Source: Stramenopiles sp. TOSAG23-2 (lineage: Eukaryota). Taken from it: a stretch of 49,470 nt of DNA. The notes beneath the pieces were generated by a model, which saw nothing but the letters and a program-made list of their open reading frames with translations, did no database searches and was not told the origin of the DNA. Position numbers and translations under genes: made by a program. Shown one piece after another: positions 1 through 49,470 of this stretch (within the stretch, counting starts at the first letter, position 1; each line of letters opens with the position of its first letter). The DNA lies in assembly GCA_900128395.1 (NCBI GenBank), contig LT649273.1, positions 1-49,470 on the forward strand. Direction: 5' to 3'.

Positions 1-25
1 TTAGAATAATGAAAATCGTGTAACA

Positions 26-3000
26 ATGATTCTGAATTATAGATACCTCCACCAATGCATAGCAGATGAAAATAGTTTGACAGCAACTACTTCATATTAC
101 AGCAGTGCTATATCAGTAGGTGACGGTAGTGTTTTATACTCTGAAGGTCCAGGTTCAGTCATAGTTTCAAACAGTTCTTTTCGCAATAACACAGCGGGTG
201 ACGGTTGCATTTATCTTAAACTTGCAACTATTTCATTAAGAGTTGTCAATACTCATTTTATGCATAATAAAGCATATACAAACGGAGGGGCAATTTATAG
301 AACATTGGGTTACAGTAGCACACCTACTTCAACAAAACTTGTTGTTATCAAAAATTGTACATTTACGAATAATGTGGCAGGTTATGGATACAATTATGCC
401 AGTACTAGCTATGTGTATAATAAATATGGTGGTTCATTATACTTAGGTGGTTACACTAGCAATGATGTTATTATTACAAATACTGAGTTTGTTAATAGCG
501 TTGCTGCAAAAGGAGGAGCTATTTATATAACACGAACCCGTAATGTATCTATCTCAAATTGTACATTTAAACAGAATCAAGCGAAATTTGGTGCGGGTGC
601 AATATACTTCGAAGATATGCATGGTGTAATTATTATAGATAATACGACATTCGATGAGAATGTTGCAGAGAAAGACCAAGGTGGTAGTTTATATGCTGAA
701 TTATGGTCCAGCATACCAGATAACGCTAAAAGATACACACACCTCGTCATAAATAATTCAACCTTTATAAATAATTTTGCACAAAAAGAGGGTGGTGGAA
801 TATATATGAAAGGTTACAAATATTCTAACCTGTTTATTGCTGCGCAATTAGAAAACGTAATATTCAAAAATAATTCTGCCACATTAAGTGGTGGTGGCAT
901 TTATAGTGAATATGGTCATTTGATAGGCTCATCGTTATATTTTACCGAGAATAAAGCTGGAACACAAGGTGGTGGCGTACACGTTGAGGATTCTGGAGTA
1001 GAAAGCTCGTTTTTGAAAAAATGTATATTTATTCAGAACCAGGCTCCATGTGGATTTGCTGTTTCAGTAAAGAAGCTCTATTTAAAAGTTTCAAAATGTC
1101 ATTTTGAAAAAAATTTCGATTCAAACAGTGATGTAACTGGTAATGAAAAAAAAGGCGGCGCTATTTATATAACTGATCTCGGAACTATTACTACAAATGG
1201 CAAAGACTTTTTTCAAGATGTTGAAATATTCGAAACTAATTTTTTTCAAAACTATGGTCAATATGGCGGTGGTGTATTTCTAAATAAAGGTCCTCGTAGC
1301 ATAAAAATATATAACAGTAACTTCACAGAAAATATGGCAACAAAACAAGGTGGTGCAATATTTGTACTAAGTTCGGGGGTACTTGAAATTTCTTCAACAT
1401 ATCTAGTCCGAAATAATGCAAGTATAGATGGTGGGGCTATTGCATTGGTAGATTCTAGCAAGTTGGTGCCACATAATCCCACCCAATATAGACACGCAGC
1501 AAATTTTATTTATTACAATAAAGCTGGAAACCGTGGTGGTGGTATATTTGCTGATAGAGATAGTGAATTGATAATGGTGGAAAAAAATGCCATTAAATGC
1601 TACAACAATTCTGCAACTGTTGGTGGAGGTATCTATAATTCAGAATCATTGTTACACGATTTTCATTATTCTAATTTTCCCATACATAATTCCGCTATCA
1701 ATGGATCTGATTTAATAACCTTTTCAGAGGTAAAAATAGTTTGCAAATCTTCTACATATTTTCCGTTAAAGGTCTTCGACAAAGCTGGCATTCCACATGA
1801 TACTTGGAACAATAATAACGCATTAGATAATGTCTTATGTTTAAAATGTAACGATGGTGAATTTTCTGAGGAAGGTTCAATTAATTGTGAAAAGTGTATT
1901 CCAGGAAAAGCTGGTAAAAATGGTTTTTGTGCAAAGTGTCCGATAAATACGTTTCAGCCAACTTACGGGGGAACAGTTTGCGAGAATTGTGGAGAAGGGC
2001 AATATTCTACCTCGGTTGGAGCATTTGTATGTGAACAGGCTCCAAAACCTTGCACACCTAAAACACCTGAAATATACTTGACGGATCCTGGAAGTAAAAA
2101 AGCAATATCATTATACAACATTACAATTTCATGGATTGTTGATAATAATTATACAGCATGTACAAAATCTGATGGATACGAAATTCAAATTTCGACACAC
2201 AGAAAGTTCCCAGAAGAAGATTCATATGAATATATAGTGAATAGCGGCAAAATATTATCCAAATCCATTCGATTAAATAATTTTAAGATATCTGATAAGG
2301 AACACTTTGTACGTGTAAGAGGATTTAACAAGACGACACTTGCAAAAAGTTCATGGTCTTCTGAATCTGAAGATTATAAAAGTGCAGATACATGTGCAAC
2401 TGATCAATACTTGAATATATCTAGCTTAACTCCTGTTAACAATTGGAAATGTGACAGTTGCCTTGATGGTGCTACTTGTGATCGTAAATACAATAATAAT
2501 AATGAACATGCCTTAATTGTTAGAATTGCGGAAGCGGCTAATGATAATAAATTCATTATGAATGGTATAAAAGCAAAATATGGATATTGGCGTTCAAACC
2601 GAAATACTTCTTACACGTTTGTTAAATGCTATTTCGAAGCGGCGTGCCTTGGTGCACCAAATTATGAATTATTGGGTAAATTTGAGGATGAACGTCTTGA
2701 AGATCCTGCTGTTCAAAACCATCCTGAAATGTGTAATGTTCATGCTGGCTATCGGGAAGCCTGCTTGTTTCCAGTAGAAAATGGAAAGGAGGTAAAAGGT
2801 CGTTGTCGTTTATGCATGTCATGCACAAAAGATGCTCGTAGAGGTTATGCATCTCCACGATGTAAACGATGTCCAAAAAATAACATTATATGGGTAACAG
2901 TTGCCATTGCCCTGATGATACTTGTATTCACGGTGTTACTTCGACTTGGATTGTCCATGAGTGGTAGAAAAAAACAATCGAGTCATCAAAGACGGATGAT

Positions 3001-4491
3001 ATTAAGCTATATGCAAATGAACACACTATTGGCAACCATTGGTATAAAATGGCCTCCGGGAATGTTAATGATGTTTGATATTCAAAGTGCTATTAGTACA
3101 GTCGGTGATCACATTGTAAGTATATACATTTCTTTTCTTCTTTTAATTGAAAGCATTGCCTATCTAACATTCCTACGTATATATTATATTTTGTAAAGTT
3201 AAAAATTGATTGTATAGTACCAAATATACGTCCACAGTGGCTTATATTAAACATGCAGCTAGGATATGCAGTTTCGCCATTTATTGCTGCAATTGTTTTA
3301 TATGCATGCATGCCATGTTGTACATACAAGTTACGCGCACAAAAGGTTGGAAGATTACAAACGAGAAAAAATACAACAATTAAAGCCATTGTTCTCCTTC
3401 TTTATATGTCTTATCCATCATTAGCTAGACAAGCGTTTTTGCTTTGGCATTGTGTTGGTTTAAATGGTCGTTGTGTAAACAATGGTATTGTTCATCCCAA
3501 CATAAATGAATATACTTGTAAAACGGAAGCCATGGTTAAACAGGGGTATCAATGGATTTTCGATAGTGACCATGGTTTTGGTGATTATTTGTATATGGCA
3601 ACAGAACTAAAATGTTGGGAAGGCCATCATGCATTGTATTTATATGGAATCGGTGTACCTCACGTACTTTTATACGTATTTGGGTTGCCAATGATTGCAT
3701 TGATTATTCTGTATCGTCATCGCAAAAATGGAACAATGCGAAGTCCTGATACTTTATTTTGTTATGGATTGTTGTACGATGGATACCATGAATCGAAATG
3801 GTGGTGGCAGAGTGTAATTGCTTACATCAAAGCTTTGATTGTATTTGTTTCCTATTGGTGGGCAGAAACACCAGTAATGGCAATGTTGTTTTCCAATCTA
3901 ATTTTCACAACACTACTGTTGGTTGAAACAATAGTAAAGCCATGGGCGGTTAGTTCTAGAACGAAAGAACAGATAAATTCTATGAAAATTGCAAAACGTA
4001 GAAGACAAAGTTTAGCAGCTATGTTTAAAAATACAGCCACAGAAGCCTTGAACGAGAGAAATCTTGCTCAATTCAGTTCTCTTTCAATCTTTTTATGCTC
4101 ATTGACTGGATGGAGTGGACTGTATTTTTATTTATCACCTCAATGTAATGTAAACAGCGGTTTTTTATGGATATGTGCGACAATAACAATTGTAACCATT
4201 GTTTTTCATATTCTATTTATAATATGGGCTTTTCGTAATATTGTTAAAACAAAAATGTCAGAAATAGATAAATCATTTCGTCGAAGAGTAACTCGTGTTA
4301 AAAAACAAAAAAGTCAAAAGGCTGCATTGGAAAATACTATAAATATTACTGATGTAGAAATGATGACAGTATCAAAGCATCGAAATAGTGTTTCAAACAT
4401 CGAACGAGTTGACGATGAAATACATATACATACAAATGAACATGACGAAGAGATTGAACACGTGGTTCCAACATATAAATTTACTTTATAA
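26..4491 (+). CDS. Pmp-like beta-helix repeat / Cys-rich / FN3 / multi-pass membrane protein; join(<26..3115,3199..4491), probably 5'-partial
   Basis: Many GGAI/GGGI and FxxN repeats (Pmp/pectin-lyase-like), CxxCxxGxF Cys-rich repeats and an FN3-like segment (YNITISW...YEIQIS...FVRVRG), then about 7 hydrophobic helices. The two ORFs join in frame across intron 3116-3198 (GDHI|LKIDC). There is no signal peptide at Met26, and the frame is open back to a TTAG acceptor-like site at 1-4. Confidence 0.8.
3116..3198 (+). other. Spliceosomal intron (83 bp, phase 0)
   Basis: GTAAGT donor at 3116, CTAAC branch site at 3164-3168, AAG acceptor ending at 3198. Removal fuses ORFs 26..3196 and 3253..4491 in frame. 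Confidence 0.85.
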
Positions 4492-4960
4492 TGTATGAAA
4501 ACATACATATATAAACATATATATGTAATATATGCTTACATGTGTGCTTACGAATGAACCTGGCGAAGGGGGATTGAACAGTAGAGAGGAGTAAAAAAAA
4601 AAAGTTGTTTGTTTTTTTTTATTTTGTCTCTTTTCCTATATAGTACTATTTAGCTGCTACATTTCCAAATCCGAAAATCATCATCATATATATCCCACAT
4701 AACATACTTGTACATAAAAGTTTATAGAAGACGAAACAGATGTAGAAATGATCATTTTCTCATTTTGTATAAACAAGAAAAAGAAATAAAGAACAATAAA
4801 TTGAAGGAAAGTATCGATTGTAATAAGTAAAATCAGACAAAAAATTGTAGAAAAAAACAAAGTACACGTGTTATAGTATTAATAGAATTTTAATTTATTT
4901 TTTTATTACGTAAATATAAATATAATACAGATATAATAAAACATATATATAATATAAAAC

Positions 4961-6721
4961 ATGATGAAACGTTTTATGAATAATAAATCAACTGTATTTG
5001 TTGCAATAACATTATTGCTTATCTTATCTACGCATAATTTTATACAAGTAGTCAATGCAGATGCTACTGAACAATGTGGTTCCAATAGATTTACATCAAA
5101 AGTATTCAATTGTTCTGCATCGATAAAGAAAAATCCATGTGGCCCAACACGTGCTGGTGAATGCGTTAACGATAGGTGTTGGTGTTCCCCTGGCTTTACA
5201 AATCGAAACCATGAAAATGCATGTGAAGAAGCAGGTGGTATGGGTTCAAAAATTTTATCGTTTTGTGGTTTAACAATGTTGCTATTGGCGGGCAAATTGA
5301 CACGGGTTTATGTAAAACCATTGCATTTCTTGTATTTACCATCATGCGTAATAGGTGGTATTTATGGATTGCTTATCAATCAAATTGCACAAGGTGTAAA
5401 TATTGATTCGTATTATTGGATTGGTGTATATTTTACTAGTGGTTGGGAAAGTTTACCTGGATTTTTAATCAACATTGTATTTGCATCATTATTTCTAGGT
5501 AGTCCTGTCCCAGCTGTGAGAAAGGTTTGGAAACAGTCTGGTCCAAATTTAATGTATGGTATGGCAACTGCATGGGGTCAAATGTTTGTTGGGTTTTTTA
5601 TTACGCTTATTTTCCTCAAACCTGTGTTTCATGTGAACGAATATTTCGCACAAACGTTACCAATTGGCTTTGCTGGTGGGCATGGTACCGCGGCTGCATT
5701 ATCCGATGTATTTCGTGATGTTGGTTTTGAAAATGGTAGTGATATATCATTGGCAACTGCAACTGTTGGTTTATTATCATCTGTCACAGTTGGTATTGTG
5801 CTAGTCAATATAGCATCAAAGAAAGGATGGGTTAAACATAGTAAAATGTTAACTGGTACAAGTATGCTTGCAAAGAAAGGTCTTACAAATCCAGATAAAC
5901 GACCAATTGCTGGTTTACAAACTACAAGTGGTGATTCCATCGATACAATGGCATGGCATTTAGTTATATTGGGTATTGCATGTTTTTGTGGTTGGTGCAT
6001 AAAGGAAATTTTAAAAGTCATATCGAAAAGATTTTGTACTTTTCCATTGTTTCCTTTATGTATGGTAGCAGGATTAATAATGCAATTATGTTTACAGAAA
6101 TTTGATACTAGGTATAAATTAGTTGATAGATCTACTATGGAGCGTATTGCTGGTACCTCATTAGATTTTTTAATTGTTGGTGCAATCGCAATGGTTAATG
6201 CTGGTAAAGTTGCTGAAGACATTTTGCCTTTTTTGATTATATGCATGTGCGGCATTGGGTTTGAAATACTTTGTATGATGTATTTGGCACCCATCATGGT
6301 ACCAACACATTGGTTTGAAAATGGCATTTGTTGTTATGGTCAAGATACTGGAGTTATTGCTGCTGGATTGATGTTGTTACGAATGGTAGATCCAGAAGGG
6401 AAAACTCCAGTACCTGATGCATTTGGATATAAACAACCAATTCATAGTGCATTGATGGGTGGTGGTGTCATAACAGCTATTTGGATACCGGTACAACAAG
6501 CATGTAATAGTTTATTTTTAACAACCATTGTTACGTTAGGTGGCTTTTTAGGGGTAATGGTTTTATGGTTGATATTGATTTATCCAAATTTAGGTAAAAT
6601 GAGAGACGAAATTGAATCTAAAATGAATAAAGATGAAAATGGTGAAGAAATGCGACATAGTTTTGGTTCACAATTATTAGATGAAGAGGATGATGAGAAT
6701 GATAATAGACCACTTTTGTAG
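4961..6721 (+). CDS. Sodium/glutamate symporter (GltS/ESS family) with N-terminal signal peptide and EGF-like domain
   Basis: GFAGGHGTAAA re-entrant loop motif, LPSCVIGG, about 10-12 TM helices and GLMLLRMVDP. Hydrophobic leader followed by C..C..C..CWCSPGF..C. Confidence 0.85.
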   Translation: MMKRFMNNKSTVFVAITLLLILSTHNFIQVVNADATEQCGSNRFTSKVFNCSASIKKNPCGPTRAGECVNDRCWCSPGFTNRNHENACEEAGGMGSKILSFCGLTMLLLAGKLTRVYVKPLHFLYLPSCVIGGIYGLLINQIAQGVNIDSYYWIGVYFTSGWESLPGFLINIVFASLFLGSPVPAVRKVWKQSGPNLMYGMATAWGQMFVGFFITLIFLKPVFHVNEYFAQTLPIGFAGGHGTAAALSDVFRDVGFENGSDISLATATVGLLSSVTVGIVLVNIASKKGWVKHSKMLTGTSMLAKKGLTNPDKRPIAGLQTTSGDSIDTMAWHLVILGIACFCGWCIKEILKVISKRFCTFPLFPLCMVAGLIMQLCLQKFDTRYKLVDRSTMERIAGTSLDFLIVGAIAMVNAGKVAEDILPFLIICMCGIGFEILCMMYLAPIMVPTHWFENGICCYGQDTGVIAAGLMLLRMVDPEGKTPVPDAFGYKQPIHSALMGGGVITAIWIPVQQACNSLFLTTIVTLGGFLGVMVLWLILIYPNLGKMRDEIESKMNKDENGEEMRHSFGSQLLDEEDDENDNRPLL

Positions 6722-6920
6722 AGAGAAAGAGAGAGATAAAAAGAGAGACGCAGCATGGACAGGATGGGAGAGGATGGGAGTAAAAGAGACATTCGCAAAA
6801 AAGATATTTTATTATATAATACTTTTCGTACCTTTTTTAAATTTAAATTGTTTTTACCGCTTGTCGAATACGAGTATTTTATTTATACGAAGCGTATATT
6901 TGACTCTTAAAGATGCATTT

Positions 6921-7982
6921 TTATTTATCTCCTTTCTTCTTCTTGTTCTTCTTATTATTATTATTGTTGTTGTTGTTATTACTACTATCTTCTTGCTTTG
7001 CTAACATTCTTTGTATTGCTTGTTCTCTTGTAATGAAACGACTATTACTATATGCATCTCCAAGTCTATGTCCACGACTACGAGTCCAATCCATTGCTTC
7101 GGCTTCTTTTTTGATTAATGAATTCAAAGCTTTGAATTCATTATTGTGTTCCGAAATTTCATTATGTGCTAGCTCGTGATATAATACATTTAGAACACTT
7201 TGCATTTTTCTAAATCCTTTTAAATCATCTGTACGTATCCGGAGTAAAATTTCTTCTCCATTGTTTTTATTCAAACCCATTATACATTCTTCAGATTCTC
7301 CAACTTTACCATCTGGATATAATTCTTTTAACACTGGCACTTTCCAACGATGTTTTTCCATTACTTTTAATATTCCTGGATTATTTGCAACTGTATTTAA
7401 CATTTCCTCAGCAACATCTCTATCATCAAACCCTGGTAATGGCTCAATATGTTGAAATCCATAATCTCTAGGCCTTTGCCTTCTTCCATATTTTTTATTC
7501 TTGTTGCTTTTATTGCTAATTTCTACACCATTCGTACCGAATAATTTTCCTGATTTATAATCATATCCTGTCAAATCATTTCTCATCAATTTATCATCCT
7601 TTTTCAAATGTTCGTTCATATTTTCAATCGCTTTCGTTGGGTTTCCAACAAGGTTAATATTACATATCATTGAATTATTTTGTTTTTTATTTTTTTTAAA
7701 TTTAATAAAATTTTGTTTCTTATCTACATTTATATCATATAAAAATTGATCAGCACTCAGCACGTTTTGCAATTGCTTTCCTTTTAATAATAATTTTTGA
7801 TTTACAATCTCAATACCAGTTTTTTCTTCAAGATTTGTTTGTAACTGTTTTAGTGTGGTTAAATTTGGAATTATTTGTATGTTCATTTTATTCGTTTTCA
7901 ATTTAATTTGAATAATATATGATAATTGTGTATTATTATTGTCGTCAGGATTTATATTATTATTTACTAATAAAGATGCCAT
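6921..7982 (-). CDS. Ubiquitin-like domain + WLM (Wss1-like) zinc metallopeptidase
   Basis: UBL-like segment (TLKQLQTNLEEKTGIEIVNQKLLLKGK). WLM motifs MEKHRWKVPVLKE, GLNKNNGEEILLRIRTDD and HELAHNEISEH. First true ATG is at 7982. Confidence 0.9.
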   Translation of the reverse strand: MASLLVNNNINPDDNNNTQLSYIIQIKLKTNKMNIQIIPNLTTLKQLQTNLEEKTGIEIVNQKLLLKGKQLQNVLSADQFLYDINVDKKQNFIKFKKNKKQNNSMICNINLVGNPTKAIENMNEHLKKDDKLMRNDLTGYDYKSGKLFGTNGVEISNKSNKNKKYGRRQRPRDYGFQHIEPLPGFDDRDVAEEMLNTVANNPGILKVMEKHRWKVPVLKELYPDGKVGESEECIMGLNKNNGEEILLRIRTDDLKGFRKMQSVLNVLYHELAHNEISEHNNEFKALNSLIKKEAEAMDWTRSRGHRLGDAYSNSRFITREQAIQRMLAKQEDSSNNNNNNNNNKKNKKKKGDK

Positions 7983-8850
7983 TGTTTTCACACACAGAGT
8001 GAGAGAGAGAGAAAAAGAGACGGATACGGGAAAATATAAAATATAATATTATTATATGTTGATCTATCTCACCACGGTTTGGTATGTACGTGCTGAAACG
8101 TTTTGATCCTTTGTACAACAACTTTACAACTTGTATTATTTGTGATGCATGCGTGCGTAGTTTTCCTTTCACTTCTAGAAGAATGAGGGTTTACCTAATT
8201 TTGTACTCTAACCAGTATAAATGTATTTATTTTGTACAAATCATGTTGACAAAATCTCCTCGCGTAAATCCATCACAGGCAAATGTTCTAGGATCATCAA
8301 ACTTGTATTGCGGGTATTTTAGTGTTGTGCTGTTCTTCAAAAATATATAGTTTTTTTACAACAATATTTATACGATTCTATTCCCATGTTAAAGTCTTCT
8401 ATATTTATATTTATGGTTTAGTTATAATCGAGTTTACTGGTTTTTTACTAATACTAATATTTGTTCTTCATCAATTCTTTCGAGAGTTGTGAGGAGTGTA
8501 AAAAGTGTAAAAATGTAATAAAATGATGCGAATTTTTTTTGATAGGAGCCAAAAGGTGATTATTTGTTTTATGAAATCTTCTTCTGCAACGCTTTTGTGC
8601 GCTTCTCTCTGCTTCTTGCTCTTCTCTTTAGTGGCGCCCTTATTTTTTTAAGATACGCCGGATCGAATAAATAGAATATATATAAATATCAAAAGATACA
8701 AGTGGAAAAAAGGCCTACTACGCCACAACAATATTACTGGAAGAGGAAAGGGTGTGTGTTTAAAAATAACATAATAGTAATTCTACAAAAAAAAAAGATA
8801 CAAGTGGAAAAATAGAAACCATTGACGTAAAGCTACAAGTTTACTCTAAG

Positions 8851-11166
8851 ATGCAAGATACGACTGGAATAATCGGTGGTGGAGTAGCCGGATTGGCATT
8901 AGCATATGGATTGTCGCAGCATGGCATGAAAAGTGTCGTGTTTGATACGGGGAAACATACAGTAGGTGGACGTTGTTCATCTAAATTGGTTAAAAAAAAG
9001 AATGGTGAAAAGATAATTGTTGACCACGCATGTCAATTATTTACTGTATCAAATAATGAAAATATGCAAAAAATGATTAAAGAAATGGAGCGAGATGGCG
9101 CGGTTACGAAAATGAACAATATTGTACAGTGTAACATGCAAAATTATGATTTCAAACATGTTGATAATTCGAGATTATATGGTGGAAACGCACAACTTGG
9201 TATTAATTCTATTGTTCAATGGTTGGTAGAAAAATGTAAAAATAATATTTTAATCCATCAAGATGTTTGGATATCTAAATTAATACGAAATATTAGTAGT
9301 GAAAAAACGAAAACGACGTCATCGTGGACTCTTGGTGGTAAAAAAAAGAAAGATAATTTTGGTCCATATAATTATTGCGTAATAGCTCATAATGGGAAAT
9401 GTGCTGATCGTTTAATACGTACAAGTAATGTTAAAACACTCGCACATCCAATTTTAAAGTGTAAATTCGTTTCATCAGGAACAATAAATAAAAAGGTCAA
9501 ATATTTAGAATTGAAGTCATTATTTGTAGTAATAGTTGAAATTGATTATGATTTGAACGATTTGTTTACCGGGTGTTTTGTTAATAATAGCAATGTATTA
9601 TCATTCATTATGAATAATACACGAAAATATAATAGGAAAGGGACGAATGAACAAGTTTGGACATTAATATCGACAGCAGAATTTGCTTCGAAACATAAGT
9701 GTCCCCAAGAAAATATACCAATTAACGTATCTAAAAAAGTAGCAAAAGAGATGTCTAATGAATTTTTTAAAATTTTGGATAAGCATGGTAATGTTAAACA
9801 GAAAAATCGTAATAAGTTTAATAATAGTAAAAGTAATGCAAATCAAACGAGGGAAACAAGAACAAGTATTACGCAAATGTTAAACGAAAACCATCATATT
9901 ATACACATTCAATTATGGGGTGCAGCATTACCATGCAACACAATGACTCAAGGTAATTTTTTAAATGATGTCGAACATCAAATTGGAATTGTCGGCGATT
10001 GGTTTTTAAAGCCATCAATTGAAGGTAGTATTTTAAGTGGAATGGCACTAGCAGATGCATTGAAAAGAGATCGATGTATTGCAACTCAGCAACAAGAATT
10101 AAAGCTACTTTTAAAAGATACATCACTTCTATCAAGTGCAAGAAAAGGAGATACAACCTTTTCAAAATATTCCTCCTGTGAAATTGGTTCGTTTGACAAC
10201 ATTGCAAATGCAAATAATAAACAGAAAAAGAACAAAAAAAAAAGCAATAAAAAAGATAATAATATCAACAATAACAATAATATTCAGAACCCAAGCAAAA
10301 CGAATGACGACGATGACGACAGCAGCAACAACAACAACAATAATAATTCTGATGTAACGAAACCTAAGAGTAAACATGACAAAAATAAAAATAACATATC
10401 GAAGAAAAAAGGTGATAGTAATGGTAAAAAGATGAAAAATGTTCGTCCAAATTATTTTTTGTCAGTACGAATCAAAAATGAAATATTGAAACAAAGAGCA
10501 CAGCATGTGATTGATTTAGCTGTTACGCTAGATGGTGATGATGTGAAAAAGTGTATTGTGCCAACTAGAGATTTACATTTAACTCTCTTTGTTTTTCACT
10601 TAAAAGGTCGAGAACAGATTGAAAAGGCAAGTGAAGTATTAGCTTCGACACATGATAAAATAAATCAAATAATTGGTCCAGATGGTTTATCTATATCATT
10701 TGCAAATGTTAGTAGTTTTAGAAAGGATGTTATTTATATTGATGTAGTTCAAGATAAAGCATATGAGAAATTAGTAGAAATGTCTAATTATTTGCATAAG
10801 GAATTTTATAAGAAAGGAATTATTTGCGATAGAAATACGGGTGAAATTTTATCTGATGATTCTAATATCCCTACTTTGAAATTAAAACCTCATGCAACGT
10901 TGTTAAAAACCTCCAAGGCTAAGTTTAAAAAGAAAGAAAAACGACGAAGAATATATTTAACAGTCCCTGAAATTGTTAAGGAAAGATATTTTGGTGTTGC
11001 TAATTTTGATCGAGTCGAATTGAGTGCAATGATGAAGAAAGATAGTGAAGGTTACTATGCTTGTAGAGGGTTTGTTAAGATTGATAACACCAAAAAAGAA
11101 GATGAAGATGAGATTGAAAAATTATTAAGTTCTATGGAAGGTATGATGAAAAAATTAAATTTTTAA
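8851..11166 (+). CDS. Renalase-like FAD oxidoreductase fused to an AKAP7-like 2H phosphoesterase domain
   Basis: IIGGGVAG Rossmann motif, VGGRCSS, VDHACQLFT and GIVGDWF..IEGSILSG. After an N/K-rich linker: RPNYFLSVRI, LHLTL and PHATL (two HxT motifs). Confidence 0.85.
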   Translation: MQDTTGIIGGGVAGLALAYGLSQHGMKSVVFDTGKHTVGGRCSSKLVKKKNGEKIIVDHACQLFTVSNNENMQKMIKEMERDGAVTKMNNIVQCNMQNYDFKHVDNSRLYGGNAQLGINSIVQWLVEKCKNNILIHQDVWISKLIRNISSEKTKTTSSWTLGGKKKKDNFGPYNYCVIAHNGKCADRLIRTSNVKTLAHPILKCKFVSSGTINKKVKYLELKSLFVVIVEIDYDLNDLFTGCFVNNSNVLSFIMNNTRKYNRKGTNEQVWTLISTAEFASKHKCPQENIPINVSKKVAKEMSNEFFKILDKHGNVKQKNRNKFNNSKSNANQTRETRTSITQMLNENHHIIHIQLWGAALPCNTMTQGNFLNDVEHQIGIVGDWFLKPSIEGSILSGMALADALKRDRCIATQQQELKLLLKDTSLLSSARKGDTTFSKYSSCEIGSFDNIANANNKQKKNKKKSNKKDNNINNNNNIQNPSKTNDDDDDSSNNNNNNNSDVTKPKSKHDKNKNNISKKKGDSNGKKMKNVRPNYFLSVRIKNEILKQRAQHVIDLAVTLDGDDVKKCIVPTRDLHLTLFVFHLKGREQIEKASEVLASTHDKINQIIGPDGLSISFANVSSFRKDVIYIDVVQDKAYEKLVEMSNYLHKEFYKKGIICDRNTGEILSDDSNIPTLKLKPHATLLKTSKAKFKKKEKRRRIYLTVPEIVKERYFGVANFDRVELSAMMKKDSEGYYACRGFVKIDNTKKEDEDEIEKLLSSMEGMMKKLNF

Positions 11167-12845
11167 AAATTTTCAATTTTATTTCGAATTATTTTCTTCT
11201 CTCAAGTACAAAAAATACCCAATTTTTACTATCAAATATATCAAACACTACAAATCTACTTAGTATATGAAAAGGACTACATTAAGTATAAATATGATAG
11301 GAAATGAAAAACATAAAAAGTGGCAAAAAAACACAATTTTCAAGTGTAAAATGTTGAACGGCCTGTGTCCATGCTAATTTCTTGATGCTATTTCCATATA
11401 TTAAAATCACTTCATAGGGGAAAATTAACATGACAATATCAATTGACAAAAAATCTCCATACTATAGTTTTAAGTACTCTAACAAAAATATGTAAATTAG
11501 ACTACCAAATTTATACTACATTTCTATAACACCTCAAACACAAATATTTTTGCCAATTTTATTTTCATTTTGAGAAGTTCCGCCAAAGTGGGTACGAAAA
11601 CTGAGAAATTTCATCAAATATATAAAATTTGCATTATGTCTCCAAACATCATTTCCAACATTTTCACCCCATATAAACTACCATATCCTTTCTTCATATA
11701 TATAACTTACATCTCTAAACTCCAACCAAAATAAATATTACATTTACATGAAACGCTAGACCCAAAGTGAATTTTCTCTAGAAAATGCATATTTTTTGAC
11801 ACTTTTATTAAGGTTTTACAAGCCTATTCCATAGTAAGGGTGCTTTAACATGCAATTGAAACGTCGTTAGTAAAGTATGTTCCTGACACTCAGTTGTCGT
11901 CAACTTACTCTTAGGTTTGACTATATACATGTAGAAATGAGAATCAGACCTACTTTTGTATTAATATTTTAATTGACTCGAGATATATTGTATCAATTAT
12001 ACCCTATTTTGCAATGTATTTGAACATGCCTGAAAAAGGCCTAGAATTCCAAATCGATTTTCATTCACATGAATTTTAATGGGAGCTAGAAATCTTCATT
12101 CTGAACATGAAACATAAAAAATTTTGATAAAATGTCGTAGATTCTACATGGTAGGTGATATATTTAACTTTTCTCTGAGAGTTTAAGCGTATAATTATGT
12201 TTTTAAAGAAAAGTGCTGAAATTTTTTTTAAAATCGTACGTTACCATGGAGTTAGTATTACGGCACTTTTCCATCGAAATGGTGAAAATCATAAAAGGTT
12301 GAAAACTTTCATTGAAGTTATTAAAATTAGACTTTGAAACGTTGTATATCCGTTACTTATTATGTATACAATGTCTGTAGGTCGTGGTCTTGGCAGTTTA
12401 AGTGTAGAACCATGCTTATTAAAAATATCGTGCAATTTGATCATTTACATTAGGGTTAGAGATGCTAGCATTACTCAGCATTGCGGGGTCATACCCGTAC
12501 ATGACGGGACCTCTCACTCTATTTTTCAACACCAACATACACTCACACGAATGCCATTTACACACTTTCCCATTATATACAAAGCTGAAACCAATACCTA
12601 AAAGTCGTATACTGATCACCTAAACAACCCCCGACCGTTCTCCTGTCCATGCACCAGATATAAGTCGAGCTTTACACCGATATGTGATTTTCAAGATCGG
12701 GTTAGTTTAGGGTTATAGCCCAAAAAATCACCAAAATATTGAAAAATTATCAGAAATATCACCAAAATACAATGTGTCAATTTTTTCTATCTAAATCTTC
12801 TACAAATTAATTCATTATAAGACACATCTCTCAACACTTGTCTAA

Positions 12846-12962
12846 AGGAAAGATGTACATGAATATTTTGATCTAATTATGTTTTAAATGAAACTTATAC
12901 TGTAACGAATTTAGGAAAGAAGTACATGAATATTTTGATCTAATTATGTTTTAAATGAAACT
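12846..12962. repeat. Direct repeat, 2 x 50 bp (period 67)
   Basis: aggaaaga(t/a)gtacatgaatattttgatctaattatgttttaaatgaaact at 12846 and 12913, one mismatch. Confidence 0.9.
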
Positions 12963-12968
12963 GACAAG

Positions 12969-13940
12969 GTATTGAATTTTTTTCAAAATGGTGATTTTTT
13001 TCGAAATTAGTATGGACATAGGCTGGACTAAAAATGGAAAATTTGAAAATTACAAAAGGTAGTTTATTGTATATACATATACATGGCTTTAGCAAAATAA
13101 GTACCTACGATCAATTTTGATATGCTTGGTAATAAATATGCAACGTATATCAATATTATTGTATTTACTTCACATTTGAATATCCGTTAAAAGTTAAAAA
13201 AAACGCGTAACCCTATAGCTGTAACACTACTTGATAGGTGATTTTCACTTGTATTGAATTTTTTTCAAAATGGTGATTTTTTTCGAAATTAGTATGGACA
13301 TAGGCTGGACTAAAAATGGAAAATTTGAAAATTACAAAAGGTAGTTTTTTACATATACAGATACATGACTTTAGCAAAATAAGCATCTACGATTAATTTA
13401 TATATGTTTAGTAATAAATAAACGAGATATATCAATATTATTGTATTTGCTTCATATTTGAATAACCGTTAAAAGTTGAAAAAAACGCGTAACCCTATAG
13501 CTGTAACACTACTTGATAGGTGATTTTCACTTGTAGTGTCGGCTCTGTCTAACACAATTTAGTACAAAAATAGTGATTGTTTTTTTGATAGGGACTAATA
13601 TTTTAAAAATGATATTTACAATTTATGTAAAAAAGTGAATTTCCATCTAAAATATGATATTTCGTAATGATATCATATTTGGTGGTATTCATATGTAATT
13701 TTAAGAATTGAAAAAAACGCGTAACCCTATAGCTGTAACACTACTTGATAGGTGCTTTTCACTTGTAGTGTCGGCTCTGTCTTACTCTTTTCAGTACAAA
13801 AAGATTATACCAAATTTTTGATAGGTATCAATATTCCAAAAACGATATTTACAATTTATGTAAAAAAGTGAATTTCCATCTAAAATATGATATTTCGTAA
13901 TGATATCATATTTGGTGGTATTCATATGTAATTTTAAGAA
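12969..13940. repeat. Nested tandem repeats: 2 x ~282 bp (12969, 13251) overlapping 2 x ~232 bp (13476, 13708), sharing a ~57-bp core present three times
   Basis: Direct alignment by eye. The core aaaaacgcgtaaccctatagctgtaacactacttgataggtg(a/c)ttttcacttgta has its ACGCGT at 13203, 13485 and 13717. Confidence 0.9.
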
Positions 13941-14504
13941 AAGGATGAAATTGTTCAAATGACGATAAAATTTTTACATGTTTTTGTGTTTTATAAAACG
14001 GATATTTTTTTAATTTAATGATTTCTATGAATTTTATAGTTTGTTTTAGTCATTTATATTTTTATAATTTAATGATTTTTATAAATTTTATAGTTTGTTT
14101 TAGACATTTCGGTAAATTAATAATTTATTTAAGTACAAATTTTAATGTATAAATTTGATGCCAGAAATTCTGCTATCCCTAATTTCTGAAAACGTGAAAT
14201 GTCAAAATTATTTTGCCAGTTGATAGGAAATATAGTATACTAGTGGAGCCTAAGTTTAAAAAGGTATTTTCAATGTTTTTCCTTTGTTTTCATGTAATAA
14301 AATGAAAAATCCATCATCACAACAATGAAATATAAGAATTTAGGTTGAAAATGATGATTTTAGTGAAATTTGATGAAAAATATGCGCGCGATGAATTGCA
14401 CTAATGGTGTGTAGTGTTGTAAAATAATTTACAAAATTTAGTTGAGGTCTATATATCTACAATATTTTTAAAATCTGATGATGAAAAAGACAAATATAGT
14501 AACA

Positions 14505-17500
14505 TCAATCCTCATGATGTTCATCATCAGAACGAACATGTTCCGCTACAAGTTCCCCATGATCATCCTCATCGTGCTCATCATGTTGTAGGTTTTCTAA
14601 TTGTTCTATTTGTTCTTGACTTAAGATTGGTAAATCACTCATTTTACGATGTAATTTATGCAATGCATTACGTGCCACTTTCGAATCATCTTCCGTCTCA
14701 ATAGTAGTCTCATCTAATAATGCTTTCAACACTTTAATTTCTTCAACTACTTCTGCATGTTCAGGTTTTTCATCCAATAATTGATCCAGCACTTTATCAT
14801 CTAACTGTTCTTTAACATCTTCTAACGCAGCCTTTTGAGTTTCAATTTGCTTTTTTAATGTTTTTTCCTTTGCTGCATTTCGTCGTTTATTCCATGCTGC
14901 ATCTGACATTTCTGTCATTGAAGTTTGATCATCACGTTGAAATAGCTCACCAATGTCAGCACCAATATCATCTGAAATGGAAGATTTCCTAGTTAACTCG
15001 CTCAATTTGATTGGTCTTGGTGGCATAAACGTTTTATGATCACCGGACAAGAACCCAAGATCATGTGCCGCTTTAATAAATGCATCTGGGGTAATCTCAT
15101 GACTCTCAGGATCATTTAATGATTTTAATGCAAATTTGAACATTCGGTGCAATTTATTTTCTGAACAATCAGGATAAATCGATTTTACAAGCTCGCTGAA
15201 TTCATCAAATGTCATGACGCCATCACCATCAATATCACCTTCGTTAAATAATTCTCGCATTACATCTTCTAATCGATCCCATATTTCTTCAAATATACCC
15301 ATTAATAAACCATTTAATTTATCTACACTTAAAACTTGATCCCCAGCTTTCATAAATGAGATTTCCTTTACTCGTAATTTACAATCAAACATAATTTTCA
15401 AATGATCAAGTTCTAAATCTTCAGCCATTTTAGGACCGTTATTTAATAGCACACCAACTACTACTGGGACTGCGTATAAAGCAGATTTAGTCGGCATCAA
15501 TCGATCATTTGGATTATCAGGATCTTCAAATATCAAATGCTTACCATATTTATCTTCCAATGTATGAAAGTATGCCATAACATATAAGAAAAAATCTAAT
15601 GCTGCTAATGGTAGTGGTTCATCATGTTTTGCATTGACACCACAAAATCTTGCAAACATTTTTACTTTTGGATGGTCTCGATGTTGTTTCAAACTAGCAA
15701 CAAGATTATATGTATGTCGATCTGCCAATGGACGTAAACCGTACTTTCTAAATAAATGATCGTGTACAAATTCAGGCATTGCATGTCGTTTGACATTTTC
15801 CCTATCATCGACTTCATCATATGTTATTTTTTCCTCATATACATCATCAATAAAATCCAACAATTTTCTTAATGTACTTGGCGACCCTTTTGTCTGCTGC
15901 AATACAACATATTCCGCAAATGGACCCAAATATTTTAACATCTTTTCTCTTGCTCTTCTTGAAGCACCTTTCTTTTTCTTTTTTTTCTTTTTTTTCGGTG
16001 CTTCTTGAACAACTTTTTTTTCCTCAATAATAATTGCACGCGCATCCCCATCTGTTTGACAATCGATTTCACGCCTATACGACATATGCTTCTCAGCATG
16101 TTTAAAGATTTTTTGTGATAAATTACGCACCTTATTGAACCCGATAACATTTTCTTCTGGATTCAAAATGTTTTTACAATCGTTGTTTAAAATTTGTTCG
16201 ATTTCTTTTATTGCATCATTTATTTTGCTTGATTTCGTTTCTAGACCTAATGTTTTTGCAAAGGATACAATACCCATACCTTGTTCCTTACTATGTAACA
16301 TAGTTCTATTGACTAAATCGTGTTTTTTATTTAACAAATGTTCTAATTTACGTATTTGAAAAGCCTTTTCTTTTCTCTCTTTCCACCAATCCAGACACAA
16401 ATCACGTATCAATTGCTTACTTTCCCACATATATTCCTCCAGTATTTTCATCCCATTTTCCATGTCTATTTCCGGTTGCTTGTGTTTGTCCTCCTCGCCT
16501 TTCTTCACTCGTACACGAATGTATTTATTAAAATCCATTCTTGTTTCACGCATTAACGCTTTTGATCGCAGCTCTTCTATACGTTTACGAGCTAGACGAC
16601 GACGAATGGCAGATTGAACGAGTGTTGCTGCTTGTTTTACTCTTTTTTCTTCTTCTATTATTTCTGCTCGCTCACTTAAATTTTTCTTCTTGGTTCTTGC
16701 TATTCTTTCATTTGCTTCTTTTGCTCTTTTTTCAACCAATTCCATCATATTCTTTTTCTGGAGTTCAGCATCAGATAATTGTAATATTTCCGGCACGTCG
16801 ACTTCTTCTTCTTCATTCTTTCTAATAATGCTTTTATTTTCCACCTCTATTTCTCGCTCCTTCATAGCACTTGCGACATTGCTAACGTAGCTTGAAAATG
16901 TCGTTTGACGCAAACGCCTGACTGATGTAGCTTGTTCAGCAACAATGCGCAATCGTATTTGAATATCTTCTGGAATATGCGTTTCGTCATAATACTGTTC
17001 CCCTTCCATCATATAAGAAGGCTCATTATTTACACTATTTACATTTGCACCCAACGTGCTGCCTGATCGTCGAATAGGGGAAACTAGCCCAGTTTTTTCT
17101 CTATTAAATGCAAAATTAGAGCGTGTTTTTTCTCTTACAAGGCCATTGCTGCTACTTGTATTTTCTCTCACCATGCTGGAACGACGTGTAAGTTCTCTTG
17201 TAAGATTCGGACGGGTCCCATCTCTATTAAGATTTTCTCTCACCATGCTGGAACGACGTGTAAGTTCTCTTGTAAGATTCGGACGAGTCCCATCTCTATT
17301 AAGATTACCAAGGCGAGAATTTTCTCTAACCATACTAGAACGACGAGTTAAGAAATTGCTTCTTCCTTCCGCTCGTTTTTCCTTTTCGGCTGCTATTACA
17401 AATTCTTCATCAATATTCTCATCGTCATCTATCGTACGTTTACTACTATTTTGCAAACTTTTGCTATTATTATTTTGAGTTAAAGTTTCAAGTTGAAATT

Positions 17501-18263
17501 CATATGAATCTTTTAAACTTTCTACATAAATTGACCATATTTTGTTCAATATTTTCCCATGATCATTACAAAGCACTGCACATTGTTTAGTAATTTCTTC
17601 AAAACATAATTTATATGTATCATGAAGGTCATCTTTATGGTGGAAAAATTCATCAGGTAATAATGGCCTTTTTGATATATCTTGATCAAATGCATATTTA
17701 TCTAACCATGTCGATAATTCCTTTGCTTTTCTTGACATTTTTTTATTCACGATACTATACTGTTGTTTTCTTTTAATACCATTAGTTTTCATTCTAGATC
17801 TTAATATAGCCCTTGAATGTGCTTTGGATGGTGGTGACGTTCCTGCAATTGCATATGGACTATGTTGTATTTTTTCTGGAGTATTGTTATTATTATTAAT
17901 AATATATTGTTGTTTCTTTTTATTTCTTACATTGGCAATATATGGTTCTTCTTCAGCTCGATCGTCTAATTTAATAGACCGTCTCCACGGAGGGGAAGCT
18001 ATAACATTTGTTACAACCTTTCTACGACGTATTCTTTTCTTTACACGGTCTTTTCCATTTAATGGATGTGGTGCAGATGATGGTCTACCTAACTCATTGT
18101 TTATTTGACTTACGACTACTTTAGAGTCTTCATTATTATAAATATTATTATTGTTATTTGTTTTAGACGTTGCCAATTGTTCATTACTACTAATGTTACG
18201 CTTCGTATTTTTTACTTGCGATTCATCATTTACGGTTGCAGCTTCTACTACTTTCCACCTCAT
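14505..18263 (-). CDS. Probable ciliary coiled-coil protein: axonemal dynein light chain-like segment, IQ motif, TSNAXIP1-like region, EF-hand pair
   Basis: YKLCFEEITKQCAVLCNDHGKILNKIW (Ax_dynein_light-like), AATLVQSAIRRRLARKR (IQ), FVHDHLFRKYGLRPLAD...VKMFARF and DIDGDGVMTFDEF (EF-hand). Confidence 0.7.
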   Translation of the reverse strand: MRWKVVEAATVNDESQVKNTKRNISSNEQLATSKTNNNNNIYNNEDSKVVVSQINNELGRPSSAPHPLNGKDRVKKRIRRRKVVTNVIASPPWRRSIKLDDRAEEEPYIANVRNKKKQQYIINNNNNTPEKIQHSPYAIAGTSPPSKAHSRAILRSRMKTNGIKRKQQYSIVNKKMSRKAKELSTWLDKYAFDQDISKRPLLPDEFFHHKDDLHDTYKLCFEEITKQCAVLCNDHGKILNKIWSIYVESLKDSYEFQLETLTQNNNSKSLQNSSKRTIDDDENIDEEFVIAAEKEKRAEGRSNFLTRRSSMVRENSRLGNLNRDGTRPNLTRELTRRSSMVRENLNRDGTRPNLTRELTRRSSMVRENTSSSNGLVREKTRSNFAFNREKTGLVSPIRRSGSTLGANVNSVNNEPSYMMEGEQYYDETHIPEDIQIRLRIVAEQATSVRRLRQTTFSSYVSNVASAMKEREIEVENKSIIRKNEEEEVDVPEILQLSDAELQKKNMMELVEKRAKEANERIARTKKKNLSERAEIIEEEKRVKQAATLVQSAIRRRLARKRIEELRSKALMRETRMDFNKYIRVRVKKGEEDKHKQPEIDMENGMKILEEYMWESKQLIRDLCLDWWKERKEKAFQIRKLEHLLNKKHDLVNRTMLHSKEQGMGIVSFAKTLGLETKSSKINDAIKEIEQILNNDCKNILNPEENVIGFNKVRNLSQKIFKHAEKHMSYRREIDCQTDGDARAIIIEEKKVVQEAPKKKKKKKKKGASRRAREKMLKYLGPFAEYVVLQQTKGSPSTLRKLLDFIDDVYEEKITYDEVDDRENVKRHAMPEFVHDHLFRKYGLRPLADRHTYNLVASLKQHRDHPKVKMFARFCGVNAKHDEPLPLAALDFFLYVMAYFHTLEDKYGKHLIFEDPDNPNDRLMPTKSALYAVPVVVGVLLNNGPKMAEDLELDHLKIMFDCKLRVKEISFMKAGDQVLSVDKLNGLLMGIFEEIWDRLEDVMRELFNEGDIDGDGVMTFDEFSELVKSIYPDCSENKLHRMFKFALKSLNDPESHEITPDAFIKAAHDLGFLSGDHKTFMPPRPIKLSELTRKSSISDDIGADIGELFQRDDQTSMTEMSDAAWNKRRNAAKEKTLKKQIETQKAALEDVKEQLDDKVLDQLLDEKPEHAEVVEEIKVLKALLDETTIETEDDSKVARNALHKLHRKMSDLPILSQEQIEQLENLQHDEHDEDDHGELVAEHVRSDDEHHED
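17161..17304. repeat. In-frame coding tandem duplication, 2 x 72 bp (24 aa)
   Basis: NLNRDGTRPNLTRELTRRSSMVRE occurs twice with one synonymous difference. A diverged partial third copy lies near 17320-17352. Confidence 0.9.
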
Positions 18264-19009
18264 ATTGATAAGTTAATCTTTCTATCGTATATATATATTC
18301 TATATTTTTTTGAATAGATATCTTGATATATGTTTGAGGAATTTTAAATATTCTTTTGTTGTGTATAGTCAATCAATAATATATTATCATGTTTACTATT
18401 ACTCGCAAACTCGTAACAGTATTCTTTTTATTATCTCTCCATCACTTACCACACGTGGTACCAGGTAGGCAACTTAGCGCTGCCAGGCTGCAAAAAAAAA
18501 AGCTAAGCTGTTAATACGAGCAGAGTGATGAGAGATGATTAAAAATGGGCTCCGATTTACCACCAGTGGTACCTGTATAGTAGCTAGTAGTTTTTTTGCG
18601 CAAAAATGTTGTAGCCAAAAAAAAAAGGCTGTTGTTGCTCTACCCCTATATATCAATAGTATCGTGATGTTATTGTGCGTGTTAGTGTACAATTTAGCCT
18701 TTTTAAGTACAAAATGATCGAAATTTGCTGTGCCGTTTTATCAATATTCCGTTATATGCGCGGTGTTTATTTATTAAAATAATAGAAAAAAAGAACTCAT
18801 TTACAAACAAGAATGGAATTGTAAAATATCAATTAACAACAAGAATATATTTTCTGTGTGCGCGAGTGTCCTTTCTTTGCGTGTATTTATTTAATTTTTA
18901 AACAACGTGTAAAACAATTGGCGTATAAAAGATTTATATATATATATATATATCATAACTTCAGAAATTCATAAAAAATAATAATTATTATTATAATTAT
19001 TAGAAAAAA

Positions 19010-22000
19010 ATGGCGAATTATCAAAAGGAAGATAAAGAAGTTGCAAATATTGCAGCTGTACAAAATCAAGATTATAATGACAATGTCGCACCAGCAGAAG
19101 CAAGATTCATGACGGAAAGGGGCAAACAAACGGGGGAATTATACTATTTTGGTGTGTCATCAGAGGACAAACCAACTTTGCTAAAAGATGTTAGAGGTGC
19201 ACGTGTCTCTTATATTGCACCAGGTGACTCACATATTATTGTAGTTACCGACGAAGGTGGTGGCCGTGCTAGGTTTGTACCAGACGTTCCTGAAACAGAT
19301 GGCAAAGAAGAAATATTATCAACTCTAGCTGAATTAGAACGTGGTAGTGACGGTATATGCCGCGCTGCAGTGGGATCGAACCACGCAATAGTATCAACAT
19401 CAGGCGGCGAAGTCTTTTCATGGGGACGTGGAGATCAAGGTCAATTAGGTTTACCACACGCATTAGGATCACAAACACCACAAGTTTTAAATAATTTAAG
19501 AGGTAAAAATGTAGTAGAAATTGCTGCTGGTAGCGAACATAGTGCAGCATTGACTGTTGATGGAGGCGTATATTGTTGGGGTTCCAATGCAAAAGGACAG
19601 TGTGGCTTAGGAAAAGGCGTCCCATTTTCAACAGTATTAACACCAAGGTTTGTTGCTTCTTTCCTTGGAGTGTCTATTAAACGTGTTAGTTGTGGTGCTA
19701 GATTTACCGCTGCAGTTTCAAGTGAAGGTGAAGTATGGACTTGGGGGGAAGGTCAATGTGGACAATTAGGATGTGGACGACATACAAAAAAAATGACACC
19801 TCAACTTGCTGCTGCAAAAACTTTGTCAAGTGATAATAATGGTTTCGTAGATGTACAATGTGGATGGTCACATTGTTTAGCGTTATCTAGTGCAAATGAA
19901 ATATTTGCATGGGGGTTAAATGCACATGGACAATTAGGTTTAGGTGATATAAAAGCACGAGATGTACCCCATAAAATAGAAAGTGTAAGTGGAGGAACTA
20001 ACACAGCTGCTGAGTTTAATCAAGTGGCATGTGGTCAAAATTATAGTGCTGCATTGTCATTAAACGGTGAATTATATGCATGGGGAAGTAAAGGACGTGG
20101 ACATGGTGGCGGGAACCATGTACTCACCCCAAGGGAAGTTGAGCTTACATCTGGTTCAAGTTTTTCATTTATTGCATGTGGGGAAACGCATATCGTTGCA
20201 TTTGCACCTACTGGTATCCGTGAATTGTACCCAAGTGCTGGTCCAGTTGATGGTGGTTCTCAATTAACAATATATGTTGATGGTGTATGGCAATGTGATG
20301 AATTATTAGTACGATTTTTTGCACTTGTCCCAATAGAACGGGATGAGGATACTACACCAGTTGATAACCAAAACGAAGAAGAAGAAGTTGAAATGGAAGA
20401 AATTGTTGAAATACAAACAGGTTATTACGATGCTGAAATTAGTGCAGTGAAATGTACGACACCACCATGGTTCCCAGCTGAAAAGGTTACGGTGGAAATC
20501 ACTGTGAATGGATTTGATTACACTGCAAATGGATGCCAATTTTCTTATTACAACACTCCAGAAATTGTCGATGTCTCCCCGACTAGTGGTCCAATTAGTG
20601 GCGGATCTGTATTAACAATACGTGGTAATAATTTTATCGAAACGGATAGTTTAAAAGTAAGACTTCGAACAATTTTACCAGATGGTGCAATCGGACAACC
20701 AGAAACATTTATTGTTGATGCGAAATATATATCAGGTGAATGTATTGAATGTGTTACTCCACCAATAACATTGGAAGATGATACATTAGCATATGCATCT
20801 GTTTCAGTCGACGTTGCTATTAACGGTTTAGATTTCACCGACGCAGGTGTAACATTTGATATGTTGAATATTCATCTAACAAAATGTGTCCCTGAATGTT
20901 GCTCAAGAGAAGGTGGTAAAAAAATTATCATACATGGAACCCATCTATGTGAAGTAGATGAATCTATATTAGTTAAATTTTTATTTCCAGATGGACGATC
21001 TCGCATTGTTACTGGGGATTTGGTTCCAAATACAGGTAAAGGTAGTGGAACGAATGAGGAAGGAGGAGGAGGAGGAGGAGAAGATGAAGTAGTAGTTGTT
21101 GCTAATGAAGATGATTTCATAGGTATATCATGTACTGTTCCACCACTTGATGGTAGTAAAAATCCAGAATTGCCAAGTGGTATTAGTCCACCAGAAGATT
21201 CAGCAGATGCTTCATGGTCAAGTGAGTATGGTAACGAACCATTAACTGTGCAAATTTCAATGAATGGAGGAGTTGATTTCATTGCAGATGCATTAAGTTT
21301 TACGTCATATTTAGGATTTAGCAATGGGTTTACCACTAGTAGAAGTATTGTTTCTGCATTAGGCAACACACCATTTGAATTGAAGCAGATTATTCCTGAT
21401 GAACCAGTAGTAGTTGAAGAAGAAGAACAACAACCAACAACAACGGAAGAAGTGGTTGCAGTTGAGGCACAAGAAGAAAAAGGAGATGAAGGAGAAGGAG
21501 ATACGGTTGAGGAAACGGAAGTAACGGAAGACCAAGAAGAAAATGGTGAGGAAAATGCAGACACAGAAGAAAATGGCGAAGAGGTATCAAAAAATGAGGA
21601 AGATGAGGCGGAAGAAAAAGCAAAATTTGCACAGGAATCGATGGATAATTTCCAAGCACCAGTGGAAGAGAAGAAAAAACCATTGATACCAAAAGCATGG
21701 TTATTTTCATGTGCTGATACAAAAATTCGTTTTTCAGGCAATGGTGTAGATATGATAGTCCCTGCTGAGTTTGATGTTGAAAGTGATTGTTTAAGATGTA
21801 TTGTACCAGCAATACCAGGTGCAGGAGATTGGGAACAAGCCATGTTAGAAAATATACAGAATCCACCTGCCGAAGAAGAAGGCGAAGAGGAACCAACAGA
21901 AGAAGGTGAAGAAGGTGAAAATAGTACAGCATCAAACTTGCCAAAATTAGACAAACAAACTTTAACGATCTCATTAGCAGTTGATGGTGCAACATATATT

Positions 22001-22345
22001 GATGTTGGCACAATCAATGCATTACCAATGCCAGTTGTAAAAAGTATTGACCCAGTAGAAGAAGTAGCAATAGGCGCAGGAGTTGTATTAGGTTGTAATA
22101 CATCCTCATTAGGTGGATCTGGTGTTCCAATCACCGTACGTATTAATCATATCAAATCTGGTGAATCGTACGATGTTGCTGGTAAAACTACTGGTGATGG
22201 TATTGAATGTAAAATACCAAATATTAAATACAATAGTGGTGGCGATGACGAGCTTGAATGTACAGTTAAAGTTTCTGTTGATGGGTTGAATTTTTCAATC
22301 TGGGAAACTAAATTTAAATTAATCCCAATTGAACCAGAAGAGTAA
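19010..22345 (+). CDS. RCC1-repeat beta-propeller + IPT/TIG domain protein with Glu-rich tracts
   Basis: Repeated VFSWGRGDQGQLG / VYCWGSNAKGQCG / IAAGSEHS motifs. IPT repeats (PSAGPVDGGSQLTI, VSPTSGPISGGSVLTIRG, ISMNGGVDF). Confidence 0.88.
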   Translation: MANYQKEDKEVANIAAVQNQDYNDNVAPAEARFMTERGKQTGELYYFGVSSEDKPTLLKDVRGARVSYIAPGDSHIIVVTDEGGGRARFVPDVPETDGKEEILSTLAELERGSDGICRAAVGSNHAIVSTSGGEVFSWGRGDQGQLGLPHALGSQTPQVLNNLRGKNVVEIAAGSEHSAALTVDGGVYCWGSNAKGQCGLGKGVPFSTVLTPRFVASFLGVSIKRVSCGARFTAAVSSEGEVWTWGEGQCGQLGCGRHTKKMTPQLAAAKTLSSDNNGFVDVQCGWSHCLALSSANEIFAWGLNAHGQLGLGDIKARDVPHKIESVSGGTNTAAEFNQVACGQNYSAALSLNGELYAWGSKGRGHGGGNHVLTPREVELTSGSSFSFIACGETHIVAFAPTGIRELYPSAGPVDGGSQLTIYVDGVWQCDELLVRFFALVPIERDEDTTPVDNQNEEEEVEMEEIVEIQTGYYDAEISAVKCTTPPWFPAEKVTVEITVNGFDYTANGCQFSYYNTPEIVDVSPTSGPISGGSVLTIRGNNFIETDSLKVRLRTILPDGAIGQPETFIVDAKYISGECIECVTPPITLEDDTLAYASVSVDVAINGLDFTDAGVTFDMLNIHLTKCVPECCSREGGKKIIIHGTHLCEVDESILVKFLFPDGRSRIVTGDLVPNTGKGSGTNEEGGGGGGEDEVVVVANEDDFIGISCTVPPLDGSKNPELPSGISPPEDSADASWSSEYGNEPLTVQISMNGGVDFIADALSFTSYLGFSNGFTTSRSIVSALGNTPFELKQIIPDEPVVVEEEEQQPTTTEEVVAVEAQEEKGDEGEGDTVEETEVTEDQEENGEENADTEENGEEVSKNEEDEAEEKAKFAQESMDNFQAPVEEKKKPLIPKAWLFSCADTKIRFSGNGVDMIVPAEFDVESDCLRCIVPAIPGAGDWEQAMLENIQNPPAEEEGEEEPTEEGEEGENSTASNLPKLDKQTLTISLAVDGATYIDVGTINALPMPVVKSIDPVEEVAIGAGVVLGCNTSSLGGSGVPITVRINHIKSGESYDVAGKTTGDGIECKIPNIKYNSGGDDELECTVKVSVDGLNFSIWETKFKLIPIEPEE

Positions 22346-22659
22346 ATAAAATATACCGATTTTTAATATAATACGTATTCATTTTAAAAAATATAATTTA
22401 AATGATATATATAAGATAATGTATACGCGTGTATTAAGAGCTTCATATATTACGAGCGCGTATATTAAATATTATACGAGTATATATAACGAGTATATGC
22501 ATATATATGTGTTTTTCTCTTACTCATATGTTATATAAAATTCTTTTACTCCCGTTTATTAACATCTCAGATCAAAAATGATTTATAGATTTTAGTAAAA
22601 ATTATTTAGTATTCAAAAGATGTTTCCGCTCATATATAAAATGTTCTCTTACTCATATA

Positions 22660-23115
22660 TTATATATAAAGTTGTAAATCACATTCTTTAATCAATCTAA
22701 ATGTTTTCTCATTGTCGTTATCCAATTTAACTTTCAATTTTCCATCCTTACGGGAGGGCACCTCAATAACTGTCCCTCTACTTCCTTGTTTAAACGTTGC
22801 ATTACCTGTTGTATAGTCCTTCGTTAATTGTATTTCGCGCCCAACAAAGCTCACAACATCCTGAGTCTCTTTAATACTCAGAGAGTACATCTCAGGAGAT
22901 GATTGTAATTGACTATTTTCACTATCTTCAATATCATCAATTGAAGGAGGCAGTTGAAGAATAACATCGTTGGAGTTCTCCATTCGTTTATCGGTTTTTG
23001 TATTTGTTTTTGATTGAACCGATGTGTGACGAATAGAGTCATTCCTGCTGATGTGGTCTCTGTCATGTGTCTCAGATAAAGCTGCTCCGGCAGTAAATTT
23101 AGAGTTAGAGTGCAT
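22660..23115 (-). CDS. Hypothetical protein, C-terminal SH3-like small beta-barrel
   Basis: 151-aa ORF with coding-like composition in AT-rich flanks. VGREIQLTKDY...KQGSRGTVIEV...KLKVKLD pattern. Confidence 0.5.
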   Translation of the reverse strand: MHSNSKFTAGAALSETHDRDHISRNDSIRHTSVQSKTNTKTDKRMENSNDVILQLPPSIDDIEDSENSQLQSSPEMYSLSIKETQDVVSFVGREIQLTKDYTTGNATFKQGSRGTVIEVPSRKDGKLKVKLDNDNEKTFRLIKECDLQLYI

Positions 23116-23311
23116 ATATATATATATATATACGAGTATGATATGGTGCGCTATATGATACGAAGTATAATATACGAAAAATAAATACGAATATGAGTAA
23201 AAATATTTTTTTACGCGCGTATATTATTTTTTGTGTAATCATTTTGTCTTTCGTTTTTTATACGAAGCGTATATGATACATACATTTTTAAATATTTAAA
23301 ATATATATTTT

Positions 23312-24346
23312 TTACCCTCGTCGTTGCCGAACGTTTCTCTCTTGATCATTAGCATTTGATGTAGATCGACTACGACCTCTTTTTCTTCCATTATTATTAT
23401 TATTATTGTCAATGCTTGCATTATTTTGAACATTACTGTTATTATTATTAATGTTAGCTGCTGCTTGTTGCCTTTGTTGTTGTTGCATTTGTTGCATTTT
23501 TACATGAAAATCAAATGCACCATATATTAAACCATAACCACTTCCACCAAAACCACCTTGACTACCACGTGGACCACCAGGCCCTTGTTGTTGTTGCATT
23601 TGTTGCATTTTTACATGAAAATCAAATGCACCATATATTAAACCATAACCACTTCCACCAAAACCACCTTGACTACCACGTGGACCACCAGGGCCAGATC
23701 CACCTTTGTTTCTATCTTGTTTCTTATCTGGAATAATTGGAACTTTACCACCACGATTTTCTGCACGTTTAATTTCAACACTTTTACCTTCTATAGCATG
23801 TCGATGTTTTAATACCTCATCAATGGTATCTTGGAGTGCAAATGTTACGAAACCAAAACCACGTGAGCGCCCTGTTTGTCTATTTTTTGTAATTGTACAT
23901 TCATCTACAGCACCAAACCGTTCAAAATATGCAATAATACCATCAGTTGTTGTTGATAATTTAAGACCACCAACAAATACTTTTCTTGCATTTTTACTAC
24001 GTTCTTCCTCAACTTTTTTTTGGAAAATTGGATTATATTCTGGTACAGAGTGTGCTACTTTTCGATTGTAATTGTTGTTGTTTCCACTACTACCTACACC
24101 TTTTTGTGCAGGTTTTAATTCTACACGTTTCCCATCTATTGTATGTTCCATTGGCATGACTTGCCTTACTGTGTCCACAGTCGTAAATTGAACAAAACCA
24201 AAACCTCTTGATTTTTGTGTCATACGATCGAACACAATGTTTGTTGCTACCACTTCGCCATAGCGACTAAAATATACTTTTAATGAATTTGCAGAAGTTA
24301 AATGATTCAAACCACCTACAAATATTTTTGCTGCTGGGTCCTCCAT
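23312..24346 (-). CDS. Two-RRM RNA-binding protein (hnRNP A1/Musashi/DAZAP1-like)
   Basis: KIFVGGL / RGFGFVQF and KVFVGGL / RGFGFVTF RNP2/RNP1 motifs, with a Gly/Gln/Asn-rich tail. The true ATG (MEDPAAK) is at 24346. Confidence 0.93.
   Translation of the reverse strand: MEDPAAKIFVGGLNHLTSANSLKVYFSRYGEVVATNIVFDRMTQKSRGFGFVQFTTVDTVRQVMPMEHTIDGKRVELKPAQKGVGSSGNNNNYNRKVAHSVPEYNPIFQKKVEEERSKNARKVFVGGLKLSTTTDGIIAYFERFGAVDECTITKNRQTGRSRGFGFVTFALQDTIDEVLKHRHAIEGKSVEIKRAENRGGKVPIIPDKKQDRNKGGSGPGGPRGSQGGFGGSGYGLIYGAFDFHVKMQQMQQQQGPGGPRGSQGGFGGSGYGLIYGAFDFHVKMQQMQQQQRQQAAANINNNNSNVQNNASIDNNNNNNGRKRGRSRSTSNANDQERNVRQRRG
23474..23692. repeat. In-frame coding tandem duplication, period 111 bp (37 aa)
   Basis: GPGGPRGSQGGFGGSGYGLIYGAFDFHVKMQQMQQQQ occurs twice. 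Confidence 0.9.
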
Positions 24347-24471
24347 TATATTATTATTATTTATTATTATATCGTAATAATGCAAAAAAAAAATAAAATA
24401 ATAATTATCAAAAAATAAAAAATGAAATTTTAAAAACTGATTAGACGTAACTATCTGTAAAGTAATATTAT

Positions 24472-24704
24472 AAAACAAAATAAAATAAGTACACGAGACG
24501 ACTATCTAAAAAATTATTATAAACAACAAAGATGAACATCTATAAAATAAATATAGAAACAACAACTATTACAATCTCATTTATCAAAACAAAATAAAAT
24601 AAGTACACGAGACGACTATCTAAAAAATTATTATAAACAACATAGATGAACATCTATAAAATAATATAGAAGCAACAAAACTATTACAATCTCACATTTA
24701 TCAA
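24472..24704. repeat. Imperfect tandem duplication, period ~114 bp, upstream of the RRM gene
   Basis: aaaacaaaataaaataagtacacgagacgactatc... starts at 24472 and 24586, with a few substitutions and indels. Confidence 0.85.
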
Positions 24705-26005
24705 TATATATATATATGTTCATCATAATAATTCTAGAATAATACAAAATCAATAATATTTTTAAATCATCATCATAAAATTGCTCGATAGCATGGACAT
24801 AGCATTACCCCCAAATTCAGAGTTATATTGTAGGGTTAAACCGTTTAAAGTTACCAAAATGACTATTAAATGACGAATTGGAGAGGGGAATAATATCCGA
24901 TATGTATCAATTTGTGACTAATGCTGAATGATAGAATTATTAACATTTAATTTAGTGGATGATTGTTATTACAATAGATGAAAATTTTCCTGAAATTTTA
25001 TTTATTTATTTTTTTTAAATGCAAAAAAATCCTTTAACATGTCGCATCAAAAAAAATCCTTTACCATGTCGCATTAATCTAGGTCCTAGACTTTTAATGT
25101 CGCATCGTCGCATCAGGAGATCATTTCAAACCTCTTCCTAATTGAACTAATTCACTTATAATAAATTCATATTAAAGGCGGCGGCGTTCTGCTTCTTCAG
25201 GAAACACAGAAACGCTGGATTTGTGTACACCTATTTAGATATACTCTGTTTAAATACATATTTGTAGATAATTTATTTTTTATCAATGCTTCTTTTATTT
25301 GTTTTAATTTTGAAACGTGTAGTACTTCATGTTATTGGTGTGCTATACAGTGGACACACAACATCGATCATATTTTTGATTTTAGCACGTTAGTAGCTAC
25401 TAGCGGGCTATACCACCAGGTGGTCCATGTTAATGTTGATCGCAAACTACATTTGTATTTGTAATGCTACCTGGTATTAATTATTCTAGTGCTCTACTTA
25501 TTTTTAAAATACAGTTTATTTTTCTTCTTAAATATATATCTATATTTCTTCAAAATTAAATTTTTATTTTGATAGGGTAGATATATACTTAAAGGAAATG
25601 TAGAATACGAAAAACTATAAAATCAAAAAAAATATCTTTTATTTTTATTATTTTTTGGGCTTCTTTTTTATTAATATTTATTTGTTCTTTTTGTACACAT
25701 TTGTATGTACACATTTATATGATTCATACGAGATAAATATGACGGTTTATACATTATATATATATATATCAATATCTAGGTTAGCTAGAGAGAGAGATAG
25801 ATAGATAGATATCTTGTTTTGTATGGAAAGATCGATATTATTTCATTCATATATTCATTCATAGTATATTCGTATTGTATCTAAACGTGTGCCTTGAGTT
25901 CAAAAACTATACGTGCGTGTGGGGGTTTTGATATATATATATATATATATAGTATAATATAATATAATAGTATTTTTGATTAATATTTAAATATCATACA
26001 GGAAA

Positions 26006-26730
26006 ATGGCCGAATTTGAATTAAGCATATTACAAGCATATATTGATACAATATGGATCAAATACGATACGGACGGTACTGGCACGATATCTGTAGATGA
26101 AACAAAGCAACTGTTATCAGAGATTACAGGTCATGAATCAATATCACATGAAGAATGTGAGCAATTTGTAAAAACATTAGATGAGCAAAAAAAATTGAAA
26201 GATCATAAAGTCAACCATGTAATTGACAAAGACGAATTTATATTTTTCGTTGATGATATGATGCAAATGTCAATAGATGATAGAAAGGAATATGCTACAC
26301 GTGGTTCATTTCAACAAATATTGATGGACTTTGCAAATGGTATACTGTTATGCCACAAATTGGTTTACTTGGGGAACGAATTAGCATTTGTAGCATACGT
26401 AGAATTATCTACCAATCGTTTTTATCATTAATATTGTCACCAACAGTTGCATTATTATATGAAGGAAGAATTGATAATCTATATTTTATAAAAGCAAATT
26501 TATACAGAAGCACTGGTACTATACAAAGAGGTGATATTCGTGATAGTTATATGAAAGATATTTTAGTTGAAAAGCATGCTAGTAAGAAAATTCCTTCTGG
26601 AAGTAGAAACTTGAAAAAGATGCAACAACCAGAGAAAGAAACGGAGGATAGTGAAATATCATTAACTGCTATGAATAGGATAAACGATGATCGCAACGTT
26701 GTTTTAAATCCGTTGAATGAAAGCGTATGA
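26006..26730 (+). CDS. EF-hand protein; join(26006..26339,26447..26730), ~205 aa
   Basis: Canonical loop YDTDGTGTISVDE and a second degenerate loop IDKDEF. A G|GTATAC donor at 26340 and CAACAG acceptor at 26446 give an in-frame phase-1 join of the two overlapping ORFs. Confidence 0.7.
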
Positions 26731-27353
26731 TAGTGGATCAGATAATGTTATTGTCGAAAAAACTTCATTCAAAATGAGGAGGAGACATCATGTATTAATA
26801 TATAATAAAATACGTACTCGTACGAGCGTAGTTTTTACGTCGTACGAAAACGAAGTGTATTATTTTTTAAATATTTAATTATAATGCTTTTATGATACGA
26901 ATAATATAAATAAATATGCACCAGTGTAATAATTTGTGGTGCGATTTATTTAATTTTTACCCCAAGAAAAATATTTTAAAATAACCACACAAATCCCTCT
27001 CTCCTTTTTTTCCTTTATAACTTCGATTTCAATTCTTTTTTTTCTTCCAATGTGAAATATGGTGATGTTCGTCCATCATTAAAAATATCATTAACTGCTA
27101 TGAATAGGATAAACGATGATCGCAACGTTGTTTTAAACCCGTTGAATGAAAGCGTATAATATATAAATAAATATGCACCAGTCATATAATATGCACCAGT
27201 AATAATTTGTGGTGCGATTTATTTAATTTTTACCCCAAGAGAAATATTTTAAAATAACCACACAAATCCCTCTCTCCTTTTTTTCCTTTTATAACTTCGC
27301 TTTCAATTCTTTTTTTTCTTCCAATGTGAAATATGGTGATGTTCGTCCATCAT
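26655..27353. repeat. Duplication of the junction between two convergent genes
   Basis: 26655-26728 matches 27083-27157 (EF-hand gene 3' end). 26902-27081 matches ~27158-27353 (UTR plus 3' end of the NMO gene). About 170 bp of extra sequence is present only in copy 1. Confidence 0.85.
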
Positions 27354-28521
27354 TAGAAGTAGTTGTGGTGGAATACGATGACATGATGGATGATGATGAA
27401 GTTGCATTGCTTGCAACTTTTCGTTTTGTTTGCTGTTGTGTGGTAGTACTGATGGCGTTGACATATTTACTTGCAACTTGTAAATGCTCCACAGCTTGAT
27501 CTACCATTTGATCCACAATAGCTTTTGCTGGCAATACATCATCAATTGCACCAGCAGCTTGACCCATAATAAATATTCTACGTTTCATCCATTCTGGCAA
27601 TGGTGCATCATCATTCAATTTATCAACATATGAATTGCGTTCATTTCCAACAGGGACTGGAACAATACCTTTACTAGTTGCTTCTTTGATCAAATGCTGT
27701 TTATTTGTTTCCCAATCATCGACAAATTTTGTACGATAAACACGAGCTGGACGCCCAGTATAGATTAATGTTTTGACAGTATCGGTATAAGTTGCTTGTT
27801 TCAATAATTTTTGATGATATGGCCCAGCACCTGCTTCTTCTGCATTTACAAATCTTGTACCTACCCAAACACCAGCTGCACCCATTGATAATGCCATTGC
27901 TAAACCACGACCATCAAATATACCACCAGCAGCAACTACAATTACTTGCTCCCCAGTCATCGGCGATTTACATCCTTTACATTGATCAACTACTTTTGGT
28001 ATTAAAATAGAAGTTGGAATTTCCCCTGTATGCCCACCACCTTCACCACCTTGACAACATATAATATCAACACCTACATTTAATGCTTTTGGAACATGTT
28101 TCACAGCACCAACCATATTCATGACTAAAATACCTGCAGCATGCAATTTGTCCACCATATAACGTGGCGGAACGCCGACTGCACAAACAAAAAGTGCAGC
28201 ACCTTTTTCAATCATAACATTTGTTAGTTCATCCAATTTACCACCAGTATAATCTTTATTTGTTTTACGTGCACTACCACCAACTTGTGGCAATAATAAA
28301 TCAACACCAAACGGTGCATTTTTATCAACTAAATTTTCTTTTAATTCATCGATCGTATTACGCATTGCATTAGGTGAAAGTCCACCACCACCAATTGTAC
28401 CAATACCACCTGCATTGGTCACGGCAGCTGCCAGCTCTGGTCCTGCAGCACCACCCATACCAGCTAACATTACTGGATGTTTAATTTTTAATAATTTCGT
28501 TAATGGTGTTGATAATGACAT
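27289..28521 (-). CDS. Nitronate monooxygenase / 2-nitropropane dioxygenase (FabK-like FMN TIM barrel)
   Basis: LKIKHPVMLAGM, ELAAAVTNAGGIG, QGGEGGGHTG and VVAAGGIFDGRGLAMALSMGAAGVWVGTRF. Confidence 0.93.
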   Translation of the reverse strand: MSLSTPLTKLLKIKHPVMLAGMGGAAGPELAAAVTNAGGIGTIGGGGLSPNAMRNTIDELKENLVDKNAPFGVDLLLPQVGGSARKTNKDYTGGKLDELTNVMIEKGAALFVCAVGVPPRYMVDKLHAAGILVMNMVGAVKHVPKALNVGVDIICCQGGEGGGHTGEIPTSILIPKVVDQCKGCKSPMTGEQVIVVAAGGIFDGRGLAMALSMGAAGVWVGTRFVNAEEAGAGPYHQKLLKQATYTDTVKTLIYTGRPARVYRTKFVDDWETNKQHLIKEATSKGIVPVPVGNERNSYVDKLNDDAPLPEWMKRRIFIMGQAAGAIDDVLPAKAIVDQMVDQAVEHLQVASKYVNAISTTTQQQTKRKVASNATSSSSIMSSYSTTTTSNDGRTSPYFTLEEKKELKAKL

Positions 28522-28673
28522 GGTTATTTATTCTATAAGTAAAAAAGTTTTCAAATAAACTAGAAAATGTTAAAGTGTTTAATTTTTAATAATTTCGTTA
28601 ATGGTGTTGATAATGACATGGTTATTTATTCTATAAGTAAAAAAGTTTTCAAATAAACTAGAAAATGTTAAAG
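28478..28673. repeat. Exact tandem duplication, 2 x 98 bp spanning the NMO start codon
   Basis: 28478-28575 is identical to 28576-28673. Confidence 0.92.
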
Positions 28674-29075
28674 CAATTGTTCTAGTTGATATTACTCTAC
28701 CAATCCTTGTATAACTTTCTCCATCTCTCTCGATCTCTCTCGCTATTTACATAATTATATAGACAACTGTTAATTGAAATTAATAATGAAATTTAATTAA
28801 GGAGACTCTGTCTGTGGGTAGGACTGTTTACTGTTTTTGTTTTTATTACGATAATACGGGGGTGAAAGTTTGGTACAGGTAAATGTATTCTAAAAATATA
28901 TCCTATCAAAACCAACCCATTGCCATGAAATTACTATACTTTTTATACAGACATAATAAATCAGTATAAACTTTTAACTTTACTGAATTTACCTGGTACA
29001 CTTTTTACAAAATTTTACTATATATATAAATAATTGAAATAATGGGACAATGGAACACACTAGAAATATTTTCAA

Positions 29076-29567
29076 TTATTTTTTATAGTTTGTCACTACC
29101 ACTTTTTTTGGTTTTCGTAGGGTAGGCAAAGTCATTTCTATATCTCCATTATGAATATCAATGCCATGTTCGTTGCCTTTCTTTTTATTAATATTAGTAA
29201 CAACAGACTTTTCTTTCATGTTTTGATGCAATGGATTTATGAAGGAAACGCTATCACGTCTATCATAAATATCTTCCGGCAAGTTTGCTTTCTTTTTACA
29301 ATTGCAGTGTTTATATTTATGGCGATACTTATAGAGAAGAATAACCATAAAATAGACGATAAAGACACTATTGACAAATGCAATTGATACTTCAACTATC
29401 CATCTCCTGCCACTTGAGCGAAAGCTATTTGATTGAAACAAACTTGCGAGTATCGATAAAATAAATATATACACGTTACAAAATTTAATTAAATCCATGA
29501 TTGCATTGTCTCCTTTATTATTGTAGTACAGGTTGCCTTTCTCCTTTTCTTGATTATACATCAACAC
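29076..29567 (-). CDS. Possible terminal exon or remnant of a membrane protein (two TM helices plus basic tail)
   Basis: Two hydrophobic segments followed by a tail (FINPL, DIEMT) similar in style to the tail of the first gene. No convincing start or upstream exon. Confidence 0.35.
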   Translation of the reverse strand: MLMYNQEKEKGNLYYNNKGDNAIMDLIKFCNVYIFILSILASLFQSNSFRSSGRRWIVEVSIAFVNSVFIVYFMVILLYKYRHKYKHCNCKKKANLPEDIYDRRDSVSFINPLHQNMKEKSVVTNINKKKGNEHGIDIHNGDIEMTLPTLRKPKKVVVTNYKK

Positions 29568-30316
29568 ATATATATCTATCTTATATACAATATATTTCTG
29601 TGCTACGTATTAGAAGTATACGCACCTTTTCTTGTTCTGCTTCTCTGCTTTCTCTGCTTCTGCTGATTTCCAGATTCACTTCCTATCATCAACATTAGAG
29701 GTAGCTGTACTTGTATTAATTTGTGCCACATCTCCTCCTCACAAAGTCAATTTTTAATGAAAATATTTATCGACGAAACCGAAATGACAATTATTGTATA
29801 TAATAATTTTATAAAATATAAAATATCCGAATAATGTATGATATAATTTATACAATATATAGCAACTATACATTGAGAAAATACCATCAAAATTCCAATA
29901 AATACATGATGATAGATGCAAAAATCTGATATGAAAAATGAAATTATTCCATTCGCACATTCCTCGATTTCATCATGATTAACATTCATTTTAATTTTTC
30001 GTCGATAAATAATAATATTTTCACCTCCTGAAATCTTGTTTTTATTAGTGCTATGTAGTGCTAAATTTATCGATAATCCTTGGACAAAACATCATATATA
30101 TATTTACTTAATTGGTTCTTAATCTATACCTCCCAGACCTCAATACATTGCAATTCGAGATATTTGGAAAGAAAAGACATTATATATCATATTCTTTTAG
30201 ATATATATATATATATAGATATATATAAAAATAGGAATTATTTTTTGGGGGTCAGTATCTTCAGTCGTCTAAACAGAAACTATTATTTTTAACATATAAT
30301 TTCAATTGACAAAATA

Positions 30317-30529
30317 ATGGCAGAAATGATGAAAGAAAAGAAAAAGAAAAAAATGAAAAAAAAGAAAAAAATGAAAAAACAAGAAGAAGTAGTAATGGTA
30401 GTAGAACATAATGATGTTGATGATATTAAAAAAAAGAAAAAAAAGAAAAAGAAATCAAAGGATAAAAGAAAAGAGAAATCGCCACCATCATCAAAAACAA
30501 CCACAAAAATAAATAATACATCTTTCTCT

Positions 30530-30566
<37 letters not shown>

Positions 30567-30589
30567 GTAATGTAAACAATTCCACAACA

Positions 30590-30677
<88 letters not shown>

Positions 30678-31417
30678 GTAATGTAAACAATTCCACAACA
30701 AACACGAACAATAATAACAACAATAATAACAATAATAATGTTGATAATAATAATAATACAGAAAAAAAGAAAAAACGTAAACGAAAACCAAAAAAGAAAA
30801 AGAAAAAACAAAAGCCGGTGAAATTCAATACATCGTTAGTAAAAATCAATAGAATGAAAACAGTTATTGTAAATGGTATGCCACATGGTACTAAAGTGAA
30901 TAATGTACGTAAATTTTTTCGACCTTGTGGTGGTATACAATATATAACAATGCAAAAATTTGATGATACTGGTAAAACAAGAGGAATGTGTACAATAACA
31001 TTCAAAAGTTTAGTTGCTGCACAAAAAGCAATTGGATTGACTGGTAAATGGTGGGGTAAACGTTATGTTGAAATTAAACAATACATCGGATTAGGTGATG
31101 CATATACACCACCAGATGTTAATGACATGCCAGAGGATTGTTATACAATTTATGTTGGCAATTTAGATTTTAAAGTTGAAGAAAAAGATATAAACGATGC
31201 ATTCATTGGTTGTGGGGAAATACAAGAAATTCGTATAGCAACAGACTCTGATGGAAATAAACGAGGATTTGCTCATATAACATTTGCAAAACAGGAAAGT
31301 GTTAAACAAGCAATTTTAAATTTAGCAAGTGGTGATTATTTATTAAAGAATAGACCGATTAAAATCGATTATGATATTCCACATACGGATTTACCATATG
31401 ATGGTGAGGGAGTGTGA
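30317..31417 (+). CDS. Two-RRM nucleolin/Nsr1-like RNA-binding protein with Lys-rich and poly-Asn N-terminus
   Basis: TVIVNGMP / RGMCTITF and TIYVGNL / RGFAHITF motifs, plus RPIKIDY. Confidence 0.88.
30532..30759 (+). repeat. (AAT)n microsatellite encoding poly-Asn, with an internal 111-bp-period duplication
   Basis: Long aat runs. agtaatgtaaacaattccacaacaaa occurs at 30566 and 30677. Confidence 0.95.
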
Positions 31418-31818
31418 ATTTAATATTTGTACGTTGTATAAATTTTTTATTACACGAGAGTACCGTAATTCTTTATTTTTAAAAAATATTACCGTATATC
31501 ATTTATATATATATATATACGTATAAATATATACCGTAATGATAATTTAGTTTACGCATACGAGTATATATTACGAATATATCATATACGAGTGTATATG
31601 TGATATATCATACTCGTATATTTTTTTATTTAAAAATATTATAATTAAAATTCAACACCACTTATTTATTCTGTGATAAATAAACTACACGCTCCAAAAG
31701 AATACAAAGCGCGTACTTTAACTTATATCTCTCTATTAACATTGAGACCCAAGATCCACTTTTCCTACACGTTTAACTTTTTTTTTTATTTCATCGGTAC
31801 TATTTGCATCGATTTTTC

Positions 31819-34800
31819 CTACACTTTCAACTTTTTAATATTTCTAGTATCTGTAGCAGTAGCAATCATATCAGTTTTTACTTCATTTCTAGTAGGATCT
31901 ACTTGATTTTCCAGCTCAACACCATTTTGTTTACATTCATCAGTCATAATTTGCAGTCTGTTTGGATCTGGCCAACCATGATTTTGTGGACCACCACTAG
32001 TTTGGGTTTTCTGGTGTATTCCTCCCCAAATTACACAATTATCCATTCCAGAGGATACGCTTTGCCCGACAACAAATAAAACCCCTTTCATGAATGCTTT
32101 CTTTAATAATTCAACCATGGTAATGCCTTCTCTTGTATTAGGATAGTAACAGCGCCTGGTCGTGCCACGATAATTTTTGCCTGGGTTTTTCATTCTACTG
32201 CCTTGTATTGAGTTGTTAAAAACGTAAGTTATTTCATAAGTTCCTTGTCCAGAAGATCCACTGCAATGTAAATTTTGTAATAATTTTATTGACATTGACC
32301 CCGAAGGCTGAGCACCATTTACATTATTAAAATGGTGACTACACAAAGGACACCGGGCTTTATTATCCAACCACCTCTTCAATGCTTTTTTTTTAAATAC
32401 ATGACCACAAGGCAATTTTACAACACCAATCTTCACTCCGTCTCCGATCGGCTGAAAGTCAAAAATACATTTTTCTTGCGGATCATACTCGGGTGGATAA
32501 ACACGTTTCCATCTAGCCACGATGTCCCAATCAATACTATCCTCGTATCGAAAAGTTAAAGTATCATTGGTAACTTGATGCCACTTCTTCCTCTTCTTTT
32601 GCTTGTTTTTGTTGCAATTGCTTGCATTATCAATTTTTCTGCTAGAAAATGTATTGTTGTTGTTATTATTGTTACCAGTTGTTGTATTATACAAATATGG
32701 TGACCCTACATTTGACATTGCATTGTTGCGGATACTTGCAACATGTCCATTAAACGTATTGTTATTGCTATTTTCAAAATGGACAACAAATATTGGCAAT
32801 TGATGCGCAGTTTTATTAATAACTACAACATTGGAATTATTATATGTCACACCGCTATTGTCCATCAAGCATGCAAATACAATCATTTTTAATTTCTTTC
32901 CTTTACAATAATTCATTGAAATCTGTGCAGATGTGCCAAAATATTCTCCCGCACCATGCGCCTGGCCATGGCATCCACGTTTTTGAGGATCCATTCCATT
33001 CTTACAAATATTAGCAACATTTTTCGTATCTGTCCCATGGAACATGCATTTTATTACCTCACTTGGCACACTTTGCCATGATTCAACAAAATTATTATAA
33101 AGGTTTTGGCCCGGTAACGAATAAATATTCTTTTCAACGCGCGTTATTTTGTACTGAGGGCATGTTGCTTGAAATTTCGTTAATAGAAAATTACCAATCT
33201 CTTTTCGTTGTATCTGTAACAAGTCAAGCACACCATGGCATTCATATTGCCCTACATGAGCTTCGCCACCACATTGGACACAAATTGATGATTTGCATAC
33301 AGAACACTTATTGCCATGTTTAGAATTGAAATCAATCGTTGGTTTTGGACCAATATGATTTGCATTGTGCTGTATCCCATTTATGATGTTCATTCTAGTA
33401 TTTAAACATGTATCACTTTGACACCACCATAAATTGGGATTTAAAGATACCCGCTTTTCAACTAATTTTCTACGTAACGATTCATACAGTATTTTTTCAT
33501 CATTCTTTTTGCCATTGGTAATAAACATTGAGTTTCCAGTGACACGTTCCCCTACAAACAACACCTCTATATCTTCCTCTTGAATTATAACATCAAATTT
33601 GCAATGACATAAATGTTTGCACTTTTTGTCCGATTTATTTTTACAAATATATTTTTCAACGGGGCATCGAAGACCTTTCACTAAAGGCATTTGCAATAGG
33701 GTGCTTAGCTCATTTACAAAGTGATTTTTCAAACATTCTTTACAGCAATGCAATTCATGATAGTTGCGCTGACCAATCGTGCATGAAAAAGAATATGGTA
33801 CCTACACGTAATAGAGAGTATATATTTACAAATTTTTATTTCCACGCATAAATTATATTTAAAGTTTGTTTAGATATGCATATAGACTAAGCGGTTAGTT
33901 AAATACTAGAAATGATAATGTGTGTTTGATGGTACTTACAAAATGTTTGCATAAAATACACGAAAAAGCAGTTGATAATAAATTTTTCCACCTCGACACA
34001 CTTTCAATACAGAATTTACGAATACCCGATGCGTAAGTACCACTGTTACGAATTAGTGCAATGACATTGTTACTTTCATCTAAAGATGACGGCTTGCTCG
34101 TTAATACTGTATCCAATTTTGTTGAAACCCAGATATGTTTATGACGAATAACTGAGGCATAATCAAAATATTTCATACCACGTATTATATTTACCGCCAT
34201 TAAAATATCTTTAATATTTTCCCACTTCTTCATAGTTATCTTAAAAGTAATATTTAGGTCCCTTTCTTGAAACAAAAATTTAAATCCATCGTTTCGTCGT
34301 TCTTCTAGCGATTTGCGCTTCTTCGGGACATCTTCATCAACAATTAACCCAATAGAATGCGCAGCATATAAATCTATAGGGTTATAATTTACGTAAATAT
34401 TTCGAGGCGCTATATAATCTAGCAAAAACGTCTTGTTAAAATTGACAGCCTTGAACAGATTCTTCCATGCAAACACTATAGACTCGACAAGACTCTCAAA
34501 TAGGTGGGTAACGTTTTCTATTTTCGATGTTAGCATTGTAAGTTCCAACTTTAAGTCTTTAATTTTTGTTTCACTGTAATCATCAAACATAAATAAATGT
34601 GCTTGGTGGTTTGAAGTCGCACTAGTCACATCGCACTTTGATATTTCGCCATTGATTATACATTTTTTTAATTGGATGAGTTTTTGTAAGTTCGTCATTG
34701 CCTCTTCACGTAGACTAATTTTGCGTTTACAAGTTTCTATTTCCAGATTTAAATGTTTGTTATGGATAGATGTTTCTGACGTGTATGCATTCAGATTATA

Positions 34801-37800
34801 TTCGCCTAACGCTAGCCTTACATTTAACAATATGTTATTCAAAAAGGCACATTCATTTTTGTGCCCATTTAAAGCATTTACAGTTGTTTCAACAAAATTT
34901 TTTAAGTTTGTTAAAGGAATGGTTTGAACGTTTTGGACGTATCCAACTAAAAGTTCCGGTTTGAACGGCGGCCGTTGGAAATGATGCACAAATTTAAGAT
35001 CTCTGACAATTATAATTTTGCCATCCGTTTTAAGCAGTGAAATGCTTTCTATCGAGTCTTCTTTCCAACTTGACCCAGTAGCTACACCTGATGATTTCAA
35101 TGCAATATCTGAAATAGTAAATTTGGGTTCACGTGAATTGCTATTACAACCTGAATAAAAAACTACATCTCCCTTGGAAAATTCTCGCATCTTTAATGCA
35201 GCGGGAAAATCGAAGTATAACTTGTATCGAAAATTACTTAGTGATTGAATTCGTTCTTCTGAAATATCAGATGGTGTATCATTTTGTATGATAAAGTTCT
35301 TCTTCCCGGCTAGTTTATTGGAACCGCTAAATGCAAAAGATGTAAAATATGCCTGTATAGACTTGATACAAATGTTAATTTTTGCAGTTCGCTCTATTAC
35401 GGACTTAGATAGCTCCATATGTTCATTTAATAGAGAATCCAAATCTTCTTCAACAACCATGCCAAGTTTTGCCTCAATTGTTTTCGGGTTATCTATACAC
35501 ATTTCATTTTTTCCACTGCTCGTTTCCATTTCTAGTGAATACGACTGGTGTTGACTTTTATAGTTCTCGGCAATCTCTGGCGTTACTGTTTTAAATGCAC
35601 TGCTACACTTTTCACTATGATCAAATAAGTTCTCCGCTCGAATCGCTTGTGGAATGACAAATGCGGCCCCGGAACCTTCCTTCCAGTTTACATCATTGTC
35701 ATCATCTTCACCACAAACTAATATGTTATGAACTTTGTGCTCTTTTTGATATCTAGGATATTCTTTGCAAAGCGTTGCAATCCATTCTGAACAACATTTG
35801 CGTACTGAAGTTGTTAAATCCAAGTTGCGTTGTAAATCTATTTTATGTAATTTGAAGAGAAGCTTTGCCCATAAATTGAAATTCATATTTGCATTACAAA
35901 ATGCATACAATAATGCACTACAAGCTTTTGCAAGAGGTGTATATTTTAAAAAGACATACTCGCTTGAAAAGAATTTTAACGATGTCTTGGCTTGCGAAAC
36001 AGTTGCTTTCTTCTCTTTTAGGCTGCTAAAAGGATAGATGTCCGCTAATTTGATCATCATGTCCATCCCAGTCACCGCATATAATCGAAAATTTAACGAA
36101 TTGTTTATATCGATTTCACAATCGTAGACGTCTTCATGTGAAACCTTATGTTCCAATTGAGTAATTATATCTTGTACACATAATCTCATATCTTTATTAT
36201 CTGACAATTTTGATGCCAATTTAATACAAACCAGACATGTAAGCTCTATTTTCGATTTTGCGATACTTTTTTGTGACAAATATCGATCCAAAATATTAAT
36301 AGCTAGTGCTAGAATTTTGCAGTCAAAACATTTCCATTCAAGCATATATAAGACCGTCCTATTACGATATTTTGGTATGAAGCCATCCTTCTGTATTTGT
36401 TCAATATAACAAGGATTCGGCTGGGTTCTTTTATATATGCTTAGCATTGTTTTTAAGCCTGACCCTTCTAATTGTCGCTGCATAGAAGCATTCAAATATT
36501 TGACAAGTTTACTAATCCCCATTATAGTATCTTTTTGCATTTGTGATTTCTTAAGACTATCCAACAAATTGCCTTTTTTATTATCACCATCGATATTAAT
36601 TGGTAAGCATGACATATTTTGCTTATTAAAATTAAGGCATTCGTACGATAATGAATACAAATCGTGCCTGGCTCTATATGCAATATTTGTCTCAAGAATG
36701 ATATATTTTACAATATCTGTAACTGACATAATCTTGTCATTTGCGAAAGTGGATATTGTTGCCGTCGTCGTCGTCGTTGTAGTGGTGGTGGTGGCCGTCG
36801 TCGTTGTAGTTGTTGTTGTGGGCATTGTCATGTTCGATAACGAAGTTGAAGTCTCGCTGCTACGAATAGCATGAAGCAAATGTATGTATAAATGTTTTCC
36901 AGTTATTTTTTTAAGTTCTATACTCGAATCAAACATTCGTATTGGCAAACATACTCTATGCCATTTCAAACATGCTAAATGTTCTCTTTCTTTTGAAGTG
37001 AGATTTCGAATATTGCGATATGCATTTTTTAATCCTGATTTATATAACAATTTTTGCACAAATGCTTGAATATTTGCTTTATTAGGAAATTTGATCATGA
37101 CTAAAATTGCTTGTTTTACAGTCATTTCGTCGCAATACACATTATTCAACACTTTAAATACATGTTCGTGCAAGAAAATATCACTTTCATGCTGAAGTGC
37201 CGATAAGATACATTGGATTCCACCTAAAGTCGCAAAACGATCTTGTATAGCTTTGTTATCATGACAAATGCTTGCCAATGCCTCGCAAGCATACTTTTGA
37301 ACATTACCATCTTCTACATGCTTATTCATTGCTGCTATAATGCACTTTAAGCCACCTAAATGAGCAATACGATCCTGAGCGGTTTTATCATTCCAACACA
37401 TTGAGTTTAATGCTTTGCATGCATTCTTTTGAATACTACTGCAATTATTTATATGGTTATTCATAGCTGCGATAACACATGTTATACCGCCCAACTTTTT
37501 AACAGCTTGTCGTATGGCTTTGTCACGCCAACTAGCGTGCATCAATGCTTCGCATGCATCTTTCTGAATAGTACCATTATTAGAATGATTCTTCATTGCT
37601 GCTATGATATATTTAATACCACCTAACTGATGATGAATACGACCATCTTTGTCACTCTGACACATGTACTTCAATGCTGTGCATGCATTTTCCTGAACAG
37701 CAACATTGTTTATATGATTACTCATCGCTACTACGATGCATTTCATTCCGCCTAAACTTGCAACCTGATACGTGCTTTTGTCGTCGTAACACACCCAGCT

Positions 37801-38979
37801 TAATATTTTGCACGCATACTTTTGAACATTACCATCTTGTTTATGATTATTCATTGCTGCAATAATGCATTGTAAGCCACCTAAACTAGCAATATGATCT
37901 TGCTTGACCCCGAAGCTCAAAGAGATATCAATCAATACTTTACATGCGCAAGACTGAATATCTATATTATCTGTATGATTATTCATAGCTTCAATAAGAC
38001 GTTCAATAACACTACAAATATCAATTGTTCCAATAGATTTCTGTATTTTATTAATACAGGATTTTGTGAAATTGCAATATTCAAAATACATCATCATGAT
38101 ATAACAGCCATGGCGTTGAATATTTAAGTCAGCTTGATGTAAATGCATTAGCTTCAATATCAATGCAATCACGTTTTCCTTTTCAAATACTAGAAAAATT
38201 TTTGGAATAGTTAGAAATGCTCGTAACGCCAACAAGTTGCATGCTTGATAGTTAGGTTCGGCCCTGTCAGTTCGAATAGCAGCAATTGCAGTACGAATAC
38301 CTTCAAACTTTATATGGTTGCGAATAGAATACCCCCGATAAATTTTTTGTATTCTAATTGCCGCTATAGTCGTTTTGTCTTTTGCACCTCCGATATGACG
38401 ATATTTTTGAAATAACGTTGAATTTGATTGGATGTTAAACAAATTTTTTACAGGCATGAAACTGTTTTTCATCAAGTCAATTACTTTCGTTTCATACAGA
38501 ATATACCATAATTCTGTTGGAACTCGTGTGCGTTTGTAAAGTTTTTCGTGTAATTCTTTCACAGTAGTAGTTCCAGATATATTAAATTTCAGCATTTTAT
38601 TGCAGATTGTTTGAACAAAAATTTCAATTTCTTCGTCTTTTGGACAACCCTTGGCTATAACATCGGTCTTGGATACACTCCCGGAATCATCTTCCATTTG
38701 TTTTCCTTTGTTAAATTCAATCATATTAGCCGCTCTTAATATAAGACGCCGCCACCAAATATACTTTGCCTTTGTATATTCATCTTCTTTCGCCTCTACC
38801 TCACTGCATGTCACATATGTTTTTCCAAGTTCATCTTTCAATGCCTTTTTTCGCGCACGAGCTTTTTCCGCTAAACCTCGTAAAGATAAATGGGTTCCAT
38901 ACTGGCAGTTTGCCGTAAGGATCTCACTTTTACCGTTGTTTGTTTTAATTGTTTGAAAATTGTTGTTTGTATTCATCAT
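31819..38979 (-). CDS. ~2340-aa multidomain protein: UBL-IQ-ARM repeats-cyclin-RING-IBR-PARP-like ART-RING-Deltex C-terminal; complement(join(31819..33801,33940..38979))
   Basis: UBL IEIFVQT...RHIGG. IQ AAIRIQKIYRG. About 8 ARM repeats (LGGLQCIIAAMNNH...VQKYAC). Cyclin box (LAINILDRYLS...CIKLASKL). RING spanning the intron. IBR (WCQSDTC...CSVC...CVQCGGEAH...C). ART (FHGT...GAGEYF...SMNY). DTC (GAQPSGSM...GIHQKT...HGWPDP). Confidence 0.82.
33802..33939 (-). other. Spliceosomal intron (138 bp, phase 0)
   Basis: Minus-strand GTAAGT donor at 33939 and GTGTAG acceptor ending at 33802. Splicing gives CILCKHF|VPYSFSC...HCCKEC...CPVEKYIC, a complete RING. Confidence 0.82.
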
Positions 38980-39283
38980 ATTTATTTTGTATATATGATA
39001 TATTTTATATTTGTTTTCGATCAATTGTCTTTAGTCGTCTACGTTCTACGTATCAATTTTATTATTATTTTTTAGACTTTTATTATTATTTTGTTTATCA
39101 AATTAAGTGTTTTATATAAGATTTTTATTTTATTTATTTTGTATATATGATATATTTTATATTTGTTTTCGATCAATTGTCTTTAGTCGTCTACGTTCTA
39201 CGTATCAATTTTATTATTATTTTTTAGACTTTTATTATTATTTTGTTTATCAAATTAAGTGTTTTATATAAGATTTTTATTTT
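38980..39283. repeat. Exact tandem duplication, 2 x 152 bp, abutting the start codon of the giant gene
   Basis: 38980-39131 is identical to 39132-39283. Confidence 0.9.
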
Positions 39284-39716
39284 ATTTCTTTCGTAAAACA
39301 ATAGGATTCAACTATCATTGTGTGGATTTTTGATCAATGGAATCAGTATAGGAACCCTTAAATTAAATCGCCAACGAAGATACGCCGCGCAACATGTTGT
39401 TTTGCTATGCTGTTTCTATCGTAATATCATCAAAAAAAAATTGTCAAAATGTAAAAATTAAAAATGAAGACCTCCTTTTCCATATTTAATATGGACATAT
39501 CATTATCAAAGGGTATATTGCACGAGTATATCTTTTCACGCTAAATTCGCCAAATTTCATCATTGTTAGAATTACAATGGTAATACTATTGTATTTCTTT
39601 TTATTTTCGCAGTCGTCGTCTGATGTGGTAATACCTGGTATCATACTATACTACATACAGTACTATATATACCTTCTTCTTCTTTGAAATATATAAATAT
39701 ACACACAGATATAGAT

Positions 39717-39942
39717 ATAGATATAGATATATAGAAATATAATAATACAAAAATACCATACAAATAAAAACATATATTATTATCATTATCATATTTAAAA
39801 ACAAATGTCGTCATCAAACCAAGCACAGCATAGATATAGATATATAGAAATATAATAATACAAAAATACCATACAAATAAAAACATATATTATTATCATT
39901 ATCATATTTAAAAACAAATGTCGTCATCAAACCAAGCACAGC
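39717..39942. repeat. Exact tandem duplication, 2 x 113 bp spanning a start codon
   Basis: atgtcgtcatcaaaccaagcacagc occurs at 39805 and 39918 with identical upstream sequence. Confidence 0.92.
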
Positions 39943-42386
39943 TTAATAATGCTTCTACAGCACCGGTTGTAAAATCGGAGGTTGGGATGAAACCAAACGA
40001 AAAGAAGAAGTTGCCAAATGAAAATAATGTTCAAAGTAGTAATGCCAAGAAAATGCGTAATTATAATTCAAAGGCTGCAGGTACCAAAAGAGCTGCGAGT
40101 AATACATTTTTTACGGTCGACAATATGAAAGTGTATCATAAGAAATCACGAAAAGTAACTACGCTTACAAACTTTGATGTCGCAAAGCAACATGGCTGGG
40201 GGGATGGAGAAAATGCTTACAAAAAAAATTTATACAAGCAAACGTTGTTAAAAGCATGTATGGAGAGTCGCTTTGAAGATGTCAAAACGTTAATTACAGA
40301 ACATGCGAATGAGGATTTTGAGGGCACAATTCTAAATGAAGAGCATTTATGCCACATTATTAATGGGAAAACCCGTGACAGCAATCTTACTGATGTACAA
40401 GTCGACATTGTCGAATATTTACTACAACATGTGGTTACAATACATCCACGGGACTCTCAGGCGAAAAATGAGCTTGATACAGCAATCACAAATACTCGGC
40501 GACCATTCGGTGGATTCTCACAACAGATGAACAAAAACTTTGTATCTAAATGGTCTTACAAAACCAGTGCATTACTAGCTGCTTTCGACAAAGTATTGCA
40601 TATTGAAGACAACCAGTTACCTGCAAATGTTCAAAGGTTGATAAAAATATTGTTGTTAAAAATGCCAGATGATGAAAATACGCATAATTTTTTCTGCTCT
40701 TTAATACATAGGTTTAATAACAATAATTGCCATCGTTATCTTGAACACTTGTTTCAAATCAATTCAAATCAATTCGGATTTCAAATTAGGTATTCATATA
40801 CGTATTTACATGAACATAGGTTTAATAACAATAATTGCCATCGTTATCTTGAACACTTGTTTCAAATCAATTCAAATCAATTCGGATTTCAAATTAGGTA
40901 TTCATATACGTATTTACATGAAAAGGCGGCTACATTCCGTCATTTGCTTCAAAGGTATCGCTTTAATTATGTTAAATTATTCGTTGCAAGACATAAGGAA
41001 ATGCCAATTGACATTGCTTTCAAAAATACTCTTGATGATGACGATTTATATCGTATTATTGTAATTGCAAAAAATATTTTGCTAAAAATGCCACATGACT
41101 CAAACCAACATGTAAAGTCTGCAATTACGCATTATTATTTACATTATACATCAACACCATTTTTAAGCATATGCAAGGAATGTCGATTTGAAGATTTAAA
41201 ATTATTTCTTACGAATGATAAGGACATTAAGATCAATGGTTTAGTTTTAAGCAATATTATGTCTCGTGAAAGTATTATTACTGATGTACAAGTTGACATG
41301 ATTGAATATTTACTGGAACATGTAGTAACGATGCGTCCACGCTTCGGCCACGTTTCGGATTCGTCTCATTCTAGAGAAATCTCATATTCCGATGTAGTAA
41401 GTGCATTAGGAAATGTTTTAAAAAACGAATTATCGGCAAATGCGCAAAGATTAATCAAAATATATTTGCATAAAATGCCGCATGACCAAGAGATGCATGA
41501 TAATGTGTACGAGTTGAAACATATTTATGAAAAAAAGCGTAATACAGCCATTACGCATATTCTATGGGACCATTATTTATATCATGCCTCAACACCATTT
41601 TTGAGTGCATGCAAGGAAGGTCGATTTGAAGATGTTAAATCATTTTTTACAAAAGAGAAGGAAAGTATGGGTGGATCAGCTACGGTTGGGCCATCTGTGT
41701 GTTTTGCTATTGGTGGTATTTATGAATCTCGTGAAAGTATGCTAACTGATGTACAAGTTGACATTGTTGAATATTTATTGAATCATGGGAAATGGGCTAG
41801 TTATAATGCATTAATGGCTGCTTTAGATAAAACAAGTCGAATTAATCTTAAAGAAGAAGCAAATTTACCAAAGAATATTGAAAGATTGTTAAAAATGTTA
41901 TTGGAAAAAATGGACAGAGGCGAAAAGGAGTATGCCGCACAGTGGTGGAATTATGGGTCCCTAACTGCATTTGATTACGTTCATAGTGCCGAACGTTATG
42001 GTACCGATGAAGTCGGCTATGGTACCGATGATCCTGGTCTACATTGCCGATTTGACGAAAAAATTAGATCTGCTATTCTTCATATACTATGGAACTATGG
42101 AGTGCATTCTGAGTGTTATATGAACTATGGTGTTGATGTCGCAAGACAATGTCACATGTGTGAAAATTATTACAAAGTTCCTTGTAATACTATAATAGGT
42201 TGGGGTATTAATGGCGAGGAACATGAAACAGCAGAATGTGTATGTTGCGAACAATTCTACTGCACAGAGGGTGACTGTCGTGGATATTGTCCTTGTCAGG
42301 AATGCTCAATTTGTGCACATTGCGCAGATGGACACGATGATAATGAGTATAATAATTTGTATAACAATGTTTGCAGCCGCAAATAA
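39918..42386 (+). CDS. Hypothetical protein with three ankyrin-like helical modules and a C-terminal Cys-rich (probable Zn-binding) domain
   Basis: Three copies of (P)FLxxCKExRFEDxK...LTDVQVDxxEYLL...LPANxQRLIKxxLxKMP. CxxC-rich C-terminus. Confidence 0.75.
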   Translation: MSSSNQAQLNNASTAPVVKSEVGMKPNEKKKLPNENNVQSSNAKKMRNYNSKAAGTKRAASNTFFTVDNMKVYHKKSRKVTTLTNFDVAKQHGWGDGENAYKKNLYKQTLLKACMESRFEDVKTLITEHANEDFEGTILNEEHLCHIINGKTRDSNLTDVQVDIVEYLLQHVVTIHPRDSQAKNELDTAITNTRRPFGGFSQQMNKNFVSKWSYKTSALLAAFDKVLHIEDNQLPANVQRLIKILLLKMPDDENTHNFFCSLIHRFNNNNCHRYLEHLFQINSNQFGFQIRYSYTYLHEHRFNNNNCHRYLEHLFQINSNQFGFQIRYSYTYLHEKAATFRHLLQRYRFNYVKLFVARHKEMPIDIAFKNTLDDDDLYRIIVIAKNILLKMPHDSNQHVKSAITHYYLHYTSTPFLSICKECRFEDLKLFLTNDKDIKINGLVLSNIMSRESIITDVQVDMIEYLLEHVVTMRPRFGHVSDSSHSREISYSDVVSALGNVLKNELSANAQRLIKIYLHKMPHDQEMHDNVYELKHIYEKKRNTAITHILWDHYLYHASTPFLSACKEGRFEDVKSFFTKEKESMGGSATVGPSVCFAIGGIYESRESMLTDVQVDIVEYLLNHGKWASYNALMAALDKTSRINLKEEANLPKNIERLLKMLLEKMDRGEKEYAAQWWNYGSLTAFDYVHSAERYGTDEVGYGTDDPGLHCRFDEKIRSAILHILWNYGVHSECYMNYGVDVARQCHMCENYYKVPCNTIIGWGINGEEHETAECVCCEQFYCTEGDCRGYCPCQECSICAHCADGHDDNEYNNLYNNVCSRK
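40706..40921. repeat. Exact in-frame coding tandem duplication, 2 x 108 bp (36 aa)
   Basis: HRFNNNNCHRYLEHLFQINSNQFGFQIRYSYTYLHE occurs twice. Confidence 0.92.
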
Positions 42387-43533
42387 AAAAATGTTTTTTA
42401 TATGACTGAACACTCATTAGATTTTACGAAATTCGTACCAGTTCGTAATATTATCTAAAATCATAATATAATACCCGAAGCTTCGATAAAATAAAAATTA
42501 CGTACGGCGGAATATTTTTTTTATATTATATTTTACGACGTATAAAAATAAAAAAATATTGAAAAAGATTATATGTATATTAATATAAAAAAATCTTCCG
42601 TATTATTTATGATAAAATATCATACTAAATTAAACTAATGGATTAATATTTATGATTAGTTAAATTTTACAACACTTTGTAAGTTATAATAATTGTAACT
42701 TCTCGTGGCGAATACTATGTTCAATACTTCTAACTCAGAGATGCAGTTTTAATCCTACTATTAATAGTAAAGGTCTAAAATGCACGTCTGCACTCTTCAT
42801 TCCAGTCCAGGCACTCCAGCACTCCAGCACTCAAGCACATATCCTCGTATGTTTATCAATTAATTCCAATTAAGTGTTTTATAGAATTTTTTTGTACTAA
42901 GTGCTAAATTGATTGCAAAAATCCAAAATTTTTTGGATAGAATTTTACTATATAAAAGTATATTATTTTACAATATAAGTAAGAGAAAATTAAGTTGCAA
43001 AGGGTTTTTTTGTGTAAAAATTTGATACTTTTATTAGTGCTAAAATAGCAGGTAAATTTTGTGATTTTGATGGAGACAAAAGTTAAAATTATTTTGTGTT
43101 TTCGCTACATTTTGTGTTTGAGCAAGTATTTTTACTAACAATTTGCTTCTACAATAGACACAGGAGGGCTTAAAAAATGTGCAAGAAAAGTCTAAAAAGT
43201 CATCGGTGGAACAAATTGCCGTGGCATGTGCATGGCTATTTTTTTCACTATAAAAAACCTTGTTGTTGTTTGGTTTTTTTTTCAATCTAAATCATCATCC
43301 AAAAAAAACCAACAACATACAGAGGTACTTAGACTAATCTGCACATCTGGTAATATATAGTCCAGAAAATAGGAATAAATAAATTAATATTAATAATATC
43401 ACACTAACACTGTCTATGTCTGTATAAAGTATTGTATCTTCCCCATAAATCAAAACATAAACGTAAGAAGAATTCGTTTCGACAATATACAGTAGACCAA
43501 CCATAGGATAGAAAATTTGGCATTGGTGACAGT

Positions 43534-46500
43534 ATGTCACTGCCAAATCTTTTTGATGAGGAACTGGGAGAATTTAACTTACAGGAAGAATTACATGACG
43601 GCAATCTTTTGGATATGGAGGAGAGTAACTTTAATGCTATATTCGATAATTCCCAGAACTCAAATCTATCACGTTCTGAAAGTGGAGGGTCATTAAGGAT
43701 GGCATCAAACGCTATTACTACTACAACAACTATAACTACTACTACTACTAATAATAACGATAATAATAACAATAGCGATAATAATAACAATAGCAATGAC
43801 TATAATAATATACAAGACGACACTGGCAGTTTGAAATTGCCCCATATTTTGGAAATAACAATTTATGAAAAAACGACTACAACCACCGGTTCAAGTAATG
43901 GTGAAAGTACTTCAAGTGGAGGTGAGAAGGGTACTACTTTTAATAAAAAAATTACTGAAGTTACAGATGACTTCTATCCTGAAAAACAAAGAAAGAAAGA
44001 AACAAAAGAGCGTATTTTCAATGTGTTAGCAAAAGCTCGTAGGTGTAGACTTAAACGAATTTCTGGAGAAACAGGCGGAGTATATTGTTGGAGTTTGCAA
44101 GATGGAAAAAATGTTACTCTGAATTCGAATACGCAAATCAAGTTAAATAAAGAAATTAAACTTCCAACTTCTTTATTTAAAAGTAGTGTAACAAGGAATT
44201 TACGAATATTTCATTTGTCTAAAAATACTGAAAAGAAAGAAAAAGTCCTAATTAAAATTGATTTTATTCCCGAATTTTATTTTGATGCTTTCAAAGTTTA
44301 TCGGAAACGGGGGAAAAGTAATAATTCTAAAAGGCCTGCGATTGATGATATAAATAAATCGCCTACAAAAACATTGAAAACCGATGGTGTCATGATCAAT
44401 TTTGAACATGGTGAGATTGGTAGTGGGATTCCGGAGGATTCTCCAATCCAAAAAGTTTCTGATGGTGGATTTTCCAAGTATCATTCAATTAGCGCGAATA
44501 AAGTAACTGGCATCAAAGGTAATTTTATTACCCTAGTAGCCGATCAACTGGCTGTATTGAGCGATCCAAACTTTAAAATTTTGATATCAAAATGTGATAA
44601 TAACATTTTGAACAAAGTTGTGAAATTAAATTTGTACAATTATGAATGGAAGATGAAAGCCGAAAGCAGCAATGGCGCTAAAGATGCTGGACCAATTGCA
44701 ACAGATTTATGGAAATTAGGTAAGGAAATAAACATTCCTTTAGTTAAATTTGAAAATGATGAAGTGGAAGTGACGGAGGAAAACATTAAAAGACGGGCGA
44801 TGGATGGTAGACGTTTGGTTGTTAATTCAAATGCACTGAATACATTAAATTTAAAATGTATTAAGGAATTAAATGAGAATCAAGATAAATTTTCAAACCA
44901 GCAAAAAGAATTAGTCATAGCTTATAGAAGTAAATTGGATAACGTTTATCGTCGCTTGTTGCCCTTTGAAAGCCATGTTGAAGATAATCGAATGAACGTC
45001 GAAGGCAATAAAATGCAGATTGCAATGTTAGAAAAACGCGTTGATAATCTTGAATCAACGAAAGTAAGCACAAGCAATATAAATAAAGTACAAGTACCTC
45101 CAGGTATTATCATCCTGTGTATTTCACCAAACGAAAAAGTGGCCGTTAAACAATTGTTTGAAAGTGAAGCAAAAACAATTTCTGAACATACTGGAGCTAT
45201 TGTTTACAGTGGAAATTTTGAAGGTGCACTGTCAACTATTGTATCTAACAAAAATTCCATTAAATGGGTGCATTTTATTGGACGAGAAACAGAGGCTTTA
45301 TTAGTTGGAGAACGTGGGCATGAAGTAGATGAACAAAGAGCAGGTTTTGTATTTTTTGCAGGGAATAATTACGAATATGTCGAAAAGCGGAAACTTATCG
45401 ATGCGCTATGCAGTTTAAAAGACAAAATTAAATTAATATCTGTCAATGCTGCCAACACTGAAGAATTAGTCAATGGTTTCTCGGTTGGAGGTATCGAAGC
45501 GGCATGGGGATGGACTGGTCAAATAAATGTTGAAGCTGCAAAAATATTTGGGGAAGAATTTTACAAACGGCTCAATGGAGATGCAATGGGAAATACATAT
45601 GATGCCTATAGGCAAACAATTTCTTTTGTGGAAAACATAATGCAAATTCAAGATGTAGTTTCTAAGAAACATTCCAAAGGCACTAGCAATCTGATTCATC
45701 CAAAGTATTTATTCGGAAACCTAACAAGAAATTTAGAGACAAGTTCTTCCAAGCAATATGACCAGACTTTAGTAGGATTACCTTGTTATATGGAAAACCA
45801 AGCATGCTCATTACTCAAAACAAAACTTTGTCCGCAAAATTTTCAACATAGAATATCAAGTACATATAATCAATTTCACAAAAATTCTCGCAAATGGATA
45901 TTTCAGGAGATACAAAGGTGGAATTCACGGGAAAAAAATATTACTGAAAATAGTCGCATGCTTATATTATCTGGTATTGGCGGCATTGGTAAAAGCACCA
46001 TAGCAAGTGTGCTTGCAAAAGGAAAAAACCCAGCAAATATCGACGTAATTGCGCATTTTTTTTGTAATCATTCGATTGAGTTGAAAAAAAGACCATATAA
46101 TGTGTTAACAACTATTGCATTTCAGCTGGCACAGAAGATAGTTTCGTATCGGAAAAAGTTAAGAGAAGTAATGTTTAATATTAATGAAAATATGAAGTTG
46201 GAAGATCTATTCGAATTATTGTTTCAGCCACTACATGAAATTTGGAGAATAACAGCAATTGATTGTAATCGTTCAGTAATCTTAATTGATGGATTAGATG
46301 AATGTGGCCCAACTGATGAGAAAAATAATTTATTGAATTGTATACAAAAGCATTTTCATAAAATGCCAGAATGGCTTTCGTTTATCGTTACCACACGCCC
46401 TGAAGATTATACTATGAAACGTTTGAAACATTTTGGACCTATCGAGATATGCGCAGAGTCGGAAAATAATATTATTGACATAAAAAGCTATTTACGCTTC

Positions 46501-49311
46501 AAATTAGAGGAGCAAAATGTAAAAATGAAGGATCTAGACAAAGGGATTGAAATTCTTGTATATAAATCTGAAAATTTGTTTATCTATGCACAACATATGG
46601 TTCAGGAAATAAGTAAGAAAAACAACGTTTCGTTGGAAGAATTAGCTAAGTTTCCAGATGGTATTAAAGGCTTTTATGAAGACCAATTTGGGCGAATACT
46701 TGGGAACAGAACGAAACATTTTGATTTAGATATGAATTATAATGATTGGATTAGCTCTTGCGAATGGAACATCATTCAAACTGCAATGATTTCACAGGAG
46801 CCATTGAATTTAATGCTGTTGAAAGGCTTTGTCGATAAATTCCCTGAAAGTGAGAGAGAGGTGCGAAAATTAAAAGAAAATTTGTCTATATTTTTCCCAA
46901 TTCGAAATGGTACTATTCAAATTTATCATAAAAGTCTCAGCGAATGGCTTACGGATGAAAACCGGCGAGAACATGATTTATACGTAGATAAAAAAAAAGA
47001 ACATGCTAAAATGGGGAACAAGTGCATTGATATTATACACCGATGCTTGAAAAATGGTAATGCTGCAGAAATGGAGATGTTTCAATATGCCCTGAGGCAT
47101 GGAATCAAACATTTATGCATGGGAGATTTGGGGAAAAAAGCGAAAAATCTCATGTTTGAATTTAAATGGTTATTGGAAAGAGCAAAAATAGGCCCTGCAA
47201 ACGAATTGATCAGCGATGCAAACATCGCATTAGAATGCAATAGTAAGGATAAATCATTTATGTTGTTACGAAATGCTTTAAGATTATCGCAAGGTGGGCT
47301 GGAGATGGACCCATTACAAATTGCAGGGCAATTAGTTGCCCGTTTGATGAGCTTTGATGGTAAAATGGAAGAGATTTCCATATTATTAAAAAGTATAAAA
47401 GAATGGAAAGGACCAGAAGATCGAAAGGGATGGTGGTATCCAGTCGCTCAGACTTATCAAGTCGCTGGAGGACAATGCGAAGCAACATTATTAGGGCATG
47501 AGGATGGAGTATTGAGTGTAGATATCAGCCATGATGGCAAGAACTTAGCATCTGGATCCAGCGATGGGACTGTAAAAATATGGAATGCACAAGGTGGAAT
47601 ATGCATAACCACATTGATGGGACATTTTGATGAAGTCAATTCAGTTGCATTTGATGCATCCTGCAAGAAAGTAGTATCAGGTTCGAAAGACAAAAGAATT
47701 ATTGTTTGGGATTTAGTTTTGAATAACTATATAGTATTGGGAGATGGATCGAAGTGCCATTCGGATGAAGTTGCATCAGTCTCTTTTAATTATGATGGAA
47801 CAATGGTTGTTTCAGGCTCAAACGATAAAAGTATTAAAATATGGGATGTAGAGACTAGAAAATGTATTTGTACGTTCAGTGGCTGTCCTAGCGACTACGG
47901 CGAAATAACAGAGACAGAGAATATTAATAACAATCATGATGGCCATTCAGAAGCAGTATTATCTGTTAAATTTAGTAGCAATGGTACGAAGATTTTATCA
48001 AGTTCGTATGATGGAAGTATAAAAATCTGGAATGTAGCAACAAAGCAATGCATGTGTACATTAGATGAACATACTGATGCTGTTAATTCAGTTTCATTTA
48101 GCACTGATGAAATGAAAGTAGTATCCGGTTCGGATGATGAAAGCATAAAAATATGGAATATTGCAGATAAAGAATGTATACATACATTAGAACACGATGA
48201 TCTATGGTCTGTTACTGCTGTTTTATTTGGCAATAACGATAAAATAGTTTTTTCATCATGCTGGAATTGCATAAAAACATGGGACGCACAGACTGGCAAC
48301 TGTTTGTCTACCTTTAATGGACATTCCGGTAGTATCAATACCATTGTACTTAACCATGACAATACACAAATTATTTCAGGTGCGTACGATAATAGCATAA
48401 AAATATGGACAATGATGGAAAATACAAAAATGGATATTACTATACCTGATAAGCATTCAGATTTTGTCAGTCTAGTTGCATTTAATAGTACCAATACCAT
48501 GATCGTATCGTGTTCACATGATACAAATATAAAATTATGGAGTAGTGAAAGTGGAAAATGCACAGCTACGCTATTTGGGCATTCAGATTGGGTCAATTGT
48601 GTTGCATTTGACGATAGTGATATGAAAATTATTTCAGGTTCAAATGATACATTTGTGAAGATTTGGGATGTGAAAACAAAACGATGCCTTTTGACATTAA
48701 TCGGACATGCAAGTTGGGTTGTATCAGCAACATTTAATGCAGATGGTACTAAAGCAGTATCAGCTTCAGATGATAATGGTATAAAAGTATGGAATATACA
48801 AAATGAAGGAAATTGTTTGTATACCTTTAATAATGTACCCCGATGCCCCCCAAGTCTTGACGGCGATGGGGAAAAAGTCAAAAAATTTGCTTATTTAACA
48901 CCACTAGTCGTTTTCAATCTGGATTCTAAAAAATTGTTGCATATTTCAATTGATAGCAATGGTAACAATGTAAAAAATATATTTGATTTAACAAAGAAAA
49001 ATGAAAAATGTATTTTTACTGGAAACAAGTTTCTCCCAGACAATGTTAAGGAAGACTTTTGGAGGAGGTTAAAAAAAATAACGCAACCGCTTGATATGAT
49101 GGAATCCATCTTCAAAAAAACAGCATCAGATAATCATGGACAAGAAAATACACATAATAATAATATTGATATCTTGTCTAATACGATTGGACTAGCGGCA
49201 GATGGAACAAATACAAATCCTGATTTGTTTTTTAATCCCAACAATCTACTTCTTGAACATGCAGTAACAACACATGGATCAAATGTACATATTCTTAAAC
49301 GAATGTTTTAA
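43534..49311 (+). CDS. NLR/STAND protein: N-terminal region, degenerate CHAT-like domain, NACHT NTPase, WD40 repeats (HET-E/NWD-like)
   Basis: Walker A GIGGIGKS (45973), AHFFC, Walker B VILIDGLDE, FIVTTRP and IYHKSLSEWL. About 10 GH...SGSxDxxIKIW WD40 repeats from ~47480 to ~48830. Confidence 0.92.
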   Translation: MSLPNLFDEELGEFNLQEELHDGNLLDMEESNFNAIFDNSQNSNLSRSESGGSLRMASNAITTTTTITTTTTNNNDNNNNSDNNNNSNDYNNIQDDTGSLKLPHILEITIYEKTTTTTGSSNGESTSSGGEKGTTFNKKITEVTDDFYPEKQRKKETKERIFNVLAKARRCRLKRISGETGGVYCWSLQDGKNVTLNSNTQIKLNKEIKLPTSLFKSSVTRNLRIFHLSKNTEKKEKVLIKIDFIPEFYFDAFKVYRKRGKSNNSKRPAIDDINKSPTKTLKTDGVMINFEHGEIGSGIPEDSPIQKVSDGGFSKYHSISANKVTGIKGNFITLVADQLAVLSDPNFKILISKCDNNILNKVVKLNLYNYEWKMKAESSNGAKDAGPIATDLWKLGKEINIPLVKFENDEVEVTEENIKRRAMDGRRLVVNSNALNTLNLKCIKELNENQDKFSNQQKELVIAYRSKLDNVYRRLLPFESHVEDNRMNVEGNKMQIAMLEKRVDNLESTKVSTSNINKVQVPPGIIILCISPNEKVAVKQLFESEAKTISEHTGAIVYSGNFEGALSTIVSNKNSIKWVHFIGRETEALLVGERGHEVDEQRAGFVFFAGNNYEYVEKRKLIDALCSLKDKIKLISVNAANTEELVNGFSVGGIEAAWGWTGQINVEAAKIFGEEFYKRLNGDAMGNTYDAYRQTISFVENIMQIQDVVSKKHSKGTSNLIHPKYLFGNLTRNLETSSSKQYDQTLVGLPCYMENQACSLLKTKLCPQNFQHRISSTYNQFHKNSRKWIFQEIQRWNSREKNITENSRMLILSGIGGIGKSTIASVLAKGKNPANIDVIAHFFCNHSIELKKRPYNVLTTIAFQLAQKIVSYRKKLREVMFNINENMKLEDLFELLFQPLHEIWRITAIDCNRSVILIDGLDECGPTDEKNNLLNCIQKHFHKMPEWLSFIVTTRPEDYTMKRLKHFGPIEICAESENNIIDIKSYLRFKLEEQNVKMKDLDKGIEILVYKSENLFIYAQHMVQEISKKNNVSLEELAKFPDGIKGFYEDQFGRILGNRTKHFDLDMNYNDWISSCEWNIIQTAMISQEPLNLMLLKGFVDKFPESEREVRKLKENLSIFFPIRNGTIQIYHKSLSEWLTDENRREHDLYVDKKKEHAKMGNKCIDIIHRCLKNGNAAEMEMFQYALRHGIKHLCMGDLGKKAKNLMFEFKWLLERAKIGPANELISDANIALECNSKDKSFMLLRNALRLSQGGLEMDPLQIAGQLVARLMSFDGKMEEISILLKSIKEWKGPEDRKGWWYPVAQTYQVAGGQCEATLLGHEDGVLSVDISHDGKNLASGSSDGTVKIWNAQGGICITTLMGHFDEVNSVAFDASCKKVVSGSKDKRIIVWDLVLNNYIVLGDGSKCHSDEVASVSFNYDGTMVVSGSNDKSIKIWDVETRKCICTFSGCPSDYGEITETENINNNHDGHSEAVLSVKFSSNGTKILSSSYDGSIKIWNVATKQCMCTLDEHTDAVNSVSFSTDEMKVVSGSDDESIKIWNIADKECIHTLEHDDLWSVTAVLFGNNDKIVFSSCWNCIKTWDAQTGNCLSTFNGHSGSINTIVLNHDNTQIISGAYDNSIKIWTMMENTKMDITIPDKHSDFVSLVAFNSTNTMIVSCSHDTNIKLWSSESGKCTATLFGHSDWVNCVAFDDSDMKIISGSNDTFVKIWDVKTKRCLLTLIGHASWVVSATFNADGTKAVSASDDNGIKVWNIQNEGNCLYTFNNVPRCPPSLDGDGEKVKKFAYLTPLVVFNLDSKKLLHISIDSNGNNVKNIFDLTKKNEKCIFTGNKFLPDNVKEDFWRRLKKITQPLDMMESIFKKTASDNHGQENTHNNNIDILSNTIGLAADGTNTNPDLFFNPNNLLLEHAVTTHGSNVHILKRMF

Positions 49312-49470
49312 AAAAATTTTCTTTAATATCTTGTGAAAAAAAATATAATACTATTAATAATAATACTTAGGTTAATACTATTTTTAATAAACACGTGAAA
49401 TTATTTTTATTACGGTATTGCCGATCTCAAAAATCATGCCGAAAACCTTACATCGATTAACATTCAAAAA

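Follow-up and report, generated by a model that had tools for sequence, protein, structure and literature searches.

Two long open frames lie close together on the minus strand of the window (the whole 49,470-nt stretch of DNA that was analysed, with zero N bases), and the question was whether they encode one protein and, if so, what such a protein might do. The frames occupy positions 33895 to 39024 (1709 aa, with the first ATG at 38979) and 31819 to 33753 (644 aa, open back to 33801). Both were assigned to one spliced gene in the nuclear genome of a marine protist with AT-rich DNA; two coding exons flank one 138-nt intron, and the spliced product has about 2,340 residues. The features of the gene and of its predicted product are listed below.

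33940 to 38979, minus strand: coding exon 1 (1680 codons counted from the first ATG, frame uninterrupted; true N-terminus uncertain)
33802 to 33939, minus strand: spliceosomal intron (138 nt, phase 0, GTAAGT...TAG; from sequence and one poly(A) RNA contig)
31819 to 33801, minus strand: coding exon 2 (660 codons and stop; 99% identical to P0003, 82-84% to P0004)
38386 to 38628, minus strand: putative ubiquitin-like domain (UBL) with a Gly-Gly end (21.3 bits against Pfam ubiquitin, under its cut-off of 25.4)
38311 to 38364, minus strand: IQ motif (15.8 bits against Pfam IQ, under its cut-off of 20.3)
37096 to 37920, minus strand: armadillo (ARM) repeats, six or more units, each about 43 aa long (Pfam Arm 36.9 bits, Atx10homo_assoc 41.7 bits)
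36733 to 36954, minus strand: Thr-rich low-complexity linker (from sequence)
35764 to 36462, minus strand: cyclin box, both folds (Pfam Cyclin_N 50.5 bits, 2.1e-13)
34045 to 35763, minus strand: region of about 570 residues without family assignment in profile, structure and homology searches
33643 to 33960, minus strand: RING1-like zinc finger interrupted by the intron (Cys/His pattern only)
33238 to 33477, minus strand: IBR domain (Pfam IBR cut-off 24.3 bits; marginal, with 25.8 bits in P0002 and 23.7 bits in P0016)
32767 to 33237, minus strand: PARP14-like ADP-ribosyltransferase (ART) domain of His-Tyr-x type (Pfam PARP 43.5 bits, cut-off 26.7, 3.3e-11, over profile positions 30-109 of 199 only)
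32572 to 32766, minus strand: Asn-rich linker containing a basic cluster, KKRKK
32317 to 32571, minus strand: RING-like domain, apparently with a single zinc site (zf-RING_2 29.8 bits, profile positions 16-43 only)
31918 to 32316, minus strand: Deltex C-terminal (DTC) domain (Pfam DTC 130.6 bits, 5.4e-38)

The donor GTAAGT begins at 33939, the acceptor TAG ends at 33802, and an in-frame stop lies 15 codons past the donor. Chance alone is insufficient to explain the junction. Within 34100-33650, 44 in-frame GT..AG pairs able to join both frames were found; GTAAGT occurs in only one of the 44, and this is the pair picked by RNA. At 33801|33940, one X1 (poly(A)) marine metatranscriptome contig skips the 138 bases exactly, with CT..AC ends on the plus strand. 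RNA contigs were placed at 90% likeness, and joints found below 95% can stem from other organisms; the bridging contig (depth 4, 34 letters on its shorter side, present in one of four metatranscriptome runs) was taken to be near-identical to the window, because the depth-4 X1 differences listed in its vicinity come down to a single base, at 33727. The junction is supported by this one short contig from one run, and the phase-0 GT-AG intron by which the sequence-only reading had joined the 1709-aa and 644-aa frames was confirmed by its splice-site letters and by the exact RNA skip. As exon 1 stays open through 5.1 kb, starting at the UBL and reaching the first C-x2-C, and is joined to exon 2 by the RNA contig, the domains were placed in one gene in the order given. 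RNA loose ends at 39095/39247 and 36755-36830 were set aside, since they come from unrelated contigs that match low-complexity or repeated DNA over short lengths, and the 30-letter loose-end consensus was absent from the window.

The same fusion was found in an unannotated EukProt gene model (g13043.t1, P0016; 2124 aa), automated and independent, in which both frames are already joined with the same domain order and which is 99.5% identical to the window protein over aligned blocks. P0016 omits spliced residues 2-19, 502-562, 676-749 and 1652-1720, the last block being the RING1 region, lost through a larger intron (34025/33681) without RNA-contig support; its 5' exon also differs, at about 39560. 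The ARM-repeat region was not identical among the window, P0016 and one RNA contig, and an exact 131-nt RNA contig was placed inside the Thr-rich linker, though P0016 treats this linker as an intron. No near-length homologue of exon 1 was found among 7995 scored candidates, and comparison of residues 1000-1709 with shorter proteins returned only the 101-aa fragment P0178; these searches cover cluster representatives only, and full-length relatives may hide behind short representatives, as P0016 did. P0178 (67% identical) reads through the equivalent donor position and stops 18 codons later. Metagenome contigs yielded no DNA of relatives for comparison of the intron, and two viral-contig loci were discarded as ordinary RING proteins without a DTC domain.

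The module families named by the sequence-only reading were recovered above Pfam cut-offs for the ARM, cyclin-box, IBR (marginally), PARP, RING and DTC parts, with the UBL and IQ parts below them. The UBL nevertheless aligns over its full length to ubiquitin residues 1-76, with its terminal GG on the GG of ubiquitin (E 0.001-0.3 against single-ubiquitin chains), and the IQ stretch fits the consensus IQxxxRGxxxR. An LGG motif returns every 43-45 residues in the ARM region, giving six spaced LGG units. The best solved match of the cyclin box was cyclin D (cyclin D3, 1.5e-13; cyclin D1, 1.5e-11, with query residues 37-268 aligned to chain residues 13-242), and the alignment with cyclin D3 includes the ASK-motif Lys and a Glu of the following helix, both presumably CDK contacts. 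What the ARM repeats and cyclin box might do is guessed from the names of their families, and the sequence-only reading of a sensor that recruits a CDK and may link infection or damage to cell-cycle control is speculative. When built into an E3, a cyclin box may serve instead to dock substrates, by analogy with cyclin F, as described in the available text of PMC5666078.

Between the cyclin box and the first zinc finger, the region of about 570 residues gave no credible Pfam match when run as six sub-segments (E<=10) and no usable Atlas match; its single-sequence AF2 model (pLDDT 34) was unusable, and fragment P0178 was the only relative found. The RING1-like finger, which had been claimed to be rebuilt at the junction, is a candidate judged by its pattern: exon 1 has a C-x2-C at its end, and exon 2 has the remaining Cys/His candidates at its start, a C-P-x5-C pair among them, so that candidates for all eight ligands are present across the junction, with an atypical gap of 7 residues between the third Cys and the His (ligands 3-4). 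Searches of the RING1 half and IBR against solved structures returned no match at E<=10. After the single IBR-type match, neither Pfam nor structure matches gave a RING2 or other catalytic domain with an active-site Cys, and the label 'RBR-type' was therefore overstated; the PARP14-like domain starts directly after the last IBR ligand. A decayed RING2 remnant ('CPxC...IEK'-like, after the IBR) was rejected, as this segment pairs with the N-terminal end of the catalytic domain in the PARP14 alignment and is common to PARP-only relatives. An IBR-bearing RBR remnant without a catalytic domain could interest ubiquitin specialists.

For the ART domain, the best solved matches were PARP14 (1e-7), then PARP12, PARP15, ZAP and PARP10 (mono-ART PARPs). 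In a 25-sequence alignment, His255 and Gly285 are kept in all 25 sequences, and the Tyr of GEYF in all rows printed. The third catalytic position, whose column was assigned by hand and not from structure, is Asn here and variable across the alignment (N 7, E 4, S 4, K 3, G 3, Q 2, I 1 and D 1 of 25). With His and Tyr kept and no Glu, the predicted domain fits the mono-ART pattern (His-Tyr-x, as opposed to His-Tyr-Glu in poly-ARTs), subject to that hand-assigned column. Identity to the relative P0004 is 85% in the IBR, 90% in the ART and 92% in the DTC domain, as against 62% in the Asn-rich linker, a sign of constraint on the domains. In the AF2 model of exon 2, only residues ~410-630 were confident; the IBR and ART parts had pLDDT <50.

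The confident part holds the RING-like and DTC domains (pLDDT 94-98), which superpose on the DTX2 RING-DTC structure with ADP-ribose (Foldseek: 6y3j, E 2.1e-15, TM 0.75 over 231 columns). The DTC domain matched DTX2 (3.5e-26) and DTX3L (2.7e-24), the DTX2, DTX3L and DTX1 matches spanning E 1e-21 to 3.5e-26, and by fold it matched 3pg6 (TM 0.93). The available text of PMC7442474 names R535, W578, H582 and H594 as ADP-ribose contacts of DTX2, with S568 as a main-chain contact, and that of PMC10810221 names H582 and E608 as catalytic. In alignment to DTX2, from which a numbering offset of 387 was derived, the protist domain is identical at R535, W578, H582, H594 and E608 and has Val at S568. The claim of a Deltex RING-DTC module was borne out for the DTC domain and, in the model, for the RING-like fold. 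Of the eight zinc ligands of the RING, five are kept (columns C D C H K A C C) and numbers 2, 5 and 6 are lacking; this reduced pattern is common to 37 of 52 aligned RING-DTC relatives and was therefore read as a conserved family feature and not as decay. With three ligands missing, E2 binding by the RING-like domain is not assured, though two relatives of the RING with a single zinc, the UBR4 hemiRING and SP-RING, do bind E2 (PMC10873205, available text). The large group of protist DTC proteins with a one-zinc-site RING could likewise interest ubiquitin specialists.

Taken together, the domain order is UBL (with GG end), IQ, ARM, Thr-rich linker, D-type-like cyclin box, about 570 unassigned residues, RING1-like/IBR, PARP14-like ART, Asn-rich linker, one-zinc RING-like domain and DTC, and the C-terminal 660 residues of this one spliced gene probably correspond, within a single chain, to the PARP14/PARP9-DTX3L system of vertebrates. 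By that analogy, the ART domain would mono-ADP-ribosylate a bound target or itself, the DTC domain would dock onto this ADP-ribose, and an E2~ubiquitin bound at either the RING-like domain or RING1-IBR would deliver ubiquitin to the ADP-ribose 3'-hydroxyl (a hybrid ADPr-Ub mark) or to a nearby lysine. The target may be chosen by the ARM repeats and the cyclin box, the latter binding a CDK or, in the manner of cyclin F, docking RxL-type motifs. Two basic clusters may point to a nuclear location.

In another reading of the locus, the PARP-like domain could be non-catalytic, an NAD+/ADP-ribose binder or scaffold resembling PARP9, which would leave a reader-type E3 for targets modified by other enzymes. 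The variable third triad position (Asn here), the Pfam match to the first half of the PARP profile only and the poor fold model of this part all favour it, as does PARP9 itself, which has no assigned catalytic activity in the available text of PMC12687431; against this, His255, Gly285 and two NAD+-pocket Tyr are kept here and in relatives, the domain is 90% identical to that of a relative at 82% identity (P0004), and the closest solved structures are the active mono-ARTs PARP14, PARP12, PARP15 and PARP10, though inactive ZAP is also among them. This was judged unlikely. A further possibility, regarded as quite unlikely, is that the one-zinc RING-like domain recruits no E2, with ubiquitin supplied through RING1-IBR or with the DTC domain as a mere ADP-ribose/NAD+ binder, so that the protein would not be a usual Deltex-type ligase. 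Cys or His at only five of eight ligand positions and Pfam RING models that match in their second half only are in keeping with such a loss, but the same reduction recurs in the 37 of 52 relatives, the RING-like fold is confidently modelled as packed on the DTC domain as in DTX2, and, according to the available text of PMC10873205, the UBR4 hemiRING and SP-RING bind E2 with one zinc.

That the frames encode two separate proteins, or that their fusion is an assembly or annotation artefact, is very improbable. It would agree with a junction bridged by a single short RNA contig, with public ORF calls that give the downstream part as a stand-alone protein of 618-623 aa, and with the ARM-repeat differences among the window, P0016 and one RNA contig. 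However, the RNA junction has exact GT..AG ends, unjoined frames would cut a zinc finger between its ligands, the stand-alone calls start at an internal Met 37 residues into exon 2 and mid zinc finger, P0016 fuses both halves independently, and the window holds no N bases. A more radical version of the fused protein is also conceivable, as a long shot: in this lineage the catalytic RING2 of an RBR would be replaced by the ART domain, E2~ubiquitin docked on RING1-IBR would be discharged onto ADP-ribose made on the spot by the ART and held by the DTC domain and not onto a catalytic Cys, the cyclin box and ARM repeats would aim the reaction, and the GG-ending UBL might be freed as a modifier or substrate. 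If true, the protein could write the hybrid ADPr-ubiquitin mark by itself, within one chain.

In open-access papers and bioRxiv (main text), no PARP-RING-DTC or IBR-PARP fusion was found described. The statement that no described protein combines all of these modules thus holds for the literature covered, but the unannotated P0016 fuses both frames and other PARP+DTC fusions exist. The two domains occur in one chain, in either order, in P0061 and P0085 (above the Pfam PARP cut-off), P0069 (below it) and P0028 (by BLAST); these four share PARP and DTC with the window protein but are without IBR, cyclin, ARM or UBL domains. The parts are familiar and their combination is rare, the cyclin/ARM/UBL N-terminal half making the protein unusual. 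The coupling of ADP-ribosylation and ubiquitylation by PARP14/PARP9-DTX3L is under active study. A natural single-chain fusion of a PARP14-like ART with a RING-DTC in a distant protist, together with the other PARP+DTC fusions, provides 'Rosetta stone' evidence, which suggests that such coupling either goes far back or evolved more than once outside animals. The single-chain fusion is also a compact construct for biochemistry.

Known systems resemble parts of the protein. Parkin and HOIL-1 are RBR ligases with an N-terminal UBL, and the protist protein likewise has a putative UBL and, ahead of its IBR, a candidate RING1-like finger; in contrast to both, no RING2 or catalytic domain was found, the ART domain comes right after the last IBR ligand, and the UBL is internal with its GG kept. 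In cyclin F (FBXO1) a cyclin box likewise lies within a ubiquitin ligase, where it serves to dock RxL substrates without binding CDKs (PMC5666078, available text), whereas the protist protein has no F-box and its box is closest to D-type cyclins. DTX1/2/4 (WWE-RING-DTC) share the RING-DTC fold and the ADP-ribose-binding residues named in the available source, but the WWE domain and RING ligands 2, 5 and 6 are absent here. A further parallel is the vertebrate DTX3L with PARP9/PARP14. According to the available text of PMC12687431, DTX3L partners PARP14/PARP9, its DTC domain makes ADPr-Ub, and ADP-ribosylation is coupled to ubiquitylation; a metazoan evolutionary study (bioRxiv 10.64898/2026.04.23.720386) relates this coupling to gene neighbourhood, the words 'fusion' and 'fused' being absent from the available part of its text. 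The protist protein has no macro, KH-like or RRM domains (Pfam), has one apparent zinc site in its RING and carries added UBL, IQ, ARM, cyclin and RING1-IBR parts. It shares with the vertebrate system an ART-fold domain of the PARP14 clade and a RING-DTC with an ADP-ribose pocket in which the catalytic His and Glu, as named in the available source, are kept; what in vertebrates are separate proteins in one complex, encoded at one locus, is here one polypeptide.

The minus-strand gene was read as two open frames joined by a single intron, as follows.

33895..39024, minus strand: upstream frame of 1709 aa; first ATG at 38979, N-terminus uncertain
33939-33802, minus strand: intron of 138 nt, phase 0, with a GTAAGT donor from 33939 and a TAG acceptor whose last base is 33802
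31819..33753, minus strand: downstream frame, open back to 33801

An in-frame stop lies 15 codons past the donor GTAAGT. Because 44 in-frame GT..AG pairs within 34100-33650 could join the two frames, such a pair alone was taken as little evidence; only one of them has GTAAGT. The RNA runs listed numbered 24, all marine or seawater libraries (word shares of at most 0.15; 19 on record as RNA, 15 studies), and four runs were aligned to the window at 90% likeness, at which joints below 95% may derive from other organisms. Both frames were covered by short RNA contigs of at least 99% identity in all four. The phase-0 intron proposed by the sequence-only reading to join the 1709-aa frame to the downstream frame was skipped exactly (138 bases, junction 33801|33940, CT..AC ends on the plus strand) by one contig in one of the four runs, the poly(A) metatranscriptome X1. 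This contig (depth 4, shorter side 34 letters) is near-identical to the window, since one base (33727) is the only depth-4 X1 difference nearby, and it favours the proposed intron over the larger one (34025/33681) of the EukProt gene model P0016. In P0178, a relative's 101-aa fragment (67% identical), the frame continues across the position of this donor to a stop 18 codons on, which by sequence is consistent with a conserved intron. Besides this one, the window has one other site, at 3116 (plus strand), where a long frame nearing its end contains GTAAGT and a new frame then opens. There, a candidate GTAAGT intron (3116-3260, plus strand) falls in the last part of frame 26..3196 (Chlam_PMP repeats), with the new frame starting from 3151; both frames may belong to a single spliced gene.

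P0016 (g13043.t1, 2124 aa) was compared with the spliced translation, and the two were identical except for 10 substitutions across 2,119 aligned residues and for residues 2-19, 502-562 (ARM repeats), 676-749 (Thr-rich stretch) and 1652-1720, which the model omits. The last gap corresponds to the larger predicted intron and deletes RING1; the omitted Thr-rich stretch contains an exact 131-nt RNA contig. P0003, a 623-aa ORF call for the exon-2 part (99% identical), shares a cluster with P0016. A public protein set thus already contains the two-frame fusion, in unannotated form and spliced differently. Repeat number in the ARM region (37198-37476, minus strand) appears variable: P0016 lacks 61 residues here, and one RNA contig from the metatranscriptome X3 returns from 37198 to 37464, repeating 267 nt of sequence in frame. 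Strain variation or mis-assembly of the repeats could account for the difference.

Pfam matches of the predicted protein (score; cut-off)
ubiquitin: 21.3 bits; 25.4 (below)
IQ: 15.8 bits; 20.3 (below)
Arm: 36.9 bits; 20.6
Atx10homo_assoc: 41.7 bits; 28.9
Cyclin_N: 50.5 bits; 23
IBR: 25.8 bits; 24.3 (narrow pass)
PARP: 43.5 bits; 26.7
zf-RING_2: 29.8 bits; 27.3
DTC: 130.6 bits; 25

The UBL (38386-38628, minus strand) was alignable to all 76 ubiquitin residues, with its terminal GG opposite that of ubiquitin. It is internal, with approximately 2,100 further residues following, and cleavage after GG would release a 198-residue GG-ending fragment. Both folds of the cyclin region were covered, the nearest cyclins being D3 (1.5e-13) and D1 (1.5e-11). 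From the end of the cyclin box to RING1, a stretch of approximately 570 residues received no domain assignment by Pfam on sub-segments, Atlas, homologue search or AF2 modelling. The IBR conforms to its Cys/His pattern, and the preceding Cys/His-rich finger has its first C-x2-C in exon 1, which on pattern reading would fit the split RING proposed earlier. RING2 was not found by Pfam, the relatives' alignment or solved-structure matches, and the ART domain begins directly after the IBR; the protein thus falls short of a complete RBR ligase, and the RBR-type label was not borne out to that extent.

For the ART domain, the nearest solved match was PARP14, followed by PARP12, PARP15, ZAP and PARP10. 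In the protein and 24 relatives from the representative search, the ART His is kept in 25/25, and the Gly-Glu-Tyr motif and second Tyr are also kept; the catalytic-Glu position (column aligned by hand) is variable, with Asn here. The predicted residue pattern is that of a mono-ADP-ribosyltransferase.

The DTC is identical in pairwise alignment to DTX2 at the ADP-ribose contacts R535, W578, H582 and H594 (reported in PMC7442474) and at E608, catalytic together with H582 (reported in PMC10810221). An AF2 model from a 69-row alignment gave pLDDT 94-98 for residues ~410-630, which superposed on the ADP-ribose-bound structure of DTX2 RING-DTC (E 2.1e-15, TM 0.75); the model also superposed on the DTX3L DTC (TM 0.93). 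The RING before the DTC is non-canonical, with C D C H K A C C in the eight ligand columns. In A2, an alignment of RING-DTC proteins, all eight ligands were present in 14/52 and Cys/His was absent at both positions 5 and 6 in 37/52, so this loss is a family trait. Those 37 mostly also lack Cys/His at position 2, retaining only the site of ligands 3, 4, 7 and 8, and their ligand columns suggest a large Deltex-like subfamily with a single zinc site. E2-binding one-zinc RING relatives have been reported (PMC10873205).

The window is AT-rich (G+C 26-39% in 2-kb steps), and its long frames encode eukaryote-type proteins (RCC1-TIG, NACHT-like/WD40, AKAP7-like ligase, RRM proteins, WLM-ubiquitin). 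Further genes lie 6-17 kb from the PARP-DTC gene (6921-7991, minus; 23312-24478, minus; 43534-49311, plus), among them a ubiquitin-like plus WLM protease-type protein. One neighbour, an RRM protein, also scores 40.8 bits against the PARP14 third-RRM model; another, of 1925 aa, is an NPHP3-type NTPase with WD40 propellers. A tandem repeat (38979-39295; 152-bp unit, 2.1 copies, 98% matching) begins exactly at the first ATG of the PARP-DTC gene and occupies its upstream region. The divergent plus-strand gene 39918..42386 has no Pfam match; its start is duplicated within a ~110 bp repeat (39700-39950), and the 25-nt stretch from its ATG has copies at ~39806 and 39918.

Among the best 150 of 3,019 representatives at E≤1e-3, only the public relative P0004 (84% identical) covered IBR through DTC (ART 90%, DTC 92%, IBR 85%; linker low, 62%). 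Other proteins that combine PARP with DTC are P0061 and P0085, whose PARP matches exceed the Pfam cut-off, P0069 (PARP match below it) and cluster member P0028. The parts are known families, and PARP-DTC fusions recur in public proteins. No published description of such a fusion was found in the literature searched (open-access papers and bioRxiv), so the earlier statement that no such protein is described stands for the literature, but not for public proteins, where P0016 already fuses both frames and PARP-DTC fusions recur.

On fold, residue and fusion evidence, the protein most likely unites the PARP-Deltex partnership in a single chain. In this scheme the ART domain would write mono-ADP-ribose, the DTC would bind it, and E2-derived ubiquitin would then be placed on the ADP-ribose or a nearby lysine. 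Target selection may lie with the ARM repeats and with the cyclin box, the latter through CDK binding or through motif docking, as reported for the cyclin box of cyclin F (PMC5666078). In the available text of a study of metazoan DTX3L-PARP9 (bioRxiv 10.64898/2026.04.23.720386), the coupling is treated as gene neighbourhood only, whereas here both partners are predicted in a single chain.

What the first reader, a model, noticed from the sequence alone, without database searches (positions are those of the whole stretch)
31819..33200. PARP-like ADP-ribosyltransferase fused in cis to a Deltex RING-DTC module
Seen: an ART core (MFHGT, GAGEYFG, SMNY; third triad position apparently hydrophobic, NVVVI, rather than Glu) followed by a RING and a complete DTC (IHQKT...GGPQNHGWPDP). 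Known: H-Y-hydrophobic PARPs are mono-ADP-ribosyltransferases. Animal Deltex RING-DTC modules bind ADP-ribose/NAD and attach ubiquitin to it, and DTX3L works as a complex with PARP9 in interferon responses. Inference: a Rosetta-stone fusion putting the ADP-ribose writer and the ADP-ribose-directed E3 in one chain, which suggests hybrid ADPr-ubiquitin signalling in a protist.
Basis: partly seen in the sequence, partly recalled or inferred. Interest (0 to 1): 0.8.

Follow-up and report, generated by a model that had tools for sequence, protein, structure and literature searches.

The report
PARP-Deltex fusion protein, marine eukaryote
One very large gene of an uncultured marine eukaryote ends in a short PARP-type ADP-ribosyltransferase domain joined to a Deltex-type ubiquitin-ligase module, so the enzyme that writes ADP-ribose and the enzyme that puts ubiquitin on ADP-ribose sit in a single protein chain.

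Summary
The minus-strand frame 31819-33801 (660 codons) contains a borderline IBR, a PARP catalytic domain (43.5 bits), a RING-like finger and a full DTC domain (130.6 bits). AlphaFold models (pLDDT 90 and 89) match mono-ART PARPs 10/12/14/15 and the DTX1/DTX2 RING-DTC structures.

All DTX2 ADP-ribose pocket residues and the catalytic His-Glu pair are kept. In the PARP domain His, Gly and both Tyr are kept, and the third triad position is Val.

- The PARP domain is a short form of about 157 aa that lacks the long acceptor-loop segment.
- The RING has ligands for one zinc site only.
- The frame is the last exon of a gene of about 2340 codons (Ubl, IQ, ARM, cyclin box, RING1-like, IBR). A 138-nt GT..AG intron joins the exons, and one RNA contig bridges it.

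The fusion recurs. PARP followed by RING-DTC occurs in five proteins, and RING-DTC followed by PARP occurs in P0057 and L056/L057.

Most likely function: mono-ADP-ribosylation followed by ubiquitin esterification of the ADP-ribose by the same chain. This is inferred, not shown. My searches found no paper describing the architecture.

The parts
31819..33801 (-). Last exon (660 codons plus the stop at 31819-31821): RING1-like tail, IBR, short PARP, linker, RING-like finger, DTC, short tail
   Evidence: Open frame. Pfam. Orthologues P0001 (99% identity) and P0002 (82%) keep the frame.
33802..33939 (-). 138-nt intron, GTAAGT...TGTAG, in frame
   Evidence: Splice-site scan, sequence, boundary check. 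One RNA contig of run X1 (157 nt, 34 letters on the shorter side) skips exactly 138 nt with CT..AC ends on the + strand. It was seen in 1 of 4 runs laid.
33940..38979 (-). Upstream exon, from the first in-frame ATG at 38979: Ubl (38479-38622), IQ (38311-38364), ARM/ataxin-10-like repeats (37144-37776), cyclin N-terminal box (36082-36447), then about 700 codons with no family
   Evidence: Open frame 33895-39030. Pfam. ATG position and spliced length of 2340 codons. The true 5' end was not determined.
33643..33960 (-). RING1-like finger split by the intron. C-x2-C lies at the end of the upstream exon; the remaining Cys/His ligands and a final C-P-x5-C lie at the start of the last exon.
   Evidence: Read by eye. 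The spacing between the third Cys and the His is longer than canonical. No profile test was possible on the spliced product.
33238..33477 (-). IBR domain (residues 109-188), pattern C-x4-C-x32-C-x2-C-x4-C-x2-C-x4-H-x5-C. No RING2/Rcat follows.
   Evidence: Pfam PF01485 25.8 bits against cut-off 24.3. Pattern read. The PARP domain starts at residue 189, leaving no room for an Rcat. phmmer of residues 1-190 against PDB sequences gave 0 hits at E <= 1.
32767..33237 (-). Short PARP-type ART domain (residues 189-345): H255, G256, Y287, S295, Y298. Third triad position V325.
   Evidence: Pfam. phmmer to PARP14 E 6e-7. AF2 pLDDT 90.1, pTM 0.87. Foldseek to PARP12, 13, 14, 15 and 10, E about 1e-9 to 1e-7, TM about 0.7. 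Family column counts.
32491..32766 (-). Asn/Lys-rich linker (residues 346-437)
   Evidence: No family hit. 65% identity to P0002, against about 90% in the flanking domains.
32320..32490 (-). RING-like finger with one zinc site (residues 438-494): C465-x-H467 ... C484-x2-C487. The ligands of the other site are lost.
   Evidence: Alignment A2. Regex test. Residue list. AF2 pLDDT above 90 in this stretch. RING-DTC superposition on DTX2 and DTX1.
31915..32319 (-). DTC domain (residues 495-629) with R549, S581, W592, H596, H608 and E622
   Evidence: Pfam 130.6 bits. phmmer to DTX2 3.5e-26, DTX3L 2.7e-24, DTX1 9.7e-22. Foldseek to 6y3j E 4.3e-17 and to 3pg6 TM 0.93, rmsd 1.4. Residue mapping.

Best explanation
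The region is the C-terminal catalytic cassette of one giant multidomain protein of about 2340 aa. Domain order: Ubl, IQ, ARM repeats, cyclin box, RING1-like finger, IBR, short PARP, one-zinc RING-like finger, DTC.

Proposed mechanism, all steps inferred:
1. The short PARP domain (H-Y-hydrophobic) uses NAD+ to mono-ADP-ribosylate a target, or the protein itself.
2. The DTC domain of the same chain binds that ADP-ribose in its conserved pocket.
3. The RING-like finger brings in a ubiquitin-charged E2.
4. The DTC His-Glu pair activates the 3' hydroxyl of the adenine-proximal ribose, so ubiquitin is esterified onto the ADP-ribose. This is the reaction described for human DTX enzymes.
5. The N-terminal ARM and cyclin-box parts would choose partners. 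The RING1-like/IBR pair without an Rcat may be a second E2~Ub or ubiquitin docking site.

Shown: the domain architecture, the folds, the conserved residues, the splice and the recurrence of the fusion.
Inferred: both activities and their coupling.
For: Architecture and folds:
- Pfam hits are above cut-off for PARP and DTC.
- AF2 models have pLDDT 90.1 and 89.2.
- Foldseek matches the PARP model to mono-ART PARPs and the second model to DTX2 RING-DTC bound to ADP-ribose, 6y3j, E 4.3e-17.

DTC residues:
- Ahmed 2020 (passages) names the DTX2 ADP-ribose contacts R535, S567/S568, W578, H582 and H594.
- Zhu 2022 (passages) names the catalytic pair H582/E608.
- On the gap-free alignment these map to R549, S581, W592, H596, H608 and E622, all identical in kind. 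S568, a main-chain contact, aligns to V582.
- The same columns are conserved in 31-43 of 43 relatives.

PARP residues:
- H255, G256, T257, G285, E286, Y287, F288 and Y298 are invariant in 19 of 19 family members.
- The third-triad column holds I, V, L, C or M in 19 of 19.

Conservation between orthologues:
- Against the 82% orthologue, PARP is 89.8% and DTC 91.9% identical. The linker is 65.2%.

Recurrence of the fusion:
- 2 of 80 metagenome loci (L056, L057) also carry both.
- Both domain orders occur. L056 and P0057 are only 41-45% identical yet share the reversed order.

Gene structure: one RNA contig bridges the predicted intron.
Against: - No activity was measured.
- The PARP profile match covers only positions 30-109 of 199.
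- The segment that holds the acceptor loop in solved PARPs is reduced to about 12 residues.
- The assignment of V325 to the third triad position rests on strand order in the model and on spacing from the conserved Q-L-P motif. I did not obtain a residue-level structural alignment.
- The RING-like finger lacks the ligands of one zinc site and fails a canonical RING pattern. The linchpin position after the last Cys is Ser (read).
- 78 of 80 loci with the short PARP have no DTC within the DNA held. 127 of 152 proteins have RING-DTC alone and 1 more has RING-DTC plus linker. The two modules therefore usually work apart.
- The splice rests on one short contig from one run.
Confidence: 0.55

Rival explanations
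1. The short PARP domain is a pseudo-enzyme. It binds NAD+ or ADP-ribose but does not transfer it, like PARP9 or PARP13. Only the RING-DTC part is catalytic and acts on ADP-ribose written by other PARPs, or on free NAD+/ADP-ribose.
For: - Truncated domain with a partial profile match.
- No Glu at the third triad position.
- ZAP/PARP13, which is inactive (recalled), is among the best structural matches.
- In the human DTX3L-PARP9 pair, the role of PARP9 in catalysis is described as unclear in a review (passage).
Against: - The NAD+-contacting His, Gly and both Tyr are invariant in 19 of 19 family members. They are kept in the orthologue, whose PARP domain is 89.8% identical.
- From recall, inactive PARPs have lost the His or a Tyr.
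- H-Y-hydrophobic PARPs are active mono-ARTs (established knowledge).
Confidence: 0.25
2. The RING-like finger can no longer recruit an E2. The DTC then serves only as an ADP-ribose reader that holds the protein on its own or other ADP-ribosylated targets. Any ligase activity would come from the upstream RING1-like/IBR pair or from a partner.
For: - Ligands of one zinc site are lost.
- RING profiles match only the second half of the finger.
- Ser sits at the linchpin position.
Against: - The same one-site form, with a U-box-like first half, is shared by about 30 of 43 of the nearest DTC relatives (read by eye). 33 of 43 fail the strict pattern. It is therefore a conserved type and not decay in this gene.
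- Ile after the first Cys, Trp in the helix and Pro in C-P-x-C are present. From recall these are the usual E2-contact positions.
- The fold is predicted with pLDDT above 90 and superposes on DTX RING-DTC.
- The catalytic His-Glu pair, needed only for ubiquitin transfer, is kept.
- Zhu 2022 reports that DTX RINGs have sub-optimal linchpins anyway (passage).
Confidence: 0.13
3. Gene-model artefact: the PARP and DTC parts belong to different genes, or the frame is open by chance.
For: Database gene calls (P0001, P0002) start at an internal Met. No full-length model was found among longer proteins.
Against: - A single 660-codon frame without a stop.
- The frame is kept at 82% identity in another organism, with the domains more conserved than the linker.
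- RNA contigs with at most 2 differing letters each lie over the PARP, RING-like and DTC parts.
- The same fusion occurs in other single frames.
Confidence: 0.02

Closest known systems
Human DTX3L-PARP9 (and PARP14) complex
   Same: It pairs a clade-3-type PARP with a RING-DTC ligase that links ubiquitin to ADP-ribose/NAD+. The DTC here is 38% identical to DTX3L DTC in the structural match, TM 0.93.
   Different: The human proteins are separate chains from neighbouring genes (preprint passages). Here the two modules are one chain. This protein has no macro or KH domains. Its PARP is a short form that keeps His and Tyr. Its RING has one zinc site.
DTX1, DTX2 and DTX4 (WWE-WWE-RING-DTC)
   Same: The RING-DTC module, the ADP-ribose pocket and the His-Glu pair.
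   Different: No WWE domains were found here. ADP-ribose is presumably supplied by the protein's own PARP domain rather than read through WWE. The finger is not a canonical RING.
Dictyostelium U-box-Macro-PARP, and fungal PARPs fused to a UBCc domain
   Same: A PARP catalytic domain fused in cis to a ubiquitin-system domain (Citarelli 2010 passages; Perina 2014 passages).
   Different: Those have no DTC domain. 'Deltex' occurs 0 times in either paper's main text. They therefore lack the module that chemically joins ubiquitin to ADP-ribose.
Mono-ART PARPs 10, 12, 14 and 15 (H-Y-hydrophobic)
   Same: Best fold matches. Same H, G, Y, Y motifs. Non-acidic third position.
   Different: The domain here is about 40 residues shorter. 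The stretch between the strand KMIVFACLM and the strand VVVI is 12 residues. There is an invariant Glu just before the triad Tyr (G-E-Y-F), where the PDB sequences aligned have Ser, Thr or Val.
RBR ligases (RING1-IBR-RING2)
   Same: A RING1-like finger followed by an IBR with the full C6HC pattern.
   Different: No RING2/Rcat, so no catalytic Cys for a ubiquitin thioester. The RING1 spacing is irregular.

Membership tests
PARP / ARTD catalytic domain (PF00644) | Profile match above Pfam's gathering score | tested here: met
   43.5 bits against 26.7, but only profile positions 30-109 of 199.
PARP / ARTD catalytic domain (PF00644) | ART fold | tested here: met
   AF2 pLDDT 90.1, pTM 0.87. Foldseek probability 1.00 to PARP12, 13, 14, 15 and 10, TM about 0.7.
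PARP / ARTD catalytic domain (PF00644) | His and Tyr of the H-Y-E triad, plus the second Tyr and Ser of the nicotinamide pocket | tested here: met
   H255, Y287, S295 and Y298. H and both Y are invariant in 19 of 19.
Poly-ADP-ribose-forming PARPs (H-Y-E) | Glu at the third triad position | tested here: not met
   V325 by strand order and spacing. The column holds I11, V5, L1, C1, M1 of 19. Positional inference only; no residue-level structural alignment.
PARP / ARTD catalytic domain (PF00644) | Full-length domain with the acceptor-loop segment | tested here: not met
   About 157 residues. 12 residues lie between the two strands that flank the loop.
PARP / ARTD catalytic domain (PF00644) | NAD+-dependent ADP-ribosyl transfer | not testable with these tools
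   Needs an enzyme assay.
Deltex RING-DTC ligases | DTC domain (PF18102) | tested here: met
   130.6 bits, profile 2-133 of 133. DTX2 E 3.5e-26. 3pg6 TM 0.93.
Deltex RING-DTC ligases | ADP-ribose pocket residues (DTX2 R535, S567/S568, W578, H582, H594) | tested here: met
   R549, S581, W592, H596 and H608. S568, a main-chain contact, aligns to V582.
Deltex RING-DTC ligases | Catalytic His-Glu pair (DTX2 H582/E608) | tested here: met
   H596 and E622. The columns hold H in 42 of 43 and E in 41 of 43.
Deltex RING-DTC ligases | Canonical two-zinc RING directly before the DTC | tested here: not met
   Only C465, H467, C484 and C487, plus C445. The finger fails the C3H[CH]C3 pattern, which 10 of 43 relatives meet. 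The fold is nevertheless modelled like DTX RING.
Deltex RING-DTC ligases | E2-dependent ubiquitin transfer to ADP-ribose | not testable with these tools
   Needs an assay with E1, E2, Ub and NAD+/ADPr.
RBR ligases | RING1 | tested here: inconclusive
   Cys/His pattern read by eye across the splice. The spacing is irregular. The spliced product was not sent to a profile search.
RBR ligases | IBR | tested here: met
   25.8 bits against 24.3. Full C6HC pattern. 0 PDB sequence hits at E <= 1.
RBR ligases | RING2/Rcat with a catalytic Cys | tested here: not met
   The IBR ends at residue 188 and the PARP starts at 189. Pfam finds no further finger.

The most novel reading that the evidence does not exclude
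PARP-DTC fusions are self-contained machines that write mono-ADP-ribose and at once cap it with ester-linked ubiquitin. They arose more than once in unicellular marine eukaryotes, in both domain orders. The short PARP with the invariant G-E-Y-F motif is a distinct ART clade specialised to feed Deltex-type ligases. If so, ADP-ribose-ubiquitin hybrid signalling is not a metazoan or vertebrate immune invention but an old and widespread eukaryotic device.
Probability: 0.35. Interest if true: 0.8.

Novelty: new variant of a known kind. Interest (0 to 1): 0.66.

Why it matters
Ubiquitylation of ADP-ribose by Deltex ligases is a recent discovery, known from human enzymes that work with PARPs in trans (passages). 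[quoted passage not shown]

A natural single-chain writer plus ligase, recurring in both domain orders outside the usual model organisms, is classic gene-fusion evidence that the two activities form one pathway. It points to an older or repeated origin of that pathway. It also offers a compact protein in which to study the coupled reaction.

The one-zinc RING-like finger, shared by most of the nearest DTC relatives, and the short PARP family are little-described forms of two much-studied domains.

Tried and rejected
- Complex prediction of the short PARP against RING-DTC gave no verdict (score 0.08, mark 0.34). It counts neither way.
- The genome search 'own': no genome is held for this window.
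- The search for homologous proteins among longer proteins found none of 2937 candidates. With alignment A1 it searched 1083-3090 aa rather than the range I wanted, and gave only P0152, which has PARP alone.
- ESM Atlas: best scores 0.78 and 0.83, both below the 0.9 that counts. These are leads only.
- phmmer of the last 52 residues of the PARP domain against PDB, meant to align the third triad residue, gave only an unrelated phosphoketolase at E 0.38.
- The profile search with A1 stopped before that strand.
- phmmer of residues 1-190 against PDB gave 0 hits.
No residue-level superposition was therefore made.
- The careful tree did not finish. The quick tree puts window+P0002 (support 99) inside an 86-supported group of 16 rows, the other 14 carrying no RING-DTC hit. 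L057 sits outside that group on a long, unresolved branch. Independence of the two fusion orders thus rests mainly on the reversed order and the different RING types. Rows dropped from the tree: loci whose best match did not span query residues 55-155 or contained a stop (29 of 80, among them L035), and 7 duplicates.
- Rfam and tRNA scans of the window found nothing.
- The Aravind et al. 2015 chapter on ART evolution is not held. It may describe such architectures.
- Supplementary files were not consulted.
Full report
**What is there**

The minus strand carries one uninterrupted frame from 33801 to the stop at 31819-31821, 660 codons. Pfam gives the following:
- DTC: 130.6 bits, E 5.4e-38, whole profile, residues 496-628.
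- PARP catalytic domain: 43.5 bits against a cut-off of 26.7, residues 228-305, profile positions 30-109 of 199 only.
- RING models: they match only the second half of a finger, residues 459-487.
- IBR: 25.8 bits against 24.3, residues 109-188.

**Gene structure**

Directly upstream, in the same orientation, lies a 1711-codon open frame (33895-39030). It has a ubiquitin-like domain, an IQ motif, ARM/ataxin-10-like repeats and a cyclin N-terminal box.

A GTAAGT donor at 33939 and a ...TGTAG acceptor ending at 33802 define a 138-nt intron that keeps the frame. The junction rebuilds a RING1-like Cys/His pattern. The C-x2-C lies at the end of the upstream exon and the remaining ligands lie at the start of the last exon.

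I laid contigs of four marine RNA runs on the region. One contig of run X1 (157 nt, depth 4, 34 letters on the shorter side) skips exactly these 138 nt, with CT..AC ends on the + strand. The other three runs have no contig across the site. From the first ATG (38979) the spliced frame is 2340 codons. The 5' end is not established.

After the IBR, whose full C6HC pattern I read by eye, the PARP domain begins at once. There is no RING2/Rcat, so this is not a complete RBR ligase.

**The PARP part**

phmmer finds PARP14, PARP12, PARP15 and ZAP catalytic fragments (E 6e-7 and weaker).

A search of 1.84 billion representative proteins gave 3019 hits at E <= 0.001. Among the best 150, 17 proteins match residues of about 185-347 at 42-51% identity, and P0043 matches residues 228-344 at 39%. 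Aligned with the window and P0002 (A1, 19 rows; P0043 was not included), they define a short PARP family of about 150 residues.
- Invariant in 19 of 19: H255, G256, T257, Q280, G283, G285, E286, Y287, F288, Y298, A310, D314, G317, V327, Q334, L335, P336 and F338.
- The AlphaFold model (pLDDT 90.1, pTM 0.87) matches PARP12, ZAP, PARP14, PARP15 and PARP10 with probability 1.00 and TM about 0.7.
- The last two strands of the model are VVVI (325-328) and QLPIFVVHF.
- By strand order and spacing, the third triad position is V325. That column is I, V, L, C or M in 19 of 19.

The domain is therefore of the H-Y-hydrophobic, mono-ART kind. It lacks the long segment that carries the acceptor loop in solved PARPs. 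I could not obtain a residue-level structural alignment, so the V325 assignment is positional.

**The RING-DTC part**

phmmer finds DTX2 (3.5e-26), DTX3L (2.7e-24) and DTX1 (9.7e-22). The model (pLDDT 89.2) matches DTX2 RING-DTC with ADP-ribose (6y3j, E 4.3e-17), DTX1 with NAD, and DTX3L DTC (TM 0.93, rmsd 1.4).

I mapped the DTX2 residues on the gap-free alignment. Ahmed 2020 names the pocket residues (passages) and Zhu 2022 names the catalytic pair (passages). The mapping, checked:

| DTX2 | This protein |
|---|---|
| R535 | R549 |
| S567 | S581 |
| W578 | W592 |
| H582 | H596 |
| H594 | H608 |
| E608 | E622 |

In 43 aligned relatives these columns hold R 42, S 43, W 38, H 42, H 31 and E 41.

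The finger before the DTC keeps only C465-x-H467 and C484-x2-C487, plus C445. The ligands of the other zinc site are gone. This is not decay peculiar to this gene.
- 33 of 43 relatives fail a strict RING pattern.
- By eye, about 30 share a U-box-like first half, (D/C)-P-I-T...P-L-G-D-G...V-V-x-L-x-C.

**Conservation and recurrence**

Only two close relatives were found at similar length: P0001 (99%) and P0002 (82%, named 'deltex' by its source). Both are called from an internal Met. Against P0002 the identities are PARP 89.8%, DTC 91.9%, IBR 85.0%, RING-like 77.2% and linker 65.2%.

I ran blastp of the four parts against all 152 proteins held:

| Content | Proteins |
|---|---|
| RING-DTC only | 127 |
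| RING-DTC plus linker | 1 |
| Short PARP only | 19 |
| Both modules | 5 (P0001, P0002, P0032, P0040, P0057) |

Pfam confirms the three new fused proteins:
- P0032: PARP, then DTC.
- P0040: PARP at 23.8 bits (below the cut-off), then DTC.
- P0057: RING, DTC, TAZ finger, then PARP.

Of the first ten multi-stretch hits, 0 of 10 had PARP; they are tandem RING-DTC repeats.

In metagenome contigs, 110 stretches encode a relative of the short PARP, and 80 loci were kept.
- 78 of 80 show no RING-DTC within the DNA held.
- L056 and L057, near-identical, carry a single 671-codon frame with a canonical RING, DTC (108.8 bits) and PARP (40.8 bits).
- The L056 frame and P0057 are 41-45% identical over both modules.

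Two architectures therefore exist: PARP followed by a one-zinc RING-DTC, and a canonical RING-DTC followed by PARP. A quick tree does not join the window to L057, but L057's place is unresolved.

**Organism**

No genome is held. GC is 0.26-0.39. Frames of 1000-1900 codons are open without introns. Contigs with at most 2 differing letters each occur in marine and seawater polyA metatranscriptomes, with a best word share of 0.23. An intron-poor unicellular marine eukaryote is likely, but it is not named here.

**Mechanism**

The best reading is a cis-coupled writer and ligase. The PARP domain mono-ADP-ribosylates a target or itself. The DTC binds the ADP-ribose. The RING-like finger brings E2~Ub. 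H596/E622 activate the ribose 3'-OH for ester formation, as shown for DTX2.

Rivals are a pseudo-PARP, a finger that has lost E2 binding, and a gene-model artefact.

**Literature**

Searches found no paper describing a PARP-DTC fusion. Searches searched passages of two further papers and also turned up none. The two surveys of PARP evolution that I searched by passage do not mention Deltex. They report U-box-Macro-PARP in Dictyostelium and UBCc-PARP in fungi. The Aravind 2015 chapter could not be read, and supplements were not seen. Prior cataloguing cannot be excluded.

Noticed in passing
P0029, P0054, P0074, P0087, P0091, P0099, P0102, P0107, P0111 and others (proteins, not window); L035:4719-5911: The free-standing members of the short PARP family often carry two motifs upstream of the PARP domain: a UIM-like motif (A-x-x-L/M-Q-x-x-F-D-x-E; 10 of 18 by an ad hoc pattern) and a SIM-like motif (V-I-D-L-T plus acidic run; 7 of 18). 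This hints at a ubiquitin/SUMO link even without DTC. L035 holds a 72%-identical short PARP with an intron inside the domain and a Gly-rich tail that runs off the contig.
   Followed up: partly
window 43507-49311 (+): A 1934-codon frame with an NPHP3_N (NACHT-type NTPase) domain followed by many WD40 repeats. This is a STAND/NLR-like architecture.
   Followed up: no
window 8770-11166 (+): An FAD/NAD(P)-binding Rossmann domain fused to an AKAP7-type 2'-5' RNA ligase-like (2H phosphoesterase) domain in one 798-codon frame. The combination is unusual.
   Followed up: no
window 6921-8048 (-): A ubiquitin-like domain plus a WLM metalloprotease domain (Wss1-like), another ubiquitin-system gene near the locus.
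   Followed up: no
window 5-3196 (+) and 19004-22345 (+): Chlamydia-PMP-type repeats with an ephrin-receptor-like Cys-rich module, and an RCC1 propeller fused to IPT/TIG domains. Both are long intron-free frames.
   Followed up: no
window 23312-24505 (-) and 30293-31417 (+): Two RRM proteins. The first also matches the PARP14 third-RRM model (40.7 bits). The second has long poly-Asn and Lys-rich tracts.
   Followed up: no
P0003, P0005, P0006, P0008, P0010 and others (proteins, not window): Many of the best DTC hits carry two or three tandem RING-DTC units in one chain (10 of 10 multi-stretch hits checked). Some also have KH_DTX3L and PARP14-type RRM domains.
   Followed up: partly
window 32944-32946 (-), residue E286: There is an invariant Glu immediately before the triad Tyr (G-E-Y-F) in 19 of 19 members of the short PARP family. 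The solved PARPs aligned have Ser, Thr or Val there. Its role is unknown.
   Followed up: no
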